Notes: generated from the letters alone by a model not told the origin. Numbered from the stretch's first letter, positions 1 to 64,000 are shown. The stretch is 64,000 nucleotides of DNA from Candidatus Poribacteria bacterium (GCA_963665235.2 CAXXLX010000001.1:416001-480000); one strand, 5' to 3'. Made by a program: numbers and translations.

Positions 1-1524
1 GATGATTTCTTCCGCGACGCGCCCGCCGAGTGCAAAAATAATATGAGCGAGAAGCCCCTTCTTACTCATGTTATGCCGCTCCTCAAGCGGAAGCTTGGCG
101 GTTACGCCCAATGCTCGCCCGCGCGGGACAATCGTACATTTATAGTTCGGGTCGCTTTCAGGCACGAAATGAAGCATGAGCGCATGTCCAGCCTCATGAT
201 AGGCGGTAATCTGCCGCTCATCATCGCTGATGACAAGACTTCGACGTTCCGGGCCCATGAGCACCCGGTCTTTTGCCTCATCAAAACAGCTCATGTCGAT
301 GTTTTCTTTGTCAAGTTTGGCGGCGAGTAGTGCGGCTTCATTGGCCATGTTTTTCAGGTCAGCCCCGGAGAATCCGGGAGTCGCTTTCGCCAAAATTTCT
401 AAATTGACATCGTCAGAGAGCTTATAGGGCTCTTTTGTGTGGACACCCAGAATCGCTTCCCGTCCGCGAACATCGGGTAAATCGACGACAATCTGCCGAT
501 CGAATCTTCCCGCCCTTAGCAGGGCAGGGTCAAGCACATCGGGTCTATTTGTAGCAGCGATGAGAATAACGCCCTCGGAGGCTTCAAAACCTTGCATCTC
601 AACGAGCAGGGCATTTAAGGTCTGCTCACGCTCATCATGACCGCCTCCGATACCTGCGCCGCGATGCCGTCCGACAGCGTCAAGTTCATCAATAAAAATA
701 ATGCATGGCGCGTTTTTCTTACCCTCTTCAAACAGGTCACGGACGCGGGACGCGCCTACACCTACAAACATCTCCACAAAGTCGGAACCGCTAATCGTAT
801 AAAACGGCACATCCGCTTCGCCTGCAACCGCCTTGGCAAGCATCGTTTTTCCAGTTCCAGGGGGACCGACAAGCAGGACACCTTTCGGAATTGTACCCCC
901 AAGCCGTTTAAATTTACTCGGTGCCTTTAAAAATTGAATGACCTCTCCAAGGGCCTCCTTTGCCTCATCAACGCCAGCGACATCTTCAAACGTCACCCGC
1001 GTACCATCGTCAGAATGAAGTTTGGCACGACTCTTGCCAAACGAAAGGGCACGGTTACCGCTGCCTTGCATCTGCCGAGAAAGAAAAATCATCAGCCCTA
1101 AGAAGATTAACAACGGCACTACCGTCGTGCCGAAAACAAGTAACCATTGTGGAAAATCGGAAGCAGGCTTATTCCTAAAAGGAATCCCTTTCTCGTAGAG
1201 CTTTTTCTCAAGCTCGTCACCATGGGTCGCATCGCGACTGACTTTAAAAACCCCCTTCCACTTCGGGGGCACCGTTATCTCCTTATGCCCACTCCAGTCC
1301 TCACGTAGCCTATCCACTTGGGCACTGTGAAACTTACCTTCAACCCATTCCGTATCCAGAACAAGATAGCCATCAAAGATGGTCTCTTCGTCTATATATT
1401 GATAAAAATCAAATATTGGCAACTTGCAAACCTGGTCACTATTATTGATAAGTTGATAGATAACGACAACGATAACCAAGCCTAAAATAAACCACATGAA
1501 CATGTTTTTTGTGTTCTTGTTCAC
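1..1524 (-). CDS. ftsH: ATP-dependent zinc metalloprotease FtsH (3'-truncated by the window edge)
   Basis: Manual translation from GTG at 1524 gives two TM segments, Walker [51 protein letters not shown] and the HEAGH zinc motif. Absent from the ORF track because it runs off the window. Confidence 0.97.
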
Positions 1525-1698
1525 AATCAATTGCCTCACTTGTTTCATTAAAATTTAATTCAGCTCCTGCAGCTTACGGCATACTTACATTCGGAACCGA
1601 TACCTAATTGAGCATGCCCAGGCAATTTCTAGCGGTAACCTCAACTTCCTCGTTACGCGTTTGCCTTCGGAAAAATGTTTTGAAACTTTATCACGTAA

Positions 1699-1727
1699 AT
1701 TATAACACACTTTTTGATTAATAGCAA
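1699..1727 (-). promoter_or_regulatory. sigma70-like promoter for ftsH
   Basis: TTGCTA-N17-TATAAT on the minus strand. Confidence 0.55.
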
Positions 1728-1776
1728 CTGAATTTTTAAAAAAATGGACATTTACACACCTACTCCAAATTTTTAG

Positions 1777-1806
1777 TTGACAAGGCACAATTCCTTAAGG
1801 TATACT
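1777..1806 (+). promoter_or_regulatory. sigma70-like promoter for the CBM9-like gene
   Basis: TTGACA-N18-TATACT upstream of the AGGAG RBS and ATG 1839. Confidence 0.6.
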
Positions 1807-1838
1807 TAAATTAAAACTACGCCAAAAGGAGAAAAATT

Positions 1839-2549
1839 ATGAAATTACGTACATACATGCTCTTGACCGGCATACTTTTGCTGGCAGCGATGTCGTACGC
1901 TTTAGCGCATCTTACCGGTGAAAAACTTCAAAATTTTCAATATAACGCAGAACTTGTTCCTGTCGCACCTATCGTGGATGGATACCTTGATGATCCGGTT
2001 TGGGAAAATATACCTGCAGCAAAACTCAATCAGGAACTGATAAGCGGGTTCGAATGGCCAGACTCCGAGGATTTTACTGGCTCCTTCAAAGCTGTTTGGC
2101 GTAGCGGCTACCTTTATGTCGCCGTGAAACTAACCGATAATCAGCTCGAAAAACATCAGTCTAAACTTTTTCCGGAAGACACGCTCGTCATCTATATTGA
2201 CCCATACCACACGGGACGAAAAGATGAACGGAACCGCTATGAAATCCCTATTGGCGAAGAGATGAACGTCCTGAAAGACCCGCTGACGCTCGTGGCCTGG
2301 GGAAGCGATAAGCAAACTTGTGAATTAAGCTTCCGACTTAACGGAATCGCTAATAAGGGTAATAGTATCGGTTTCAGCATCGAATATAATGACGTGGACA
2401 GCGGTCTCTTGCAAAATAAAATTGCCTGGGCACCGCCAGGTTACACAGAGGAAAACGACCTCCTCCCCGATATCGTTTTCACTGCAAAAATTAATCCGAA
2501 TACAGAACAAAAATTAATCCGATGGGGACAAATCAAAAGGGTTTACTAG
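1839..2549 (+). CDS. Secreted CBM9/DOMON-like sugar-binding domain protein
   Basis: Signal peptide; PIVDGYLDDPVW, YLYVAV..TD and IGFSIEYNDVD motifs; C-terminal KLIRWGQIK tail. Confidence 0.75.
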   Translation: MKLRTYMLLTGILLLAAMSYALAHLTGEKLQNFQYNAELVPVAPIVDGYLDDPVWENIPAAKLNQELISGFEWPDSEDFTGSFKAVWRSGYLYVAVKLTDNQLEKHQSKLFPEDTLVIYIDPYHTGRKDERNRYEIPIGEEMNVLKDPLTLVAWGSDKQTCELSFRLNGIANKGNSIGFSIEYNDVDSGLLQNKIAWAPPGYTEENDLLPDIVFTAKINPNTEQKLIRWGQIKRVY

Positions 2550-2578
2550 GTTGCTGCCCCAAATAACGACCGTGACCC

Positions 2579-2785
2579 ATGCTGATAAAAAGTGAGGAAC
2601 AGGTGTACTATATAGGTAAAACTCTGGAGCTAATGGGCATAGCATGCCTCGGCGCAGGACTCTACTTAGGCTGTGCAAATCCGTACGGTTATAGTGAGGC
2701 AAAAGCGATGGGTGTCGAAATTGGGTTCATGACGGTCGGTATCCTCATTTTTTTTGTCGGGCGACTCATTGAGAAACGTTTTTAG
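2579..2785 (+). CDS. Small two-TM membrane protein, hypothetical
   Basis: 68 aa with two hydrophobic segments, directly downstream of the previous gene. Confidence 0.55.
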   Translation: MLIKSEEQVYYIGKTLELMGIACLGAGLYLGCANPYGYSEAKAMGVEIGFMTVGILIFFVGRLIEKRF

Positions 2786-2952
2786 CACGTCTTTTGATAG
2801 GCGCGGTTTCAAATCGCGCCTATCAAGGTTTGGACAATTTATACGCTATGAGCGGCAGGTTCACAAGAGGGCTCTTCTAATCGGGCAGGGAGACCCGGCC
2901 CCTATGGACATTAACCAAAACTTTACACACTCACCTTTTTTTCTTTGATATC

Positions 2953-3677
2953 TTTCAGGAATGTGTTGATGCAACGCTTGCCGCTCCCGTCGACCAAGGG
3001 ACACGAGCAGATTTGCTTTACGGCATCTCCGTCTTCGGCGGCGTAGTGCATGATTCTCAACTATTTGATAGAAATATACCGGAGGAGATTATGATAGAAT
3101 CTAAAACTTACCAACGACAACGCGAACGAATTATCCGAGAAAATACTGTTAAACACATCTTGGCATTATTGAAGATGAGATTCCGGGCAGAGGCAGTGGA
3201 TGCTTTACAAACTATCGAGGCGTGCCTCAACGTATCCATTAAAACGCTATAGTCAAGTGGTAGTTTCTATAGCTATGCTCCCCAAGGGTTGGGTTCATGC
3301 GGGTATCGTGATCGGGATGGGGCAATATACACTCCGAAAGGACTTACCTGTTTTGCAAAAATCAGGTCAAGTAAACAGAAAGTGCGAGTTCTGTTGAACG
3401 AAGCAGCACAGTTTGCGAGGAGCGCCTACGGGAAACTTGTGGCGAAAAAACAACCCGATGGGGGAAATCTAAAACGAATAGGAGCGGTGTTTCCTCCCCC
3501 GCATAAATGCTGGGGGTTTCCACACCGAATATTTTGATGAGATTCCGGGCAGAGGCAGTGGATGCTTTACAAACTATGCTGCTAAACATTACAGATTTGC
3601 AAAAATTGGAGGATTTGCATCTCGCAGCAGCAAGAGTGCCAAACATCGACGCGTTTGCAAAAATGCTACACGAATAG
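2953..3677 (+). pseudogene. 5'-truncated Rpn-like (PD-(D/E)XK) gene remnant; its C-terminal small ORF (ATG 3091) is interrupted by an insertion
   Basis: Reads CVDATLAAPVDQGTRADLL...PEEIMIESKTYQRQ. Removing 3216-3577 restores a 74-aa frame ending TAG 3675-3677 that aligns by eye with the C-terminus of the Rpn gene at 50259-51161. Confidence 0.7.
3216..3536 (-). mobile_element. IS200/IS605-family remnant retaining a left-end hairpin
   Basis: CGGTGTTTCCTCCCCCGCATAAATGCTGGGGGTTTCCACACCG hairpin ending ...TTTTG|ATGA; same layout as the ends at 43224 and 54412; flanked by a 42-bp direct duplication. Confidence 0.6.
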
Positions 3678-3742
3678 CAGCCTTTGCGCGTGTTGATGGG
3701 CAGATGCGGTCCGTTGTATAGACCCGTATACTGGGGGGACTT

Positions 3743-3785
3743 ATGCTCGAATCCAAAACTTACCAACGACAACGCGATGGAATAG
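3743..3785 (+). pseudogene. Second, truncated Rpn C-terminal cassette (MLESKTYQRQRDG)
   Basis: Near-identical to the start of the ORF at 3091; G-rich RBS upstream. Confidence 0.55.
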
Positions 3786-3878
3786 CACTATATTTCGCGG
3801 GGAGTAGGGGCTCCGCAACAGCTGGAACCCCTACTACAAACTACACACGACTGCATCCCTCCAGCACACAGACTAAAA

Positions 3879-4046
3879 CATCGCGTGCAAAGCACGCTCT
3901 CGCGGAGCGGGCTGCTTGCCCGAATACTAGAAGAACGGAAAACGTACGCCCCGTAATATCGCGTGCACAGCACGCTCCTACATAAGAACAGAAATGAAAC
4001 CACACAATATCGCGTGCACAGCACGCTCCTACATAAGAACGGAAAA
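3879..4046 (-). repeat. Cluster of three GTAG-type REP-like palindromes
   Basis: ATCGCGTGCA(C/A)AGCACGCTC(CTAC) three times; reverse complement begins GTAGGAGCGTGC. Confidence 0.7.
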
Positions 4047-4050
4047 TGCA

Positions 4051-7000
4051 CTATTCCACTTTCGGTAAGGTTGGCAGTGTGAGTCGCGGGCGTTCGCCGA
4101 AATCGGGGAGTTGGGGTGGATTGTCCGCCATCTCCTGTAGGAGCTCCGCAATTGCTCGGTCAAGTTGCGGGTCGCAACCATCGGCATAATCCTGCGGGCG
4201 GTAATCGACCTCAATGTCCGGGTCGGTGCCGTAGTTCTCGACACGCCATCCGACATCAACGAACCAGAAAGAGTACTCAGGTTGTGTTGTTCGACCACCA
4301 TCTACAAATGCTTGATGTGGCGAGATACCGATAACACCGCCCCACGTTCGTTTTCCGATAAGTTTGCCGAGTTTCATTAGTTTGAAACAGTGCGAGAAAA
4401 TGTCACCATCTGAGCCAGCATTTTCGTTAGTGACAGCTACCATCGGGCCCAGGACCGAAGCATCCGGATAAGGATGCGGTGTACCCCAGCGTGGGACATC
4501 ATATCCGATGCGGCGGCGTGACAATTTCTCCAAAATGAGTTGTGAGACGTGTCCCCCGCCATTGTAACGGACATCAATTAGCAGTGCGGGATAGCTGACT
4601 TCAGCGAGGAAACCACGATGAAACTCTGCATAGCCGCGCCCCATCATGTCGGGAATGTGTACGTATCCGACCTTACCATCAGTCTTTTCGTGGACGTACT
4701 GCCGATTTCGCGAGACCCATTCGCGATACCGGAGTTCCCGTTCTCCCCGTAGCACCTTGAGCGTGACAACGTGTTTCTCGTCATTTTCAGCGCGTTGGAA
4801 CGTCGCTTGAACTTCCTGCCCCGCAAGATTGACGAGGAGTTCACCGGGGGTGACGGTTTTGCTGACGTTTTGTCCGCCGATAGCGAGGAGAATGTCCCCT
4901 TTTTTGACGTTAATCCCCGGTGCGTTGAGTGGGGAGTCTTTTGTCCTTTCCCATGCGTCTCCGTTTGGGATGTGTGTGATACGATATCCGTTGGTTTCTT
5001 CATCGTAAGCGAAATCTGCTCCGATAAACCCGATTGCATAATTTGGGGAGCTGCGGTAATCTCCGCCGGATTCGTAGGCGTGGGATGTGCCGAGTTCTCC
5101 CTGCATCTCCCACATGAGGTCAGAAAATTCGGCGCGGGTTGCCACCCGTGATAGGAGCGGCAAGTACCGTTGATAAACATTTTCCCAATCTACGTCGGAC
5201 ATATCCTCAGTCCAGAAGTAATCTCGCTGCAGTCGCCATGCTTCACGGTACATCTGGTGCCATTCAGCAGTAGGGATGATGGCGGCTTTGACACGGTTGA
5301 GGTCAATCCACCCTGTGTGTCGGTTTGCGGCTCCGCCTTTGTTATCCTTTGCATCATCTTCAGCCTTCTTTCCTGCTTTGATAACGCGTAGCTTGTCGCC
5401 GGTGCGATATACGAGGGTTTTGGCATCTCGGGAGAGTTGGAAGTTATCAATGCCCGCGACGAGCACCTCCTTTTTCTGTTCCTTGAAATCGTAGACGTGG
5501 AGTTTGCCCTTGGTGTTGGCTGTATCCTCAGTATCGGGGGCATTAAGTGTGTGTCGGACCGGAAAAGAGGTGAAGATAACTTTGCCTTCAATGCCATCAA
5601 TTTGTCCGTACCGTCCATGTGGGTAGGGGAAAGCGATAACGCGTTGCATGATGCCCTCAAGTTCAATAGTAATCGGTTTCCGCTTCTTTTTCTCTTTTTC
5701 ATTAGATTTCTCGTCCTTCTTTTCTGCGGATTTCTCCTCCTTCTCCTTGTCCTCCTTGTCCTTGTCCTTTTCATCTTCAAGCGGTCGGGGTTCAGGAATG
5801 AACGGGTTCCGTAATTCTTTCTGCAATGTGACGAGCAGAGGGCGTGTCGCTGTGGGGAATCCGAGGTCAAAGTGGAGCGCATCATATACAGGGTTGAATT
5901 CGCGAGCGGAGAGAAAATAGAGGTATTTCCCCTCTGGGTCCCACGCAGGTGAGAAATCGTTGAATTCCGGATGGGTGACGAACGTCGTTTCGCCAGTCTC
6001 GACGTTGCACAGTTTAATGGAGGATGTCGTCTCAGTTGCAGGAAAACTGTATGCAATCCACTTGCCATCGGGTGACCATGTTGCGCCTTGGATACGGTTG
6101 TAGTGGCTTTTGTCAAGTACGCGAAGCTCCTGCGTTTCCAATTCGATGTGTAGCAGTTCGAAGCGGTGATTGACGATGAGGAGTTGGTCTTTCAAGTCAT
6201 CACCCTTCGGACAAACTGAAAGCTGGCGGACATGTCCGATGTCAAGGGTGGATAGGCGTTGGACTTCAGCACTACCATCGCAGGTATGGATTTCGAGGGC
6301 TTCTTCGCCATCAGCATCGGAGAGGGTGAGGATACGTTTTCCGTCGTTAAGCCAATGCGTCCTTCGGTATCGGGTGCCGTTGCGTTCACCGTGCTGTAGG
6401 ACTGCGCCCTCCCAATTTGACATCGTAAACGGTTTACCGCGGACAGTGAGGGATAGTGCCTGGCCGTCGGGAGTAGGTGCATATTCTTGCAAATATTTTG
6501 ACGTGCTAACGAATTTGCGTTGTCTCTGGACGCGCGGGCTCCGAAATTCAACGTTCACCAGATAATTTGTATCGTTTTCAATTTCATAGATGTGGAGTTC
6601 TGCCCCAGCATGGTAAGCGATACGGGTTCCATCGGTTTGTGCGGCGCGACAGTAGTAGGTTTCCTGATGTGTGTGACGTTGCATATCTTCGCCGGTGGGG
6701 AGGCAGGAATAGATATTACCAATACCTTCGTGGTCGGAGATAAAATAGATGCGTTCCCCAATCCACATCGGTGTGGTGAAGTTGCTATTGACAGGTGCAA
6801 GTGGCTGAAATTGTCCATCTCCATCTGTATCTATCCAAAGTTGTCCCGCAGTGCCGCCACGGTAACGTTTCCATCGTGCGGGGTCGCGTGTCAATCGTCC
6901 GAGAACAACGCCACCAGCATCCCCGAAGGCGATGTGGTTAGCGGGGCCGTAGGGTAGACGTTGCGGTTCGCCCCCCTCAGTGGAGATTTGCCATATCCAT

Positions 7001-7332
7001 GCGCCGAATGCTGTCCCTGCGCCGCTACTATAGAGAATATTTTGTCCATCGGCATCCCATCCGATGATGTCCGCGCTGCTTCCTTGATAGGTGAGCCGTT
7101 TTGCCTCGCCGCCGAGGGCAGGCATGAGGTAAACTTCTGAGGGGCCCTCTTCTCGTCCTGCAAACGCAAGCTGTTCTCCATTCGGAGATAAGCGTGGTGT
7201 GCTGGTGGCACCGAGGTTTGAGGTAAGTCGGCGAGCAACACCCCCGCTGATTGGAACTGTCCACAGGTCGTCCTCACAAACGAACACGAACGTTTCTTGA
7301 TAAATTGTTGGAAATCGATAGTATCCTGACAT
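4051..7332 (-). CDS. Tricorn protease (peptidase S41 with beta-propellers and PDZ)
   Basis: WKRYRGGTAG, GELGTSHAY, GYVHIPDM, DVRYNGGG, AGSDGDIF (catalytic Ser) and GKRTWGGVIG; no signal peptide. Confidence 0.95.
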   Translation of the reverse strand: MSGYYRFPTIYQETFVFVCEDDLWTVPISGGVARRLTSNLGATSTPRLSPNGEQLAFAGREEGPSEVYLMPALGGEAKRLTYQGSSADIIGWDADGQNILYSSGAGTAFGAWIWQISTEGGEPQRLPYGPANHIAFGDAGGVVLGRLTRDPARWKRYRGGTAGQLWIDTDGDGQFQPLAPVNSNFTTPMWIGERIYFISDHEGIGNIYSCLPTGEDMQRHTHQETYYCRAAQTDGTRIAYHAGAELHIYEIENDTNYLVNVEFRSPRVQRQRKFVSTSKYLQEYAPTPDGQALSLTVRGKPFTMSNWEGAVLQHGERNGTRYRRTHWLNDGKRILTLSDADGEEALEIHTCDGSAEVQRLSTLDIGHVRQLSVCPKGDDLKDQLLIVNHRFELLHIELETQELRVLDKSHYNRIQGATWSPDGKWIAYSFPATETTSSIKLCNVETGETTFVTHPEFNDFSPAWDPEGKYLYFLSAREFNPVYDALHFDLGFPTATRPLLVTLQKELRNPFIPEPRPLEDEKDKDKEDKEKEEKSAEKKDEKSNEKEKKKRKPITIELEGIMQRVIAFPYPHGRYGQIDGIEGKVIFTSFPVRHTLNAPDTEDTANTKGKLHVYDFKEQKKEVLVAGIDNFQLSRDAKTLVYRTGDKLRVIKAGKKAEDDAKDNKGGAANRHTGWIDLNRVKAAIIPTAEWHQMYREAWRLQRDYFWTEDMSDVDWENVYQRYLPLLSRVATRAEFSDLMWEMQGELGTSHAYESGGDYRSSPNYAIGFIGADFAYDEETNGYRITHIPNGDAWERTKDSPLNAPGINVKKGDILLAIGGQNVSKTVTPGELLVNLAGQEVQATFQRAENDEKHVVTLKVLRGERELRYREWVSRNRQYVHEKTDGKVGYVHIPDMMGRGYAEFHRGFLAEVSYPALLIDVRYNGGGHVSQLILEKLSRRRIGYDVPRWGTPHPYPDASVLGPMVAVTNENAGSDGDIFSHCFKLMKLGKLIGKRTWGGVIGISPHQAFVDGGRTTQPEYSFWFVDVGWRVENYGTDPDIEVDYRPQDYADGCDPQLDRAIAELLQEMADNPPQLPDFGERPRLTLPTLPKVE

Positions 7333-7460
7333 CTACACCTCCGGTTGTCGGGTTTGGTTTATTAAGGGTAAAAAAATAGGTAAGGCGAGGCCTGAAAACC
7401 TCGCCCTACAAATAGGAACGCGCTGATGTGCCTTACAGGTTACAGCGTGTGCGGCTGCGA

Positions 7461-10445
7461 TTAGTTTCCGTTAAGGCGAGCCTGCTCCTCTGAATTCGGC
7501 GGGGGGCCGAGCCAGAGTTTTACGGCGGGCGTACTTGCGACACGCCGGTTGCCAACAGCTGCGTTAATAACAAAGGTATAAGGTCGAGTTTGCCTATTTC
7601 CCATGAACGGGTTCCGCCGTATTTCGTTGTTTCCGCTGGCGACGATATTCGGCACAAGCGTCAAGATTGCCTCCGTTTCATTCCTTCGGAGGACAGTAGT
7701 TTGTCGCTGGAGTCGAACGCCTAAGGGCAAGCCGACCGCTGTTAGATTCATGTTCTGCCGATTCCCACCCCGTCTGTCAACCTTCACGGTGATTTCAACC
7801 GGTCCGTCTGGAGTCACTACAATTTCGTCGGGAACTGCGGTAAGGATGATAGGTGTGGATTCCGTCACGCTAACAACGACGTTTTTGCGCTGAACAGTCC
7901 GGTCGTTGTTCTGAATACGGTAGACTTCAATCGGTGTTGCAGCGCGTTGGATTTGGCTCCCGGAGCCAGTCGTAACGGTGCCGACAACCTGTACGACGCT
8001 ATGTGTTAGGTCAGCGTCTGCTGCAGCGGTTAGGGTGATATACCCTTGGTCATTTCCGCCTTCAGAGAGGATAGCACTCTGGCTGGCAGTAATCCCTTTC
8101 GGTAGATTTTCGACAGAGAGCAAAATCGGTTCAGTAAAACCGACGCGGCGTTGGAGTGTAACATCCAATAGGATTGTTCCGCCCCGGCCGATATTTGGGT
8201 TATCGGGTGTCACCGAGATAGCGAAATCGGGTGCAGTAGGGCGCACGTCTAGGTGATAAACATAGCCTGCGCCACCTTTGCCGGCGACATCTTCTACTCG
8301 GACTGCATAGACACCGGGTTGTGCAAAGCTGTAATCGATAATAGCGTTGCGTCGTCCGCCTACGCCTGCGTTATTCCGTAGCACTGCGCCTTCAGCATTC
8401 AACAGGGTTAGGGTGGGGCTCAGCGGTGAGTTCAATTTTTCTGCGGATAGTTCAATAGAATAGCCGCCAATGTCCGCGAAAAATCCCCACGGCCCGTAAC
8501 CGTTCGTAATCTTGACAAGAATTTTGTTTTTCCCTTTAGAGATAGGCAGTTCAATGACATCGTCCGCGCGGCGTAGGGGACGGTGAACGTATTTACTGAA
8601 GATGAGTTTATCGTTCACCCATATCTTAATCGTATCGTCGGAGCCGAGGGATAAGAGATATTTTTGGTCCCGGTCAGACTCAATATAGGTGAGTGCGTAG
8701 CCAGTGACATCGTCTTCAGGTACATTTGAGAAGACGTTTTCGCCTCTGCGATTGGTCCGGTACCAACTGATTTTGCGTCCGGCTTTACCGTCGTATTCTT
8801 TCTCTAAATCGATTTCAACTTCAGGCGGATAGACGGTATCAAATCCTTTTTCATCTGTGTTATCAAAGGGGTGTATCACCCACCACGGGCCGAGGCGTGA
8901 GCCTTCAGCAATTGTGAATTGGTAATAATCGGCTTCTCCTGGTTCAGAGATGCGTCCACTTATGGCACCTGGCGTTGTGATGTCCTGTGCATTTTCGATA
9001 CGTTTTGCGATGAGTTGGCCGAGGCGTGTGACTTCATCTGCAACGAAAGCGATGAGACGGTCGCGTTGGGTGGGGGTAATATCAGCATTCTCCTTTTCGG
9101 ACATGCGTGTGATAGTATTTTCCCACTGTTCGGCGGAGAGCGCACGATTGTCTGGTGAGCGGAGCTCATGGCAGGCGGTGCATTTGGCTTGGAAAAGGAT
9201 TTCGGATTCGGCATTCCTTGCCAGTTCTCCGTTTTCTGCATCAGATTCCGTAGAGTCATCTGTTTTCGGATTGCTGCTGTGGGTTGCCGATGCGGACACC
9301 TCAACATCTTCGGTAAACTCATTGGCGATGAACGGAAAAATGCCGTACGGGGTCCGGATAAGTTTGAGCCCCGGCTGCTCACTGCTACTGAGTTCAACCT
9401 GCCAATCAGTTTCCGGGAGGTTTTCGCCGCCAATTTTCGCTTTAATCACCTCGCCAATTTTTCCACCAGTTGGAAAAAGGTAGGTGTTATATGGAACAAC
9501 GCCACTTGTCAAACGGTAAACGGAGTCTGGGTTGCCACGATAGAGCAGGTCTCGCACCCGAAGGTAATAGGTGCCATCCGCAGGTAAAGTGTAATCAATC
9601 AGCGGGTCAAGACTATAGAATCCGTTGTTTCGGATAAGTTCTGTGCCATGTTCGTCAAAAAGGTAGAGGGTTGGATTGAAAAACTGCTGACTGACATTGT
9701 TAAGCCGATAAGCCTTGACGTTGAAGACACACCTGTCCCCTTTTTTTCCTTCAAAGACGTAATAATCTTCATCACCGCCAGGGTTAACAACCCCGTTTAT
9801 GATAATAGGCAGCTGAATAGCTGTCGCGGATTCCGGGAGGTTATTGGATTCAGTTTCAAGGATATCCGCAGCGGGACTCACCTCGAAGGGCCATGCGGTT
9901 GATGTGCCTTTTTTTCCGACGATGCGAATTTCCCGCAGTCCAATGGGGGCGTCCGCTGCGATTGCGAATTCAGCGGTTAACCCGCCGCTCGCTCTTGCTG
10001 CGGATTTGAGGTAATGGACAATCTTGGTTTGGTCATCGGCACTGATTTCAGCCCCCTTCTCTGTTATCATGCGTGCGACTGTGACTTCCCACTGTGTAGC
10101 TGTCATTGAGCGGTTGCTTGGGGAGCGAAGTTCGTGACACTGTCCACAATTTGCTTCAAAAACAGGTTTATGGGTCTCGTCCACTTTTCCACCGCCAGCG
10201 TGGAGCGTACCAGCAACCCCAGGGGGCCCCTCTACAATTAAGGTATGTGCGCCCCCTAAATCTGAGCCCTGTATTCTCACGTCGACGTTCATTCCGACCT
10301 TCCCACCTGCGGGAAAGAGCGAATTCAGGCGTGGCGTGTCTTGTGCAAATAGGGAGACAGGCGCGCAGAGTAAAACTATAAACAGCAAACGTAGGAGGGG
10401 TTGCAAACCCCAATAGAGACCGCTATTTTTTTTATGGACATTCAT
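7461..10445 (-). CDS. Secreted PPC (pre-peptidase C-terminal) repeat protein with two c-type heme motifs
   Basis: Signal peptide; LNSLFPAGGKVG and E.ESNN...A..I.LP.IING...GDEDYY PPC-like repeats; CGQCH and CTACH within a duplicated domain. Start placed at ATG 10445 after GGAGG. Confidence 0.8.
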   Translation of the reverse strand: MNVHKKNSGLYWGLQPLLRLLFIVLLCAPVSLFAQDTPRLNSLFPAGGKVGMNVDVRIQGSDLGGAHTLIVEGPPGVAGTLHAGGGKVDETHKPVFEANCGQCHELRSPSNRSMTATQWEVTVARMITEKGAEISADDQTKIVHYLKSAARASGGLTAEFAIAADAPIGLREIRIVGKKGTSTAWPFEVSPAADILETESNNLPESATAIQLPIIINGVVNPGGDEDYYVFEGKKGDRCVFNVKAYRLNNVSQQFFNPTLYLFDEHGTELIRNNGFYSLDPLIDYTLPADGTYYLRVRDLLYRGNPDSVYRLTSGVVPYNTYLFPTGGKIGEVIKAKIGGENLPETDWQVELSSSEQPGLKLIRTPYGIFPFIANEFTEDVEVSASATHSSNPKTDDSTESDAENGELARNAESEILFQAKCTACHELRSPDNRALSAEQWENTITRMSEKENADITPTQRDRLIAFVADEVTRLGQLIAKRIENAQDITTPGAISGRISEPGEADYYQFTIAEGSRLGPWWVIHPFDNTDEKGFDTVYPPEVEIDLEKEYDGKAGRKISWYRTNRRGENVFSNVPEDDVTGYALTYIESDRDQKYLLSLGSDDTIKIWVNDKLIFSKYVHRPLRRADDVIELPISKGKNKILVKITNGYGPWGFFADIGGYSIELSAEKLNSPLSPTLTLLNAEGAVLRNNAGVGGRRNAIIDYSFAQPGVYAVRVEDVAGKGGAGYVYHLDVRPTAPDFAISVTPDNPNIGRGGTILLDVTLQRRVGFTEPILLSVENLPKGITASQSAILSEGGNDQGYITLTAAADADLTHSVVQVVGTVTTGSGSQIQRAATPIEVYRIQNNDRTVQRKNVVVSVTESTPIILTAVPDEIVVTPDGPVEITVKVDRRGGNRQNMNLTAVGLPLGVRLQRQTTVLRRNETEAILTLVPNIVASGNNEIRRNPFMGNRQTRPYTFVINAAVGNRRVASTPAVKLWLGPPPNSEEQARLNGN

Positions 10446-10495
10446 GTGTATTCCCTCCAAAAGAGCTATCAGTATTTAGTTCCGACAAACACGGG

Positions 10496-11545
10496 TTAAA
10501 ATTCTTGGGTTAATCTACGGTTTCTGATATTCCAAATCCGGACTTTTCCATCTCGGCTGCCCGCAGCAACAAGGTTGCCTGTAGGGCTAATCTGCACAGC
10601 ATAGACCGCATCTGTCGGTTCATTAAACGTACGCCGCCGGTTACCTGTACGGAGATTCCATATAATTACGGAGGTGTCGGCACCGCCGGAGGCGATAATC
10701 TCTTGATTATCCCAAACCCCGCAGTCAACGCTATAAACGGGCCCCTGATGCGCATTGTATTGGCGAACGAGTGCGCCGCGGGTCTCATTTTCACCGTTTT
10801 GCGTGACACGCCAAGAACGGACAACGTTATCGGCGGACCCAGACACAATTAACCCATCCTCCGCTGCATAAGCGAGCGAATAAACCGAATCATCGTTCCC
10901 ATCAAAATTGACGAGGACGGTATAGGTTTCCGGGTGCCACACTTTTAAGGTTTTATCCTCACTCCCGGTGACAAAATAGTTGCCATCCGGATGGTACAAG
11001 GTGCAGAGCACCCTGCCAACGTGTTGTGTGAGCCATTTCGCCTGTTCGTCTATAGGTAGGGTTTCGTCGTGCTGCGATAAATCGATAACAGTACTGTATT
11101 CATCCATGCTTGCGGTGAGCAGTTTTGTGTTATCCGGGCTGATAGCGATAGATTCAACGGTATCGCCATGGATTTCGAGTGTTTTAATGAGGTCTGCCGA
11201 TGCGACATCCCAGATGCGTATTTCGCCACTTCGGGCAGCCAATCCGCCGCTTGCAAATAGGCTTTTGCCATCCTTTGAAAACTTAAGGCATCGCACCCGT
11301 CCAGCGTGCGGTTCATAAGTGTTAACTAGCTGCTGCGTCTCCAAATCCCAAAGTTCGACCCACTGATATTTTCCGACAGCTACTGTTTTGCCATCCGGAC
11401 TAAATTGCAGGGCCCAAACTGGAGATAAGGGGACCGCGTTTTCTTCAACGGGATGCTCCTCTGCCACCGATAGGGTGCCAGGCAGCGTGAAGAGTGCTAA
11501 CGTTATGAACACAGATAAGAGAAGATAGACGTAATTACTTTTCAT
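10496..11545 (-). CDS. Secreted WD40-repeat protein
   Basis: Several WD40 repeats (FSPDGK..VA, SGSADN.VR.W, GSRDGKVRIW); signal peptide from ATG 11545. Confidence 0.9.
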   Translation of the reverse strand: MKSNYVYLLLSVFITLALFTLPGTLSVAEEHPVEENAVPLSPVWALQFSPDGKTVAVGKYQWVELWDLETQQLVNTYEPHAGRVRCLKFSKDGKSLFASGGLAARSGEIRIWDVASADLIKTLEIHGDTVESIAISPDNTKLLTASMDEYSTVIDLSQHDETLPIDEQAKWLTQHVGRVLCTLYHPDGNYFVTGSEDKTLKVWHPETYTVLVNFDGNDDSVYSLAYAAEDGLIVSGSADNVVRSWRVTQNGENETRGALVRQYNAHQGPVYSVDCGVWDNQEIIASGGADTSVIIWNLRTGNRRRTFNEPTDAVYAVQISPTGNLVAAGSRDGKVRIWNIRNRRLTQEF

Positions 11546-11547
11546 CC

Positions 11548-11635
11548 CGCGTCCTCCGTGTCCTCCGCGATAATCCGCGATTTGTGGCTTACTCGCCCCC
11601 GCAAATGCGAACTCATAAAATTGTCCAAAGTTCAG
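11548..11635. mobile_element. MITE family B remnant (one terminal repeat)
   Basis: TCCTCCGCGATAATCCG and terminal ATTGTCCAAAGTTCAG are shared with the complete copy at 40631-41012. Confidence 0.6.
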
Positions 11636-11660
11636 TCTTTTTAGAGACATATTCGATGGC

Positions 11661-11924
11661 TTATTGTGTGCTATTTCCGTTGAGGTCAATATCCTCTAAG
11701 GTTGTAGCGGTGAGTATCTGATCGAAGAGTGTATCAAGCCGTGAGAATTCCTTAATTTCTCGGATTTCCTCTACAACAGTATCAGAGATTTCAGGGAATT
11801 GGTGCGTCAGCAACTTGATAACATACTCTTGTTTGGTGCGGAATTCACCTTGTTCAATGCCTTGTTCAATGCCTTGTGTGATGCCGCGTTGCATTACCTG
11901 TTCGTAAAAAGGAGATTCTTGCAT
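11661..11924 (-). CDS. Stand-alone Rpn C-terminal/DUF4351-like small protein
   Basis: MQESPFYEQVMQRGITQGIEQGIEQG... with GGAGG RBS; no upstream nuclease domain. Confidence 0.75.
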   Translation of the reverse strand: MQESPFYEQVMQRGITQGIEQGIEQGEFRTKQEYVIKLLTHQFPEISDTVVEEIREIKEFSRLDTLFDQILTATTLEDIDLNGNSTQ

Positions 11925-12036
11925 GATTGCCTCCAATTTCTCTTGCTAACGGTTTCCATTAACCAACAGCCACAAGCCATATAATAGTAGGCAGGTGTGA
12001 GGCGCGAACGCCTCACACTACAAAGCTATGCTTGAC

Positions 12037-13350
12037 TTAAGACAGAACCCCTCGGATGGGCCTACCACCGCGTGATAGGACAATTCGGACACCATCCGGT
12101 GACTCTATGCTCTGCTCATAATCGATGCCAAGGCTCTGATAGATAGTTGCCGACAGGTCTTCTGGACGCACTGGCGTTTCAGCTGGCTCCATCCCAAACG
12201 GGTCGGAGGCACCGACTACCTGTCCGCCTTGGACACCACCGCCTGCCATCATGATAGAGAAAACACGCGGATGATGGTCGCGTCCTGCGTTGCGGTTAAT
12301 GACCGGGGTTCTACCAAATTCACCCATCGCCAGCACCATAGTGCTTTCGAGGAGCCCACGCTCAGAGAGGTCACTGATTAAGGTAGCCATCGTCTGGTCA
12401 AAGGCGTTGAGTTTGCCTGGGAGCGATGAGAAGATGTTGTTATGGTTATCCCATCCGCCATTGCTGACGGTAACGAAGTTGACTCCCGCCTCGACAAGTC
12501 TTCGTGCAAGGAGACAGCTCTGTCCGAAGGTGTCGCGCCGGTATGCATCTCGGACCTTCCCCGGTTCTTTAGAGAGGTCAAATGCGTCGCGTGCATCGGG
12601 GGAGCTCATAAGATTGTAAGCGGCGGTATAGAAGCTATCCATTGCCTCTGCTGCAGGGTTTCCTGATTCATATTTCTTGAATGCAGCGTCAATGGCTTCG
12701 CGCAGCGTTCGGCGGTTTTCAACGCGTTCAAAGGTGACACCTCTTGGCGGTTGTAAATCGCGAACTTTGAAGTTTTTGCTTGCCGGGTTGCCGCCTGGTG
12801 AGAACGGGGCAAGAGATGCACCCAGGAATCCTCCACCGCCATAAGCTACCGGGCCTGGGACAGCGATGTAGGGGGGCAATGCGCTCCGCTGTTCTTTGAG
12901 TTTGGAAACGACAGCACCGTGTCCAGGGACAGCGAAGCCGGGAAGCGGTTGATACCCTGTCATCATGTAGTGTGTACCCCGCTCATGCGCGCCTTCTGGT
13001 GAGGTCATTGAGCGGATAATGCAGAGTTTATCTGCCTGTTGGGCAAGCTTCGGCATGTGCTGACTAATCTGGATGCCGGCTACGTTTGTCGGAATCGGTT
13101 TGAAAAGCCCGCGTATTTCTTCGGGTGCTTCGGGCTTAAGATCCCACATGTCAAGGTGGCTTGGGCCGCCGCCTAACCAGACAAGAATGACGGATTTAGC
13201 GGTGCCTTGTTTCGCCGTAGGTGAAGCAATTGCTTGTAACCGGAAGAAGTCGGTCAGGCCAAAACTAAAGAGGCCTAGCACCCCGGCTTTAAGCAGGTCT
13301 CTGCGATAGAATCCTTCACAGTCTGTGTGTGTGCAGTTTCTTTGGGACAT
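12037..13350 (-). CDS. DUF1501 family protein (Tat signal)
   Basis: RRDLLKAG, VWLGGGPSHLDMWDLKP, FGQSCLLARRLVEAGV, GWDNH and GEFGRTP..N..AGRDH. Confidence 0.93.
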   Translation of the reverse strand: MSQRNCTHTDCEGFYRRDLLKAGVLGLFSFGLTDFFRLQAIASPTAKQGTAKSVILVWLGGGPSHLDMWDLKPEAPEEIRGLFKPIPTNVAGIQISQHMPKLAQQADKLCIIRSMTSPEGAHERGTHYMMTGYQPLPGFAVPGHGAVVSKLKEQRSALPPYIAVPGPVAYGGGGFLGASLAPFSPGGNPASKNFKVRDLQPPRGVTFERVENRRTLREAIDAAFKKYESGNPAAEAMDSFYTAAYNLMSSPDARDAFDLSKEPGKVRDAYRRDTFGQSCLLARRLVEAGVNFVTVSNGGWDNHNNIFSSLPGKLNAFDQTMATLISDLSERGLLESTMVLAMGEFGRTPVINRNAGRDHHPRVFSIMMAGGGVQGGQVVGASDPFGMEPAETPVRPEDLSATIYQSLGIDYEQSIESPDGVRIVLSRGGRPIRGVLS

Positions 13351-13436
13351 AGTTAGTCCTCCTCGTATTTTGTACGCGTGTCGGTAGAATTTACCGAGGG
13401 CGCGGTTGAACTTCCCATTAACGTTTGATATCTGGT

Positions 13437-14897
13437 CTACAATCTTTGTCGAAGTTTAAGCGTATTGAGCCATTTTTCAGCTTTCGGTATTGCCGTATCA
13501 AACGGCTCTTTCATCTCAAAGCATTCGGTTTGTCCAGCGTAGATGTGGTGCCAATCGACAATACAAGGTATTTTTCGTTTTTGTAGGTTTCGCATAAGAT
13601 AACCGCGTACCCTTGCCCGCGTATTGCGGGGTGCATTGCAAATGGCATAATTAATTTGTTGTTCAGTAATAATGCGTCTCATACATCCTTCATTCTGAAG
13701 GGCGTAGAAGATGCCTTTTTCCAGGTCGATGTTGTGATATTCTAGGTCAAGACTTTTAAGCCATGAATCGTTCCAATGAAGGTCTTCTTCGGCGATGAGT
13801 GCGTCGAGAAACCATTTCTTCGCCGCCCAATCAATCCGTGTTGTAAGCCGGGTCCAATCCGCTTCAAGGTCGTTGAGGACAGCTTCCCATTGTGTGAGAA
13901 TCCATTCGGTATCGTCAGTAGGTTCGGTTACCATGTCTTTGACGAAATTTACATATTTACGTTGAATATCAACGGCAGAAAGTGTTTTTCCGTTACGCAA
14001 GTCGACCTGCCATGTGAACGTTGCATCTCGTGAGATGTGGCGAATGGCGGCGATTGGGTCAGCGATGTCAAGTTCTGGCAGCGGCAGTCTTTCCCCGTGG
14101 GTTTCATAAAACCGCTCGATAGCGTCAAGTATGAGTGCGGTTGTGCCGACCTTGAGTGCGGTTGCATATTCAGACATATTGGAGTCTCCGACGAGCAGAT
14201 GGAGTCTGCGATATTTGGTATAATCGCTAAGGGGTTCATCGCGTGTATTAATAATGGCTCGGCTGAACTGTATCCATTCATAAATTTCTGTGACGATGTG
14301 GTCTGCGCGTTGTGAGATTTGGTATCCGTGAAAGTCGTCGACGCTGTATTGTCCATCTCCAAATTCGAGGATGTCGTCGTATCCGCCGACTCTGCCCGCG
14401 CCTGCGTAAATTTGGCGTGTGACAAAAAAGGGCAGCAGGGTTGGGATGACAACCCGATAAAACGGTATATCCCTACGGACTTGGAAGTTTTCGTGGCATC
14501 CGAAGGTGGCCCCCGTGAAATGGTCAATATTATTTTTGTAGAAGGCGATATGGTCTGCCAGCCCGGTTTCGTGTAAAATTGCGGTAATGACGCGCTCGAT
14601 AGCTTTATCGTAAGCGATAAGGTCAAAGATATTTGCACATTCAGGCGTAGCATATTCAAGGTGTCCCATGTCAATGTAGAGTCTACCGCCGTTGAAGAGG
14701 AATCCTCCGTTCCCGGGGGGTTCACCCCAGTCGCGATAGTGAAGGTCAGGGATACCGAGTTTGAGTGCTTTAAAGACGTGGTCTCGGACGCGTGCTGAGA
14801 TGCCTTCAGGGGAGACTCTTGCGCGTTTGGTCTGTATCGCCTGTCCCTGTATCATGCACCCAAATTCTGTTTCGATGCCCATGATTCTGTGTGCCAC
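13437..14897 (-). CDS. pafA: Pup/UBact-protein ligase (PafA-like)
   Basis: RIMGIETEFG, NGGRLYID.GHLEYATPEC, KNN.D...TFGCHEN, INTRDEP and RRLHLLVGDSNMSE; lacks the Dop loop; likely GTG start at 14897. Confidence 0.88.
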   Translation of the reverse strand: MAHRIMGIETEFGCMIQGQAIQTKRARVSPEGISARVRDHVFKALKLGIPDLHYRDWGEPPGNGGFLFNGGRLYIDMGHLEYATPECANIFDLIAYDKAIERVITAILHETGLADHIAFYKNNIDHFTGATFGCHENFQVRRDIPFYRVVIPTLLPFFVTRQIYAGAGRVGGYDDILEFGDGQYSVDDFHGYQISQRADHIVTEIYEWIQFSRAIINTRDEPLSDYTKYRRLHLLVGDSNMSEYATALKVGTTALILDAIERFYETHGERLPLPELDIADPIAAIRHISRDATFTWQVDLRNGKTLSAVDIQRKYVNFVKDMVTEPTDDTEWILTQWEAVLNDLEADWTRLTTRIDWAAKKWFLDALIAEEDLHWNDSWLKSLDLEYHNIDLEKGIFYALQNEGCMRRIITEQQINYAICNAPRNTRARVRGYLMRNLQKRKIPCIVDWHHIYAGQTECFEMKEPFDTAIPKAEKWLNTLKLRQRL

Positions 14898-14969
14898 GTT
14901 GCATTCCTCTCGCCGTTTAGTTATATACTGCTGTAGGTTCGATTGCAAACCAGCAGCCTGCCTACGTAC

Positions 14970-15737
14970 TTAAATTTTCCGGGCTGTCTGAATTTCTGCT
15001 TCGCTAAGTAGCCGAAATTTGATGTCCCCAGGTTGTGTAGCATCTAATACGGCTGCCTCAATCTCCCCGGTCTCTAGTTCCGCCTGAATGATGTCATCTA
15101 TCTGTTCGTCCGGTATTTCGGTATTCTCTTTTATATTTTCTAGGTTTTTGCTTAACCCTCTGCCGACCGCCCACGTTTTTAAGGCGAGCTGTAGGGCATC
15201 GGCAAGTTCCAGTTTCGTGGGCTCTGCTGTGTTATCGAGGTAGTTTTGCATTGCCATTTCAATTGGCTCGGTTCCGCCGACGACAGCGAATTGGTTCTGT
15301 GTTTTCACGTTGCCATCGTAGTTGATGTGGGTAAACTGTGTTGTTGTCCCGGTAGCTCCGATTTCAGCGAGCAACATTTTGATGATGTAAGCCTCGCCGA
15401 CAATTGCTTCAAAGGCTTGCTTGAAAGAGTGCGCCAAAACGAAATAGGTGAGCCGGTGTAAGTTTACATCTTCGGTTGCGCTCTGAAAAGCTTGGACACT
15501 TGCGGTATCTGTGACGAGCATTCGGAGTCGTTCGATATCCGCAGGGTGCCCGATTGCAGAGAGGGCAATTCTGTCATGAACTTCAAAGATTTTTCGCGCT
15601 CCCCCACCAACGGTTAAGAGTAGGCTCCCGTGTGCATAAGGTACACCAACGACTGGACTTCTGAGCTGCAGTTGGTCTTCTATATAGTCGCGCCGGTCCT
15701 GAATTGCTTCAATCCAGCGATAGGGCAAGTCTCTCAT
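14970..15737 (-). CDS. prcA: 20S proteasome alpha subunit
   Basis: RKIFEVHDRIALSAIG..ADIERLR motif; located between prcB and pafA. Confidence 0.9.
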   Translation of the reverse strand: MRDLPYRWIEAIQDRRDYIEDQLQLRSPVVGVPYAHGSLLLTVGGGARKIFEVHDRIALSAIGHPADIERLRMLVTDTASVQAFQSATEDVNLHRLTYFVLAHSFKQAFEAIVGEAYIIKMLLAEIGATGTTTQFTHINYDGNVKTQNQFAVVGGTEPIEMAMQNYLDNTAEPTKLELADALQLALKTWAVGRGLSKNLENIKENTEIPDEQIDDIIQAELETGEIEAAVLDATQPGDIKFRLLSEAEIQTARKI

Positions 15738-15755
15738 AATTTTATCCGTTTTGCG

Positions 15756-16664
15756 TTATTCTGTTCGGTGCTCAACTTGTGCTTCTGCGTAGCATTCGGT
15801 TAGGTATGGGTCAGTGAGTGTTAGCACACCGTCCCGGGTGACAGTTTTGACAGTGGGGAAAATTTCGGTTTTTGCGTTGTAGCCGCTTGTGGCTGCGTCA
15901 TATTCACTCGCGATGTCAAAAAGTCTTAACATAGTGATAGTTGCTTGACGTTCATCCATCTTTTCCAATCGGGTTTCGCCCCATCGATTGAGATATTGTA
16001 GTACGCCCCGTATCCAGATGGAGCCGGAGCCGGTTGTTGCAAAGTCGACGTTCTCAAAGTGTGCGCCGAGTGCGTCATAGAAAAAGATTTTTCCGCCATT
16101 TTGTTCCGTTTCCGGTGCTTCAGGTGCATACAAGGCAAAAATCGGTATGACTGCGCCGATGCCTTGCATCGCCATAGGCAAGTTTTCACGTATAAGCCGG
16201 GACAATGTCCGCAATTTTCCCTCAACACTGAGTTCTTGAAGTTGGCTCCGCCGAAAATATTGGAACGAGTGTTTGAGCACTCGCGCCATCTCATAAGCGA
16301 TAGCAGGTGACCCGGAGATAGCGAGTACAGAGTGCGTATCTACCGGTATAACTTTCTCAGCCCTATCATGAATGACAGCGGTGCCCGCGGTTGCCCGGCG
16401 GTCCCCTGCGATGATTATGCCTTTTTGGTACCGCATGGCGATGACTGTTGTGGCTTCCGCGATTTCCAGCGTATCGGCATGTCTCGACATCCGCTGTGGG
16501 TGTTCCTTAAGAACGTGTCGTGGCGAGTTCATACCTGCGGTTTGGAATGGTGCACGCTCCGGATGTTCCATGAATTCAGACGCGTCGGGTGCAGGATTCG
16601 CTGCCGCTAGCAAGGCATCAGCCTGTTTTAAAAGGCTGAGAAAGTCTCCTTTATGATTCATCAT
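15756..16664 (-). CDS. prcB: 20S proteasome beta subunit with propeptide
   Basis: Propeptide followed by TTVIA...IIAGDRRATAG; LSVEGK; TGSGS. Confidence 0.92.
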   Translation of the reverse strand: MMNHKGDFLSLLKQADALLAAANPAPDASEFMEHPERAPFQTAGMNSPRHVLKEHPQRMSRHADTLEIAEATTVIAMRYQKGIIIAGDRRATAGTAVIHDRAEKVIPVDTHSVLAISGSPAIAYEMARVLKHSFQYFRRSQLQELSVEGKLRTLSRLIRENLPMAMQGIGAVIPIFALYAPEAPETEQNGGKIFFYDALGAHFENVDFATTGSGSIWIRGVLQYLNRWGETRLEKMDERQATITMLRLFDIASEYDAATSGYNAKTEIFPTVKTVTRDGVLTLTDPYLTECYAEAQVEHRTE

Positions 16665-16855
16665 TCCCCCGTTCGTTGCCGATATCTCCGGGATTGGTCT
16701 TTGTCAACCCGCCGCATCCGTTTGAGGAGTTCTTGGGTGTCCGGTCTATTGACATCTGGGCGTTTGGGTTCACTATCATCTCCACCATCGCCCGGTTCAA
16801 TCGGTTTTACGGGTCGCTGTTTACGTTCGGGAAAATAGACAATTTTAGGGTTCAT
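16661..16855 (-). CDS. ubact: UBact ubiquitin-like (Pup-like) small protein modifier
   Basis: 64 aa, Pro/charge-rich, LLKRMRRVD, C-terminus RRYRQRTGE matching the R[TS]G[EQ] UBact signature; located between dop and prcB; GGAGG RBS before ATG 16855. Confidence 0.9.
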   Translation of the reverse strand: MNPKIVYFPERKQRPVKPIEPGDGGDDSEPKRPDVNRPDTQELLKRMRRVDKDQSRRYRQRTGE

Positions 16856-16902
16856 CAGAAATTCCTCCATCTCTTTCGGTCTAGCACATGGCTTGTGCTG
16901 TT

Positions 16903-18420
16903 TTAATTTAAACCTAATTTCTCAACGAGGGTTTGAGGGTTAGGGGATTGGTCAAGTGCTTCATTATACTGACGTGCGATTTCTGGGTTTGCCAGTCCAT
17001 TCATATTAATAGTGACGGGACTGCCATTGACTGTGAAGGTAATGCTGTCCCATTGGACGGTTTTTATAGAGTCCTCAAATTTATTGAGGGCTTTTCCACG
17101 AAAATAGGCGCGCGTGTCCGAGGGCGGGTTGGACATAGCCTCATGAATCTGTTCGTCTGTTACAACGCGCTGCATCGGCAGCCCATAGTACAACCCTTCC
17201 TCTTGGTGAATGTTATGATATTCTAAATCGAGGCTCTGTAGCCAGGGGTCATCCCATTGAACGCCTTCCTCTTCAGCGAAGGTTTCAAGCAACCACTTTT
17301 TAGCGACCCAATCGAGTCGGTCGATAAGGGTCATGGGGTCGTTTTCGAGGGCATCGAGCGTCTGTTCCCAGTTTGCCAGTATCCAGTCGGTATCACTATT
17401 TTGATGTGCAACATATTTTTGTGCAAGTGCAAGGTACTCGCGTTGATGGTCAATTGCGCTGATAATTTTGCCATCTTTTTTCTGCAATATCCATCGATAG
17501 GTTTGGTCGTGTGAAATAGTTTTAATGGTATCGATAGGGTTAGCGATTGCAAGTCCTTCAGGGATACGTCGTTGTTCAATTAAATCGATGACGAGTGCGG
17601 TTGTGCCGACCTTGAGTGCGGTTGCGTATTCAGACATATTTGCGTCTCCGACGATACCGTGAAGTCTGCGATATGTTTTTGGGTCCGCGTGCGGTTCGTC
17701 TCGGGTGTTGACGATAGGTCGTTTGTGCATTGTATCCACACTCGCTTCGACGTGAAAGAAATCGGAGCGTTGTGCAAGTTGAAAATGTCCGGGTGTTGCA
17801 AGTCCCGCTTCGGTTTCAATGCCGATTTTGCCGGCTCCGGCAAAAATTTGCCGAGTGACGAAAAAGGGCAAAATGCTGGCTTTGAGATAATCGAAGGGCA
17901 CCTCCCGTGCCATGAGATAGTTGTCGTGGCATCCGTAGCTGTGTCCGTAAAAATCGGTGTTGTTTTTGTATAGGATAACGCGTTTTCCGAGCTGTTCACT
18001 GCGAGTTTCAGCACATTTCTGTAGGATACGTTCTCCGGCCTTGTCGTGTGCAACGAGTTCGAAGATATTTTGACACTCCGGTGTTGCGTATTCTGGGTGT
18101 GCATGGTCATTGTAGAGTCTTGCGCCGTTGATAAGGATTCGGTCACTTTTGATTTCAAGAAAGGAGCGGCCAGATTCTTGTTCGGCCCGTTCGCGGTCTC
18201 GCTTTTCCTCCTTAACTTCATCAGGGTGATTATTGAGTTGTTTTGCGCGGAAGCCGCGTTCATCTCGAAACGGGTCTTCCCCCCGGTAATCCCAAATCGG
18301 CAAAAAAGGCTCGCGCCGATAACTCTTAATCAGCTCAATGGATTCCCTGACGGGGTCAATTTGTTCGGCATTTTCAAGGGTAATGCCGTATTCGGTTTCA
18401 ATCCCAAAAAGTCTGTGCAT
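16903..18420 (-). CDS. dop: Dop-like deamidase/deconjugase
   Basis: RLFGIETEYG, Dop loop WDYRGEDPFRDERGF, NGARLYNDHAHPEY, KNNTD..G.SYGCH and IVNTRDEPHAD. Confidence 0.88.
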   Translation of the reverse strand: MHRLFGIETEYGITLENAEQIDPVRESIELIKSYRREPFLPIWDYRGEDPFRDERGFRAKQLNNHPDEVKEEKRDRERAEQESGRSFLEIKSDRILINGARLYNDHAHPEYATPECQNIFELVAHDKAGERILQKCAETRSEQLGKRVILYKNNTDFYGHSYGCHDNYLMAREVPFDYLKASILPFFVTRQIFAGAGKIGIETEAGLATPGHFQLAQRSDFFHVEASVDTMHKRPIVNTRDEPHADPKTYRRLHGIVGDANMSEYATALKVGTTALVIDLIEQRRIPEGLAIANPIDTIKTISHDQTYRWILQKKDGKIISAIDHQREYLALAQKYVAHQNSDTDWILANWEQTLDALENDPMTLIDRLDWVAKKWLLETFAEEEGVQWDDPWLQSLDLEYHNIHQEEGLYYGLPMQRVVTDEQIHEAMSNPPSDTRAYFRGKALNKFEDSIKTVQWDSITFTVNGSPVTINMNGLANPEIARQYNEALDQSPNPQTLVEKLGLN

Positions 18421-18485
18421 ACTTCGCGCTTTCCCTTAGTAGTCAGCACTTTCCGTGTGATGGTGCTGCGATGAAGGGGAATAGT

Positions 18486-20204
18486 CTAATAAATCACGGA
18501 ACTCGCTGTGTTTCGCTCTTCCTGTTTCTCAGGTTGAATAGGTGTGACCTTGACAACATTCATCGGGTCATAATCGAGCAGTTTGAGCCAATCTTCGCTA
18601 GCGTCACTCGGTGGGAAAATGTCGTTTTCGCTATATTCTGCCTGGAACGCTGCGAGGAGGTCCGCGATAGAGATACCTATTTCGGTGTCGGGGTCAGCAA
18701 TTGCTCGTTTCATTGCGGATTCCTTTGCTCGCTGGACAATAGATTCAATAATTGCCCCGCTACAGAGATGGCCACGATAGAGAATGTCGCGTCTACCGCT
18801 CCGGAGGACAACTTCAAGGAAGCGGTTTTCTGCTGTTTCCTGAAACATCTCATCGACGACTCGCGTAATAAGTTGCTCAATTTTTTCTTCGGCAGTTATA
18901 TCGTCCGAATCTTTCTCAATGGGAAGGTCCGGGGTTAAGTAGATGCTGAAAATATCCTTGGCCGCTGTTTTATTCGGTCGGGTGACTTTGATTTTTCTAT
19001 CAATTCGCCCTGGGCGGAGGATTGCTGGGTCGATGAGGTCCGGTCTATTGGTTGCAAGAATAATAACAACATCTTGTAGCGGTTCAATGCCATCCATTTC
19101 GGCACAGAACATTGGGACGAGTGTGTTAGAGATGTTGTGTGCCCGCATAGCCCTGCGGGTGCCCAAAATGGACTCCGCTTCATCAATAAAGACGAAGGCG
19201 AGTTTACCCTCAGCCCGTTTTTCACGTGCTGTTTTAAAGATTTCGCGTACCTTCCGTTCAGATTCACCGAGCCACATGTTCAGAATTTCGGGGCCCTTAA
19301 TATGGAGGAAGGTTGCCTCAACGTCCGCGCCAGTTTCCGTTTTGAGACGTTCGGTTAGATTGTAAGCCGTCGCTTTCCCGATGAGTGTTTTTCCACAGCC
19401 CGGAGGTCCGTGGAGTAGAAATCCCTTCGGCACACTATACTGAAATCGTTTAAACAGTTCCGGGTGTAGAATTGGCTGTTCAATCGTATCCTTAATCCGC
19501 TGGATAGTCTCCTCAAGTCCACCAACTTTCGTCCATGGAATCTGTGGTACGGCCTCCAAGGCGTAATTGTTCTGTTCAGTTGAGGCTATCCGTTCAATAG
19601 CGACCTTTAAGCTTGCATCAAGCCGAACTTCGTCTCCCGTTTTGAGTTTAACATTGGCGAGGTCGGTTCCGCGTTCTATGATAACAGATTGGAGGCTCGG
19701 TTCCGAGCCGACGCGCAGTCTACCATCCGGTAGCACTTCAGCGATTTTCGCAATCGGGCCCGATTCGCCGTAACCAATTTGACCTACGATGACAAACGCC
19801 TCGTTCAGCAGGACACTGACCCCTTTTTTGAGAGGGTCGGTCTCCAGCTGTGGGTCGATGTTTGCATAGTATTCGGCACCGCCCATAGTGACACGCGCGG
19901 TGTCGTCTTCGGGTACTGTGAGCAGTGTCCCGATACGGTTCGCTGGCGCGGTGAGCTTTTCAATATGCTCCTCCATTTCAGCGTGGATGCGAACGGCTTC
20001 CTGTTGAATTGCTTGAACCCTTTGTTGGAATTCGCCTTCATCGCTGATGATAGAGCGGCGTAGTTCCATGAGCCACTGCCTGCGCCAATCTTCTACAGGT
20101 GTCTCTTCAATAATTTGATGTATCAGTTGTAAGGAATAGCCGGAGCTAGCTTCGTTTTCTTCAAGCTCTATGTCCTCTTTCCTACGTTCCTTCTTATCGT
20201 ACAT
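18486..20204 (-). CDS. arc: Proteasome-associated AAA ATPase (ARC/Mpa)
   Basis: N-terminal coiled coil, OB-like region, GPPGCGKTLIGKA, IKGPEILNMWLGESER, FIDEAES and ATNRPDLIDPAILRPGRIDRKI. Confidence 0.93.
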   Translation of the reverse strand: MYDKKERRKEDIELEENEASSGYSLQLIHQIIEETPVEDWRRQWLMELRRSIISDEGEFQQRVQAIQQEAVRIHAEMEEHIEKLTAPANRIGTLLTVPEDDTARVTMGGAEYYANIDPQLETDPLKKGVSVLLNEAFVIVGQIGYGESGPIAKIAEVLPDGRLRVGSEPSLQSVIIERGTDLANVKLKTGDEVRLDASLKVAIERIASTEQNNYALEAVPQIPWTKVGGLEETIQRIKDTIEQPILHPELFKRFQYSVPKGFLLHGPPGCGKTLIGKATAYNLTERLKTETGADVEATFLHIKGPEILNMWLGESERKVREIFKTAREKRAEGKLAFVFIDEAESILGTRRAMRAHNISNTLVPMFCAEMDGIEPLQDVVIILATNRPDLIDPAILRPGRIDRKIKVTRPNKTAAKDIFSIYLTPDLPIEKDSDDITAEEKIEQLITRVVDEMFQETAENRFLEVVLRSGRRDILYRGHLCSGAIIESIVQRAKESAMKRAIADPDTEIGISIADLLAAFQAEYSENDIFPPSDASEDWLKLLDYDPMNVVKVTPIQPEKQEERNTASSVIY

Positions 20205-20331
20205 TGTGAACGTCTCCTCAGGCAAAAGGGGATGACTTTACGATAGAGTTTACCACATTTGCAACAATTTTGCGAATCTTTACGACGTACGTTTTGCAAA
20301 AAAACGTCTTAAATATGGCATTTGTTACCAT

Positions 20332-20478
20332 TTTAACATATTTTAAAAATAGATGCAAGCAAAAAAATGCATATTGCCAAAAATTAGCCGGACCTGCCGC
20401 CTTAAATACGCTAAACTCGGGTGACTGTAGCAATTTATATCAGTTTAACATATTTTAAAAATAGATGCAAGCAAAAAA
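20332..20478 (-). promoter_or_regulatory. Tandemly duplicated promoter upstream of the proteasome operon
   Basis: 35-bp direct repeat at 20332-20366 and 20444-20478; each copy reads TTGCAT-N17-TAAA(A/C)T with an extended TG on the minus strand. Confidence 0.6.
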
Positions 20479-20616
20479 TGAGGGTCAAATCAAAAAAGCT
20501 TGTTTTTTTGTGTTAAATAAGGTATACTAATTGTGTAAGATAATTTTCTGATTGCCCACGCCCGGTATGCGTATCACACGAATTAATTTTGAATCCTACT
20601 ACTACAAAATAGACTT

Positions 20617-23600
20617 ATGAACACTCTTCACGATTTAAACGAAAAACAGAAAGAAGCCGTAACACATGAAACTGGTCCACTGCTCGTCATTGCGGGGCCC
20701 GGCACGGGGAAAACAAAGGTCATCACACAGCGCATTGCGTACCTCATTCGGCATCACGGTGTCAAGCCGGAACGAATCCTTGCGATTACTTTTACCAACA
20801 AGGCAGCGCAGGAGATGCAGGAACGGGTTAGCGCCGAACTCGGCGCGCCGCACGGTGGTAACGTTAAGGTCGGCACCTTCCATGCGTTTTGCGTCGGGGT
20901 TCTCCGGAATCACGCTGAAGAAATTGGGTTGAGCCCAAACTTTACTATTTTCGAGCAGGGAATTCAGGACGAAATCTTAATAGAGGCGACCCGCGAACTG
21001 AATCTCAACCGTTACGACTACCCCGCATGGCTGCTACGGAATATTATCGGGGACGCGAAGTGTAAACTCCACAATATACCGGATGCTTTGGAGATTTCTC
21101 CTGACATTATCGCCAAGATAGATGACCCGATGGCAAGTGAGAATATTGAAAAATCGCTGAAACTTTATCAGCATAAACTATCGGAATATAAGGCCTTGGA
21201 TTTTGGCGACCTGCTCGTAAAAACGGTCGAGCTGCTTGAACAGGTGCCGAAGGTGAAGGCGGAGTATCATAAAAATATTTCACATATCCTCGTTGACGAG
21301 TACCACGATGTGAATAGAGCACAGTACCGCCTGCTACAACTGTTGTGTGCGCCCCCAGAACGGAATCTTACGGTCGTCGCTGATGAAGACCAATCGATTT
21401 ACAGCTGGCGCGGCTCTAATCCACAGTATATTGAGGATTTTAAAGCCGATTTCACCCCGGAAACGGTTGAATTAGACGAGCACTACCGGTGTAGCGAGAA
21501 AATCTTGCGCGCTGCGGAGGAGGTTATCAGCAATAATCCAGAGCGACAGAAACAGCACACGCTTAAAACCCATAAAGATGCAGGACGCGACATCTTTCAT
21601 TACACCTTTGAAACACCCGTAGAGGAAGCCCAGCGTCTTATAGATATTATCCAAAAATTAGTAAAGGAACGCGGGAACTCTTATCGTGATATTGCGATTT
21701 TTTACCGGAAACACAATATTGCAGACGTGTTAGCGGAAAGGTTGCTAAAAAGAGGCATTAAATTCCAGCGGATTCACCCGACCAATTCCTTCGATGAGGA
21801 AAACAGCAGAGGCATCCTCTCTTATCTCCATTTTATCCAGTGGCAACTCCCCCGAGACCTTGAACACGTTATCAATTACCCCGAAAAACGGATTGACGAC
21901 CTGACCTGGGTTCGGCTCAAATGGTTGGCACAACGCAAAGGACTAGAATTAGTAGACCTTTTGAAAGATATTGAGGCGTACCCGCAAGACGTTGGGCCTT
22001 TAACTCAGCGGAATGTTCGTGAATTTTGGCAGCAGTTTGAAAAATTATCGGCTGAAATTAAGGGAGAAGAGATTATTAAAATCATCCCAAAACTCTTCGA
22101 TTATTTGGAATTGTCGCGTTCCCCTTACCGTGCTAAAGAGGTGGAAGAAATTGAAAAACAACCGGAGATGCCGAATCTGGGAGTCACGCAGGATATCCTC
22201 TACAGTGCAATTGACTTAAATCAACAGATTCAGATGACCGTGAATCCCGGCATTGACGAGTATTGTGCTGCACAGATTATCCAGCAAACGTTTAAGACGT
22301 ATCTCGGCAAAAATGTGCCAATCCACTTTTTGGAGTCAGAGTCGGGTGGCAAACCGATGCGGGATGCAGACGGTGTGCATCTGCTGATAGGTGATTTCAA
22401 CGAACTTGGTGAGAAGGGTGAAAGGGCGCGGACAATTCTTATCGGCACGGCGGTTACCGAAGATACAGAGATAACCCAGTTTGGCGCGGAGGGGGTGCGA
22501 AGCATCGCTGTGCTTAAACTGTGTCAACGTCTGGTGAGCCGTTTTGAGAGCCCGAATATGGCAGACATGGTCATCTATGACTTGGAAACGACCGGTGTCA
22601 AACCGAAAACTGCAAATATCGTTGAGATTGCTGCGCGCCGGCTCAGTGCTATCGGCGATGAAGTTGAACGTTATTACCAACTTGTGAAACCGCCAGGCGG
22701 ACATATACCTAAGGAGAGCACACGCATACACGGCATAGACGAAGAGACTGTCAAAAATGCTCCGAGCATCGAGATGGCCCTCCCAGAATTTTGTGGATTT
22801 ATCCAGGACCGCATCCTGATTGGGCACAATGTAGCGCGATTTGATAATCCTATCCTTGAGCGCGACCTACAGCACTATCTGAAGCGCGGTTTGCCAAATC
22901 CACATTACGATACGCTTGTCACGGCACGGCGGCTTTTTCCACGTCAACGGTGTAATCTGGGGGCACTCGCTGAAAAGTTTGGCATTGAACACGGCCGCTT
23001 ACATGGTGCCTTGGAGGACGTTGAGGTCAACCGGAAAATCTTTAAAGAGCTCATCAAAATTGATTTACAAAAACGTGAGGTGAAATCTCTGACAGAATTT
23101 CTGCCGCTTGTCGGTGCGGGTATTCTTGCGAAAATGGATGCGCTACCTGAGGGAAAAAACTTAAGGGAAGTCAGGGCATTTTTAAATGCTGCGAAACGGT
23201 TTGTTCGAACGCATCAGCCGGCTTTACCGGACAATACACTAACTGGACTGAACGAGCAGGTTGAAACGTTGATTGAGCAGTTAGCGCAACTCGATATTCT
23301 TCCCTCTCCGGAGGATACCGAATGGCTGGAACGTAGGTCGAAATTCCTGAACACTCTCGTCCAATTTGAAAAAATCGGGGATGGGCATCAGTTGACTAAC
23401 TTCCTGGATTATCAGAAATTGCTCACCAATTTTGACGAAATTGACGATAAGAGCGAACAACTGACACTGATGACGTTGCATGCCGCAAAAGGCACAGAAT
23501 TTCCGATTGTGATTATCCTCGGCATGGAGGAGGGGAGTTTTCCGATGTGGCAGCAGGATATGACACAAGAGTATATTGAGGAGGAACGGCGACTTTTCTA

Positions 23601-23745
23601 TGTGGGCATGACACGCGCGCAGGAGCAGCTTTATCTCTCTTCCACTGTCTACCGGACCGGGGATTATGAGCGTTCTACCTCTATGTTCGTCCGTGAGGTG
23701 CCATCTAACTACGTCGTCAAATGGAGTCCGCGGCGTGGTCTGTAG
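20617..23745 (+). CDS. UvrD/PcrA-family helicase with an inserted DEDDh (DnaQ-like) 3'-5' exonuclease domain
   Basis: AGPGTGKT, ILVDEYHD, QSIYSWRG, TLHAAKGTEF and EERRLFYVGMTRA; insert with YDLETTG, GHNVARFD and HGALEDV. Confidence 0.92.
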   Translation: MNTLHDLNEKQKEAVTHETGPLLVIAGPGTGKTKVITQRIAYLIRHHGVKPERILAITFTNKAAQEMQERVSAELGAPHGGNVKVGTFHAFCVGVLRNHAEEIGLSPNFTIFEQGIQDEILIEATRELNLNRYDYPAWLLRNIIGDAKCKLHNIPDALEISPDIIAKIDDPMASENIEKSLKLYQHKLSEYKALDFGDLLVKTVELLEQVPKVKAEYHKNISHILVDEYHDVNRAQYRLLQLLCAPPERNLTVVADEDQSIYSWRGSNPQYIEDFKADFTPETVELDEHYRCSEKILRAAEEVISNNPERQKQHTLKTHKDAGRDIFHYTFETPVEEAQRLIDIIQKLVKERGNSYRDIAIFYRKHNIADVLAERLLKRGIKFQRIHPTNSFDEENSRGILSYLHFIQWQLPRDLEHVINYPEKRIDDLTWVRLKWLAQRKGLELVDLLKDIEAYPQDVGPLTQRNVREFWQQFEKLSAEIKGEEIIKIIPKLFDYLELSRSPYRAKEVEEIEKQPEMPNLGVTQDILYSAIDLNQQIQMTVNPGIDEYCAAQIIQQTFKTYLGKNVPIHFLESESGGKPMRDADGVHLLIGDFNELGEKGERARTILIGTAVTEDTEITQFGAEGVRSIAVLKLCQRLVSRFESPNMADMVIYDLETTGVKPKTANIVEIAARRLSAIGDEVERYYQLVKPPGGHIPKESTRIHGIDEETVKNAPSIEMALPEFCGFIQDRILIGHNVARFDNPILERDLQHYLKRGLPNPHYDTLVTARRLFPRQRCNLGALAEKFGIEHGRLHGALEDVEVNRKIFKELIKIDLQKREVKSLTEFLPLVGAGILAKMDALPEGKNLREVRAFLNAAKRFVRTHQPALPDNTLTGLNEQVETLIEQLAQLDILPSPEDTEWLERRSKFLNTLVQFEKIGDGHQLTNFLDYQKLLTNFDEIDDKSEQLTLMTLHAAKGTEFPIVIILGMEEGSFPMWQQDMTQEYIEEERRLFYVGMTRAQEQLYLSSTVYRTGDYERSTSMFVREVPSNYVVKWSPRRGL

Positions 23746-23770
23746 AGCGTATCTCATAAATTGGTTCATA

Positions 23771-23892
23771 GAAACCTATGGAAACCTTTAGCAAGAGAAA
23801 GAAATAAAAGGAGAAACCTCTGACGCGCTTCAGAGTTCTTCTTAGAATCACAACATCTTGCCAATTGCTAATTGCCAGTGAGCCAATCGCTA
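23771..23892. repeat. Dispersed repeat with heptamer (AAT(T/C)GC(C/T)) runs; other copies near 27430, 28545, 39287, 42905 and 63062
   Basis: Most copies share GAAACCTAT(G/A)GCA..., a CTGA..CG..TCAGA core and TTGCCAATTGCTAATTGCC tails. Confidence 0.7.
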
Positions 23893-23894
23893 AA

Positions 23895-24959
23895 ATGAAA
23901 TTAACATCGATTTCAACACTTATTGAAAGTAGTATCACAGAAAAAATATTTCCTGGGGCAGTTGTCGCAATTCTTGAAAATGATAACGTTACCTACTTTT
24001 CAGCGTTCGGATATCGCAGTATAAAACCCAAACGTGCAAAGATGTGTCACGATACGTTGTTCGATGTCGCCTCCTTGACAAAACCGATTGTCATCGGCAC
24101 CCTCGCGATGCAACTCGTTGAAAAGAATACGTTATCACTAGATACACCTGTCCAGACGTATCTTCCCACGTTCGCACATGCTCACATTACGTGTCAGCAC
24201 CTGCTAACGCACACCTCTGGCCTCCCTGCTTGGAAACCGGTCTATCTATTAGCCAATTCCCCTGCGGATGCGGTGCAGGTTATCGGTGAGATGCCCCTGG
24301 AGTCGCCTCCCGGTGAGAAGGTGACCTATAGTTGTTTAGGATATATCCTCATGGGTATCTTAATTGCGAAGCAGACAGGCGAGCCGTTAGACAGTTTGGC
24401 AAATCGCTGTATCTTTGAACCGCTTGCTATGACCCGGACCTGCTACAATCCGCCTCCCGACTTGCAGCTATATTGCGCGGCAACCGAAGATTCAAATAGT
24501 TTCGAACGCCGGATGGTCAGCTCAGATGGGGATGACAGGAGATACGCACATCATAACTGGCGCGATGGGGTCATTATTGGGGAGGTTCACGATGAAAATG
24601 CCCACTTCCTTGGCGGCGTATCCGGAAATGCGGGGCTCTTTTCCACTGCTGCGGACCTTCTCCTTTTTTGTAAAACAGTGCTACAGGGGGGTGGCACGCT
24701 TTTGCATGCGGACAGTGTCAAGACGTTAGCTACACCACTGACACCAGCAACAGAGACAGAACGTCGTAGTATCGGCTGGCACATACTCAGTGATGGGTCG
24801 CTCTATCATACAGGTTTTACCGGCACCTCTGTCCGTTTGAACCTACAAAGGCGACTCGCTGCGATTCTCTTGACGAATCGGGTGCACCCGGACGCGCAGC
24901 GCCCGGGCATCATTGCATGTCGGAATCAATTCCATAAAATCATTTTCGGAAAATCGTAG
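23895..24959 (+). CDS. Serine hydrolase, beta-lactamase/AmiE-like family
   Basis: FDVASLTK (SxxK), LLTHTSGL, YSCLGY, GEVHDENA, GNAGLFST and HTGFTGT. Confidence 0.9.
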   Translation: MKLTSISTLIESSITEKIFPGAVVAILENDNVTYFSAFGYRSIKPKRAKMCHDTLFDVASLTKPIVIGTLAMQLVEKNTLSLDTPVQTYLPTFAHAHITCQHLLTHTSGLPAWKPVYLLANSPADAVQVIGEMPLESPPGEKVTYSCLGYILMGILIAKQTGEPLDSLANRCIFEPLAMTRTCYNPPPDLQLYCAATEDSNSFERRMVSSDGDDRRYAHHNWRDGVIIGEVHDENAHFLGGVSGNAGLFSTAADLLLFCKTVLQGGGTLLHADSVKTLATPLTPATETERRSIGWHILSDGSLYHTGFTGTSVRLNLQRRLAAILLTNRVHPDAQRPGIIACRNQFHKIIFGKS

Positions 24960-24978
24960 GGGCGAGGTCACCTCGCCC
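24956..24978 (+). repeat. GTAG-type REP palindrome (copies at 26160-26181, 28498-28520, 35052-35074, inverted variant at ~7384-7409)
   Basis: GTAGGGGCGAGGTCACCTCGCCC hairpin. Confidence 0.8.
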
Positions 24979-24994
24979 TCATAAGGAAGCAAAT

Positions 24995-26185
24995 GTGATA
25001 ACGCTCGGCATAACACACCTCTTGACTGAAAAGCGGTCGTGGCTATCAGGAAAATCGGTAGGATTGCTAACCAATCACACCGGTCTTGATGAAAACCTAA
25101 CGCCCAATATTACGCTGCTCCGCGAACATGTTAATCTATCCGCGCTCTTTTCGCCAGAGCATGGGTTGTGGGGGGCAGCACAGGACGGTATCAAGATAGC
25201 GGATACAGTCCATCACGAGCCTGTAAATGAAACTCAACATAGGACGAAGGTTTACAGTTTATATGGCGAAACACCGCTATCATGGGCAGAAGTGTACCAG
25301 AATTTAGATGTGCTCATTTACGATATGCAGGATGTTGGGGCGCGGTATTATACCTATTTAGGCACGCTCCTACAAGCGATGCAAACGTTTGAATCTCTGA
25401 TAGACACCGGAAAACGTGTTGAATGTATTGTCGCTGACCGTCCGAATCCTATCGGCGGGGTGCAAGTAGAAGGGCCGATGTTAGACCCTGCACACACCTC
25501 ATTAGTGGGCCCCTATCCGCTTCCCGTGCGTTACGGGTTGACGATAGGTGAAGTTGCAAGGCTTTTCCATGCAGAACAGGGATTTCGTTTTCCGCTCAAG
25601 GTCGCGCCGATGCAGGGCTGGCACCGAGAAATGGTGTATGCCGATACCGGGTTGCTGTGGGTACCGCCTTCACCGAACATGCCGACACTTGACACCGCAA
25701 CCCTCTACCCCGGCACCTGCCTGTTTGAGGGAACAAATGTAAGCGAAGGAAGAGGCACAACAAAACCGTTTGAACATATTGGGGCACCGTGGATAGATGC
25801 GGAGACATGGGCATCCCGTTTGAATGCGTTGCAGCTGCCAGGGCTCCTTTTCCGACCGCTCCAATTTATTCCGCAGTTTTCCAAATATGCTGGAGAGACA
25901 TGCTGTGGGATTGCTATTCATATCACTGCGCGGAAGGAGATAGCCCCGGTCGAAGTAACAGTCCGGATGCTAGCACTGCTGATAGAGGAACACCCCGCTG
26001 AGTTTGCATTTCGCGAGGAACACTTCGATAGACTATCAGGCAGTCCTGCTCTCCGCAAAGCCTTGGTAGCGCGAACGGACTGTTCCGATATTATTGCTGG
26101 ATGGTCAGCGGACGTGGAACAGTTTCGCGTCCAACGTGCGTCTCCGCATCTATTATATCGTAGGGGCGAGGTCACCTCGCCATAG
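24995..26185 (+). CDS. DUF1343 / NamZ-like exo-beta-N-acetylmuramidase
   Basis: GLLTNHTG, LFSPEHG, DMQDVGARYYTY, DRPNPIGG, WVPPSPNMP and EGTNVSEGRGTTKPFE. Confidence 0.9.
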   Translation: MITLGITHLLTEKRSWLSGKSVGLLTNHTGLDENLTPNITLLREHVNLSALFSPEHGLWGAAQDGIKIADTVHHEPVNETQHRTKVYSLYGETPLSWAEVYQNLDVLIYDMQDVGARYYTYLGTLLQAMQTFESLIDTGKRVECIVADRPNPIGGVQVEGPMLDPAHTSLVGPYPLPVRYGLTIGEVARLFHAEQGFRFPLKVAPMQGWHREMVYADTGLLWVPPSPNMPTLDTATLYPGTCLFEGTNVSEGRGTTKPFEHIGAPWIDAETWASRLNALQLPGLLFRPLQFIPQFSKYAGETCCGIAIHITARKEIAPVEVTVRMLALLIEEHPAEFAFREEHFDRLSGSPALRKALVARTDCSDIIAGWSADVEQFRVQRASPHLLYRRGEVTSP

Positions 26186-26200
26186 AAAAGCGGAGACCCC

Positions 26201-27379
26201 ATGATTCAATTTTTTTATGAACTCTTACAAAAACAGAAGCGGTGGGTTATCGGATTAATGAGCGGGACATCCGTCGACGGCATAGATGTTGGGCTTGTTG
26301 AGATAACCGGGGCAGGACTTGACACAGAGATAGACCTGATAACATTTGAAACGGTGCCGTATTCGCCAGATATCCGCGCGAGGATATTTTCGCTTTTCGA
26401 TGCAGAAACGGCGCGGGTAGATGAAATCTGTACGATGAATTTCGTGTTAGGCAGATTGTTTGCAGACAGCGTTAAGACGGTGTTGAAAAAAGCGGGCATC
26501 GCCACGACACAGGTCGACCTGATTGGGTCGCATGGGCAAACAATTCAGCATCTGCCTTCAGGCACCCCACGTTCAACATTGCAGATTGGGGAGCCTGCCG
26601 TAATTGCACATGAGACAGGAATTCCAACGGTGGCGGATTTTCGGGTGGCGGATGTCGCAGCCGGTGGGGAGGGCGCGCCGCTAGTCGCATACCCCGACTA
26701 TTTGCTATTTCGTCATCCCACCGAAACGATTGGACTTCTGAATATAGGCGGTATCGCTAACCTGACAGTGCTACCAGCAGGCTGCAGTGTGGCAGAGGTG
26801 GTCGCTTCCGATACAGGCCCCGGCAACATGCTTATAGATACATGCATCTCAACAATCACAGACGGTAAGAAGCGGTTTGATGAAGATGGCGCGCTGGCTC
26901 GGCAAGGTACAGTTTGTGAAACCCTCCTAAAGACGTGGATGGCACACCCCTTTTTGGCAATAAAGCCACCGAAGACAACCGGCAGGGAGATGTTCGGCGC
27001 GGTCTTTGCAGAAACGTGTTTGCAACAGATACAGACACACGGCATTTCAGAACGCGATGGACTTGCAACACTAACCGCCTTGACAGTTGAAAGTATAGCA
27101 CACTATTATCAAGAGTTTGTGGCGAAGGGTAGTCCAATGGACATTCTGTATGTAAGCGGCGGCGGTGCACAAAATACGTTGATGATGGAGTGGCTCGCCG
27201 AAGCATTCGCACCTGTACCAGTCGTTGATGTTACAGAAAAGGGAATTTCGGGAGATGCAAAAGAGGCAATCGCGTTTGCCATTCTTGCGAACGAAGCGGT
27301 GCATGGCAATTTTAGCAACGTTCCGAATGCAACTGGTGCCTCTGAATTCAAGGTCTTAGGTAAGTTTATTTTGCCGTAG
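26201..27379 (+). CDS. anmK: Anhydro-N-acetylmuramic acid kinase
   Basis: IGLMSGTSVDGID, IGSHGQT, DFRVADVAAGGEGAPL, NIGGIAN, DTGPGN, PPKTTGRE and KEAIAFA. Confidence 0.96.
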   Translation: MIQFFYELLQKQKRWVIGLMSGTSVDGIDVGLVEITGAGLDTEIDLITFETVPYSPDIRARIFSLFDAETARVDEICTMNFVLGRLFADSVKTVLKKAGIATTQVDLIGSHGQTIQHLPSGTPRSTLQIGEPAVIAHETGIPTVADFRVADVAAGGEGAPLVAYPDYLLFRHPTETIGLLNIGGIANLTVLPAGCSVAEVVASDTGPGNMLIDTCISTITDGKKRFDEDGALARQGTVCETLLKTWMAHPFLAIKPPKTTGREMFGAVFAETCLQQIQTHGISERDGLATLTALTVESIAHYYQEFVAKGSPMDILYVSGGGAQNTLMMEWLAEAFAPVPVVDVTEKGISGDAKEAIAFAILANEAVHGNFSNVPNATGASEFKVLGKFILP

Positions 27380-27465
27380 TTTAGACACTATCTGTGAGAC
27401 AGATGCCCAATTTGAAAAGCATCGCTCATTTTGCCAATTGCCAATCGCCAATTACTAATTGCCAA

Positions 27466-28476
27466 CTAAAATTGCATTCTGGCGGAGATGCGGTTTGCTG
27501 TGCCGAGGTCCGGGTGTTGCTGATAGGCGTAGTCAACGTGGAAAGCAGTGCCCGTGATGAATCGGAGCTGGAGCCCCGCCCCGGCCGTGAAGTGATGGGT
27601 GCGGTTAAGTGCCCCGTTGCGTCCCTCAAGTCCGCAGCGTAAGGAGAGTAGGTCGAAAAGTGTCCATTCCGCGCCCGTGTGGAGTTCATAAGCGTTGCGT
27701 GTATCTACATCCGCCGTGAGGGTGAGTCTGCTATTGAAGATATGGAGTTTTTGATATGCAGCGAGTCCGATTTTGAGTCGCGGCGGTATCGTTTCTGTAT
27801 GTGGTGTTTCATTTTCAGTCACTGGGGGTACGTTCCAATAGAGTTTCGTTGTGAAAAAATCGGTTGCGACAATTCCGAGGGTGATAGCAGTGGATTTGTC
27901 TTGTGGCGTTGTAGCGATGAGTCCGATGTCACTTCCACCGCCGATGGCATTTGTGTTGCTATACGCGGTGATGTATAGGAGTTTTAGGGTTGCACCGATG
28001 TGGACAGAGATGTTCCGAGGTAAGGTAATGAGATGCCGCGCCCCGCTGAGTAGGAACGCGTTATTTGTGTTGCTGAAGGTGTCTGTGACGCGGGGACGAT
28101 TTGTCGGACCGACCGGTTTATTTGCGACAGGAAGACGGGTGATAGGGATGTCGTCGATGCCGACGCGTAACCAACTGATGCCCATTGTAGTTTTAGAAGT
28201 GATAGGGTGACTATAACATGCAATGTTGTATGCCGCAAGGTCAGCCAATGTTGCATGCATCAGGTTAACTTCACGTGTGCGCGATTGCGTGAGCCCTGCG
28301 GGGTTATAAAAGGGCGCGGTTGCATCGTTCGCGATTGCTGTGTAGGCGTTTCCCATGCCGAGTGGCCGCGCGCCTGTTGGGTACGTAAGAAAGTCCGCGG
28401 TATAGGATTCCGGTAGTGCGCTTTCTACCGCTGTCATCGTTAGAATGAGTATCAGAACAATCGTTATCTTCTTCAT
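27466..28476 (-). CDS. PorV/PorQ-like outer-membrane beta-barrel protein
   Basis: Signal peptide; FLTYPTGARPLGMGNAYTAIANDATAPFYNPAGL; VDYAY; terminal Phe. Confidence 0.85.
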   Translation of the reverse strand: MKKITIVLILILTMTAVESALPESYTADFLTYPTGARPLGMGNAYTAIANDATAPFYNPAGLTQSRTREVNLMHATLADLAAYNIACYSHPITSKTTMGISWLRVGIDDIPITRLPVANKPVGPTNRPRVTDTFSNTNNAFLLSGARHLITLPRNISVHIGATLKLLYITAYSNTNAIGGGSDIGLIATTPQDKSTAITLGIVATDFFTTKLYWNVPPVTENETPHTETIPPRLKIGLAAYQKLHIFNSRLTLTADVDTRNAYELHTGAEWTLFDLLSLRCGLEGRNGALNRTHHFTAGAGLQLRFITGTAFHVDYAYQQHPDLGTANRISARMQF

Positions 28477-28665
28477 ACTTTCTCTTTTCTCCACATCGTA
28501 GGGGCGAGGTCCCCTCGCCCGCTAGGTTTCCCTATTATTTGGAAGCTGTTGGAAACCTATGGCAGATGGCAAGAGGCAGAGCCCTCTTTTCTTTCTTATA
28601 TTTCTTGCTAATTGCCAATCGCTAATTGCTAATCGCCAATGAGCCAATCGCCAATCGCCAACAGC

Positions 28666-28885
28666 TATTTCAATTTCATCATCTTGAGGATGTGCGTTTG
28701 GTCTCCTTCGCCTTCGAATCTTCTGATATTTCCTTGCGGTTCGTTAAGGACATAAGTCAAAAAAAGTTCTCTTGCGTATATCCAGCCCGGCACGTTGTTT
28801 GGGCTTACAGTTTCGATATTCCTTACGGTTCAAATTATTTCAATTTCATCATCTTGAGGATGTGCGTTTGGTCTCCTTCGCCTTC
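28666..28885. repeat. 50-bp direct duplication of the 3' end of the C25 gene
   Basis: 28666-28715 is identical to 28836-28885. Confidence 0.9.
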
Positions 28886-31800
28886 AAATCCTTTGACGTT
28901 AATTTTTCCGTAGTAGACCCCGTTTGCGACGGGGGTTCCGTTGCTATCTGCGCCATCCCATTTAAGCATGATAAACCCAGCCGGCGCGTCCGTTTCCAGT
29001 TCTCGGATGAGGCGGCCTGTCACAGTATAGATTTTGAGTGTGAGCGCGTCAGCGGGCTGTGTGAGTTCACAAGTGATTGTTGTCTCTTTTGGAAAAGGGT
29101 TCGGATAATTGAGCGGTGCCTGAAGTTGCCGTGTTCCATGCACACGGAAACTGATGTCGTTTTCAGCACTGTTTCCATCGAGGTCACTGGCAGTGAGACG
29201 GACTTGATACTCCCGCGGCTCTAATTTAGGGGACTGATATGTGAGTATAAGTTGTGTCGAGCCTTTGTGCTGTGTGAGTCGGTATTCGGTTTGTGGGATA
29301 GGCTCGAACGCACCAAACGTGCCTAATGAGAGTTGTATGGGGCGCGTGATATAGTCAATACCTCTTTCGTCTGTAAGTGTCGCTTGGATGAGAGGCGCAG
29401 CATCGACCGGGTCTCCGGATTTAAAGTGTTGCTGGTTACCGATTGTGAGTTGTATCTCTGGAGGGAGCGTATCGTCACTCCGTAGACAGGTAAGCGTGCC
29501 TGTAAAGGCTGTTGTTCCTGTAATCGTTCCAACCGTTGCCGTTTTAAATAGAAACCTGTCACCTGCGACGAAGGGTTTTGTGCCTTGTGTGATGTGCAGT
29601 GTCAAGCCGTATTCAGGATATGTAAAAGTTTCTCCGACCGTTCCGTATATAGGTGTCTCGTCCGCTGTTTTTAGAGTGCCAGTTTTTTTCCCCTCAATTT
29701 GGAATTCGGTATTGTTAACAAAGAGAAGCAGCCATTCGTCTATCGGCATCCCTGTCCTTTGGTCGAGTGTCAAGTATCGCATCGCGCCATTCCCTGCGTT
29801 TTGGTTTTTAAAAGACGCAGCGTAGATTTGATATTTGACAGGTGCATTCGGGGTTTCATCAGGTATTTCAAACTGGGCAATACGAAAATGGAAGATGTCA
29901 CCGAACTGAAAAGGCGTTTCGCCGGGTCTGATGTCGAGCGTCCATCCATATTCCATTTCGGATTGTCCGAAACGTACGGATGGAAGTGCTTGCTGCGTTG
30001 CGATTTGTTGTAAGGGGCTGCCTTTTGGGGCATCTTCCGGCCTGAAGAGGACTCTATAGGTGTATTCCGTTTCGAAAAGGATTGTCCAGTGACCTATTTC
30101 TGCTCCATCGGGGTCGATAAGGACATCTGTGAGGCGGCTGTCGCTTATGTTATCGACGCGGATTTGGGTAACCCGTGTTGTTGTCTGAATGTCGCCATTG
30201 GGTGTTTCCTTAAGCGTTGTAGGGAGTTTAACCCAGTTGGCAAGGGAGGCTAGATAGAGGTACGCGCCAATGCTGCGTGTGTGTGCTACTATCCCCGCGG
30301 TGATATTTTCTTCAGGAATAATCGTCCCGACGGGGTCTACAATCACGGTGTCTGATTCATCACCACCAAGGTGTTCCTGGACGACCTGCTGTCGGATGGT
30401 TTCCATATCGAAATCAAGTTCGAAGGTGACAGCGGTCGGAAGTGTGTCAGCACCGCTATCCACTTGCAATTTGTAACCGGTGATAGCTGTGTAGGTCGAG
30501 TTGCCTGTAGGAGCGAGCTGTGCTCGCGACCGTCCGCCAGGCAAAACTACGGGTGAGAGAAGTGCTGTGCCAGCGGTGTTAGCGGGTAATCCGTTAGCGG
30601 GTAGATTCGGGTTCTGCTCCCATGTCCCATCCGCTAGCGGGGCGGATATTGTGGAAGCGATGGGCTGCACAGTAAGAACAGCGGGACGTTGTGCGCCTAT
30701 CGCTACAGCAGGCACTCGGAGCCGGAGCCCGCCATCGAGACTATCAATTTGTGTTGGCACCTCACCGATGTGTTGGCTAGCGACAGTTAATTGCCTGTAA
30801 CCTATATTATCTGTTTCGTCATTTTCGAGGAGGGCTCCGGGCGTGTCAGCTGTGTTGAAGATAGGGTCGACGTAAACGAACACGTCATAGGTGCCGCCAC
30901 GCAATGCTATCGGTATAGATGCAGTTGCAATAGGGTTCGTGTTGAGTGGCTGCACGGTGTATGCGGTTGTTGTATCTACCAATGGATTTCCGGCTGTCCA
31001 ATCGTCGGCGGTGAGTTGTATTTCTCCTATCAGGTGTGCGTCCGTATCTATGATAGCATCTTCGTCCTTATCGGGGTTACCGTGAAAGAACGCAACATTG
31101 ACAGAAGGCATAGCTGAATCCGTTTCATCATGCCCCGCCATTTCAATATCCGCTGAGAGATGCCACTGATAAGCAGCAGCGGATGCCCCGGGCGGGACAG
31201 ATTTGAGCGTATAATAGATGTGTCCTGCCTTGGTGTCTCGATTGAAAACGACTGAGAGGTTCGGGTATAGGTATGGATAAAATTTATGGATGTCGCTTAT
31301 GACAGTGTGTCCATCTGTATCGGTGACCTGAATTTCATATCGGAAGGCGCGTCCATCTGTTGGAACAGGTAGCGGCTCCCGCAAGTGCCACCATCTTGCA
31401 CCGGTATCGCTAACTGTTTCAACGGGCTGGAGCGATACTTTTTCCCAAGTGTGAGTTTTCGGATTCCGCCACTCTACCTCGACAGTGCTGATTAGGTTTT
31501 TATCATCGGAGACCTGTACAGCGAGTGTGAGCGTGTCTTTGGAAACTAATTCGGGACGGATATCCAGTATTTTGGGGACGTTGACAGTGAATCCATCCCC
31601 GCCGACAGCGATTTCGGTAGCATTTTCACCGTAGTATTCTACGTGTGCATCGCCGGGAGAGATATTGTGCGGAACAGCAATATCAACAGCCGGATAGCTC
31701 CCTTGCCTCACGGCGACTGTCTTTGTGACGAGCACATCTCCGGTGTAAAATTCCTTGGGTACCCCTGTTTTATCTATCCCGGTGGCGTGTTTTCCGGGGA

Positions 31801-34800
31801 AAACGGCTTTGACAGTGAGGTCTCCATTGAAATGTGTATTGCGTTTGAAAACCTTCCGTTTCGCTATGGGGTCATACCTGACGTTCTGAATGAAGCCTGG
31901 GGCGATTTTGAGGGTGTCCCCGGCTTTGACAGTTTTGGTTCTGATTTCGGGGCGGATTTCGTAATCTGCCATGGCGATACGCATCGCGGGGTCACCGAAA
32001 AGCGTATATTCCATCATAATATCTAATTGGGATGTGCCTTCGGTGAGCAGGTATTCCAGCTTGGCATCGAAGGTGAGCGGCCCGAGTTGTCGGACATCGC
32101 GTTTAAAGAGCAAAGAAAAAATGATGCGGTTGAGTGCATCGTTGCCATCGCCATAAGTGAGACGTGTCGCGCTTAGCATTCCGATAATACCCCCGCGTGC
32201 TTTACGGAACAATTTTTCTGCAAGGCTCGGTTCGCCCGGGGCATCAAAGTAGCCGTTATAGCAGCTGAGCACGAGCATAAAAGGGGGCCCGCCGGTCTCC
32301 TGTAGTTTTTCGACGGCGGCATTGTCAAAAATCGCCTCATGTGCCCAGACAATGCGTCCGCCGTGTCCTGCATATTGTGCAATGACAGCCCCTTCACCTA
32401 ATGCGGTCGTAATCCGTTCCCGTGCGACGCGTTGCGGAAGCTGTCCATCGTGTTTGTCCGGATTGGCTTCAACCTCATCTATAACATCCTCAAGGAATAT
32501 TTCCACAGTTTCATAACCGAGCAACGTATGATTTTTGGCGATTTCGTCTAGGCTCTTTTTGAAAATAAAATCGCCAGAGTTGTTGACTTCATCGTCTGCG
32601 ACAGAGACAATCTTTCGTCGCCAGTCCCCGTTAGGACGTTTTGATTCGTATTGGATGATTTTCTGAACGACCGCGTCTGCTTCCGCTTCGGTTTCCACAC
32701 TGATTCTACCGAGATAGAAATCTACAAATTCATCGTGCCCAGAGACAGTAGCGTACCAGTGGTCCGCTGCGGTTCTCCCAAAGGTAGCGGTGGGGATGTA
32801 GTGTGTCGGGATGTACCCATCCATTTCTGGCGGCTCGGGGTGGAAATCGGTGTCAATACCGCGGAAGTCGTAAGTTCCATCGCCGAAGAGCACGACATAA
32901 GAGAGGGCAGGCGGTGCCCAATTTTGATAGGCGTGCTTGAGAAACGCTTTTATCCACTGCGGGTGGACGGTCCCATCGCCGAAGCTGTTGTAAACAGTAT
33001 TGATATCGACCACCTTGGTTCGGTATCCCCCTCCACTACTACCTCCGCGCCAGGTTGCCAATCTATCGGCTGCGTCTTGAAATTTAGGGTGTGTAAGGAT
33101 GAGATAGTCAACGCTGTTTGCAGCACTTCGGACATCGACAGGCGGGACAGCCTCAACGCGGACAGGTGCACGAAGTGCTGTTTCGGAAACGGCAATGTAT
33201 TTTGCAGAGCGGGTATCAGGCACTTGGAACATCACCGTGTACGTGTGATTAGGTACAGCCGTTTGGTCGCCAGAGCCGAGTGCCAGCAAACGTGCGTTCA
33301 TAGCCGCATCGGTTGGCTGGGCTCCAATGTGAACACCCGTGAGCCTGGCGGTCAGCCTTTTGCCATCGGTTTCAAAGACAGAGATATTCGGGTTTAAAAA
33401 CGCATCAATCCGGTATTGGTGATTCCGTCCCTCTCCGGGTTTTGTCGGTGAGGCAAAGCGGAGCTGGTCATCAACTGCCATGAAAAGACGTGTGTACTCT
33501 ACCCAAAATCGGTTGAGATAGATGTGATACGGATAACGCGTCGTATCCTCTTCAAAGGTAGTGTCAATGCGGGTTAGCGAGAGGATATTGGTGTCCCCAG
33601 CAGATGCATCTTTGAAGTTATTCCAAGCACGCAATTGCTTTGAAACCGTGGTCTGCTCCTGGTAATCCCACCTGGCAAGGTCTCCTATCCGTATGCCGTT
33701 GACAGCAGCTAAGATTTCATGGCGAACAGGTGTCCCACCTTGGAGGACAACATGTATCTCCGGCGGTTCGAAACTTTTAGCAAGGTCATAGACTTTGAAC
33801 GGCAACCGCAGTTCACCTACATCGGCAGCATTTTTAATACCGGCCCAATACCAGAAGTCTAAAGCATCAAACCAGCGGTGTATGTCGCTGGCAGGCCCGG
33901 TCTTAGGATGGACGAATTCAAGGTTGTTCGTCAGATGGTCCTCCTCAAAGATGATGCGGGACCGGAAGGTGGGCACTTGCACAGCAGTTGCATCCCCAAG
34001 ACCTGCATTTTGTAGCGGGATGCGAGCAGCAACCGTTTTGGTGGAGTCCGGAGATACGTGCAGCCAATAGACACTCCAGCGGGTGTAGGCATTCTTCGGG
34101 AACGGGCTCTCCGGGTCAGTGGAACCGTGTGCAAGGAAAAAGAGCGCATCGGTTGCGTCGAAACGGTTATCCGAAGTACCGCTGATATGAATAGGTATGT
34201 CCTGGCCCGCCCGCGTGATGCGGAGTCTACGCGGGTCTATTCCCAAAAGGTCTACACCCCAAGTGTCGCGGAGGCCCGCTGCAGTGAGTCGATAGATGCC
34301 TGTTTTATCCACGGCTATCTTGTAACGTGTTTGGTGCTGTTCCGGTGCGCTAGGTGCCGCAGGGGCAGCGGATATCCGAGACAGGCCGGGCTGCCGAAAG
34401 GCACGGGCTGCTTCGTAATTGAGCAGGAGCCGCGCAAGGGTCGGCTCATAAAGCGATGACAGAGAAGTCTCCGTACTCATCGAATAGAGGTGCCCACTAC
34501 TCGACCGAAAACGGATAACAACGGTGAGCTGTTGATAGGCACGTACCTCCTGCCTAGCGACGTGATACTGTACCGGATACAACGCAAGACTGATGACGCG
34601 CTGGGAACGGATGTAACCATCGGTTTCTATACTTGCAAAGGTAGTTGGATACGCAGCAGCGGGCTGCGACCGATTCACAGTTTTGCCGCCCTTCGCCTGA
34701 AGCCGGATACCGCTACGGGTTTGCACAGGACCGACCTGAACCGATATGTCTTCAGAACTCAGTTGGATATCGGTAGGTACGCCTAACAGCACACGCGTGA

Positions 34801-35128
34801 CAGGCATCTTGGGATGCCCCGGTGCCGTTAACCACCCGCAATCTTTGTATGATATTGTATCGTACGGGCTGCCCGATGTGGTACCCTTGGTGACCTGAAG
34901 CGGTGGGAGCGTGAATGTCACTGTAATGCCCTCAGACGCTGTCACGGATGTAACATCTGCAACCGCAGGAAAACCGTAGATAGATAACGTCAGCATGTAA
35001 AAAAGACAGCAAATAGATAAAAACTGAAAAAGAGTGCAAGGTCGCGCTATCGTAGGGGCGAGGTTCCCTCGCCCAAAGATAGTAAGCATACTCCATAAAT
35101 TTCCGTAACAATTTGATGACACCAACAT
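28835..35128 (-). CDS. Large C25 (gingipain/PorU-like) cysteine peptidase with propeptide and C-terminal FlgD-Ig/T9SS-like domain
   Basis: Propeptide-like PGHPKMPV; YKIAVDKTGIYRL; DYLILTH, YVVLFGDGTYD, YAGHG and LSCYNG dyad, YTLFGDPA; C-terminal NYPNPF...IYTVTGRLIREL...WDG.D..G..VANGVY. Exact start uncertain. Confidence 0.85.
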   Translation of the reverse strand: MLVSSNCYGNLWSMLTIFGRGNLAPTIARPCTLFQFLSICCLFYMLTLSIYGFPAVADVTSVTASEGITVTFTLPPLQVTKGTTSGSPYDTISYKDCGWLTAPGHPKMPVTRVLLGVPTDIQLSSEDISVQVGPVQTRSGIRLQAKGGKTVNRSQPAAAYPTTFASIETDGYIRSQRVISLALYPVQYHVARQEVRAYQQLTVVIRFRSSSGHLYSMSTETSLSSLYEPTLARLLLNYEAARAFRQPGLSRISAAPAAPSAPEQHQTRYKIAVDKTGIYRLTAAGLRDTWGVDLLGIDPRRLRITRAGQDIPIHISGTSDNRFDATDALFFLAHGSTDPESPFPKNAYTRWSVYWLHVSPDSTKTVAARIPLQNAGLGDATAVQVPTFRSRIIFEEDHLTNNLEFVHPKTGPASDIHRWFDALDFWYWAGIKNAADVGELRLPFKVYDLAKSFEPPEIHVVLQGGTPVRHEILAAVNGIRIGDLARWDYQEQTTVSKQLRAWNNFKDASAGDTNILSLTRIDTTFEEDTTRYPYHIYLNRFWVEYTRLFMAVDDQLRFASPTKPGEGRNHQYRIDAFLNPNISVFETDGKRLTARLTGVHIGAQPTDAAMNARLLALGSGDQTAVPNHTYTVMFQVPDTRSAKYIAVSETALRAPVRVEAVPPVDVRSAANSVDYLILTHPKFQDAADRLATWRGGSSGGGYRTKVVDINTVYNSFGDGTVHPQWIKAFLKHAYQNWAPPALSYVVLFGDGTYDFRGIDTDFHPEPPEMDGYIPTHYIPTATFGRTAADHWYATVSGHDEFVDFYLGRISVETEAEADAVVQKIIQYESKRPNGDWRRKIVSVADDEVNNSGDFIFKKSLDEIAKNHTLLGYETVEIFLEDVIDEVEANPDKHDGQLPQRVARERITTALGEGAVIAQYAGHGGRIVWAHEAIFDNAAVEKLQETGGPPFMLVLSCYNGYFDAPGEPSLAEKLFRKARGGIIGMLSATRLTYGDGNDALNRIIFSLLFKRDVRQLGPLTFDAKLEYLLTEGTSQLDIMMEYTLFGDPAMRIAMADYEIRPEIRTKTVKAGDTLKIAPGFIQNVRYDPIAKRKVFKRNTHFNGDLTVKAVFPGKHATGIDKTGVPKEFYTGDVLVTKTVAVRQGSYPAVDIAVPHNISPGDAHVEYYGENATEIAVGGDGFTVNVPKILDIRPELVSKDTLTLAVQVSDDKNLISTVEVEWRNPKTHTWEKVSLQPVETVSDTGARWWHLREPLPVPTDGRAFRYEIQVTDTDGHTVISDIHKFYPYLYPNLSVVFNRDTKAGHIYYTLKSVPPGASAAAYQWHLSADIEMAGHDETDSAMPSVNVAFFHGNPDKDEDAIIDTDAHLIGEIQLTADDWTAGNPLVDTTTAYTVQPLNTNPIATASIPIALRGGTYDVFVYVDPIFNTADTPGALLENDETDNIGYRQLTVASQHIGEVPTQIDSLDGGLRLRVPAVAIGAQRPAVLTVQPIASTISAPLADGTWEQNPNLPANGLPANTAGTALLSPVVLPGGRSRAQLAPTGNSTYTAITGYKLQVDSGADTLPTAVTFELDFDMETIRQQVVQEHLGGDESDTVIVDPVGTIIPEENITAGIVAHTRSIGAYLYLASLANWVKLPTTLKETPNGDIQTTTRVTQIRVDNISDSRLTDVLIDPDGAEIGHWTILFETEYTYRVLFRPEDAPKGSPLQQIATQQALPSVRFGQSEMEYGWTLDIRPGETPFQFGDIFHFRIAQFEIPDETPNAPVKYQIYAASFKNQNAGNGAMRYLTLDQRTGMPIDEWLLLFVNNTEFQIEGKKTGTLKTADETPIYGTVGETFTYPEYGLTLHITQGTKPFVAGDRFLFKTATVGTITGTTAFTGTLTCLRSDDTLPPEIQLTIGNQQHFKSGDPVDAAPLIQATLTDERGIDYITRPIQLSLGTFGAFEPIPQTEYRLTQHKGSTQLILTYQSPKLEPREYQVRLTASDLDGNSAENDISFRVHGTRQLQAPLNYPNPFPKETTITCELTQPADALTLKIYTVTGRLIRELETDAPAGFIMLKWDGADSNGTPVANGVYYGKINVKGFEGEGDQTHILKMMKLK

Positions 35129-35391
35129 ATTTCTCCTATTTCTATTGACTATTCCTAATCGCCTTATGCCATTTTTACATTAGTTGCTTAACACTTCGGT
35201 TTTCTTCATTTTTTTTATTGCACAATAAGTATACCAGATTATCAGCAACCGTTTCAACGGAAAACAGAGCGATTCAGCCCTGGGTGTGTAAATATTTTGT
35301 ATCGCGAGCACAACTCGCTCCTCATACTAGAAAGAAGAAAAAAGGTGAGGAGGGAACAGAAGGATGTCGGGGTTGCAAAATTGCAAAATCG

Positions 35392-36372
35392 CTACTGGAC
35401 TTTAAGGAGAATCTTACCGAAATTGCGGTTCGCTTCCATATATTCGTGGGCCTGTCGGGCTTCTGCTAGTGGGAAAACTTTATCAATGATAGGTCGGAGG
35501 GTCCCCGCCTTTAACGCTGGTAACCAGTGCCGGACGAAACGCTGCGTGATAGCGATTTTCTCGTCAAGCGATTGCGGCCGCATCACCGAGCCGATAATCC
35601 GGAGACGCTTTCGCATCACAGTGCCCAGGTTTATTTCTGTCGTTGCACCGCCGATTAATCCAACCTGCAATAGACACCCCTTCGTTTTGAGAATTGCGAG
35701 ATTTTTCTCAAGATAGGGCGCGCCAATAAAATCCAGAACTGTGTCAACCCCCTCACCATCGGTTAATTTCTCAATTTCTGTAACGAAGTCATCAACTTTA
35801 TAGTTAATCCCATCGACTGCCCCTAACTCCTTACATTTTGCTATCTTCTCCGGGGTGCCCGCGGTGACAAAAACGCGCGCGCCTGCATGATGTGCCATCT
35901 GAATCCCGGCACTTCCAACACCACTTCCGCCAGCATGAATCAGGATGGTCTGTCCTGCTGTCAATTTTCCGAGTGTGAACATATTCTCGTTTGCTGTAAA
36001 AAAGACTTCAGGAATTGCTGCTGCCTGTTCGAAAGTCCATTCGTTAGGTATCGGCATTGCCATGCGGTAATCGATGACAGCTTGCTCCGCGTATCCGCCT
36101 CCGCCAACAAGCCCAAAGACGCGGTCCCCTTTGGCAAATCCTGTTACGGCATTGCCCATCGTTGAAACGGTACCGGCGATTTCTAAACCGAGTATTTCCG
36201 ATTCGCCCGGCGGTGGTGGATATCCACCCCTACGTTGTATCAAGTCTACGCGGTTTAGCGCGGTCGCTTTAACATCAATTAGGAGTTGAGTTGCTGTCGG
36301 TTCAGGTGCTAGAACTTCGCCTAATTTTAGAACGTCTGCTTTTCCATCACCCGTTCGGATAATTGCCTTCAT
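35392..36372 (-). CDS. NAD(P)H-quinone oxidoreductase (PIG3-type, MDR family)
   Basis: ALNRVDL.QRRG.YPPPPG, LIHAGGSGVG and AHEYMEAN..FGKI. Confidence 0.93.
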   Translation of the reverse strand: MKAIIRTGDGKADVLKLGEVLAPEPTATQLLIDVKATALNRVDLIQRRGGYPPPPGESEILGLEIAGTVSTMGNAVTGFAKGDRVFGLVGGGGYAEQAVIDYRMAMPIPNEWTFEQAAAIPEVFFTANENMFTLGKLTAGQTILIHAGGSGVGSAGIQMAHHAGARVFVTAGTPEKIAKCKELGAVDGINYKVDDFVTEIEKLTDGEGVDTVLDFIGAPYLEKNLAILKTKGCLLQVGLIGGATTEINLGTVMRKRLRIIGSVMRPQSLDEKIAITQRFVRHWLPALKAGTLRPIIDKVFPLAEARQAHEYMEANRNFGKILLKVQ

Positions 36373-36654
36373 CTGGTTTTTCTCCTCTGCTTTTGCGCTG
36401 TCGGGTTTCGTGCCGAATGCGCGTACAGCATTCGGAAACCTGTTTCAACCCGACCTACAAACTGCTATATTTTAACACATACAGTGGGTTTCTGCCAAGT
36501 TTAAAACGAACAATTAAATCATTATAATGTCTATAATATTGCGCGTATCAGGGAACTTATGCATTGGGAATTGTGTTAAAATATTTTTAGAGAGAAAATA
36601 TTTTCTGTCCCTTAACCTTAAATTTTGAAAATTATCCAAATGTTAGGAGAAAAA

Positions 36655-37215
36655 ATGCAACGTTATATTTTTAGCCTTGGATTGATATTTACAGTTGTTC
36701 TCGCTTTGGGATGCCAACCTAAGACGTTTCAGATGTTGATTGAACCGCAGGAATGGGTGAACATTGCCCTTGAGAAAGGGGTGACTTGTTCCGCCCCGGA
36801 GATGATAGACGGTGATATGGAAACGTTGGGATATGTAGAAATAACCCAGAACAGAGCGAGGGAAACCCGCAGACGCATCGATGTGAAATTACCAGAACGT
36901 AGAACTATCCATCGCGTTGTCTTCCGTGACACTAACATTGCCTATGCAAGAATAGATGCACGCTTAGGGAGCGAAGGTCGGTGGCAGTTCATTCACGACA
37001 TCAAGCATAATACGGAGCCGACGACTGAATTTAAGGTCGGTGTCGCCGCGGATGCGCTCCGAATCTTTGTTCTTAGTACAACCGATGACGTACACAACAA
37101 AAGAGACCTTTTCAGTGATAAGGGGAAGGGCACGCGGCAGAATAAACCGAAGTTAGCGCGGCCCTATATCCATGAACTTGAGGTTTATGGACTTATCCCA
37201 AAAAGTAGCAAATGA
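36655..37215 (+). CDS. Hypothetical lipoprotein (discoidin-like fold possible)
   Basis: AGGAG RBS; lipobox LALGC; NIAL...MIDGD and IHELEVYG. Confidence 0.65.
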   Translation: MQRYIFSLGLIFTVVLALGCQPKTFQMLIEPQEWVNIALEKGVTCSAPEMIDGDMETLGYVEITQNRARETRRRIDVKLPERRTIHRVVFRDTNIAYARIDARLGSEGRWQFIHDIKHNTEPTTEFKVGVAADALRIFVLSTTDDVHNKRDLFSDKGKGTRQNKPKLARPYIHELEVYGLIPKSSK

Positions 37216-37247
37216 GCAGTTGAGTATGCCGTTTCGGCACAAGCAGT

Positions 37248-37823
37248 TCAAATGCCCTGATTCAAAGAGATTAGCGGTTTTGACGCAATTTGAAGGTAAG
37301 TTTCCTCTGTGACAGTGTCCGAGAAAAACGGCGCGAAGAACGTATCGGCAGTTTCCAAAAACGCAGGCAGATTGATACCCATATAGTTGTGCGCTGCCTC
37401 ACCAGACTCCTTAACAACCTGTCGCAATTTATTGCGGCCGGCAGTAGAAAGGGTACGCAACGGCCGCAACATCCGCATGTGATATTTGATTAGCGATGCG
37501 GACACCTGTATTAATCCTTGCAGAAAAAGCCGATACGTATCCTCTGCTTCGTGCCACAAACCCTCCCATGCTTCATGCGCCTCCCACCAATACGCGAAAT
37601 TATACAGGTCCACACCGTATAGGTACGTCTCGTTTTGTTCCCACAGCTCTGGCGGCAGTCCTATATCATCAGAGGTCTCCTCTATACCGTAACTGTGGCC
37701 GCGCGGGTCACGAATCGGATGCGGGGTGACCCCCGGTATGTGACGATATGGCGGAAAATCCTCTTGCGGACAATACCGGGGCCAATTTGCATCGAAAGGG
37801 TGGGGTTGTTTGTAAGTGTCCAT
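37248..37823 (-). CDS. DUF309 domain protein
   Basis: GVDLYN..YWWEAHEAWE.LW and FLQGLIQ. Confidence 0.85.
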   Translation of the reverse strand: MDTYKQPHPFDANWPRYCPQEDFPPYRHIPGVTPHPIRDPRGHSYGIEETSDDIGLPPELWEQNETYLYGVDLYNFAYWWEAHEAWEGLWHEAEDTYRLFLQGLIQVSASLIKYHMRMLRPLRTLSTAGRNKLRQVVKESGEAAHNYMGINLPAFLETADTFFAPFFSDTVTEETYLQIASKPLISLNQGI

Positions 37824-37841
37824 AGTGTTGTGATGTTCGGG

Positions 37842-39200
37842 TTATCTACCGACTCCGCTGTAAAGAAACCCGGCTGCGCGTGCTTCTTGTGGTGCGTAAA
37901 TGTTGCGGCCGTCGATGAGAATCGGTGTTTTCATCTGTTTCGCGAGTTTACGCAGGTCCAATTTATGATAGAGTTCCCACTCGGTAACAAGCAGGAGTGC
38001 ATCCGCATCCGCAGCGATTCGGTATGCGTCCTCGTAGAAATCAACGGAGAGGCCGCTTAGGGCACGTTTTGCGTTTGGAATAGCGATTGGGTCGTGTGCG
38101 CGAACGTTCGCGCCCGCTTCGAGGAGATGTCGGATGATTTCAAGGGCGGGGGCTTCACGCACATCGTCGGTGTTCGGTTTGAAAGCGAGTCCAAGGATAC
38201 CGATAGTTTTTCCATCAAATGTTTTAAGGGTGTTTCGCAATTTTTCAACGATACGCACGCGCTGGCGGAAGTTGACAGTTCGCGCCGCTTCGGTAATCGG
38301 CATGTCGTATTGAGATTGCGCTGCAACGCCTAAGAGAGCAGATGTATCTTTCGGGTAACAACTGCCGCCCCAGCCGAGCCCTGCCCGGAGGAATCGGTGC
38401 CCGATGCGGGAGTCAAGCCCTATACCACGTGCGACCTCTGTTACATCCGCGCCGACATTTTCACATAACCCGGCAATTTCGTTGATGAAACTAATCTTTA
38501 GGGCGAGGAAGGTGTTAGCAGCGTATTTAATCATCTCCGCGCTGTTCGGGTCTGTGGTCATCATCGGTGGCAGATGGTAAGCCGCTGGACGCGGTAACGA
38601 ACTGGGCGGGTCAAACGTCTGTTCCAGTATCGGTTGATAGAGCCGCCGTAATGCATCGATGGCACGATTACAGTTCGCCCCGATGATAATTCTATCTGGA
38701 TAGAACGCACCCTGTAACGCCAACCCTTCCTGCAAAAACTCCGGATTGGAGGCGACAGAGACGTTGCCTTGAATACCGCGCGCGGCAAAGACATCTTCGA
38801 CGACCTTAGCGACGCGCTGATTGGTCCCAATCGGGACAGTGGATTTGATAACAAGGGTATAGTTCTGATTGGGGCGGCAGACCTGTGCAACCTCTCTGGC
38901 GGCTTGTTCTACATGCTGTGTGTCCGCTTCTCCGCTTTTTTTCGGCGGTGTGCCGACAGCAATCAGAATAAGTTCCGCTGCTGGGACTACCTCAGCAACG
39001 CTTGGGGTGAAGCGGATAGCGTGCCGTACCTCGTCAAGCAGCGTCTGGATACCGGGTTCATGGATAGGGCTTTTTCCTGCTTGCAAGCAGCTGAGTTTGG
39101 CGGTGTCTTTGTCCACTGCAGCGACATCGTGATTGAGGTAGGCGAGCACGACCGCTGTCGTCAACCCAACGTATCCTGTCCCAATAATTGCGATTTTCAT
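37842..39200 (-). CDS. ugd: UDP-glucose 6-dehydrogenase family protein
   Basis: IGTGYVGL, KSTVPIGT, SNPEFL, KYAANTFLALKISFINE, GWGGSCYPKD and GLAFKPNTDD.RE. Confidence 0.93.
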   Translation of the reverse strand: MKIAIIGTGYVGLTTAVVLAYLNHDVAAVDKDTAKLSCLQAGKSPIHEPGIQTLLDEVRHAIRFTPSVAEVVPAAELILIAVGTPPKKSGEADTQHVEQAAREVAQVCRPNQNYTLVIKSTVPIGTNQRVAKVVEDVFAARGIQGNVSVASNPEFLQEGLALQGAFYPDRIIIGANCNRAIDALRRLYQPILEQTFDPPSSLPRPAAYHLPPMMTTDPNSAEMIKYAANTFLALKISFINEIAGLCENVGADVTEVARGIGLDSRIGHRFLRAGLGWGGSCYPKDTSALLGVAAQSQYDMPITEAARTVNFRQRVRIVEKLRNTLKTFDGKTIGILGLAFKPNTDDVREAPALEIIRHLLEAGANVRAHDPIAIPNAKRALSGLSVDFYEDAYRIAADADALLLVTEWELYHKLDLRKLAKQMKTPILIDGRNIYAPQEARAAGFLYSGVGR

Positions 39201-39221
39201 GTTTTCTCCGCTTAGAATTTA

Positions 39222-39268
39222 ACGTGAGTTTGGAAAAAGTTTTCCGCTAGTATTCGGGCAACCAGCAC
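39222..39268. mobile_element. MITE family A terminal fragment (another at 41026-41070)
   Basis: ACGT(GA/AG)GTTTGGAAAAAGTTTTCC.CTAGTATTC.GGCAA.CAGC; matches the end of the complete copy at 61846-61996. Confidence 0.6.
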
Positions 39269-39414
39269 GTTCCTTTATAGCATTATGGAAACCGTTGGAA
39301 ACCTATAGCAAGCGGAAGAGAACTCTGAAGCGCATCAGAAACCTGTTTCGCTTCAAAAACTCTTGCCAATCGCCAATCGCCAATCGCTAATTGCCAATTG
39401 CCAATTGCTAATTT

Positions 39415-39507
39415 GGGTATCCATGGTAGCTAACAGCATATCCCCCGATGAGAAGGTATTCAACTTGGTATGAGTTCAGCAACCTCAAGAACTCTTTGAA
39501 GTCGTTC
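39415..39507 (-). pseudogene. Fragment of a nucleotidyltransferase-like (DUF6036-type) gene
   Basis: Minus strand reads NDFKEFLRLLNSYQVEYLLIGGYAVSYHGYP and is then cut off by the heptamer repeat. Confidence 0.6.
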
Positions 39508-39594
39508 GTTCAAAAGACGATAGCACAGAAAACGTTTTTTTATCCACTCACTTTAAGCGCATCAATTGCCCGCATTGCCTAAATCCTCCCCGTT

Positions 39595-40605
39595 TTACTC
39601 TGATGGCGGTTGTACGTCTTCCAACAGTCTATGGATAATATCCAAACTTGTTATACCGTCAGCTTCTGCGTTAAAGTTAGTTAAAATTCGGTGTCGAAGT
39701 ACCGGTCTTGCCACGGCTTTGATATCTTCATAAGCGACGTGATAACGGCCGTGCATAATTGCGCGTGCTTTTGCTCCTAAAACTAGATATTGCGATGCTC
39801 GGGGGCCCGCGCCCCAATCCACCCAGTTCTTAATAAAATCTGGGGCATCGGGGTGTGTCGGTCGCGTAGTGTGGCTCAGTTCAACGGCATAATCCACCAT
39901 ACTTTCGGCAATCGGTACTTTCCGGACAATTTGTTGTAACCTGAGCACCTCTTCACTTGTAATAACCGGTGCTATCTCCGGTTCATAAGCGGAGGTAGTC
40001 GTCATTACAATCTCTTTTTCTTCCGCCTTGTCGGGGTAGTCAATATAAATATTGAACATGAACCGATCGAGTTGTGCTTCGGGGAGTGGATATGTGCCTT
40101 CCTGTTCGATCGGATTCTGTGTTGCTAACACGAAGAACGGGAGTTCTAATCCGTATGTATTCCCCCCTGCCGTAACCTTGTATTCCTGCATGGCTTGTAG
40201 CAACGCGGCTTGTGTTTTCGGGGGGGTTCGGTTAATCTCATCGGCAAGGACAATGTTGGCGAAAACGGGGCCTTTGATAAAACGGAACGCGCGTTTGCCG
40301 GTATTCATCTCTTCCTCAATAATATCTGTACCAATGATGTCCGAAGGCATTAGGTCCGGGGTGAATTGAATACGATTGAAAGGGAGTTTGAGAATTTGTG
40401 CGAAAGTACTGATAAGAAGCGTTTTAGCGAGTCCGGGAACGCCTACAAGCAGACAGTGGCCTTGTGAGAAGAGAGCAATTAACAGTTGGTCGATGACATC
40501 GCTTTGCCCGATGATTCGTTTTCTCAGTTCGGTTAAAATATTTTCGCGAGCTGTTTTTAAAAAAGCTGCGGCTTCTAAGTCAGTTTCAATATGTGCATTT
40601 TCCAT
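39595..40605 (-). CDS. MoxR-family AAA+ ATPase
   Basis: GVPGLAKT, RIQFTPDLMPSDI, LADEINRTPPKTQAALL and ATQNPIEQEGTYPLPEAQLDRF. Confidence 0.95.
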   Translation of the reverse strand: MENAHIETDLEAAAFLKTARENILTELRKRIIGQSDVIDQLLIALFSQGHCLLVGVPGLAKTLLISTFAQILKLPFNRIQFTPDLMPSDIIGTDIIEEEMNTGKRAFRFIKGPVFANIVLADEINRTPPKTQAALLQAMQEYKVTAGGNTYGLELPFFVLATQNPIEQEGTYPLPEAQLDRFMFNIYIDYPDKAEEKEIVMTTTSAYEPEIAPVITSEEVLRLQQIVRKVPIAESMVDYAVELSHTTRPTHPDAPDFIKNWVDWGAGPRASQYLVLGAKARAIMHGRYHVAYEDIKAVARPVLRHRILTNFNAEADGITSLDIIHRLLEDVQPPSE

Positions 40606-40630
40606 GAATTTTGAATCTTTCCTAATTTTA

Positions 40631-41012
40631 CTATAGTTTGGACAATATCCGTGAGACTAATGCCCGATTTTCAAAGCATTTCTGATTTTTCTCTAAGTTT
40701 CTCACACAAGGACAAATAGGAGAAAAATAGGATAGGATGTGCGAAAACGCAGCCCCAGCGGGGCGGAATGTTTATAGATAACGCAACCACATCACAAACT
40801 AGCCCCAGCGGGGCGATAGGGTTATAGAAGCAACAACACCCTAACCTATAATCACAAAACTTGGAGTGTTACGCACCGGACAATCCGCGCAAGCCGTATC
40901 CTCCGCGATAATCCGAGATTCTGACAAAAAACGCCAAATCCAATCTTCCACCCTTCCACCCTTCCACCTATCCCTTTGACTGGACGCACCCCTAAAATTG
41001 TCCAAAGTTCAG
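40631..41012. mobile_element. MITE family B, complete copy with 8-bp target duplication
   Basis: Ends CTATAGTTTGGACAAT / ATTGTCCAAAGTTCAG; TAATTTTA at 40623-40630 and 41013-41020; two internal AGCCCCAGCGGGGCG hairpins. Confidence 0.85.
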
Positions 41013-41073
41013 TAATTTTAATCTAACGTAGGTTTGGAAAAAGTTTTCCCCTAGTATTCAGGCAAACAGCCCG

Positions 41074-42126
41074 CTACTCAGTTCTCCATATCTGGAGTCC
41101 ATCGGTATCAAAGTTAAAGTCGATGATTCGGGCTCCTGCCTCTTCGAGTTTCTGTCGGACGCTATGTTCTCGGGTAGGTTGGCAGTAGAAGAGGAGACAG
41201 CCGCCTCCGCCTGCCCCACATGCTTTACCCCCGATTGCGCCGTGTGTTTCCGCCACACTAAACAGTGCCTCAATTTGTTCATTCGTTACGGATGCGTGCA
41301 ATTTCTTCTGATTTTGCCAGTTTTCTGTCAGGAGTTCACCGAATTCTGTTAAGCGGCCTCGGATGAGTGCAGTTTTAGTGGTTTCAGCAATTGTTTTCAA
41401 GTTTTCCAAAGCGTTTTTCACACTCGGTTCACCGTTTTTGTATGCCTCCGTTACGTTTTGATGTATATTCCCGGAGAGCCGAGATTGGCCGGTGTAACAG
41501 AGTACGAGATTTTTTTCCAGCTCATATCGTATGTGCGGCGGTATTTTTAAAGGTGACGTTTTTACTTCTTCACCTTGAAATTCCATGAAGTTGATGCCGC
41601 CGAGAGCACTTGCGTAATGGTCCTGCTTCCCGCCGAGTATACCGAGTTCAAAACGTTCAATTGTGCTAGCGAGTTCAGCGTATTGATAGGGGAGATAGGT
41701 TACATCCTTGAGTGCGCCGAGCACACCGATTAGAGCGACTCCCATTGCGGCGGAGGTGCCGAGTCCACTCCCGGGCGGTGCGTTCGACTGTGTAATCAGA
41801 TTGAAGCCGCCAGTTTGGATTGACATGTGTCGGACAGCGGCTTTGATAAGGTCAATGTTTCCATCATATTCAAGTTGGCGTACATCTTGGGCTTCAATAA
41901 ACGTATCAAAGTCAGCAGAATAGATACGAATGCTTTTATCCAAAATACGCTGAAGTTCGATGGTGTCTGGGGGCGTTGCTTGGCCTTCACAAGCAAGCGT
42001 GGCATAAGCATATCGGTTAATTGCCCCGTTGACGACGAGCCCTTTAGATTCCTCGGTAAAGAGAGCTACGTCGCTCCATCCGCCAGCAAAATCAATGCGG
42101 ACCGGAGCTCTAGTTCGGATTAACAT
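41074..42126 (-). CDS. GHMP sugar kinase (HddA-like heptose-7-phosphate kinase)
   Basis: APVRIDFAGGWSD, PPGSGLGTS, GGKQDHYA and GKACGAGGGG. Confidence 0.88.
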   Translation of the reverse strand: MLIRTRAPVRIDFAGGWSDVALFTEESKGLVVNGAINRYAYATLACEGQATPPDTIELQRILDKSIRIYSADFDTFIEAQDVRQLEYDGNIDLIKAAVRHMSIQTGGFNLITQSNAPPGSGLGTSAAMGVALIGVLGALKDVTYLPYQYAELASTIERFELGILGGKQDHYASALGGINFMEFQGEEVKTSPLKIPPHIRYELEKNLVLCYTGQSRLSGNIHQNVTEAYKNGEPSVKNALENLKTIAETTKTALIRGRLTEFGELLTENWQNQKKLHASVTNEQIEALFSVAETHGAIGGKACGAGGGGCLLFYCQPTREHSVRQKLEEAGARIIDFNFDTDGLQIWRTE

Positions 42127-42338
42127 CACAGTTCTCCTGAAGAGGTCCGAAGCTATAGGGAATGGCACACAACTTGCCTCTGCTATTTTGTTTAACTAGG
42201 TTTCTACCTAAGCTGTACTGGTAGGGCGGGTTTAACCGGATTTCTGGGTTTACCAGTAGTAAAAAGCCGCAGAGATGCCTTTTCGATAATGAGGCGTAAT
42301 CCTGCGGCTTTTTACTACAGCCTGTCAAGGCACTGCAT

Positions 42339-42623
42339 TTAGGCAACAGCGTCTCGGAGCTGTTTACCGGCTTTGAACGCTGGCACATTTTTCGCTTCAA
42401 TAGCAAGCGGATCGCCCGTTTGTGGATTGCGGCCTTGACGGGCGGCACGATGCCGGACTTCAAACGTTCCAAAACCAATGATTCCTACGGAGTTACCGTC
42501 GCTCAAGGCATCTCGAACAGTTGCCGTAAATGCGTCAACAGCGGCAGCCGCATCTTTTTTGCTAAGACCGGTCTTTTCAATAACACTGCCAACGATGTCT
42601 GCCTTCGTTAATTTATTAGCCAT
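42339..42623 (-). CDS. hup: DNA-binding protein HU
   Basis: [25 protein letters not shown] and [14 protein letters not shown]. Confidence 0.97.
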
Positions 42624-43124
42624 GATTCAACTTCCTTTAATGTTTATTCAGGTAGATGAAGTCTCACCGTTTGGAATTCTGAATTACAAAAATAAGGGTG
42701 TAACTACATCCAACTGAAGCGTGAATTTGATAGAACCTATTCCGATAGTATGAACCTATACATTTCCATGCAATGTTAGACATTTCACGGTCATGCATGG
42801 TTCGCAAGCTACACAAACGTAGCCAGGGGCTATCTCCCAGCACATATTCCAAAATATAGAGTATGCGCTAAATTTGTCTGCAAATGCCGATTCGCTTTAT
42901 TGACTGTTAGCAGTTAGCAAGAGTTTCAGACGGTAATAAGCGTTCTGACGTGTTTCAGAGCCCTCTTCCTCTTTTGCCAATAAGCCAATTGCTGCCAATT
43001 GCTAAATGAAGCAAAAATAGACGTGGTTTTGTCTAAAAACATTGCAAACAAAACTCTAAAATAGCGGACAACTCCCACACAAGGTATGTGCGGGGTCAGA
43101 GCGTTGTCCAAAGTGTTATAGTGA

Positions 43125-43224
43125 TTATACCACACTTTTAGGCAAAAGTCAAATTAAAATTTCAACTCATGCACCGCCACTATATCCCCCTGATAAATCA
43201 TGAGGGTTTTGTGTTGGGAGCTTG
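43125..43224 (-). mobile_element. Solo IS200/IS605-type left end with internal promoter
   Basis: Homologous to 54331-54412; contains TTGACT-N17-TATAAT pointing toward hup. Confidence 0.6.
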
Positions 43225-43383
43225 ATAATATATAGTTTCTGTTAAAAGAATACTAAAGTTTGGACAATTTGTCTGCGTTTGCTGAGAGGGACGGAGATGT
43301 ATTCATCTATTTATTACCGCGTCCGGGCGGCACATCAGACCTCTCCCGATTTATAACAGATAGGGCCCGTGTTTGAAAGCATA

Positions 43384-43482
43384 GCATCAGACCGAAGTAA
43401 GCACAGTTTGCTACTCATATTCTCGTCCACGAATATGTTGACACCGAACGGGCATCAGACCGAAGTAAGCACAGTTTGCTAC
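43384..43482. repeat. Two identical 31-bp direct repeats separated by 37 bp
   Basis: GCATCAGACCGAAGTAAGCACAGTTTGCTAC at 43384-43414 and 43452-43482. Confidence 0.85.
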
Positions 43483-43557
43483 CCCTGATGCGACCGGGTG
43501 CCAGAAAACGAGCAGAATCTACCAGACATTTTCCAAACTTTCACTTTATCATTTTCA

Positions 43558-43586
43558 ATTATACATACAATTGCATTATTTGTCAA
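43558..43586 (-). promoter_or_regulatory. Consensus sigma70 promoter
   Basis: TTGACA-N17-TATAAT on the minus strand. Confidence 0.7.
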
Positions 43587-43734
43587 CTTTTTGAAAAAAT
43601 GACAAATATGTCCGTAAACATCTTTTTTGCAATGCGTTCAGCAAAAATCGTTGATTTTTTTCCGTTCACATATTTCAGTGTAAGCTATTTCACGAAAAAA
43701 GTCAATTAATTTCGGAAAGATTTCGAAGCAAATT

Positions 43735-43996
43735 GTTTCCATTCCCTTCAAACGCGAAAACACTGGGGAACTAGAGGCAGCGGACAGACACCTACCCGAA
43801 AGGGAAATTGGTTTCCATTCCCTTCAAGCGGGAAAACACTGGGGGCACACTAAAACAGTTGTGAAGGAGTATGCCTATGGAAGGACGTTTCCATTCCCTT
43901 CAAGCGGGAAAACACTGGGGGCACGCATCACCTATTACCGCAGTCGTAGCAGTGCTTTGTTTCCATTCCCTTCAAGCGGGAAAACACTGGGGGCAC
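43735..43996 (-). CRISPR. Orphan CRISPR mini-array, 4 repeats and 3 spacers
   Basis: 38-bp repeat GTTTCCATTCCCTTCAAGCGGGAAAACACTGGGGGCAC at 43811, 43887 and 43959, with a degenerate 37-bp copy at 43735. Unique spacers of 39, 38 and 34 bp. The minus strand ends in a hairpin plus ATGGAAAC. No cas genes in the window. Confidence 0.93.
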
Positions 43997-44232
43997 TTAC
44001 CCTATTTTCGACCCACGCCACGCTTGACTCCACAACCCCTAATCCAAACACGAACTGCGCGGGGCTTTTTTTTACTCAAAAATCGGAGCGAAAATCGCCT
44101 AAACCCTTACCAATACTGACTCAAACGCGATTTTTACTAAAAAACACGAGAGAATTCAGTCACCGTATGGGTTTATGGGCTATTTCATCAAGCAATTCAG
44201 CGCAAGGTCGAATCGCGTTTGTTTTACAAAAT
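43997..44232 (-). promoter_or_regulatory. Putative CRISPR leader
   Basis: Non-coding stretch with A/T tracts next to the intact repeat and opposite the degenerate repeat. Confidence 0.55.
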
Positions 44233-44240
44233 TAAGTATA

Positions 44241-44570
44241 CTATAGTTTGGACAATTTCTGTGAGCCTGATGCCCGATTTTCAAAGCATTTCTGATTTTT
44301 CTCTAAGTTCCTCACACAAATACAAACAGTAGAAAATAGACTCCGATGCGCCAAAGCGCGGTTTCCCCAGCGGGGCGGTATCTTTATAGAAAACACAAAC
44401 AAAACAAAAACTAGCCCCAGCGGGGCGGTATCTTTATAGATTTTAGCCAGACCCCGCTTCTTTCCGCGTCCTCTGCGAAAGGAACATCTCGCCTCTTGTG
44501 TGTCGCCCGTGACACAACAGGCGAGATGTTCCTTTCCTCTGTGCCTTCCGTGATTCAGACAAAAAAACGC
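44241..44570. mobile_element. MITE family B copy lacking its second terminal repeat; contains a long hairpin at 44477-44536
   Basis: TAAGTATA|CTATAGTTTGGACAAT; body similar to 40631-40930. Confidence 0.75.
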
Positions 44571-44574
44571 AACA

Positions 44575-45057
44575 TCACTTAATCACAAAACCTTGACGCA
44601 TACACACCTTGTCTTCCGGCATCTTCACGTCGTACCACGCCTCAAATTCCTCAACACTTTGGCAGGCGGCATGGAAGAAACCGACGATGTCAATCCCCAT
44701 CTCCTTGGCGATAGTGAGATCCGCTTTGGCTTTCTCCCATTCTTGCAGATGCAACCACAAATCACCCCGATGGTAATAGGCAGCGGCATAGTCAGGGGTC
44801 AACGCTATCGCTTTGCTGAAGTCTGATATCGCCGCATCAAAATCGCCTTTACCAATGTAAGCATTGCCACGATTGTAATAGGCATCAGCATACTCGTGGT
44901 TCAATTCAATGGCTGTGCTATAGTCTGCTATCGCATTATCAACCTCACCTTTATCAAAGTAAGCATTGCCACGACTGTAATAGGCACGGGCAGACGCAGG
45001 GTTCAACGCTATCGCTTCACTACAGTCTTCTATAGATGCGTCAACGGGTGTGTTCAT
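44575..45057 (-). CDS. TPR-repeat protein
   Basis: Repeated AYY.RGNAY...G..D.AI.D.S.AI.L.P units. Confidence 0.85.
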   Translation of the reverse strand: MNTPVDASIEDCSEAIALNPASARAYYSRGNAYFDKGEVDNAIADYSTAIELNHEYADAYYNRGNAYIGKGDFDAAISDFSKAIALTPDYAAAYYHRGDLWLHLQEWEKAKADLTIAKEMGIDIVGFFHAACQSVEEFEAWYDVKMPEDKVCMRQGFVIK

Positions 45058-45068
45058 AGGTTTTTTTC

Positions 45069-45344
45069 CTATGCGATGGGTGGCATGCCGTGTTTCTCAA
45101 ATAAAAGATTCAGCCCGTCACCTAATACTTGCTCATAAGTTTTGTCTTCCTTTGCCGCGATCATCCGTACCTGCTGATGGGTTTTCGGGTCAAACCACCC
45201 TGTGAGGCATCTCTTGCCTTTTCGCGATGGCGGCAACTTCTCGTCGGTGTTCGCAACGACCGATTGCGATTCGGTTTCGAGTGCTGCCTTTTCCTGTTCC
45301 CGCTTTTGGTTGAAAATATCGGTGAGGTCTTTTTTCTGCTTCAT
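45069..45344 (-). CDS. Ribbon-helix-helix DNA-binding protein (ParG-like partition adaptor)
   Basis: PPSRKGKRCLTGWFDP..HQQVR.IAA.EDKT..QVL.DGLNLLFEKHG.PPIA; directly downstream of parA. Confidence 0.8.
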   Translation of the reverse strand: MKQKKDLTDIFNQKREQEKAALETESQSVVANTDEKLPPSRKGKRCLTGWFDPKTHQQVRMIAAKEDKTYEQVLGDGLNLLFEKHGMPPIA

Positions 45345-45345
45345 C

Positions 45346-45966
45346 TTATCCTCCCATTTCCTTGCTGAGATACGCATAGAGTGCCGTTATCTCGCGTGAT
45401 GTTTTCGCGCGCGGTTCAAATTCCTGAACGCCTGTGCCGTGATTGAATGCATGTACGAAGCCGACGCGCTGACCAAGTTCACACGGTGCGCATTCAACAT
45501 CGTATTGACGGATCACTTGACGTGCCTGATTGCCGAGGTCGCTACGGGCATCGACGCAATTTAATACGACGCGTGCCGGAACTTCCGCGATTTCCGCTAT
45601 CTTGACGGTGTTTTCAATCGCGTCTAAATCCACCATAGATGGCTTACACGGGATCAGGACGATAGATGCAGCCCGTGCAACATTTAGGGCATCGGGTCCT
45701 GAATTCGGGGCGGTATCCAAGATAACGAGGGTCGCGCCGTTTTCCTCTGCCGTCTGTAGCCAGTGTCTCAATCGAGAGACAGGTGTCGCGATAATCGCCG
45801 GTGTGTTTGCTTCGCGATAATCGCCCCATCGGGTCGCGCTCGCCTGCGGGTCGAGATCGATGAGGGCGGTGGTATGCCCTTCGCGTTCCGCGGCGACACA
45901 GAGATTCGTCGCGATTGTCGTCTTGCCGGTGCCACCTTTCTGAGAGAGGATCGCTACGGTTTTCAT
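45346..45966 (-). CDS. parA: Short ParA-family ATPase (type Ib/ParF-like)
   Basis: SQKGGTGKTT, IDLDPQAS, ILDTAP and LIPCKPS..DL; about 206 aa with no N-terminal HTH. Confidence 0.92.
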   Translation of the reverse strand: MKTVAILSQKGGTGKTTIATNLCVAAEREGHTTALIDLDPQASATRWGDYREANTPAIIATPVSRLRHWLQTAEENGATLVILDTAPNSGPDALNVARAASIVLIPCKPSMVDLDAIENTVKIAEIAEVPARVVLNCVDARSDLGNQARQVIRQYDVECAPCELGQRVGFVHAFNHGTGVQEFEPRAKTSREITALYAYLSKEMGG

Positions 45967-45977
45967 TTTTACCTCCA

Positions 45978-46058
45978 ATGACATGTTATCTGTGTAGATA
46001 TGTTTACTGTGTCAACATGTTGGCTGTGCTAACATGATATCGGTGTTAACATGTTAAT
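45978..46058. repeat. Five 17-bp tandem repeats with an (A)ACATGTT core, centromere/operator-like
   Basis: Cores at 45981, 45998, 46015, 46032 and 46049, immediately upstream of the parA RBS. Confidence 0.8.
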
Positions 46059-46301
46059 AAACGTTGGAGGCTGTGGATAGGTTACAGGTATTATATGAAA
46101 AATCGTGAATTGTGGGATTCAATGTTCCATAACGCTGCGGGTGTCGGGCGCAAAAACAACTTGAACATCCTTGCGTTTGCATAATCTGTCCGAAACCTGT
46201 TTGAAACATATCAGAAGTTTATCAGAAACTTGTTGGCAAGTAGGTTTGGCATTCGAAGCTTTAAGTGAAGTAGCTGGAGGCCCCGACTAGGAGAACATCT
46301 C

Positions 46302-46694
46302 ATGCAAGATAAGCTTATCAAATCTACAGAGTTTTTTCATCTTACTTTCAGCGTCCGTCTGAGCGTATAGTTGGGACGCTATTGTTGGTGTGTTTGCCAT
46401 CTGTTTGGTCTGGACAACCCGAATCAGGTTGGTGACGCGTTGGGTCTGCCGAAAGGGAGCCTTTATCGCAGGCTAGGTGCTTTGAGCCTATATTATGCGC
46501 GGAGTTTGTGTCTTCATATCAGGTGTGCGATAGCAGCCGCAGCCATCAAATCGGTTGAAGGGAAGAGTGCCTCGACACAATAGCGTAAACGTCCTACGAT
46601 AAGTGTGGATGATACGAATCTACCACACGATGGTGAGAAGCTAGCCTACTGTGGTAGATGGTGGTCAAAAAAACACGGCTCATGTAAAGAATAA
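46302..46694 (+). pseudogene. DDE transposase pseudogene (IS4/IS701-like superfamily)
   Basis: AGGAG RBS and ATG 46302; in-frame TAG at 46368 and 46581; RKRPTISVDDTNL first catalytic-Asp motif; truncated. TGCGTAAGTCCTG end-like sequence near 46924-46936. Confidence 0.65.
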
Positions 46695-47147
46695 GTGCAT
46701 AAGAAAATTTAACCCTTGTGGCCGTTGCGTTTATTAGAACAATCGCACACATCTTTAACATGAGCCCTGAACTTTTTCACAATGGTCTGCGAAATGAGTG
46801 AGCGTCCAGTTGATTTGGGTGCTGAGTAAATACTGACAGTAATCTAAGCGTGTCGGTTTGTTCATCTTTAGACTCCTCCTTGCAAACCATATTAACCAAA
46901 TATAGAAATCATGTCAACTATTTTGCGTAAGTCCTGCATATAATTCAAACATTGTCAAGGTATATTTAAATTTTTTTTGAAGATTCTACCGTATTTTTGC
47001 AAATTCACTCCATTTTTTTCAATAGAACTCAATTAAAATCTCGGAAATTGAAAGAATTTCGCTTTCTTCTAAATAAAACGGACTTGCTTAATGCACGAAT
47101 TTGTGATAACATAATTTAAAAGACGAAACGTTGAGGTAAAGAAAAAA

Positions 47148-48149
47148 ATGCATGAAAATTATAGTGTTGCAATTGTTGGGGCAACAGGCGCGGTCGGCAA
47201 CACGTTGTTAGAAATTTTAGAAGAACGCGCCTTTCCGATTCAAAACCTGAAGCTGCTGGCATCGCATAGGTCCGCCGGTGAAATTTTTACGTTTAAAAAC
47301 GAACACATCGTTATTGAGGAACTATCACACGATTCCTTTGAGGCGGTTGATGTTGTTTTTTCATCGGCAGGTGCCACGGTAAGTAGGGAATTCATACCAA
47401 CAGCTGTCCAAAAGGGGGCGTTGGTTATTGACAACACAAGTGCGTTCCGAATGGACCCAGAAACACCCCTCGTTGTGCCGGAAGTTAACATGGCGGCTGC
47501 TTTTCAACATAAGGGGCTCATCGCGAATCCGAACTGCTCTACTATTCAGATGATGGTCGCACTCAAACCGATTTACGACGCTGTCGGCATCAAACGCATC
47601 GTTGTTTCCACATACCAGAGCGTCTCCGGTAAAAGTGGACGCGCCGTGACAGAGTTGGTCCAGCAAACAACCGAGGCGTTGGAAGGCAAGCCTATCACGC
47701 TCGATCGGTTCCCACATCAGATGGCGTTTAATGTCGCCTTCGATTGGCCCTTTACCGATACAGGCGATAACGAAGAAGAATTGAAGATGATTAACGAAAC
47801 CCGAAAAATCCTTGAGGACGAAACTATCGGGGTGTCCGCAACAACTGTCCGGGTGCCAGTTTTCTTCGCACATTCTGAATCCATTAATGTAGAGACGCAT
47901 GAAAAACTTACCCAAGCGCAAGCCCGTGAATGTCTTGCTGCCGCCCCGGGTGTCCAAGTCATTGACGATACCGATAATTATAAGTACCCGATGGCGATAG
48001 ATGCCGCCGGCAACGATGATGTTTATGTCGGACGCATCCGAGAAGATACATCTATTCCGAACGGCTTAAATCTATGGGTTGTCGCCGATAATCTTCGTAA
48101 AGGGGCTGCGTTGAATGCGATTCAGATTGCAGAACGACTTTTGTGCTAA
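47148..48149 (+). CDS. asd: Aspartate-semialdehyde dehydrogenase
   Basis: VGATGAVG, DNTSAFRM, ANPNCSTIQ, STYQSVSG and DNLRKGAALNAIQIAE. Confidence 0.97.
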   Translation: MHENYSVAIVGATGAVGNTLLEILEERAFPIQNLKLLASHRSAGEIFTFKNEHIVIEELSHDSFEAVDVVFSSAGATVSREFIPTAVQKGALVIDNTSAFRMDPETPLVVPEVNMAAAFQHKGLIANPNCSTIQMMVALKPIYDAVGIKRIVVSTYQSVSGKSGRAVTELVQQTTEALEGKPITLDRFPHQMAFNVAFDWPFTDTGDNEEELKMINETRKILEDETIGVSATTVRVPVFFAHSESINVETHEKLTQAQARECLAAAPGVQVIDDTDNYKYPMAIDAAGNDDVYVGRIREDTSIPNGLNLWVVADNLRKGAALNAIQIAERLLC

Positions 48150-48197
48150 ACTCATTTGCCTTGTGAGAACGGCACTCTCAAGAAGTTGAACATAAGT

Positions 48198-49334
48198 ATG
48201 GATTTAAACAGCAAAAATATTCCGCCCTATCTTCGCGAACGGCAAGCAGAGATAGGTTTCTTCGAGCTGAATACCGAACTGACTGCTGAGGAAATCGGAG
48301 ATGGAAACTTAAACTTTGTCTATAGGGTGTTCAATACGGCACACCGGGAACATTCGCTCGTCTTGAAACAGGCACCCCCCTACATTAAGATTTTGGGGCC
48401 TGACTATCCGCTTCCACCGGACCGCTTGACGTACGAAGCACGCGCGCTCACAGTTTACAACCGACTTGCAAGCGGAGCAGCCCCAGTGTTATACTATTTT
48501 GACGAGGACAACGCGGTAATCGTCATGGAGGATTTCCGCAACTACTGCCTACTGCGCGATGAACTCATCGCAGGGCAAGTGAATTATACCGTTCCCGAGC
48601 AAATCGGAGGGTTTATGGGCACTGTCCATAGCCAAACCCATGTCCAAAACCTAAATAGAGAGACCGAAGATAAGTATAGGGAAGACTTCGCTAATACCGT
48701 GATGCAGGCGATTACAGCGGATTACGTCTTCACTTTTCCATTTACCGAACATGAAACGAATTTTTATACGGAGGGGTTGGAAACCGAGGTTCATCGATTG
48801 AAAACGGACGCGGTTTTCTTGCAGCAGGCGCACAATCTGAAAACAAGATTTCTCACAGCACAGCACGGTTTAGTGCACGGAGACCTCCACACGGGGAGTA
48901 TCCTAGTAAGGGACAATTCAGCGAAGGTTATCGACGCTGAATTCGCCTTTTATGGACCGGTAGCGTTCGACGTAGGTTTATATTGGGCGAATTATCTCCT
49001 ATCCTATTTTTCGCATACGGGCAATGCCGACGTGCAAGCTGCACTCAAAAAAGCTATCTGTAAGATGTGGGCCAGCTACACTACACAATTTAAGATGACT
49101 GACGCATCGCAAGGCCCTGTTGTGTTACAACATATCTTCCATGAATCGGTCGGTTTCGCAGGCATGGAGATATTGCGGCGGCTCATTGGCGCAGCGCATG
49201 TCAAAGATATTGAACGGATTGTAGACATGAAACGGAAATTGATAGTAGAAACCGCCGCCCTTGAATTCGGAAGCATTATGGTCAAACAACATCAAAACAT
49301 TAGGACACTAACGGCTTTGCTTGACCTATTATAG
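48198..49334 (+). CDS. mtnK: S-methyl-5-thioribose kinase
   Basis: EIGDGNLNFVY, KQAPPY, HGDLHTGSI, IDAEFAFYGP and RRLIG.AHV.D. Confidence 0.9.
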   Translation: MDLNSKNIPPYLRERQAEIGFFELNTELTAEEIGDGNLNFVYRVFNTAHREHSLVLKQAPPYIKILGPDYPLPPDRLTYEARALTVYNRLASGAAPVLYYFDEDNAVIVMEDFRNYCLLRDELIAGQVNYTVPEQIGGFMGTVHSQTHVQNLNRETEDKYREDFANTVMQAITADYVFTFPFTEHETNFYTEGLETEVHRLKTDAVFLQQAHNLKTRFLTAQHGLVHGDLHTGSILVRDNSAKVIDAEFAFYGPVAFDVGLYWANYLLSYFSHTGNADVQAALKKAICKMWASYTTQFKMTDASQGPVVLQHIFHESVGFAGMEILRRLIGAAHVKDIERIVDMKRKLIVETAALEFGSIMVKQHQNIRTLTALLDLL

Positions 49335-49389
49335 CACAGCAGCCGGGGTTATCCATTAAACCGATGCTGCGAAAGCATTGGACAAAACT

Positions 49390-50262
49390 ATGAAAGACTA
49401 CTATGACATACTTGGTGTTAATCGAAACGCCACACCTGAAGAAATCAAAAAAGCCTATCGGAAATTGGCGGTGAGGTATCATCCCGACAAAAACCCGGGG
49501 GACGAAGCGGCTGAGGAGAAATTTAAAGAGGCATCCAACGCCTATTCGGTACTATCCGACCCGCAAAAGCGGCGCGTCTATGATACACAAGGACACGCAG
49601 GCGTTGGCGGTATGGGGTTTGAAGGCTACCGAACTATGGACGACATCTTCGCAAGCCTGAACCTTGACGATATTCTTGGACGCGCCGGATTTGGCGGGCT
49701 CGGCGGATTCGATGCCGCCTTTAGTGATGTGTTCGGACCGCAACGGCGCGCTGCCCAACACACACGCGGACGAGACCGCCGCCTGAACCTCAATATCACT
49801 TTTGAAGAGGCAATCCTCGGATGCCAAAAAGAGGTCAATGTCCAAGGAAAAAACATCACCCTTAAAATCCCGCCCGGCACTCAGGATGGACAAACCCTCC
49901 GAGTCCGCGGCTACGGTGAATCTGCCCGAGCAGGAGAAGCCGGAAACCTACTCGTGCAACTCTCTGTCCAACCGCACCCAACGCTAACGCGGGATGGACG
50001 CGATTTGGTGACAGATGTGAAGGTGTCAATGGTAACCGCAGCGTTAGGTGGCACAGTTCGAGTGAAAACTTTAACTGAGAACGTGGAGCTCAAAATCCCA
50101 TCAGGTGCACAACCCGGACAGCAGTTTCGCCTCCGTGGACAAGGCGTACCAGATGCCACCGGGCGAAAAGGTGATTTGCGGGTACGCCTCGTCGTAGAAA
50201 TTCCGAAGTCTCTCTCAAGAAAACAGAAGAACTTACTAAAACAATTTGAGAACACATCATGA
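49390..50262 (+). CDS. DnaJ-class chaperone without zinc finger (CbpA-like)
   Basis: [11 protein letters not shown] motif, G/F region and DnaJ C-terminal domain; no CxxCxGxG repeats. Confidence 0.92.
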
Positions 50263-51161
50263 GACAAATACTCGCAGCGTCTGAAGCAACATCACAGCCA
50301 AGTGGCCCGTATGACATCGTTTCAAAGAATATTATTCGGCAAAATCCCGATGAATTTCTCCAATTTTGGCTTGGTACACCGGACGTTAAAGCGATTAGCG
50401 TACTAGAAACGGAACAACCCGTAGTCAAATGGTATCGTTCAGATAGTTTCATCCACGCAAATGTTCGTGGACAGGAAGCCATCGTGCATTTTGAGTTTCA
50501 GACACACGATAGCACGCAAGTACCGATGCCATTCCGAATGGCAGGATATGCTGGTTTAGGGCTCCGTATGTATAAATTACCTATCTATCAGCATGCCATT
50601 TACTTTCATCCTGCCGCGGGCGAGAATGACCCCGGGGAATACGTCCAAACTATGCCGGGGTATGAGATTCGTATCAAATACAAGGTAATCAGAATGTGCA
50701 CAATAGAGGGGCAGGCTGTTTTAGATGCAAAACTGAAAGGCCTCATCCCTTTTACACCGCTGATGAAACCGCCAGAGGACATGGATTCAACGGAGTGGTT
50801 ACAGCAGTGTGTTGCAGTTGCAGAAACTATCCCGATGGACGAGGCAGACAGGCCAGATTATCTTGCCTCCATGGCGATTCTGTCTGATGTGGTATTTGAT
50901 AATTTTCACAACATTCGTGGAATTATATCGGAGGGTATTATGCAAGCATCATCTTTTGGTGATTATTTTCAGAAAAAAACTACCATTGAAAATCTGCTTG
51001 ACGTGCTAGATGTTCGCTTTCCATCTACCGACGTGCAGGCGTTGAAACCACTGCTCGAAAACATCGCAGAATATCAAACACTCAAGCAGTTGCTTCGTGA
51101 GACAGCGCGGGTGCCAAGTTTTGAGGAGTTCAAACGGATATTGGCAGCAAACGGAAGTTAA
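50259..51161 (+). CDS. Rpn-like (recombination-promoting nuclease family) protein with a probable intragenic start at 50940
   Basis: [20 protein letters not shown] and Y.VIRM; internal GGAGG-N5-ATG in frame. Confidence 0.8.
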
Positions 51162-51195
51162 ATCCCCTATTCAACCCGACCTATAAGGAGAAAAA

Positions 51196-52383
51196 ATGAT
51201 TTCATTATCACAACGGAGTGAAAACGTAACGCCATCATCCACGTTGGCAATCACCGCAAAAATTAACGCACTCATCGCGGAGGGCGTAGATGTCGTCAAA
51301 TTCGGGGCAGGTGAACCCGATTTCGATACACCTGACTATATCAAAACCGCCGCTATTGAAGCACTCGACGCAGGGTTTACCAAATATACCCCCGTCCCCG
51401 GCATTCCTGAACTCCGGGAAGCAGTCGTGGAAAAATTCAAGCAGGATAATGGGTTGACCTATACAACTTCCCAAGTTATCGTATCCTGCGGAGCGAAACA
51501 CACGCTCTACAATATCATGCAAGCGATATGCGACCCGGGCGATGAGGTAATCTTTGCAGCCCCCTATTGGGTGAGTTATCCACAGCAGGTGAAATTGGCA
51601 GGAGCCGTCCCACGGGTAATTGAAACGACCCCCGAACAGCACTTCTGCATGCAAGCCGAACAGGTTGAAGCTGCAATAACCCCCCAAACGAAGGCAATCC
51701 TCATTAACAGTCCGAGCAATCCTACCGGCACCACGTACGATGTGGACACACTCAAGCAGATTGCCGAACTCGCTGTCAAACATCAGGTATATCTCATCTC
51801 CGATGAAATTTATGAGGCACTGCTTTACGATGGCGCGACACATCAGAGCCCAGCTTCATTCAACGAGGAAACGAAAGCGATTACGTTTGTCGTCAACGGG
51901 GTCTCTAAAGCGTATTCTATGACAGGGTGGCGTATCGGGTACACCGCTGGTCCCGAAGATGTGATTTCAGCGATGTCGCGCATTCAATCGCACAGCACCT
52001 CAGGGGCAACCTCAATTGCACAGAAAGCCGCAGTCGCCGCTCTGAAGCAATCGCAAGATGCTGTTGAAGAGATGCGTCAGGCATTTGAGGCGCGGCGCGA
52101 TGTTATCTGTCAACGTTTTGATGACATTGATGGGGTGAGTTACGTTAAACCGCAGGGTGCATTCTATATCTTCCCCGATTTTTCGGCACACTACGGCAGA
52201 ACATTTGAGGGTAAAAAGATCGAAGGGTCAATGGACATAACCGATTATCTGCTCAGTTCGGCAGGGGTCGGCGTTGTACCGGGCAACGGGTTCGGTGCTG
52301 ATAACCATTTGCGCCTCTCGTTTGCTACTTCGTTGACAGAGATTAATCGCGGTTTGGAGCGGATTAAGAAGGCGTTGGAATAA
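51196..52383 (+). CDS. Class I PLP-dependent (aspartate) aminotransferase
   Basis: GEPDFDTP, NSPSNPTG, SDEIY and SKAYSMTGWRIGY. Confidence 0.94.
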   Translation: MISLSQRSENVTPSSTLAITAKINALIAEGVDVVKFGAGEPDFDTPDYIKTAAIEALDAGFTKYTPVPGIPELREAVVEKFKQDNGLTYTTSQVIVSCGAKHTLYNIMQAICDPGDEVIFAAPYWVSYPQQVKLAGAVPRVIETTPEQHFCMQAEQVEAAITPQTKAILINSPSNPTGTTYDVDTLKQIAELAVKHQVYLISDEIYEALLYDGATHQSPASFNEETKAITFVVNGVSKAYSMTGWRIGYTAGPEDVISAMSRIQSHSTSGATSIAQKAAVAALKQSQDAVEEMRQAFEARRDVICQRFDDIDGVSYVKPQGAFYIFPDFSAHYGRTFEGKKIEGSMDITDYLLSSAGVGVVPGNGFGADNHLRLSFATSLTEINRGLERIKKALE

Positions 52384-52482
52384 TATCAGTGTTTACGGGA
52401 ACTGTCCTTGCTGGCGAGGTGTTTTTGCTTGGGGGTATTTCCTCTAGAAACCTCGCCAGCGGTACACAACGCAATCAATATT

Positions 52483-52511
52483 TTGACAACCCCTCTCTGA
52501 TATGGTACAAT
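52483..52511 (+). promoter_or_regulatory. sigma70-like promoter
   Basis: TTGACA-N17-TACAAT. Confidence 0.6.
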
Positions 52512-52584
52512 AAATTCACTGCTTGCGAAAAAACATACGCTCTTTCGGGTTCATTCTGTTCAATCTCAGTCAAAGGACACAGTA

Positions 52585-53091
52585 ATGTTAAACGTGCGGA
52601 CACCGCTTTCGAGTATTTTCGGAATACTCTTTATCTTTTCAATCTCTTTTTCCGCTTTTGCACAACAGGAGCAACGGTCTAGTGCTCCCCTGTCACAATC
52701 CCAATTTATGCAGCTTCTTGATAGGATAGACAAATCTGAAGAGGAAATGCGTAAGCACGTAGACGAAAAATTTGATAAACTTGATAAGAAATTTGATGCA
52801 AAATTTGGTGAGCTTGATAAGAAATTTGATGAACTAGACGAGAAATTTGATAAACTTAGCACAGATGTTGCCTTTATTAACGGACAATTAACCATTATTA
52901 AGTGGAGTATCACAATATTTGGTGCCCCTCTTCTTGTTGGTTTAATAATCTATTACCTACAAAACCGTAAAAAAAGGGTTAATACAACCGCTAACGTAGA
53001 AACTAAAGTTCCCGCCGAAGGCAAAGAAGGATCGGATGAAGGCATCAGGCAAAGAATTTTAAGAGATAATAAACCATCCACATCCGTATAG
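52585..53091 (+). CDS. Membrane-anchored coiled-coil protein with KFDxLD heptad repeats
   Basis: Signal peptide, tandem D.KFD.L repeats and a C-terminal TM helix. Confidence 0.75.
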   Translation: MLNVRTPLSSIFGILFIFSISFSAFAQQEQRSSAPLSQSQFMQLLDRIDKSEEEMRKHVDEKFDKLDKKFDAKFGELDKKFDELDEKFDKLSTDVAFINGQLTIIKWSITIFGAPLLVGLIIYYLQNRKKRVNTTANVETKVPAEGKEGSDEGIRQRILRDNKPSTSV

Positions 53092-53101
53092 GAATAATCA
53101 A

Positions 53102-53794
53102 ATGAAAAAAAATAATTCCCCTAAGAACGTCGCTAAATCTGTCAAGAACTACTTTGATAAGGCTCAGAAATTATACGAACAAAAAGATTATAGTGCTGCT
53201 ATATCTACGCTTGACGAGGCTATTAATTTAGACCCTAACAATGCAAACGCCTATAGTAACAGAGGCCTCTCGAAAGACCTTTTAAAACAATACTTTGAGG
53301 CACTCTCCGACTTTGACGAGGCTATCCGTTTAGACCCTAACAATGCAAACGCCTATCATAACAGAGGAAACACAAAATACAAATTGGGACACCCTAAAGA
53401 TGCTATCCTTGATTTTGACGAGGCTATTCGACTTGACCCAGAATTAGTAATAGCCTATAGCAACCGTTCCGTTGTGAAAAGCGAGATAGGGCAACATTTC
53501 GAATCCATAGCCGATTTGGACATGATCATCCGTTTAGAGCCTGAAAATGACACAGCATACAATGATAGAGGATTCGAGAAAGCATTTCTTGGACACTATG
53601 AAGCTGCTATATTTGACTACGACGCGGCTATTCGCATAAATTCCAAAAATGCAGAGGCGTACTTCAACCGTGGACTTTCCAAAAAGAGATTAGGGCGCAC
53701 AGCAGAGGCAGAACAAGATTTTCAGAAAGCACTCAGTTTAGCACAAGAAGCAGGAGATGTGGAACTTATAACCACAATTAAGAAGTATACGTGA
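53102..53794 (+). CDS. TPR-repeat protein
   Basis: About six DEAI.LDP..A.AY.NRG units. Confidence 0.9.
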   Translation: MKKNNSPKNVAKSVKNYFDKAQKLYEQKDYSAAISTLDEAINLDPNNANAYSNRGLSKDLLKQYFEALSDFDEAIRLDPNNANAYHNRGNTKYKLGHPKDAILDFDEAIRLDPELVIAYSNRSVVKSEIGQHFESIADLDMIIRLEPENDTAYNDRGFEKAFLGHYEAAIFDYDAAIRINSKNAEAYFNRGLSKKRLGRTAEAEQDFQKALSLAQEAGDVELITTIKKYT

Positions 53795-53801
53795 TAGCAC
53801 T

Positions 53802-54412
53802 GTGATAGACCCCTAGCTAAAGCTTAGGGGACTTCCGTAAAGTTTTACGAAAGCGTTTGTGCCGTCAAGATATGATGCTTTACTTTCTAACAGATAGAAA
53901 AGAAAAGGCTTCTACCTACTCTGACAAAGGTTTCTACCCAAACCTTTTTGAAACTTAATCTATTGTACGTTGTAGTTCTCCATTACGAGTCTTCTACAAA
54001 ACTTCCACATAAGCGTTTTAGGGTTAGGTCAAGTTTCACCGTTGAAGCCACCAGTCTATATATATAATACCATTTCTAATTGAAAATATCTCTTTATTGT
54101 AGCATAAACTTCCAGTTTGTGTTCTTTATCGTAGCATAAACTTCCAGTTTGTGTTCTTTATCGTAGCATAAACTTCCAGTTTGTGTTCTTTATCGTAGCA
54201 TAAACTTCCAGTTTGTGTTCTTTATCGTAGCATAAACTTCCAGTTTGTGTCTTCCGTTCTCCGTTTCATTTCCAACAACCGGTAATGATAGAATAATTAA
54301 TAAAAATGGTATAATACTACATTTTAATGCAAAAGTCAAATTAAAATTTTAGCTCATGCGCCGCTACTACATCCCCCAGCTAAAGCACGGGGGTTTTGTA
54401 GCGGAAGACTTG
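53802..54412 (-). mobile_element. Non-autonomous IS605-type element with both ends and no tnpA/tnpB ORF
   Basis: Minus strand: TTTAT|CAAG..CCCCCGTGCTTTAGCTGGGGG left-end hairpin and GAAGTCCCCTAAGCTTTAGCTAGGGGTCTATCAC right end; no target duplication. Confidence 0.75.
54091..54250 (+). repeat. Five tandem 32-bp GTAG-type units
   Basis: GTAGCATAAACTTCCAGTTTGTG starts at 54099, 54131, 54163, 54195 and 54227; single related copy near 61913. Confidence 0.92.
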
Positions 54413-54432
54413 ATAAAAAAGGAGACAGTCTG

Positions 54433-56142
54433 ATGACACAACCTAACTTAGTCTTCGTCATCACGGATGACCAGGGCTATGGCGATTTAGGATGCACCGG
54501 AAATTCCGTTATCAACACGCCAAACCTTGACGCACTCGCGGGGGAGAGCGTCCAACTACAGAACCTCCACGTCGGTCCCACCTGTTCCCCGACGCGCGCA
54601 GGTATCATGACCGGCCGATACTGCAACTCGACAGGAGTCTGGCATACCATCGGCGGCCGTTCCCTGCTCCGCAGCGATGAGGTCACGATGGCAGATATTT
54701 TCCGACGCAACGGCTATAAAACCGGCATGTTTGGCAAATGGCATCTCGGCGATAACTATCCGTTCCGTCCGCACGACCGTGGGTTTGAAGAAGCTCTCTA
54801 TCACGGCGGCGGCGGTATCAGTCAAACCCCCGATTACTGGGGCAATGACTATTTTGATGATACCTACTTCAACAATGGGTCTGAACAACCTTTTGATGGG
54901 TATTGCACCGATGTTTGGTTTCAGGAGGCGATGGCATTTATTGAGCGAAACCGAAATCGTCCATTTTTCTGCTATCTGCCTACCAATGCCCCCCACGGCC
55001 CGTTCCGTGTTCCGGATGCCTATAGTGAGGTATACCGAAGGAAAGGCGAGCCGGAAGCGCGTGCCTGTTTCTACGGCATGATTACCAACATTGACGACAA
55101 CATGGCGCGGCTCCGGCATCACCTCAAAGTGCTCGGTATTGAAGAAAACACTATCCTCATCTTTATGACAGATAACGGTTCTGCTGCCGGATGCGACCTA
55201 GATGAACAGCAGTTCGTCAAAGCGGGTTATAATGCTGGCATGCGTGGTAAAAAAGGTTCACCCTATGAAGGTGGGCATCGTGTACCGCTTTTTATGCATT
55301 GGCCCGGTGGCGGTTTTTCACAAAAGAGAGAGATTGACGAACTCACTGCTAACATAGATTTACTGCCAACCTTAATTGACCTCTGTGATTTGGAAATCTC
55401 CGAAACGTCTCGTTTCCACGGCACCAGCATCGCCCCACTATTGCAAGATAAATTAGTGGAATGGGAAGACCGGGTGATTGTGACCGATTCACAACGCGTT
55501 GAAAATCCGATTAAGTGGAAACATAGTGCCACAATGTCACAAAGATGGAGACTTATCAACGGCACCGAGCTCTACGACATTCAAGCGGACCCCGGACAAC
55601 GTGAGGACATCGCTGATGCACATCCCGAAGTCGTTGCGGACCTCCGTGAGCATTATGAAGCATGGTGGACGTTAGTTTCAGAGCGGTTTGATGAGGAGTG
55701 TCCAATTGTGGTCGGCACACAAAACGAACAGGTGGCGTGTCTGACAACGCACGATTGGCACGGTAAAGGGCACGCGTGGAATCAGGGAGCAATACGCCGC
55801 GGTATGGAATGTAACGGTTATTGGGCAGTTGATATCCCGGAGGATGGTGAGTACAGTTTTGAGCTCCGCCGCTGGCCCCGTGAGGAGAACAGAGCCATCA
55901 CCGATGGCATCCCCGGGGACCACATTGACCTCTATAACGGCGGTAAGGCATTAGACCTGAAAACAGCACAAATCCGTATCAACGAGCAGTCTGGCACACA
56001 AGCGATTAAACCTGATGCAGTCGGTGTAACTTTTACGTTCGAACTGAAGGCGGGGCAAACGCGTCTCCATACACAGTTCTCCGATGAAACGGGTGAGCTG
56101 ACACTTGGGGCCTATTATGTCTATGTGAAGCGGGTGATTTAA
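54433..56142 (+). CDS. Arylsulfatase (formylglycine-dependent)
   Basis: PNLVFVITDDQGYGD, CSPTRAGIMTGR, GKWHLG and TDNG. Confidence 0.95.
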   Translation: MTQPNLVFVITDDQGYGDLGCTGNSVINTPNLDALAGESVQLQNLHVGPTCSPTRAGIMTGRYCNSTGVWHTIGGRSLLRSDEVTMADIFRRNGYKTGMFGKWHLGDNYPFRPHDRGFEEALYHGGGGISQTPDYWGNDYFDDTYFNNGSEQPFDGYCTDVWFQEAMAFIERNRNRPFFCYLPTNAPHGPFRVPDAYSEVYRRKGEPEARACFYGMITNIDDNMARLRHHLKVLGIEENTILIFMTDNGSAAGCDLDEQQFVKAGYNAGMRGKKGSPYEGGHRVPLFMHWPGGGFSQKREIDELTANIDLLPTLIDLCDLEISETSRFHGTSIAPLLQDKLVEWEDRVIVTDSQRVENPIKWKHSATMSQRWRLINGTELYDIQADPGQREDIADAHPEVVADLREHYEAWWTLVSERFDEECPIVVGTQNEQVACLTTHDWHGKGHAWNQGAIRRGMECNGYWAVDIPEDGEYSFELRRWPREENRAITDGIPGDHIDLYNGGKALDLKTAQIRINEQSGTQAIKPDAVGVTFTFELKAGQTRLHTQFSDETGELTLGAYYVYVKRVI

Positions 56143-56277
56143 GCACATGAAAAGGGGTGGTGCATTCCAGAAATTTCAACCCCATTTAATTTGCTTTTAT
56201 TGTCAAGTTAGCGTATAATGACAGTAGTAGGCATTCCCCGAATGCCGTAACCTCTGTGACATAAAGGAGAAAATGGT

Positions 56278-57318
56278 ATGTATAAATGTGCAATTTTAGG
56301 ATGTCGTGGACGTGCCCGTGCCCACGCTCGCGCTTACGACGATGTTAAAGGTGGCAAACTCGCCGCTATTTGTGATATGAACGAAGAGCTTCTCACCGGA
56401 TTCGGCGAAGATTTTGGGATTGACGCACGTTACACCGACTTAGACGAAATGCTCTCTAAAGAGAAACCTGACCTGTTACACATTGTAACTGCCCCGGTTT
56501 TACGCGGCACCAACGAGCGAATTCGGTATCCGTTGCTGAATCAGGCATCAGAACACGGGGTACCAGCAGTCATTATTGAGAAACCGATTGCCGTTGAAAG
56601 CGAAGACTGGCGACAAATCTACGAACTCTCCAAACGCACTAAAACCAAAATTGCTATCAATACACAGCTGAACTTCCACCCTCAAAACCTGGAATTGAAA
56701 CGGGATGTGGCAGAAGGCAAAATTGGTGCAATTAAATTTATTGAGGCAAGCGCGCGGAACCCTCCCGTAGACCAAGCACCGCACGTCCTACAGTTAGTCT
56801 CCTCCTATATTGACAACTCTCAACCAGTGAAAGTGCTTGGACAAATTGCAGGAGCAGGAAATTTAGATGGCGCACAACCCTCCCCTGCGAACGCTACAGG
56901 GGTCGTCACATATCAAAACGGCGTTCAAGCCTCAGTCGCGTTCGGTCCGGAGATGGCACCCCGTGTGAATCCCGGAACCGGCAATAATCGGCATAAACGG
57001 GTCTGTGTCTTTGGCGAAACAGGGTTTGTACACTGGCGGTTCGAAAGCTGGGAACGATACACACCTGAGGGCGGGTATGAAGGCGGAAACCTGAGCTATG
57101 GCGCACAAAATGCAATCGCGCAAACCAATTTAACAGAGGCTATGTTTGAATGGCTTGACGATGATAACAAGGTTCACCCGACAAACCTACCGCAATCCCT
57201 CGCAGAATTCAATCTGCTTTTAGGAATTTACTATAGCGGTTTGAGTAATGCCGTCATTGACTTACCATTTGACCCGCCGGATGGATTGATGGACATGTTC
57301 CGTGAACGTCTTCAGTGA
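56278..57318 (+). CDS. Gfo/Idh/MocA-family oxidoreductase
   Basis: AILGC, AICD, Y.D..EML..EKPD and IEKPIA. Confidence 0.88.
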   Translation: MYKCAILGCRGRARAHARAYDDVKGGKLAAICDMNEELLTGFGEDFGIDARYTDLDEMLSKEKPDLLHIVTAPVLRGTNERIRYPLLNQASEHGVPAVIIEKPIAVESEDWRQIYELSKRTKTKIAINTQLNFHPQNLELKRDVAEGKIGAIKFIEASARNPPVDQAPHVLQLVSSYIDNSQPVKVLGQIAGAGNLDGAQPSPANATGVVTYQNGVQASVAFGPEMAPRVNPGTGNNRHKRVCVFGETGFVHWRFESWERYTPEGGYEGGNLSYGAQNAIAQTNLTEAMFEWLDDDNKVHPTNLPQSLAEFNLLLGIYYSGLSNAVIDLPFDPPDGLMDMFRERLQ

Positions 57319-57416
57319 AACCTATAAGCATCACCCTAACGTGTAGGCGGCCCGCGGTTTGTAGGCGCGCCTTGTAAGCACGTCTACAAACCCCGACTTA
57401 GGCAAGGAGAATCCGC

Positions 57417-58574
57417 GTGGAAAATGTTATCTACATGGACAACCATGCAACAACACCAATCGCCCCCGAAGTATTAGATGCCATGATGCCCTACTTAACC
57501 ACACACTTCGGCAATGCAGCCAGCACACACCCGTTCGGCGTTAGTGCGAAAAACGCTGTAGACAAGGCACGTCAACAGGTCGCCATACTGCTTGGATGTA
57601 CAACAGACGAGATCATCTTCACCAGCGGGGCAACCGAATCGGACAATCTCGCCATCAGGGGAATTGCCTACGCCTCTAAACCGAAAGGCAACCATATCAT
57701 CACCAGCACTGCTGAACATCATGCAATCCTTGATACATGCCACGCCCTTGCCACGGAAGGTTTTGAAATCACCTACCTCCCTGTGGACAAATACGGAAGG
57801 GTAAGTCCTGATGACGTTGCAGCTGCAATTACGTCAAAGACCATCCTCATGAGTTTCATGTACGCCAATAACGAGGTCGGCACGATAAACCCAATTGTCG
57901 ATATTGCTGCCATCGCTGGTAAACACGGCGTGCCGTTTCATTCAGATGCGGTGCAAGGTATCGGTAAACTACAGTCAAATATGGAGACATTAGGGCTTGA
58001 TATCGCATCTATCACTGCACATAAAATTTACGGTCCGAAAGGTATCGGCGCACTTTATGTTAAACAGGACAATCCGCTGACACCACTTTTCTATGGGGGC
58101 GGACAAGAACACGGTATCCGCCCGGGTACACTGAATGTAGCAGGAATTGTTGGTTTAGGCGCAGCGTGTGAAACGTGTCAAATCGCAATGGACCTGAAAA
58201 CCGAGGAGAAAGTCGTTGGTCCGCTGCGAGACGCACTGCATCAGAAATTAGCATCGCAGTTAGCGGATGTCCATCTCAATGGGCATCCTGAAGAACGTTT
58301 GCTTGGCAACCTAAACCTCAGTTTTGCCGGTGTCCAAAGCGATGCACTCTTGATGGGGCTCAAAAGCGTCGCCGTTTCCACAGGCTCCGCGTGTGATTCG
58401 GAGTCCGTGAAGGCATCGCATGTCCTTGTTGCCATGGGTGTTCCGAATGATTTGGCACTAACCGCTATCCGTTTCGGTCTAGGCCGTTACAACACAACCA
58501 AAGAGGTTGACATCGTCGCCGATGAAGTCGTAAAGGTCGTGAACCGGTTGCGTGAATTCGCGATAGAAACGTAG
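57417..58574 (+). CDS. Cysteine desulfurase (IscS/NifS family)
   Basis: YMDNHATT, FTSGATESDN, EHHAI, NNEVG, HSDAVQ, AHKIYGPKGIG and STGSAC. Confidence 0.94.
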   Translation: MENVIYMDNHATTPIAPEVLDAMMPYLTTHFGNAASTHPFGVSAKNAVDKARQQVAILLGCTTDEIIFTSGATESDNLAIRGIAYASKPKGNHIITSTAEHHAILDTCHALATEGFEITYLPVDKYGRVSPDDVAAAITSKTILMSFMYANNEVGTINPIVDIAAIAGKHGVPFHSDAVQGIGKLQSNMETLGLDIASITAHKIYGPKGIGALYVKQDNPLTPLFYGGGQEHGIRPGTLNVAGIVGLGAACETCQIAMDLKTEEKVVGPLRDALHQKLASQLADVHLNGHPEERLLGNLNLSFAGVQSDALLMGLKSVAVSTGSACDSESVKASHVLVAMGVPNDLALTAIRFGLGRYNTTKEVDIVADEVVKVVNRLREFAIET

Positions 58575-58587
58575 ATTGGAGATACAC

Positions 58588-59181
58588 ATGTCATCTATTG
58601 TTGCCCAAACCTACCTAACCCCCAAGGAATACATCACTTCCGAACGAAAAGCGACGCTCAAAAGCGAATACCTAAGCGGAGAGATAGTCGCAATGTCCGG
58701 GGCAAGTAATGCCCATAATCTTATTACGATGAATACCGCAACCGGACTTTACAATCAATTAACAGAACGGGGATGTAGAGTCTATGCTAGCGACATGCGC
58801 GTCGGAATTGGTGCAGGCATTTCCTATTTCTATCCGGATGTTGCTGTCGTCTGCGATAAACCCCGCTTTGAGGATAACGTCCTTGATACGTTGATTAACC
58901 CGATAGTTGTGATAGAAGTACTTTCGCCATCAACTGAAGTATATGACAGAGGCGAGAAATTTACGCGCTACCAGCAATTAGAATCGTTGGTAGAATACGT
59001 CCTGATTTCACAAGACCGGGTTCGGGTTGAACACTATCTTCGGCAAGGCGAGGGGTGGCCACGGCGTGAATTTACCTCCATTGACGATATACTCCCGCTT
59101 ATATCCATTGATGCGGAACTCGCTTTGCAGCAGATTTACAGATTTGTTGAGGTAGAAAATCAAATTACAAACCGCGTCTAA
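58588..59181 (+). CDS. Uma2-family (DUF820) endonuclease-like protein
   Basis: EYLSGEIVAMSGAS..HN, YPDV.VVC and IEVLSPST..YDRGEKF. Confidence 0.9.
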   Translation: MSSIVAQTYLTPKEYITSERKATLKSEYLSGEIVAMSGASNAHNLITMNTATGLYNQLTERGCRVYASDMRVGIGAGISYFYPDVAVVCDKPRFEDNVLDTLINPIVVIEVLSPSTEVYDRGEKFTRYQQLESLVEYVLISQDRVRVEHYLRQGEGWPRREFTSIDDILPLISIDAELALQQIYRFVEVENQITNRV

Positions 59182-59303
59182 AAGGCCTCCTAAACCAACA
59201 CCTTTTTCACAAAATATTTACGCGTCCCATCTTCAAAAAACATTGCACTCTGTTTACAGGTACGGTATACCTATCCTAGGGGTCAGTTTTCTAAAATTGA
59301 CAC

Positions 59304-60191
59304 CTAAAGCCTCGTAATAGCAATACCCTGTTCACCTGCTACAGAATAAAGCAGCCACGTTTCCCCATCCTCACAATAGATATCAGGGTCCCGCAGTTGA
59401 TGCACCTGTTCCCGGTCAAGCCCATTCGTCGAGGGAACAATGGGTATATCCACACCTTCAAAATCGTATTTCGGCGCGATAACCTCTGTCGGCGGAGATG
59501 CCTGCCAATCGTTCCAATCTTCAGTCAATTGCACAGTGCTCTTTAGAATACGCTCTGGCGTATCGCCATAAAGCGAATAATAGACAGTAAGCGTCCCTCC
59601 CACAACCTGATTCGCTGTGTGACGTGGCGTGCCATCTCTTCCTTTACCCGGTGTGCCGGGAAAAAGCGGTGTATCTCGTCGTTCAAACACAGTTGTCCAT
59701 TCAGCGGTTTTACCACGGTTCAGGATATTGTGATTTGTTGCATAAGGCAGCCCTTCCCACCAAAAAACACGAAAATAGGGCCCCTGCTGCTTCTCCAACG
59801 TTTCCGATGCGTTGTAATGGATACCATCAGGCGAAGTCGCCCAACAGGTTGCCTGTCCCCCCCGGTAATTTCCGTGAAAATACATAATAAAGCGGCGGTT
59901 TTCCTCGTCTATATGCACATCTGGCGACGCAATGTGGTCGCACCCTCGAAAGACGGTTTTATCACGGTGCAGCGAACCGGGCTGGTAAACAGTATAGGGC
60001 CCCTCAATCTCATCGGCGTAAGCTAAGCGGATATATGCACCGCGATGATGGGCGAAATAGAGGTAGTATTCACCTAACCGGTTCTCTACCCACCCCGGTA
60101 CACGGACAAGTGACGGGCCATTGATATTGGAGAATCCATGTTCTCTATCAATATCGGGCGTATCTGGATGAATCAGGAGTGTACGTTCCAT
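59304..60191 (-). CDS. Hypothetical protein, five-bladed beta-propeller glycoside-hydrolase-like
   Basis: NINGPSL, YLYFAHH.G, HIASPDV, QLRDP.I and LLYSVAGE.GI. Confidence 0.7.
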   Translation of the reverse strand: MERTLLIHPDTPDIDREHGFSNINGPSLVRVPGWVENRLGEYYLYFAHHRGAYIRLAYADEIEGPYTVYQPGSLHRDKTVFRGCDHIASPDVHIDEENRRFIMYFHGNYRGGQATCWATSPDGIHYNASETLEKQQGPYFRVFWWEGLPYATNHNILNRGKTAEWTTVFERRDTPLFPGTPGKGRDGTPRHTANQVVGGTLTVYYSLYGDTPERILKSTVQLTEDWNDWQASPPTEVIAPKYDFEGVDIPIVPSTNGLDREQVHQLRDPDIYCEDGETWLLYSVAGEQGIAITRL

Positions 60192-60217
60192 AGTCTTCCT
60201 CCTTGTATGACAATTTC

Positions 60218-61033
60218 TTAATCGTGTGCCTGAAACCGATAGATTTCTTGTGTTTCTTCAGACATGTGAGCCCACGTCTCTCCTGGGATACGCGTTCTGA
60301 AGATGTTCGGCGCATCGGGCGCGTGATGAAACCTCCGGAAATAGACAAGCGCAAGCATGTGGCGAACCGTTTGGCTGCGGTTCGGCATCGCCCGGTGCCA
60401 GCACCGCATATCCCGAACGACCACAGACCCCGCAGGCATCACTAACTGAAAAGATGGAAGTTGTGCTGCCCGCTCCTCCTCACAGACGTTGTAAGGCGTA
60501 TTGCGTACCGCCGCATCATCAACGATGAGATGTGAGCCAGGCCACACCTCTGTCGCCCCATTTTCCACCGTGAAATCAACCAATGGAATGTTGACGACGA
60601 TTGTTGAGACCGGCAGTGCAAACGGCAATTCAGGAAAAAGTTGTCCTGAATCCCGGTGAATCCACTGGACATCGCTGCCCGGGCGAGTGGTGTTACATCC
60701 GTAGGGCAGGTATGCGAAAATTTTCTCGCCCATCGCAGCCTTCATTATCGGAATTGCAAACGGGTTGTCAATAATCCGCGCATCCATAAACGGCATTTTG
60801 AGCATCGGGTGCTCCTTTTTTGGAGCATCTTCCCCCAGCTCAAGCACTGCTTCCATTGCGACGTTGACCTCGGCTATCCAATCGCGCGGGAGTACACTTT
60901 CAATAACAACTAAGCCTGCCTCACGTAAAAGGCGCGTGCCAGCCTCAATACTTTCTTGCGTAGGTTTGCCTTCAGCGCGTTCCTGCGCGGAAATCTCAAG
61001 TTTAGGAATGTTTATCGTTGTTCCAGTGCTCAC
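60218..61033 (-). CDS. Phytanoyl-CoA dioxygenase (PhyH) family protein
   Basis: Q.IHRD, ENGATEVWPGSH and WHRAMPN. Confidence 0.88.
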   Translation of the reverse strand: MSTGTTINIPKLEISAQERAEGKPTQESIEAGTRLLREAGLVVIESVLPRDWIAEVNVAMEAVLELGEDAPKKEHPMLKMPFMDARIIDNPFAIPIMKAAMGEKIFAYLPYGCNTTRPGSDVQWIHRDSGQLFPELPFALPVSTIVVNIPLVDFTVENGATEVWPGSHLIVDDAAVRNTPYNVCEEERAAQLPSFQLVMPAGSVVVRDMRCWHRAMPNRSQTVRHMLALVYFRRFHHAPDAPNIFRTRIPGETWAHMSEETQEIYRFQAHD

Positions 61034-61041
61034 AAGTTAAC

Positions 61042-61821
61042 CTATTTCTTTTCTACTAAATTCGGGGGGAATTTCAGTTCTGTTCTGACCGCTGTCCGTA
61101 CCGTCCTGCAGATTTTCACAGCATGCGTTGCATTTTCAGCAGTCGCCGACTTCCCGGGATAGCGGAATTCTACTGCATACGGGGCGATAATTGAAAGCTC
61201 TGGCTGCCAAACGTGCCAACTCGGAATAGTTGGGATAATCAAACCTAACAGAGCCAACAAATCGTGCGATTTTGGTAAAGCAATTTTTGCCTCTTGTAGC
61301 CACGCCTTTAAATACTTCTCTATGCACTGCTGGGCGTGAAAACAGATAAAATCGAAGTCCGGAGCTGCCGCCTGTTGGTGCAATGCTATTGCGGCATAAT
61401 CCCTCTCCGCTTTCTCTATCCATTCCGCCGTTAATGGATTCATAACAGATTTTTCCTTATTAGGTATTGCTTTGCGCTTTTTCTTACTGCGGGAAAATTC
61501 AGGTGCTTCATAAAGGACTGCGCCTTTTTCTGTAATCTCGCGAAGAAACCAGTCGTTATAGGAGACGCGATAGGCAATCTCCTCCGGGGAACGCACCAGC
61601 AAATCCATGCTAAACCTACGTGGAATCCGCTGCCAAATTTCCGCAGCCTGTTGACTCGTCTCGGATTCCGGAATATCCATAACAACGAGCAGGTCTACGT
61701 CCGAATCCTCCGTAGGGGTACCATAAGCGTAAGAACCGAACAAGATCACCTGTAACGGCGAAAACTCACGAACTATGTCATCACAAGCAGCTTGAATGTC
61801 TTTGCGCGTAATCATCTGCAC
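61042..61821 (-). CDS. Fused minimal nucleotidyltransferase (MNT)-HEPN protein
   Basis: ILFGSYAYG...SDVDLLV N-terminal half; EWIEKAE.D, CFHAQQCIEKYLKA, HDL and RYP C-terminal half. Confidence 0.85.
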   Translation of the reverse strand: MQMITRKDIQAACDDIVREFSPLQVILFGSYAYGTPTEDSDVDLLVVMDIPESETSQQAAEIWQRIPRRFSMDLLVRSPEEIAYRVSYNDWFLREITEKGAVLYEAPEFSRSKKKRKAIPNKEKSVMNPLTAEWIEKAERDYAAIALHQQAAAPDFDFICFHAQQCIEKYLKAWLQEAKIALPKSHDLLALLGLIIPTIPSWHVWQPELSIIAPYAVEFRYPGKSATAENATHAVKICRTVRTAVRTELKFPPNLVEKK

Positions 61822-61845
61822 TCCCTCCTATTTTTTCTAAGTATA

Positions 61846-61996
61846 ACGTGAGCTTGATAATAAATATCCGTTTGCTCTAAACCTTTTTCATCGCGAAAAA
61901 AGCGGTATAATTGTAGCATAAACTTCCTAGTTTGTGCTGGTTTTTGCTAAAACTACCACAGAACGCTCTAGGTCAAAACTTTTTTCAAACTCGCGT
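61846..61996. mobile_element. MITE family A, complete copy
   Basis: Ends ACGTGAGCTTGA / TCAAACTCGCGT; flanked by TAAGTATA at 61838 and 61997. Confidence 0.75.
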
Positions 61997-62004
61997 TAAG
62001 TATA

Positions 62005-62135
62005 CTATAGTTTGGACAATATCCGTGAGACTAATGCCCGATTTTCAAAGCATTTCTGATTTTTCTCTTCTTCCAACCTTCCACCTATCCGTTTGACAAG
62101 AACGTTGTGCCTCCCTAAAACTGTCCAAAGTTTAG
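62005..62135. mobile_element. MITE family B, short complete copy
   Basis: Ends CTATAGTTTGGACA / TGTCCAAAGTTTAG; flanked by TAAGTATA at 61997 and 62136. Confidence 0.85.
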
Positions 62136-62249
62136 TAAGTATACCATAAAATCTAAAAAAAGAGCAAAGTGTGTGAAAAAATTGTTGTTTTCTTATGCAA
62201 ATTTGTGTAAAATTGAATTAATCGCTAAAGAATAAAGGAGTAATACCTC

Positions 62250-63038
62250 ATGACACCTGAAGTCGCCCTAGAAAAACGGAACCAGATGCTACGCGACGGT
62301 TACTGCATTGTTGACGACGTTTTAACACCAGAATTCTTACAAGAACTCCACGACGAATCGGAACGTCTCATCACAGGTCACGTGGAACCCGATGAAATGA
62401 TCTACCAAGGACAGCATGTAAACGTCCGTGGCGCAGATAACCCTCATATTCAAAAGTTGCTACAGTGGCAACCATCACGAGAGGCATTAGAGCAACTCGG
62501 TTTCGGAGATTTCGCCGCATCAGGCGGAATTATTATCCTAACAAAAGAACCCGGAGGGCCACCCCTCTATTGGCATCAAGACTGGATGCGTTGGAATGAC
62601 CCACTGAGTTGTTCCCCCTGGCCCCAAACGATTTTTCTCAATTACTATCTAACCGATACGACACGGGAAAACGGATGTTTAAAGGTTATACCGGGCACCC
62701 ATCTCAAGCGAATAGATTTGCACGACCAACTCGTGCCAGCACATGAACAAGGCGCACGGTTTATCGATGAAGACCATCCGCTCATGTTCAGTGACCATCC
62801 CGCTCAGGTGGATGTCCGCGCTAAAGCCGGCGCATTAGTGATAGCAGATGCTAGAGTTTTACACGGTGCCCACAGAAATCATACCGATAAACGACGAACT
62901 CTAATCTTGGCATGGCACAGCCGTCCAAACACCGTTCCTGACTATTGGGATAAGGAAATTCCTGAACCGATTGCCAATCGCGACGAAAATGGAAACTATC
63001 CCGGTTCACGTATCCCAGGAGCATTTTTGAAGCCTTAG
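62250..63038 (+). CDS. Phytanoyl-CoA dioxygenase (PhyH) family protein
   Basis: WHQDW, ENGCLKVIPGTH and LHGAH.N. Confidence 0.9.
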   Translation: MTPEVALEKRNQMLRDGYCIVDDVLTPEFLQELHDESERLITGHVEPDEMIYQGQHVNVRGADNPHIQKLLQWQPSREALEQLGFGDFAASGGIIILTKEPGGPPLYWHQDWMRWNDPLSCSPWPQTIFLNYYLTDTTRENGCLKVIPGTHLKRIDLHDQLVPAHEQGARFIDEDHPLMFSDHPAQVDVRAKAGALVIADARVLHGAHRNHTDKRRTLILAWHSRPNTVPDYWDKEIPEPIANRDENGNYPGSRIPGAFLKP

Positions 63039-63190
63039 TGTACTGACTATTGGCTTCGCTAGCTTATGGCAAGAAGTTTTAGATGCTAAATAGAGGTTTA
63101 ACGCGCGTCAAAAACCTCTTACTCTTGCCAATTGCTAATTGCCAATTGCTAATTGCCATTTACTAAAATAGGAATAGGAGGAAAAAACGG

Positions 63191-64000
63191 ATGAAAGGCC
63201 CGCCTTTATTAAACATTTTATCGCTCGGTCTAATACCGATAGTGCTCACATTGACTGTGTCCGCAGCCAACTTTGATGCAACGGACCTGGTCATCTATTA
63301 CAGTTTTGATGCGGACACACTTGTAGAATTGGACAAGGATGGGCTTGTAGAAACAGATGTTTTAGATAAGTCCGGAAATGGAAACAACGGGCTCCTTCAC
63401 GGCACAAACCTCAAAATTGTGGAAGGTAAAGTGAATGAATGTCTAGAGCTGCCAGGGGCAGCAGCCGAATATGTAGCGGTGAGAAATCTCAATTATGTGG
63501 AAGGAATCCCTGAACTTAGCATGGCTGCTTGGATTAAGACTTCACAAAGAGGCATAATTGCCTCCTGGGACCGCAGCGAATTTTTCCGGTTCGGCGCAGG
63601 CGACGACCAACTCGGAAATACCACCTTTGTCGCCTTTGACATTTGCTGCCCTATACGCGACTGGCACGGAGAAGTCGAAGTTACAGATGACCAATGGCAT
63701 CATGTCGCTGTAACGTTTGATGCTGAAACAAAGCGGATATACGTCGACGGCGAATTGGATATGGAAGCACCGACACACACAAATAATAAACTAATCGGAC
63801 CGAGGGCACAACGGTACGGATTTATCGGCGTTGGCTCAGAAGCAGCCACTTTCGGAGGGCCCCCGGGGCCCACGAACTGGGCTTACAAAGGTTTGATAGA
63901 TGAGTTTCTCTTATTCCATCGAGCACTCTCTGAAGATGAGGTTACGCGCCTTGCCAAAGCCCGTGGGAACCCCTTCGCTGTCGAACCGGACAGCAAATTG
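63191..64000 (+). CDS. Secreted LamG (concanavalin-like) domain protein, truncated by the window edge
   Basis: Manual translation gives a signal peptide, LVIYYSFD, D.SGNGNNG, WHHVAVTFD, IYVDG and GLIDEF..F.RALS..EV, ending AVEPDSKL. Confidence 0.9.
   Translation, partial: MKGPPLLNILSLGLIPIVLTLTVSAANFDATDLVIYYSFDADTLVELDKDGLVETDVLDKSGNGNNGLLHGTNLKIVEGKVNECLELPGAAAEYVAVRNLNYVEGIPELSMAAWIKTSQRGIIASWDRSEFFRFGAGDDQLGNTTFVAFDICCPIRDWHGEVEVTDDQWHHVAVTFDAETKRIYVDGELDMEAPTHTNNKLIGPRAQRYGFIGVGSEAATFGGPPGPTNWAYKGLIDEFLLFHRALSEDEVTRLAKARGNPFAVEPDSKL

Follow-up and report, generated by a model that had tools for sequence, protein, structure and literature searches.

The window, a stretch of 64,000 nucleotides from the genome of a sponge-associated Candidatus Poribacteria (designated G000 among the genomes compared), carries six co-oriented and intact genes on the minus strand between positions 13437 and 20225, encoding an ATPase, a Dop-like enzyme, the modifier UBact, the proteasome subunits PrcB and PrcA and a PafA-like enzyme (Table 1). 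The modifier gene sits between the Dop-like gene and prcB, the ATG of which overlaps the modifier stop codon by 4 bases, and the Mpa-like and PafA-like genes lie within the same locus. Profile searches (Pfam, NCBIfam) match all six genes, which bears out the original prediction of a non-actinobacterial, UBact-type operon with arc, dop, modifier, prcB, prcA and pafA in one co-oriented run; the C-terminus RTGE of the modifier, the C-terminus SSVIY of the ATPase and the A|TT junction of the beta subunit had also been read correctly. The six-gene order is kept in 37 of the 38 relatives' loci that were fetched, the sole exception being truncated by a contig end, and the locus is not a chance pattern of open reading frames. 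The five non-tag proteins all score below the NCBIfam equivalog cut-offs TIGR03686-03691 by which a canonical Pup system is recognized, and their function is therefore extrapolated over 28-41% identity. The locus is very probably an intact UBact-type operon, Pup-like in its working by homology and one of two complete systems in this genome.

Table 1. Genes of the UBact-type operon (positions in the window) and position of the Pup-type operon in the same genome (G000).
Feature	Position	Strand	Product	Further characteristics
ARC/Mpa-like AAA+ unfoldase, UBact system	18486..20225	-	579 aa from TTG	C-terminus SSVIY
Dop-like deconjugase	16903..18420	-	505 aa	Pup_ligase 1.1e-167
UBact modifier	16661..16870	-	69 aa from first ATG	C-terminus RTGE
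Proteasome beta subunit PrcB	15756..16664	-	~71-residue propeptide, junction A|TT	PF00227 1.1e-19
Proteasome alpha subunit PrcA	14970..15737	-	255 aa, very divergent	PF00227 2.3e-05
PafA-like enzyme, presumed UBact ligase	13437..14948	-	503 aa from TTG	Pup_ligase 1.2e-136
Pup-type operon of G000	contig C1 ~3068873-3075490; locus L005 8873-15490		ARC-Dop-Pup-PrcB-PrcA-PafA	

The modifier passes the cut-offs of both UBact models, Pfam PF20513 (5e-19; 68.2 bits, cut-off 27.8) and NCBIfam NF033388 (75.2 bits, cut-off 35). Translation probably begins at its second Met (16855) and yields a protein of 64 aa, since the orthologues begin at a Met aligned with M6. The last 30 residues have a net charge of +5. 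RTGE is the UBact family signature and ends 36 of 39 Poribacteria orthologues; RTGQ ends 3 of 39, as well as two UBacts from Chthoniobacterales. UBact conjugation-proteasome loci were reportedly described in Gram-negative phyla by Lehmann, Udasin, Livneh and Ciechanover (BBRC, 2017), with a C-terminus of R-[TS]-G-[EQ]. By its sequence, the present operon is a member of this already described and database-modelled family and an ordinary one. Set against UBact loci (Lehmann et al. 2017; PF20513, NF033388), its gene set and order are identical, its tag ends RTGE and the operon shows no essential difference, the terminal Tyr of the ATPase being a private addition here. No biochemical work on UBact or UBact conjugates was found in the literature searched, in line with the earlier remark that the modifier is little characterized biochemically.

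Two enzymes of the ligase family flank the tag and proteasome genes. The Dop-like enzyme gives 487 bits with the Dop model TIGR03688, just under the cut-off of 492.3, and 387.7 bits with the PafA model. At the positions that discriminate Dop from PafA, as tabulated by Hecht et al. 2020 (Table 1 there; PMC7947786), it has D-H-A-H beside the catalytic Asp, as have 38 of 39 orthologues. It also has a Dop-loop with the conserved Trp that another study uses to recognize Dop (PMC8599861). The loops of U-type Dop-like enzymes are 88-96 residues long and contain a WDY motif in at least 36 of 39 orthologues, and QRxDFF is found in 34 of 39. The PafA-like enzyme, which likely starts at the GTG at 14897 downstream of a GAGAGG stretch (as judged from orthologues and DNA), gives 363.9 bits with the PafA model TIGR03686 (cut-off 551.3) and 356.5 with the Dop model, both far under the cut-off. 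Two features mark PafA according to PMC7947786: the sequence L-D-V-G-S-H around the catalytic Asp, with one residue inserted, and a His at position 25 of the alpha-loop. The PafA-type His (QRAxHI; QRADHI here) is present in 37 of 38 PafA-like orthologues. At the catalytic Asp all 38 share a motif of their own, D-M-G-H-L, against D-I-G-C-H-P in PafA, and the one-residue insertion is absent. A short Trp-containing loop (DWGE) is also retained, so that the assignment of the ligase role proceeds partly by elimination. In a maximum-likelihood tree the enzymes group within each system, Pup or UBact (support 67.2/78); the AU test retains both this topology (0.589) and the orthologous one (0.412), and rejects only the cross topology (0.0008). 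Comparison of these enzymes also yields five charge-swapped, system-specific columns.

That a terminal Glu needs no deamidation, as originally proposed, holds good. The corollary that the Dop-like enzyme acts only as a deconjugase applies to this genome alone and does not extend to the family, in which RTGQ ends occur; because some UBacts end in this way, the Dop-like enzyme family probably retains deamidase capacity.

The ATPase contains the Pfam domains AAA, Prot_ATP_ID_OB_N and Prot_ATP_ID_OB_C, gives 444 bits with TIGR03689 (cut-off 504.75) and has M. tuberculosis Mpa as its closest solved relative (6.6e-101). Its true start is probably the ATG at 20204, which is the end coordinate of the original prediction and lies seven codons inside the TTG-started reading frame, since orthologues keep that Met in 'MYD'. 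The monomer model (mean pLDDT 66.7) comprises a coiled-coil helix (residues 47-91), a pair of OB domains, an AAA module and a final strand (557-562); residues 566-579 form a tail that lacks structure, at pLDDT below 50. V-I or V-V, with no Tyr, closes the tail of 38 of the 39 Poribacteria orthologues, and among distant members of this ATPase clade (representatives of 50% clusters) the ends are NVI, GVI, QAI, SII and QII. A terminal Tyr was found in one of the 39, the present ATPase, and in none of the 73 readable tails from 80 further loci; it arises from a private 3-base TTA duplication and is confined to this lineage. The extra Tyr moves the carboxylate of the tail one residue along. The non-canonical docking tail of the original prediction is thus real, but it characterizes the family as a whole, and its motif is not 'SVIY'. 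According to PMC8142254, gate opening in M. tuberculosis depends on GQYL, the motif of Mpa, so that a Tyr-less tail may dock and yet leave the gate closed. The aliphatic tail shows that the Tyr needed in M. tuberculosis Mpa is dispensed with throughout one clade of proteasomal ATPases.

PrcB has the junction EIAEA|TTVIAMRY after a propeptide of 71 residues counted from the first Met, and in an alignment of 78 beta subunits its own sequence at Thr1 reads A|TTVIAMRYQKGIIIAGDRRATAGTAVIHDRAEKV. It gives 164.1 bits with TIGR03690 (cut-off 191.9) and carries Thr1 after the propeptide together with Asp17 and Lys33, as expected of an Ntn hydrolase, and cleavage at the junction is predicted. A conserved NHKGDFLxLL motif lies at the N-terminus of the propeptide. 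Where autolysis has been characterized, the attack is on Gly(-1) (PMC4792962). The earlier idea that A|TT marks a processing rule fails on the variability of the site: position -1 is Gly in 14, Ser in 14 and Ala in 10 of 38 U-type beta subunits, with variation inside one order, and Ala is likewise seen in 2 of 40 Pup-type subunits and in Verrucomicrobia. PrcA gives 67.5 bits with TIGR03691 (cut-off 139.05) and matches M. tuberculosis PrcA (2.5e-10). Its Lys49 (ARKIFEV), invariant across 38 orthologues, aligns with the Lys of LQKISEL in the M. tuberculosis subunit.

The actinobacterial Pup system (M. tuberculosis Mpa, Dop, Pup, PrcB, PrcA and PafA) has homologous parts in the same order. Shared with it are the coiled-coil/OB/AAA ATPase with a flexible tail, D-H-A-H and the Dop-loop of Dop, the beta residues Thr1, Asp17 and Lys33 and the pocket Lys of the alpha subunit. 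The two differ in that the tag here is a basic one with RTGE at its end, whereas actinobacterial Pup is acidic and ends GG[QE]; the ATPase tail is aliphatic by family and lacks the Tyr of the M. tuberculosis GQYL type; the -1 residue of the beta subunit is Ala, unlike that of the actinobacterial system; and the ligase motif is D-M-G-H-L in place of D-V-G-S-H.

From homology to the actinobacterial system, every step of a working cycle can be proposed. The PafA-like enzyme would use ATP to activate the gamma-carboxylate of the terminal Glu of UBact and join it to target lysines. The ARC/Mpa-like hexamer would bind the tag by its N-terminal coiled coil and unfold the target, which would then be passed to a 20S particle made of PrcA and PrcB, on the alpha ring of which the ATPase may dock by its flexible tail with an aliphatic V-I end, rather than by a Tyr-containing end of the GQYL/HbYX type; the alpha ring retains the pocket lysine. 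PrcB would mature through autolysis that depends on Thr1 and cuts behind a small residue at -1 (Ala). The Dop-like enzyme would take the tag off, and no deamidation step would be required, since the UBact of this genome already ends in Glu.

The operon was originally treated as the organism's counterpart of the Pup system; the genome also holds a complete, canonical Pup system that had been missed. This second tag-proteasome operon lies 2.6 Mb away on the same chromosome-sized contig (C1, 4.36 Mb), which contains four Pup_ligase genes. Its six-gene architecture and strand logic are alike, and 5 of its 6 proteins score above the NCBIfam equivalog cut-offs; Pup ends GGQ, the ATPase ends GGTYL and PrcB has G|TT. 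Identity between the two operons is 39% for the ATPase, 41% for Dop, 34% for PrcB, 28% for PrcA and 34% for PafA. UBact and Pup have no BLAST similarity, and their C-terminal halves are oppositely charged (+5 against -11). In the one system an acidic Pup goes together with a Tyr-tailed ATPase, and in the other a basic UBact goes with an aliphatic-tailed ATPase and a very divergent second 20S, which is the pairing that an insulated reading describes. The genomes sampled were those of Poribacteria (176) and of one Verrucomicrobiota order, that of the Chthoniobacterales genome G042 (151). Among the 176 Poribacteria, UBact is found in 167, Pup in 167 and both in 161. The genomes without UBact lack the entire U module: they show 2-3 matches to the ligase family, of which the third, in G050 and G051, is partial and lies within a 650-660-aa frame, and 3 proteasome-family genes, where G000 has 4 and 5. 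Two complete, deeply diverged tag-proteasome systems are therefore present in one chromosome-sized contig, and the pair is retained across most of the phylum.

It is hardly credible that this coexistence is an artefact, produced by a chimeric assembly of one organism with Pup and another with UBact. The genome is indeed metagenome-assembled, with an estimated contamination of 5.65%, but both operons lie on the single contig C1, 12 of the 40 relatives that are listed as a single contig carry the two tags together on it, and 161 of 176 genomes, drawn from many assemblies, repeat the pattern; the chimeric reading is effectively refuted. Nor is it probable that the operon follows docking and processing rules of its own, unlike those of other proteasome systems. 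SVIY and A|TT do both differ from what is described for characterized proteasomes (GQYL, PMC8142254; Gly(-1), PMC4792962), but neither site is specific to the operon, given the rarity of the terminal Tyr and the presence of Gly, Ser or Ala at -1 within a single order.

The relation between the two machineries is where the interpretation turns. Within a single cell, Poribacteria may operate two ubiquitin-like degradation codes that are insulated from each other, each with its own ligase, deconjugase, ATPase and 20S particle, and we infer such functional insulation of the Pup and UBact systems, though tentatively. Rather unlikely in our view, if a serious contender, is that the machineries cross-react and that the UBact operon is a redundant or condition-specific back-up and not a separate code. 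All components are homologous, the four ligase-family enzymes share conserved catalytic cores and both alpha subunits have the pocket Lys, as cross-reaction would have it, but the dissimilarity and opposite charge of the tags argue the other way, as does the more acidic character of the U-type enzymes. Net charge in 12 genomes each is -13 to -39 for the U-type PafA-like enzymes against -1 to +7 for P-type PafA, and -17 to -32 for U-type against -7 to -26 for P-type Dop. For the 60-residue segment that precedes the OB domain, the mean is -4.5 in the U-type ATPases (located by motif in 28 of 39) and +0.3 in the P-type ones (37 of 39), and the ATPase tails fall into two fixed kinds. The loss of the whole U module along with UBact and the keeping of both complete sets in most genomes are further points against cross-reaction. 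That a whole phylum keeps the Pup and UBact machineries complete argues against their interchangeability.

The value of the operon lies in this context, alongside a full Pup system. The operon itself is of an already known type; no description of a UBact host that also keeps a full Pup system was found in the literature searched, a search outside which the original UBact paper fell. The pair is a natural system for asking what sets the specificity of tag, ligase, unfoldase and 20S particle. If insulation is true, the two would be natural orthogonal prokaryotic tag-proteasome systems and would show directly that UBact is a modifier with a function of its own and more than the Gram-negative version of Pup; orthogonal tag-protease pairs are useful parts for engineered protein degradation.

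A scan over 12900-20700 gave 9 promoter and 13 terminator sites, where shuffled sequences led one to expect 9.0 and 9.4, and was uninformative. Two metatranscriptome libraries contain contigs, 93-97% alike, that span 28 and 22 of the operon's 30 bins, a hint at its expression that speaks to presence only, not to level, strand or operon structure, and to which carried-over DNA may contribute. The computed tryptic remnants on lysine would differ between the tags, TGE adding 287.11 Da for UBact and GGE 243.09 Da for Pup, so that existing sponge-microbiome proteomes could be searched again for both tags together.

The operon in the window is genuine and intact, and it typifies a family already known, UBact, whose small tags end in R[TS]G[EQ]. 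The original prediction of a UBact-proteasome operon was right in every detail of its six-gene observation, as the gene set, the RTGE end of the tag, the SSVIY end of the ATPase and the A|TT junction of the beta subunit are all present. In family-profile searches the tag matches both UBact models, and both enzymes belong to the Pup_ligase family. PrcB carries Asp17 and Lys33 after its A|TT junction. The gene starts given in the table are those that orthologues and the DNA make likely. The window sits on a 4.36-Mb contig (C1) of a 5.3-Mb assembly with 4 contigs, 92.6% completeness and 5.65% contamination.

Genes of the two tag-proteasome operons and other genes discussed in the text
Feature	Coordinates	Strand	Remarks
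UBact-type operon	window 13437-20225	minus	six intact, closely packed genes
AAA+ ATPase		minus	both proteasomal OB domains; ends SSVIY; likely start ATG at 20204
Dop-like enzyme		minus	Pup_ligase family; top score with Dop model
UBact tag		minus	64-69 residues; ends RTGE; likely start second Met at 16855
PrcB, proteasome beta subunit		minus	start overlaps tag stop by four bases; A|TT junction
PrcA, proteasome alpha subunit		minus	very divergent
PafA-like enzyme	window 13437-14948	minus	second Pup_ligase-family member; likely start GTG at 14897
Complete Pup-type operon	C1 ~3068873-3075490 (L005 8873-15490)	minus	six genes
Tricorn-type protease	window 4051-7332	minus	Tricorn_C1, PDZ_Tricorn, Peptidase_S41, PD40
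UvrD-type helicase	window 20617-23745	plus	RNase_T exonuclease domain inserted in C-terminal half
Peptidase_C25 (gingipain-type) protein	window 28835-35128	minus	2097 residues; C25 propeptide; C-terminal FlgD_ig domain
Fifth proteasome-family gene	G000:C2:6708-7223		~190 aa; product probably HslV-like
Third Pup_ligase paralogues	G050:C195:6730-7932; G051:C272:3086-4282		650-660-aa open frames; match limited to model positions 69-440

The main point of interest lies outside the frame of that prediction: two complete, divergent tag-proteasome systems occur together across Poribacteria. Two more Pup_ligase genes are located on C1, 2.6 Mb from the window operon, and the Pup-type operon has the order ATPase (ending GGTYL), Dop, Pup (65 residues, ending GGQ), PrcB (with G|TT), PrcA and PafA. 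The recA gene lies directly upstream. Five of the six Pup-type proteins pass the NCBIfam equivalog cut-offs, PafA scoring 518.3 against 551.3. Identity between the two systems of the source genome is 39% for the ATPase, 41% for Dop, 34% for PrcB, 28% for PrcA and 34% for PafA, and BLAST gave no match between its UBact and Pup, whose last 30 residues have charges of +5 and -11, respectively. Pup-like conjugation outside Actinobacteria is called sporadic by Iyer et al. 2008 (PMC2588565), and Hecht et al. 2020 (PMC7947786) note several phyla with sporadic homologues. Among the article texts searched, none treats Poribacteria proteasomes or reports Pup together with UBact in a single genome.

Of the 41 genomes in the order searched, 39 have UBact, 40 have Pup and 39 have at least four ligase-family genes. 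Each tag is present in 167 of the 176 genomes of the phylum searched and both in 161, while in the Verrucomicrobiota comparison order (that of the Chthoniobacterales genome G042) the ligase family occurs in 59 of 151 genomes, with exactly two genes in 52 of the 59 and four full-length genes in none of them. The UBact and Pup pair is therefore a stable Poribacteria trait and no general feature of UBact hosts. Six Poribacteria genomes, 73-91% complete, have UBact only, and three from two outlying families have neither tag. Six have Pup only. One of these, G010 (86% complete), carries four genes of the ligase family, with a U-type Dop at a contig edge, and its UBact is probably missing through a break in the assembly. 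The whole U module is absent from the five others, among them every one of the three genomes of one family; they give two to three ligase-family matches, compared with four in the source genome, the third match (in G050 and G051) covering only part of the model, and each of the four checked among these five has three proteasome-family genes, compared with five. The fifth gene of the source genome, also found in genomes without the UBact module, probably encodes an HslV-like protein, as its length and the matches of E. coli and B. subtilis controls suggest. In three Verrucomicrobia-lineage loci (L171, L176 and L177, two of them Chthoniobacterales), the flanks retrieved around UBact-PrcB-PrcA contain neither an ATPase gene nor a Dop-/PafA-like one; in the genomes G042 and G043 the Dop-like and PafA-like genes are on other contigs.

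The two systems may be insulated from each other, as judged from sequence. The tags have opposite charge, U-type enzymes, and likewise the U-type ATPase in its coiled-coil region, are more acidic than their P-type counterparts, ATPase tails come in two fixed kinds, losses take out the entire U module and both complete sets have been kept over a long time. Against insulation, the active sites of the enzymes are homologous and the pocket lysine is common to both alpha subunits.

For ortholog comparison, one UBact-type locus was taken from each of 38 related genomes and one Pup-type locus from each of 39, with genes assigned by BLAST against two reference protein sets of the source genome; all genomes are related by descent, and the counts do not represent independent events. 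The ATPase ends in V-I or V-V in 38 of 39 U-type orthologues, and a further Tyr occurs only in the source genome. Another 80 loci, overlapping the first set, yielded 73 readable tails, none of them ending in Tyr. The terminal Tyr results from a three-base tandem duplication of TTA (window 18486-18494), absent from all 38 compared orthologues: relatives have GTG ATT TAG or TAA and the source genome GTG ATT TAT TAG. The extra codon is probably real for this lineage, because it is also found in a DNA-run contig that shows zero differences and in a near-strain contig of an RNA library, from a separate study, in which the only two gaps are at other positions. A search across 1.84 billion cluster representatives showed that members nearer the U-type ATPase end in NVI, GVI, QAI, SII or QII, with three exceptions (TIE, GLT, ATG), and those nearer the Pup-type ATPase end in GQYL, GHYL or GHYF or have no tail; in a quick tree the two types fall in two clades. 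Since gate opening in M. tuberculosis needs GQYL (PMC8142254), the Tyr-less tail of the U-type clade is a real departure, yet a family trait. The proposed non-canonical tail thus stands for the clade, but the final Tyr of SSVIY is private to this lineage. In a monomer model of moderate confidence, the last ATPase strand spans 557-562, and 566-579 are unstructured. Lys49 of U-type PrcA is invariant and aligns with the Lys of LQKISEL in M. tuberculosis PrcA. That Lys (K52) binds the C-terminal carboxylate of the activator.

The RTGE end, proposed as a special site, is the signature of the UBact family. Poribacteria orthologues end in RTGE (36/39) or RTGQ (3/39), and two of three Verrucomicrobia-lineage loci, both Chthoniobacterales, also have RTGQ, so the suggestion that no deamidation is needed holds for the source genome, not for the whole family. 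The A|TT junction likewise does not define a separate rule, because the residue before Thr1 varies among small residues in U-type beta subunits (Gly 14, Ser 14, Ala 10; n = 38), where any small residue is evidently tolerated. Ala also precedes Thr1 in the three Verrucomicrobia-lineage loci. In Pup-type subunits (n = 40), Gly occupies the site in 38 and Ala in 2, and Gly(-1) is used by characterised proteasomes (PMC4792962).

The enzymes were compared at the Dop-versus-PafA discriminating positions of Table 1 in Hecht et al. 2020 (PMC7947786). In the U-type upstream enzyme, the Dop motif D-H-A-H adjoins the catalytic Asp (38/39), and a long Dop-loop with conserved WDY (at least 36/39) and QRxDFF (34/39) are also present; Dop from the Pup-type operons of these genomes shares these features. 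The downstream enzyme is a third variety, apparently intermediate between Dop and PafA, with a putative ligase role, because it has the PafA-type His (QRAxHI, 37/38) but D-M-G-H-L at the catalytic Asp (38/38) without the PafA insertion, and retains a short loop with DWGE (32/38). In a maximum-likelihood tree of 48 sequences, the enzymes cluster by system with weak support (67.2/78), a grouping that the AU test does not separate from the orthologous topology. Two genomes of a UBact-less Poribacteria family carry a third, longer Pup_ligase paralogue.

Two metatranscriptome libraries contain contigs with 93-97% identity to the window; these cover 28 and 22 of the 30 operon bins, and one contig bridges the ATPase-Dop gap. 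They give only a hint of expression, because such libraries can contain DNA and the contigs have no strand information. The tricorn-type protease gene is 6 kb downstream of the UBact operon on the same strand, the UvrD-type helicase gene is transcribed divergently from the operon, and the window also encodes the gingipain-type protein.
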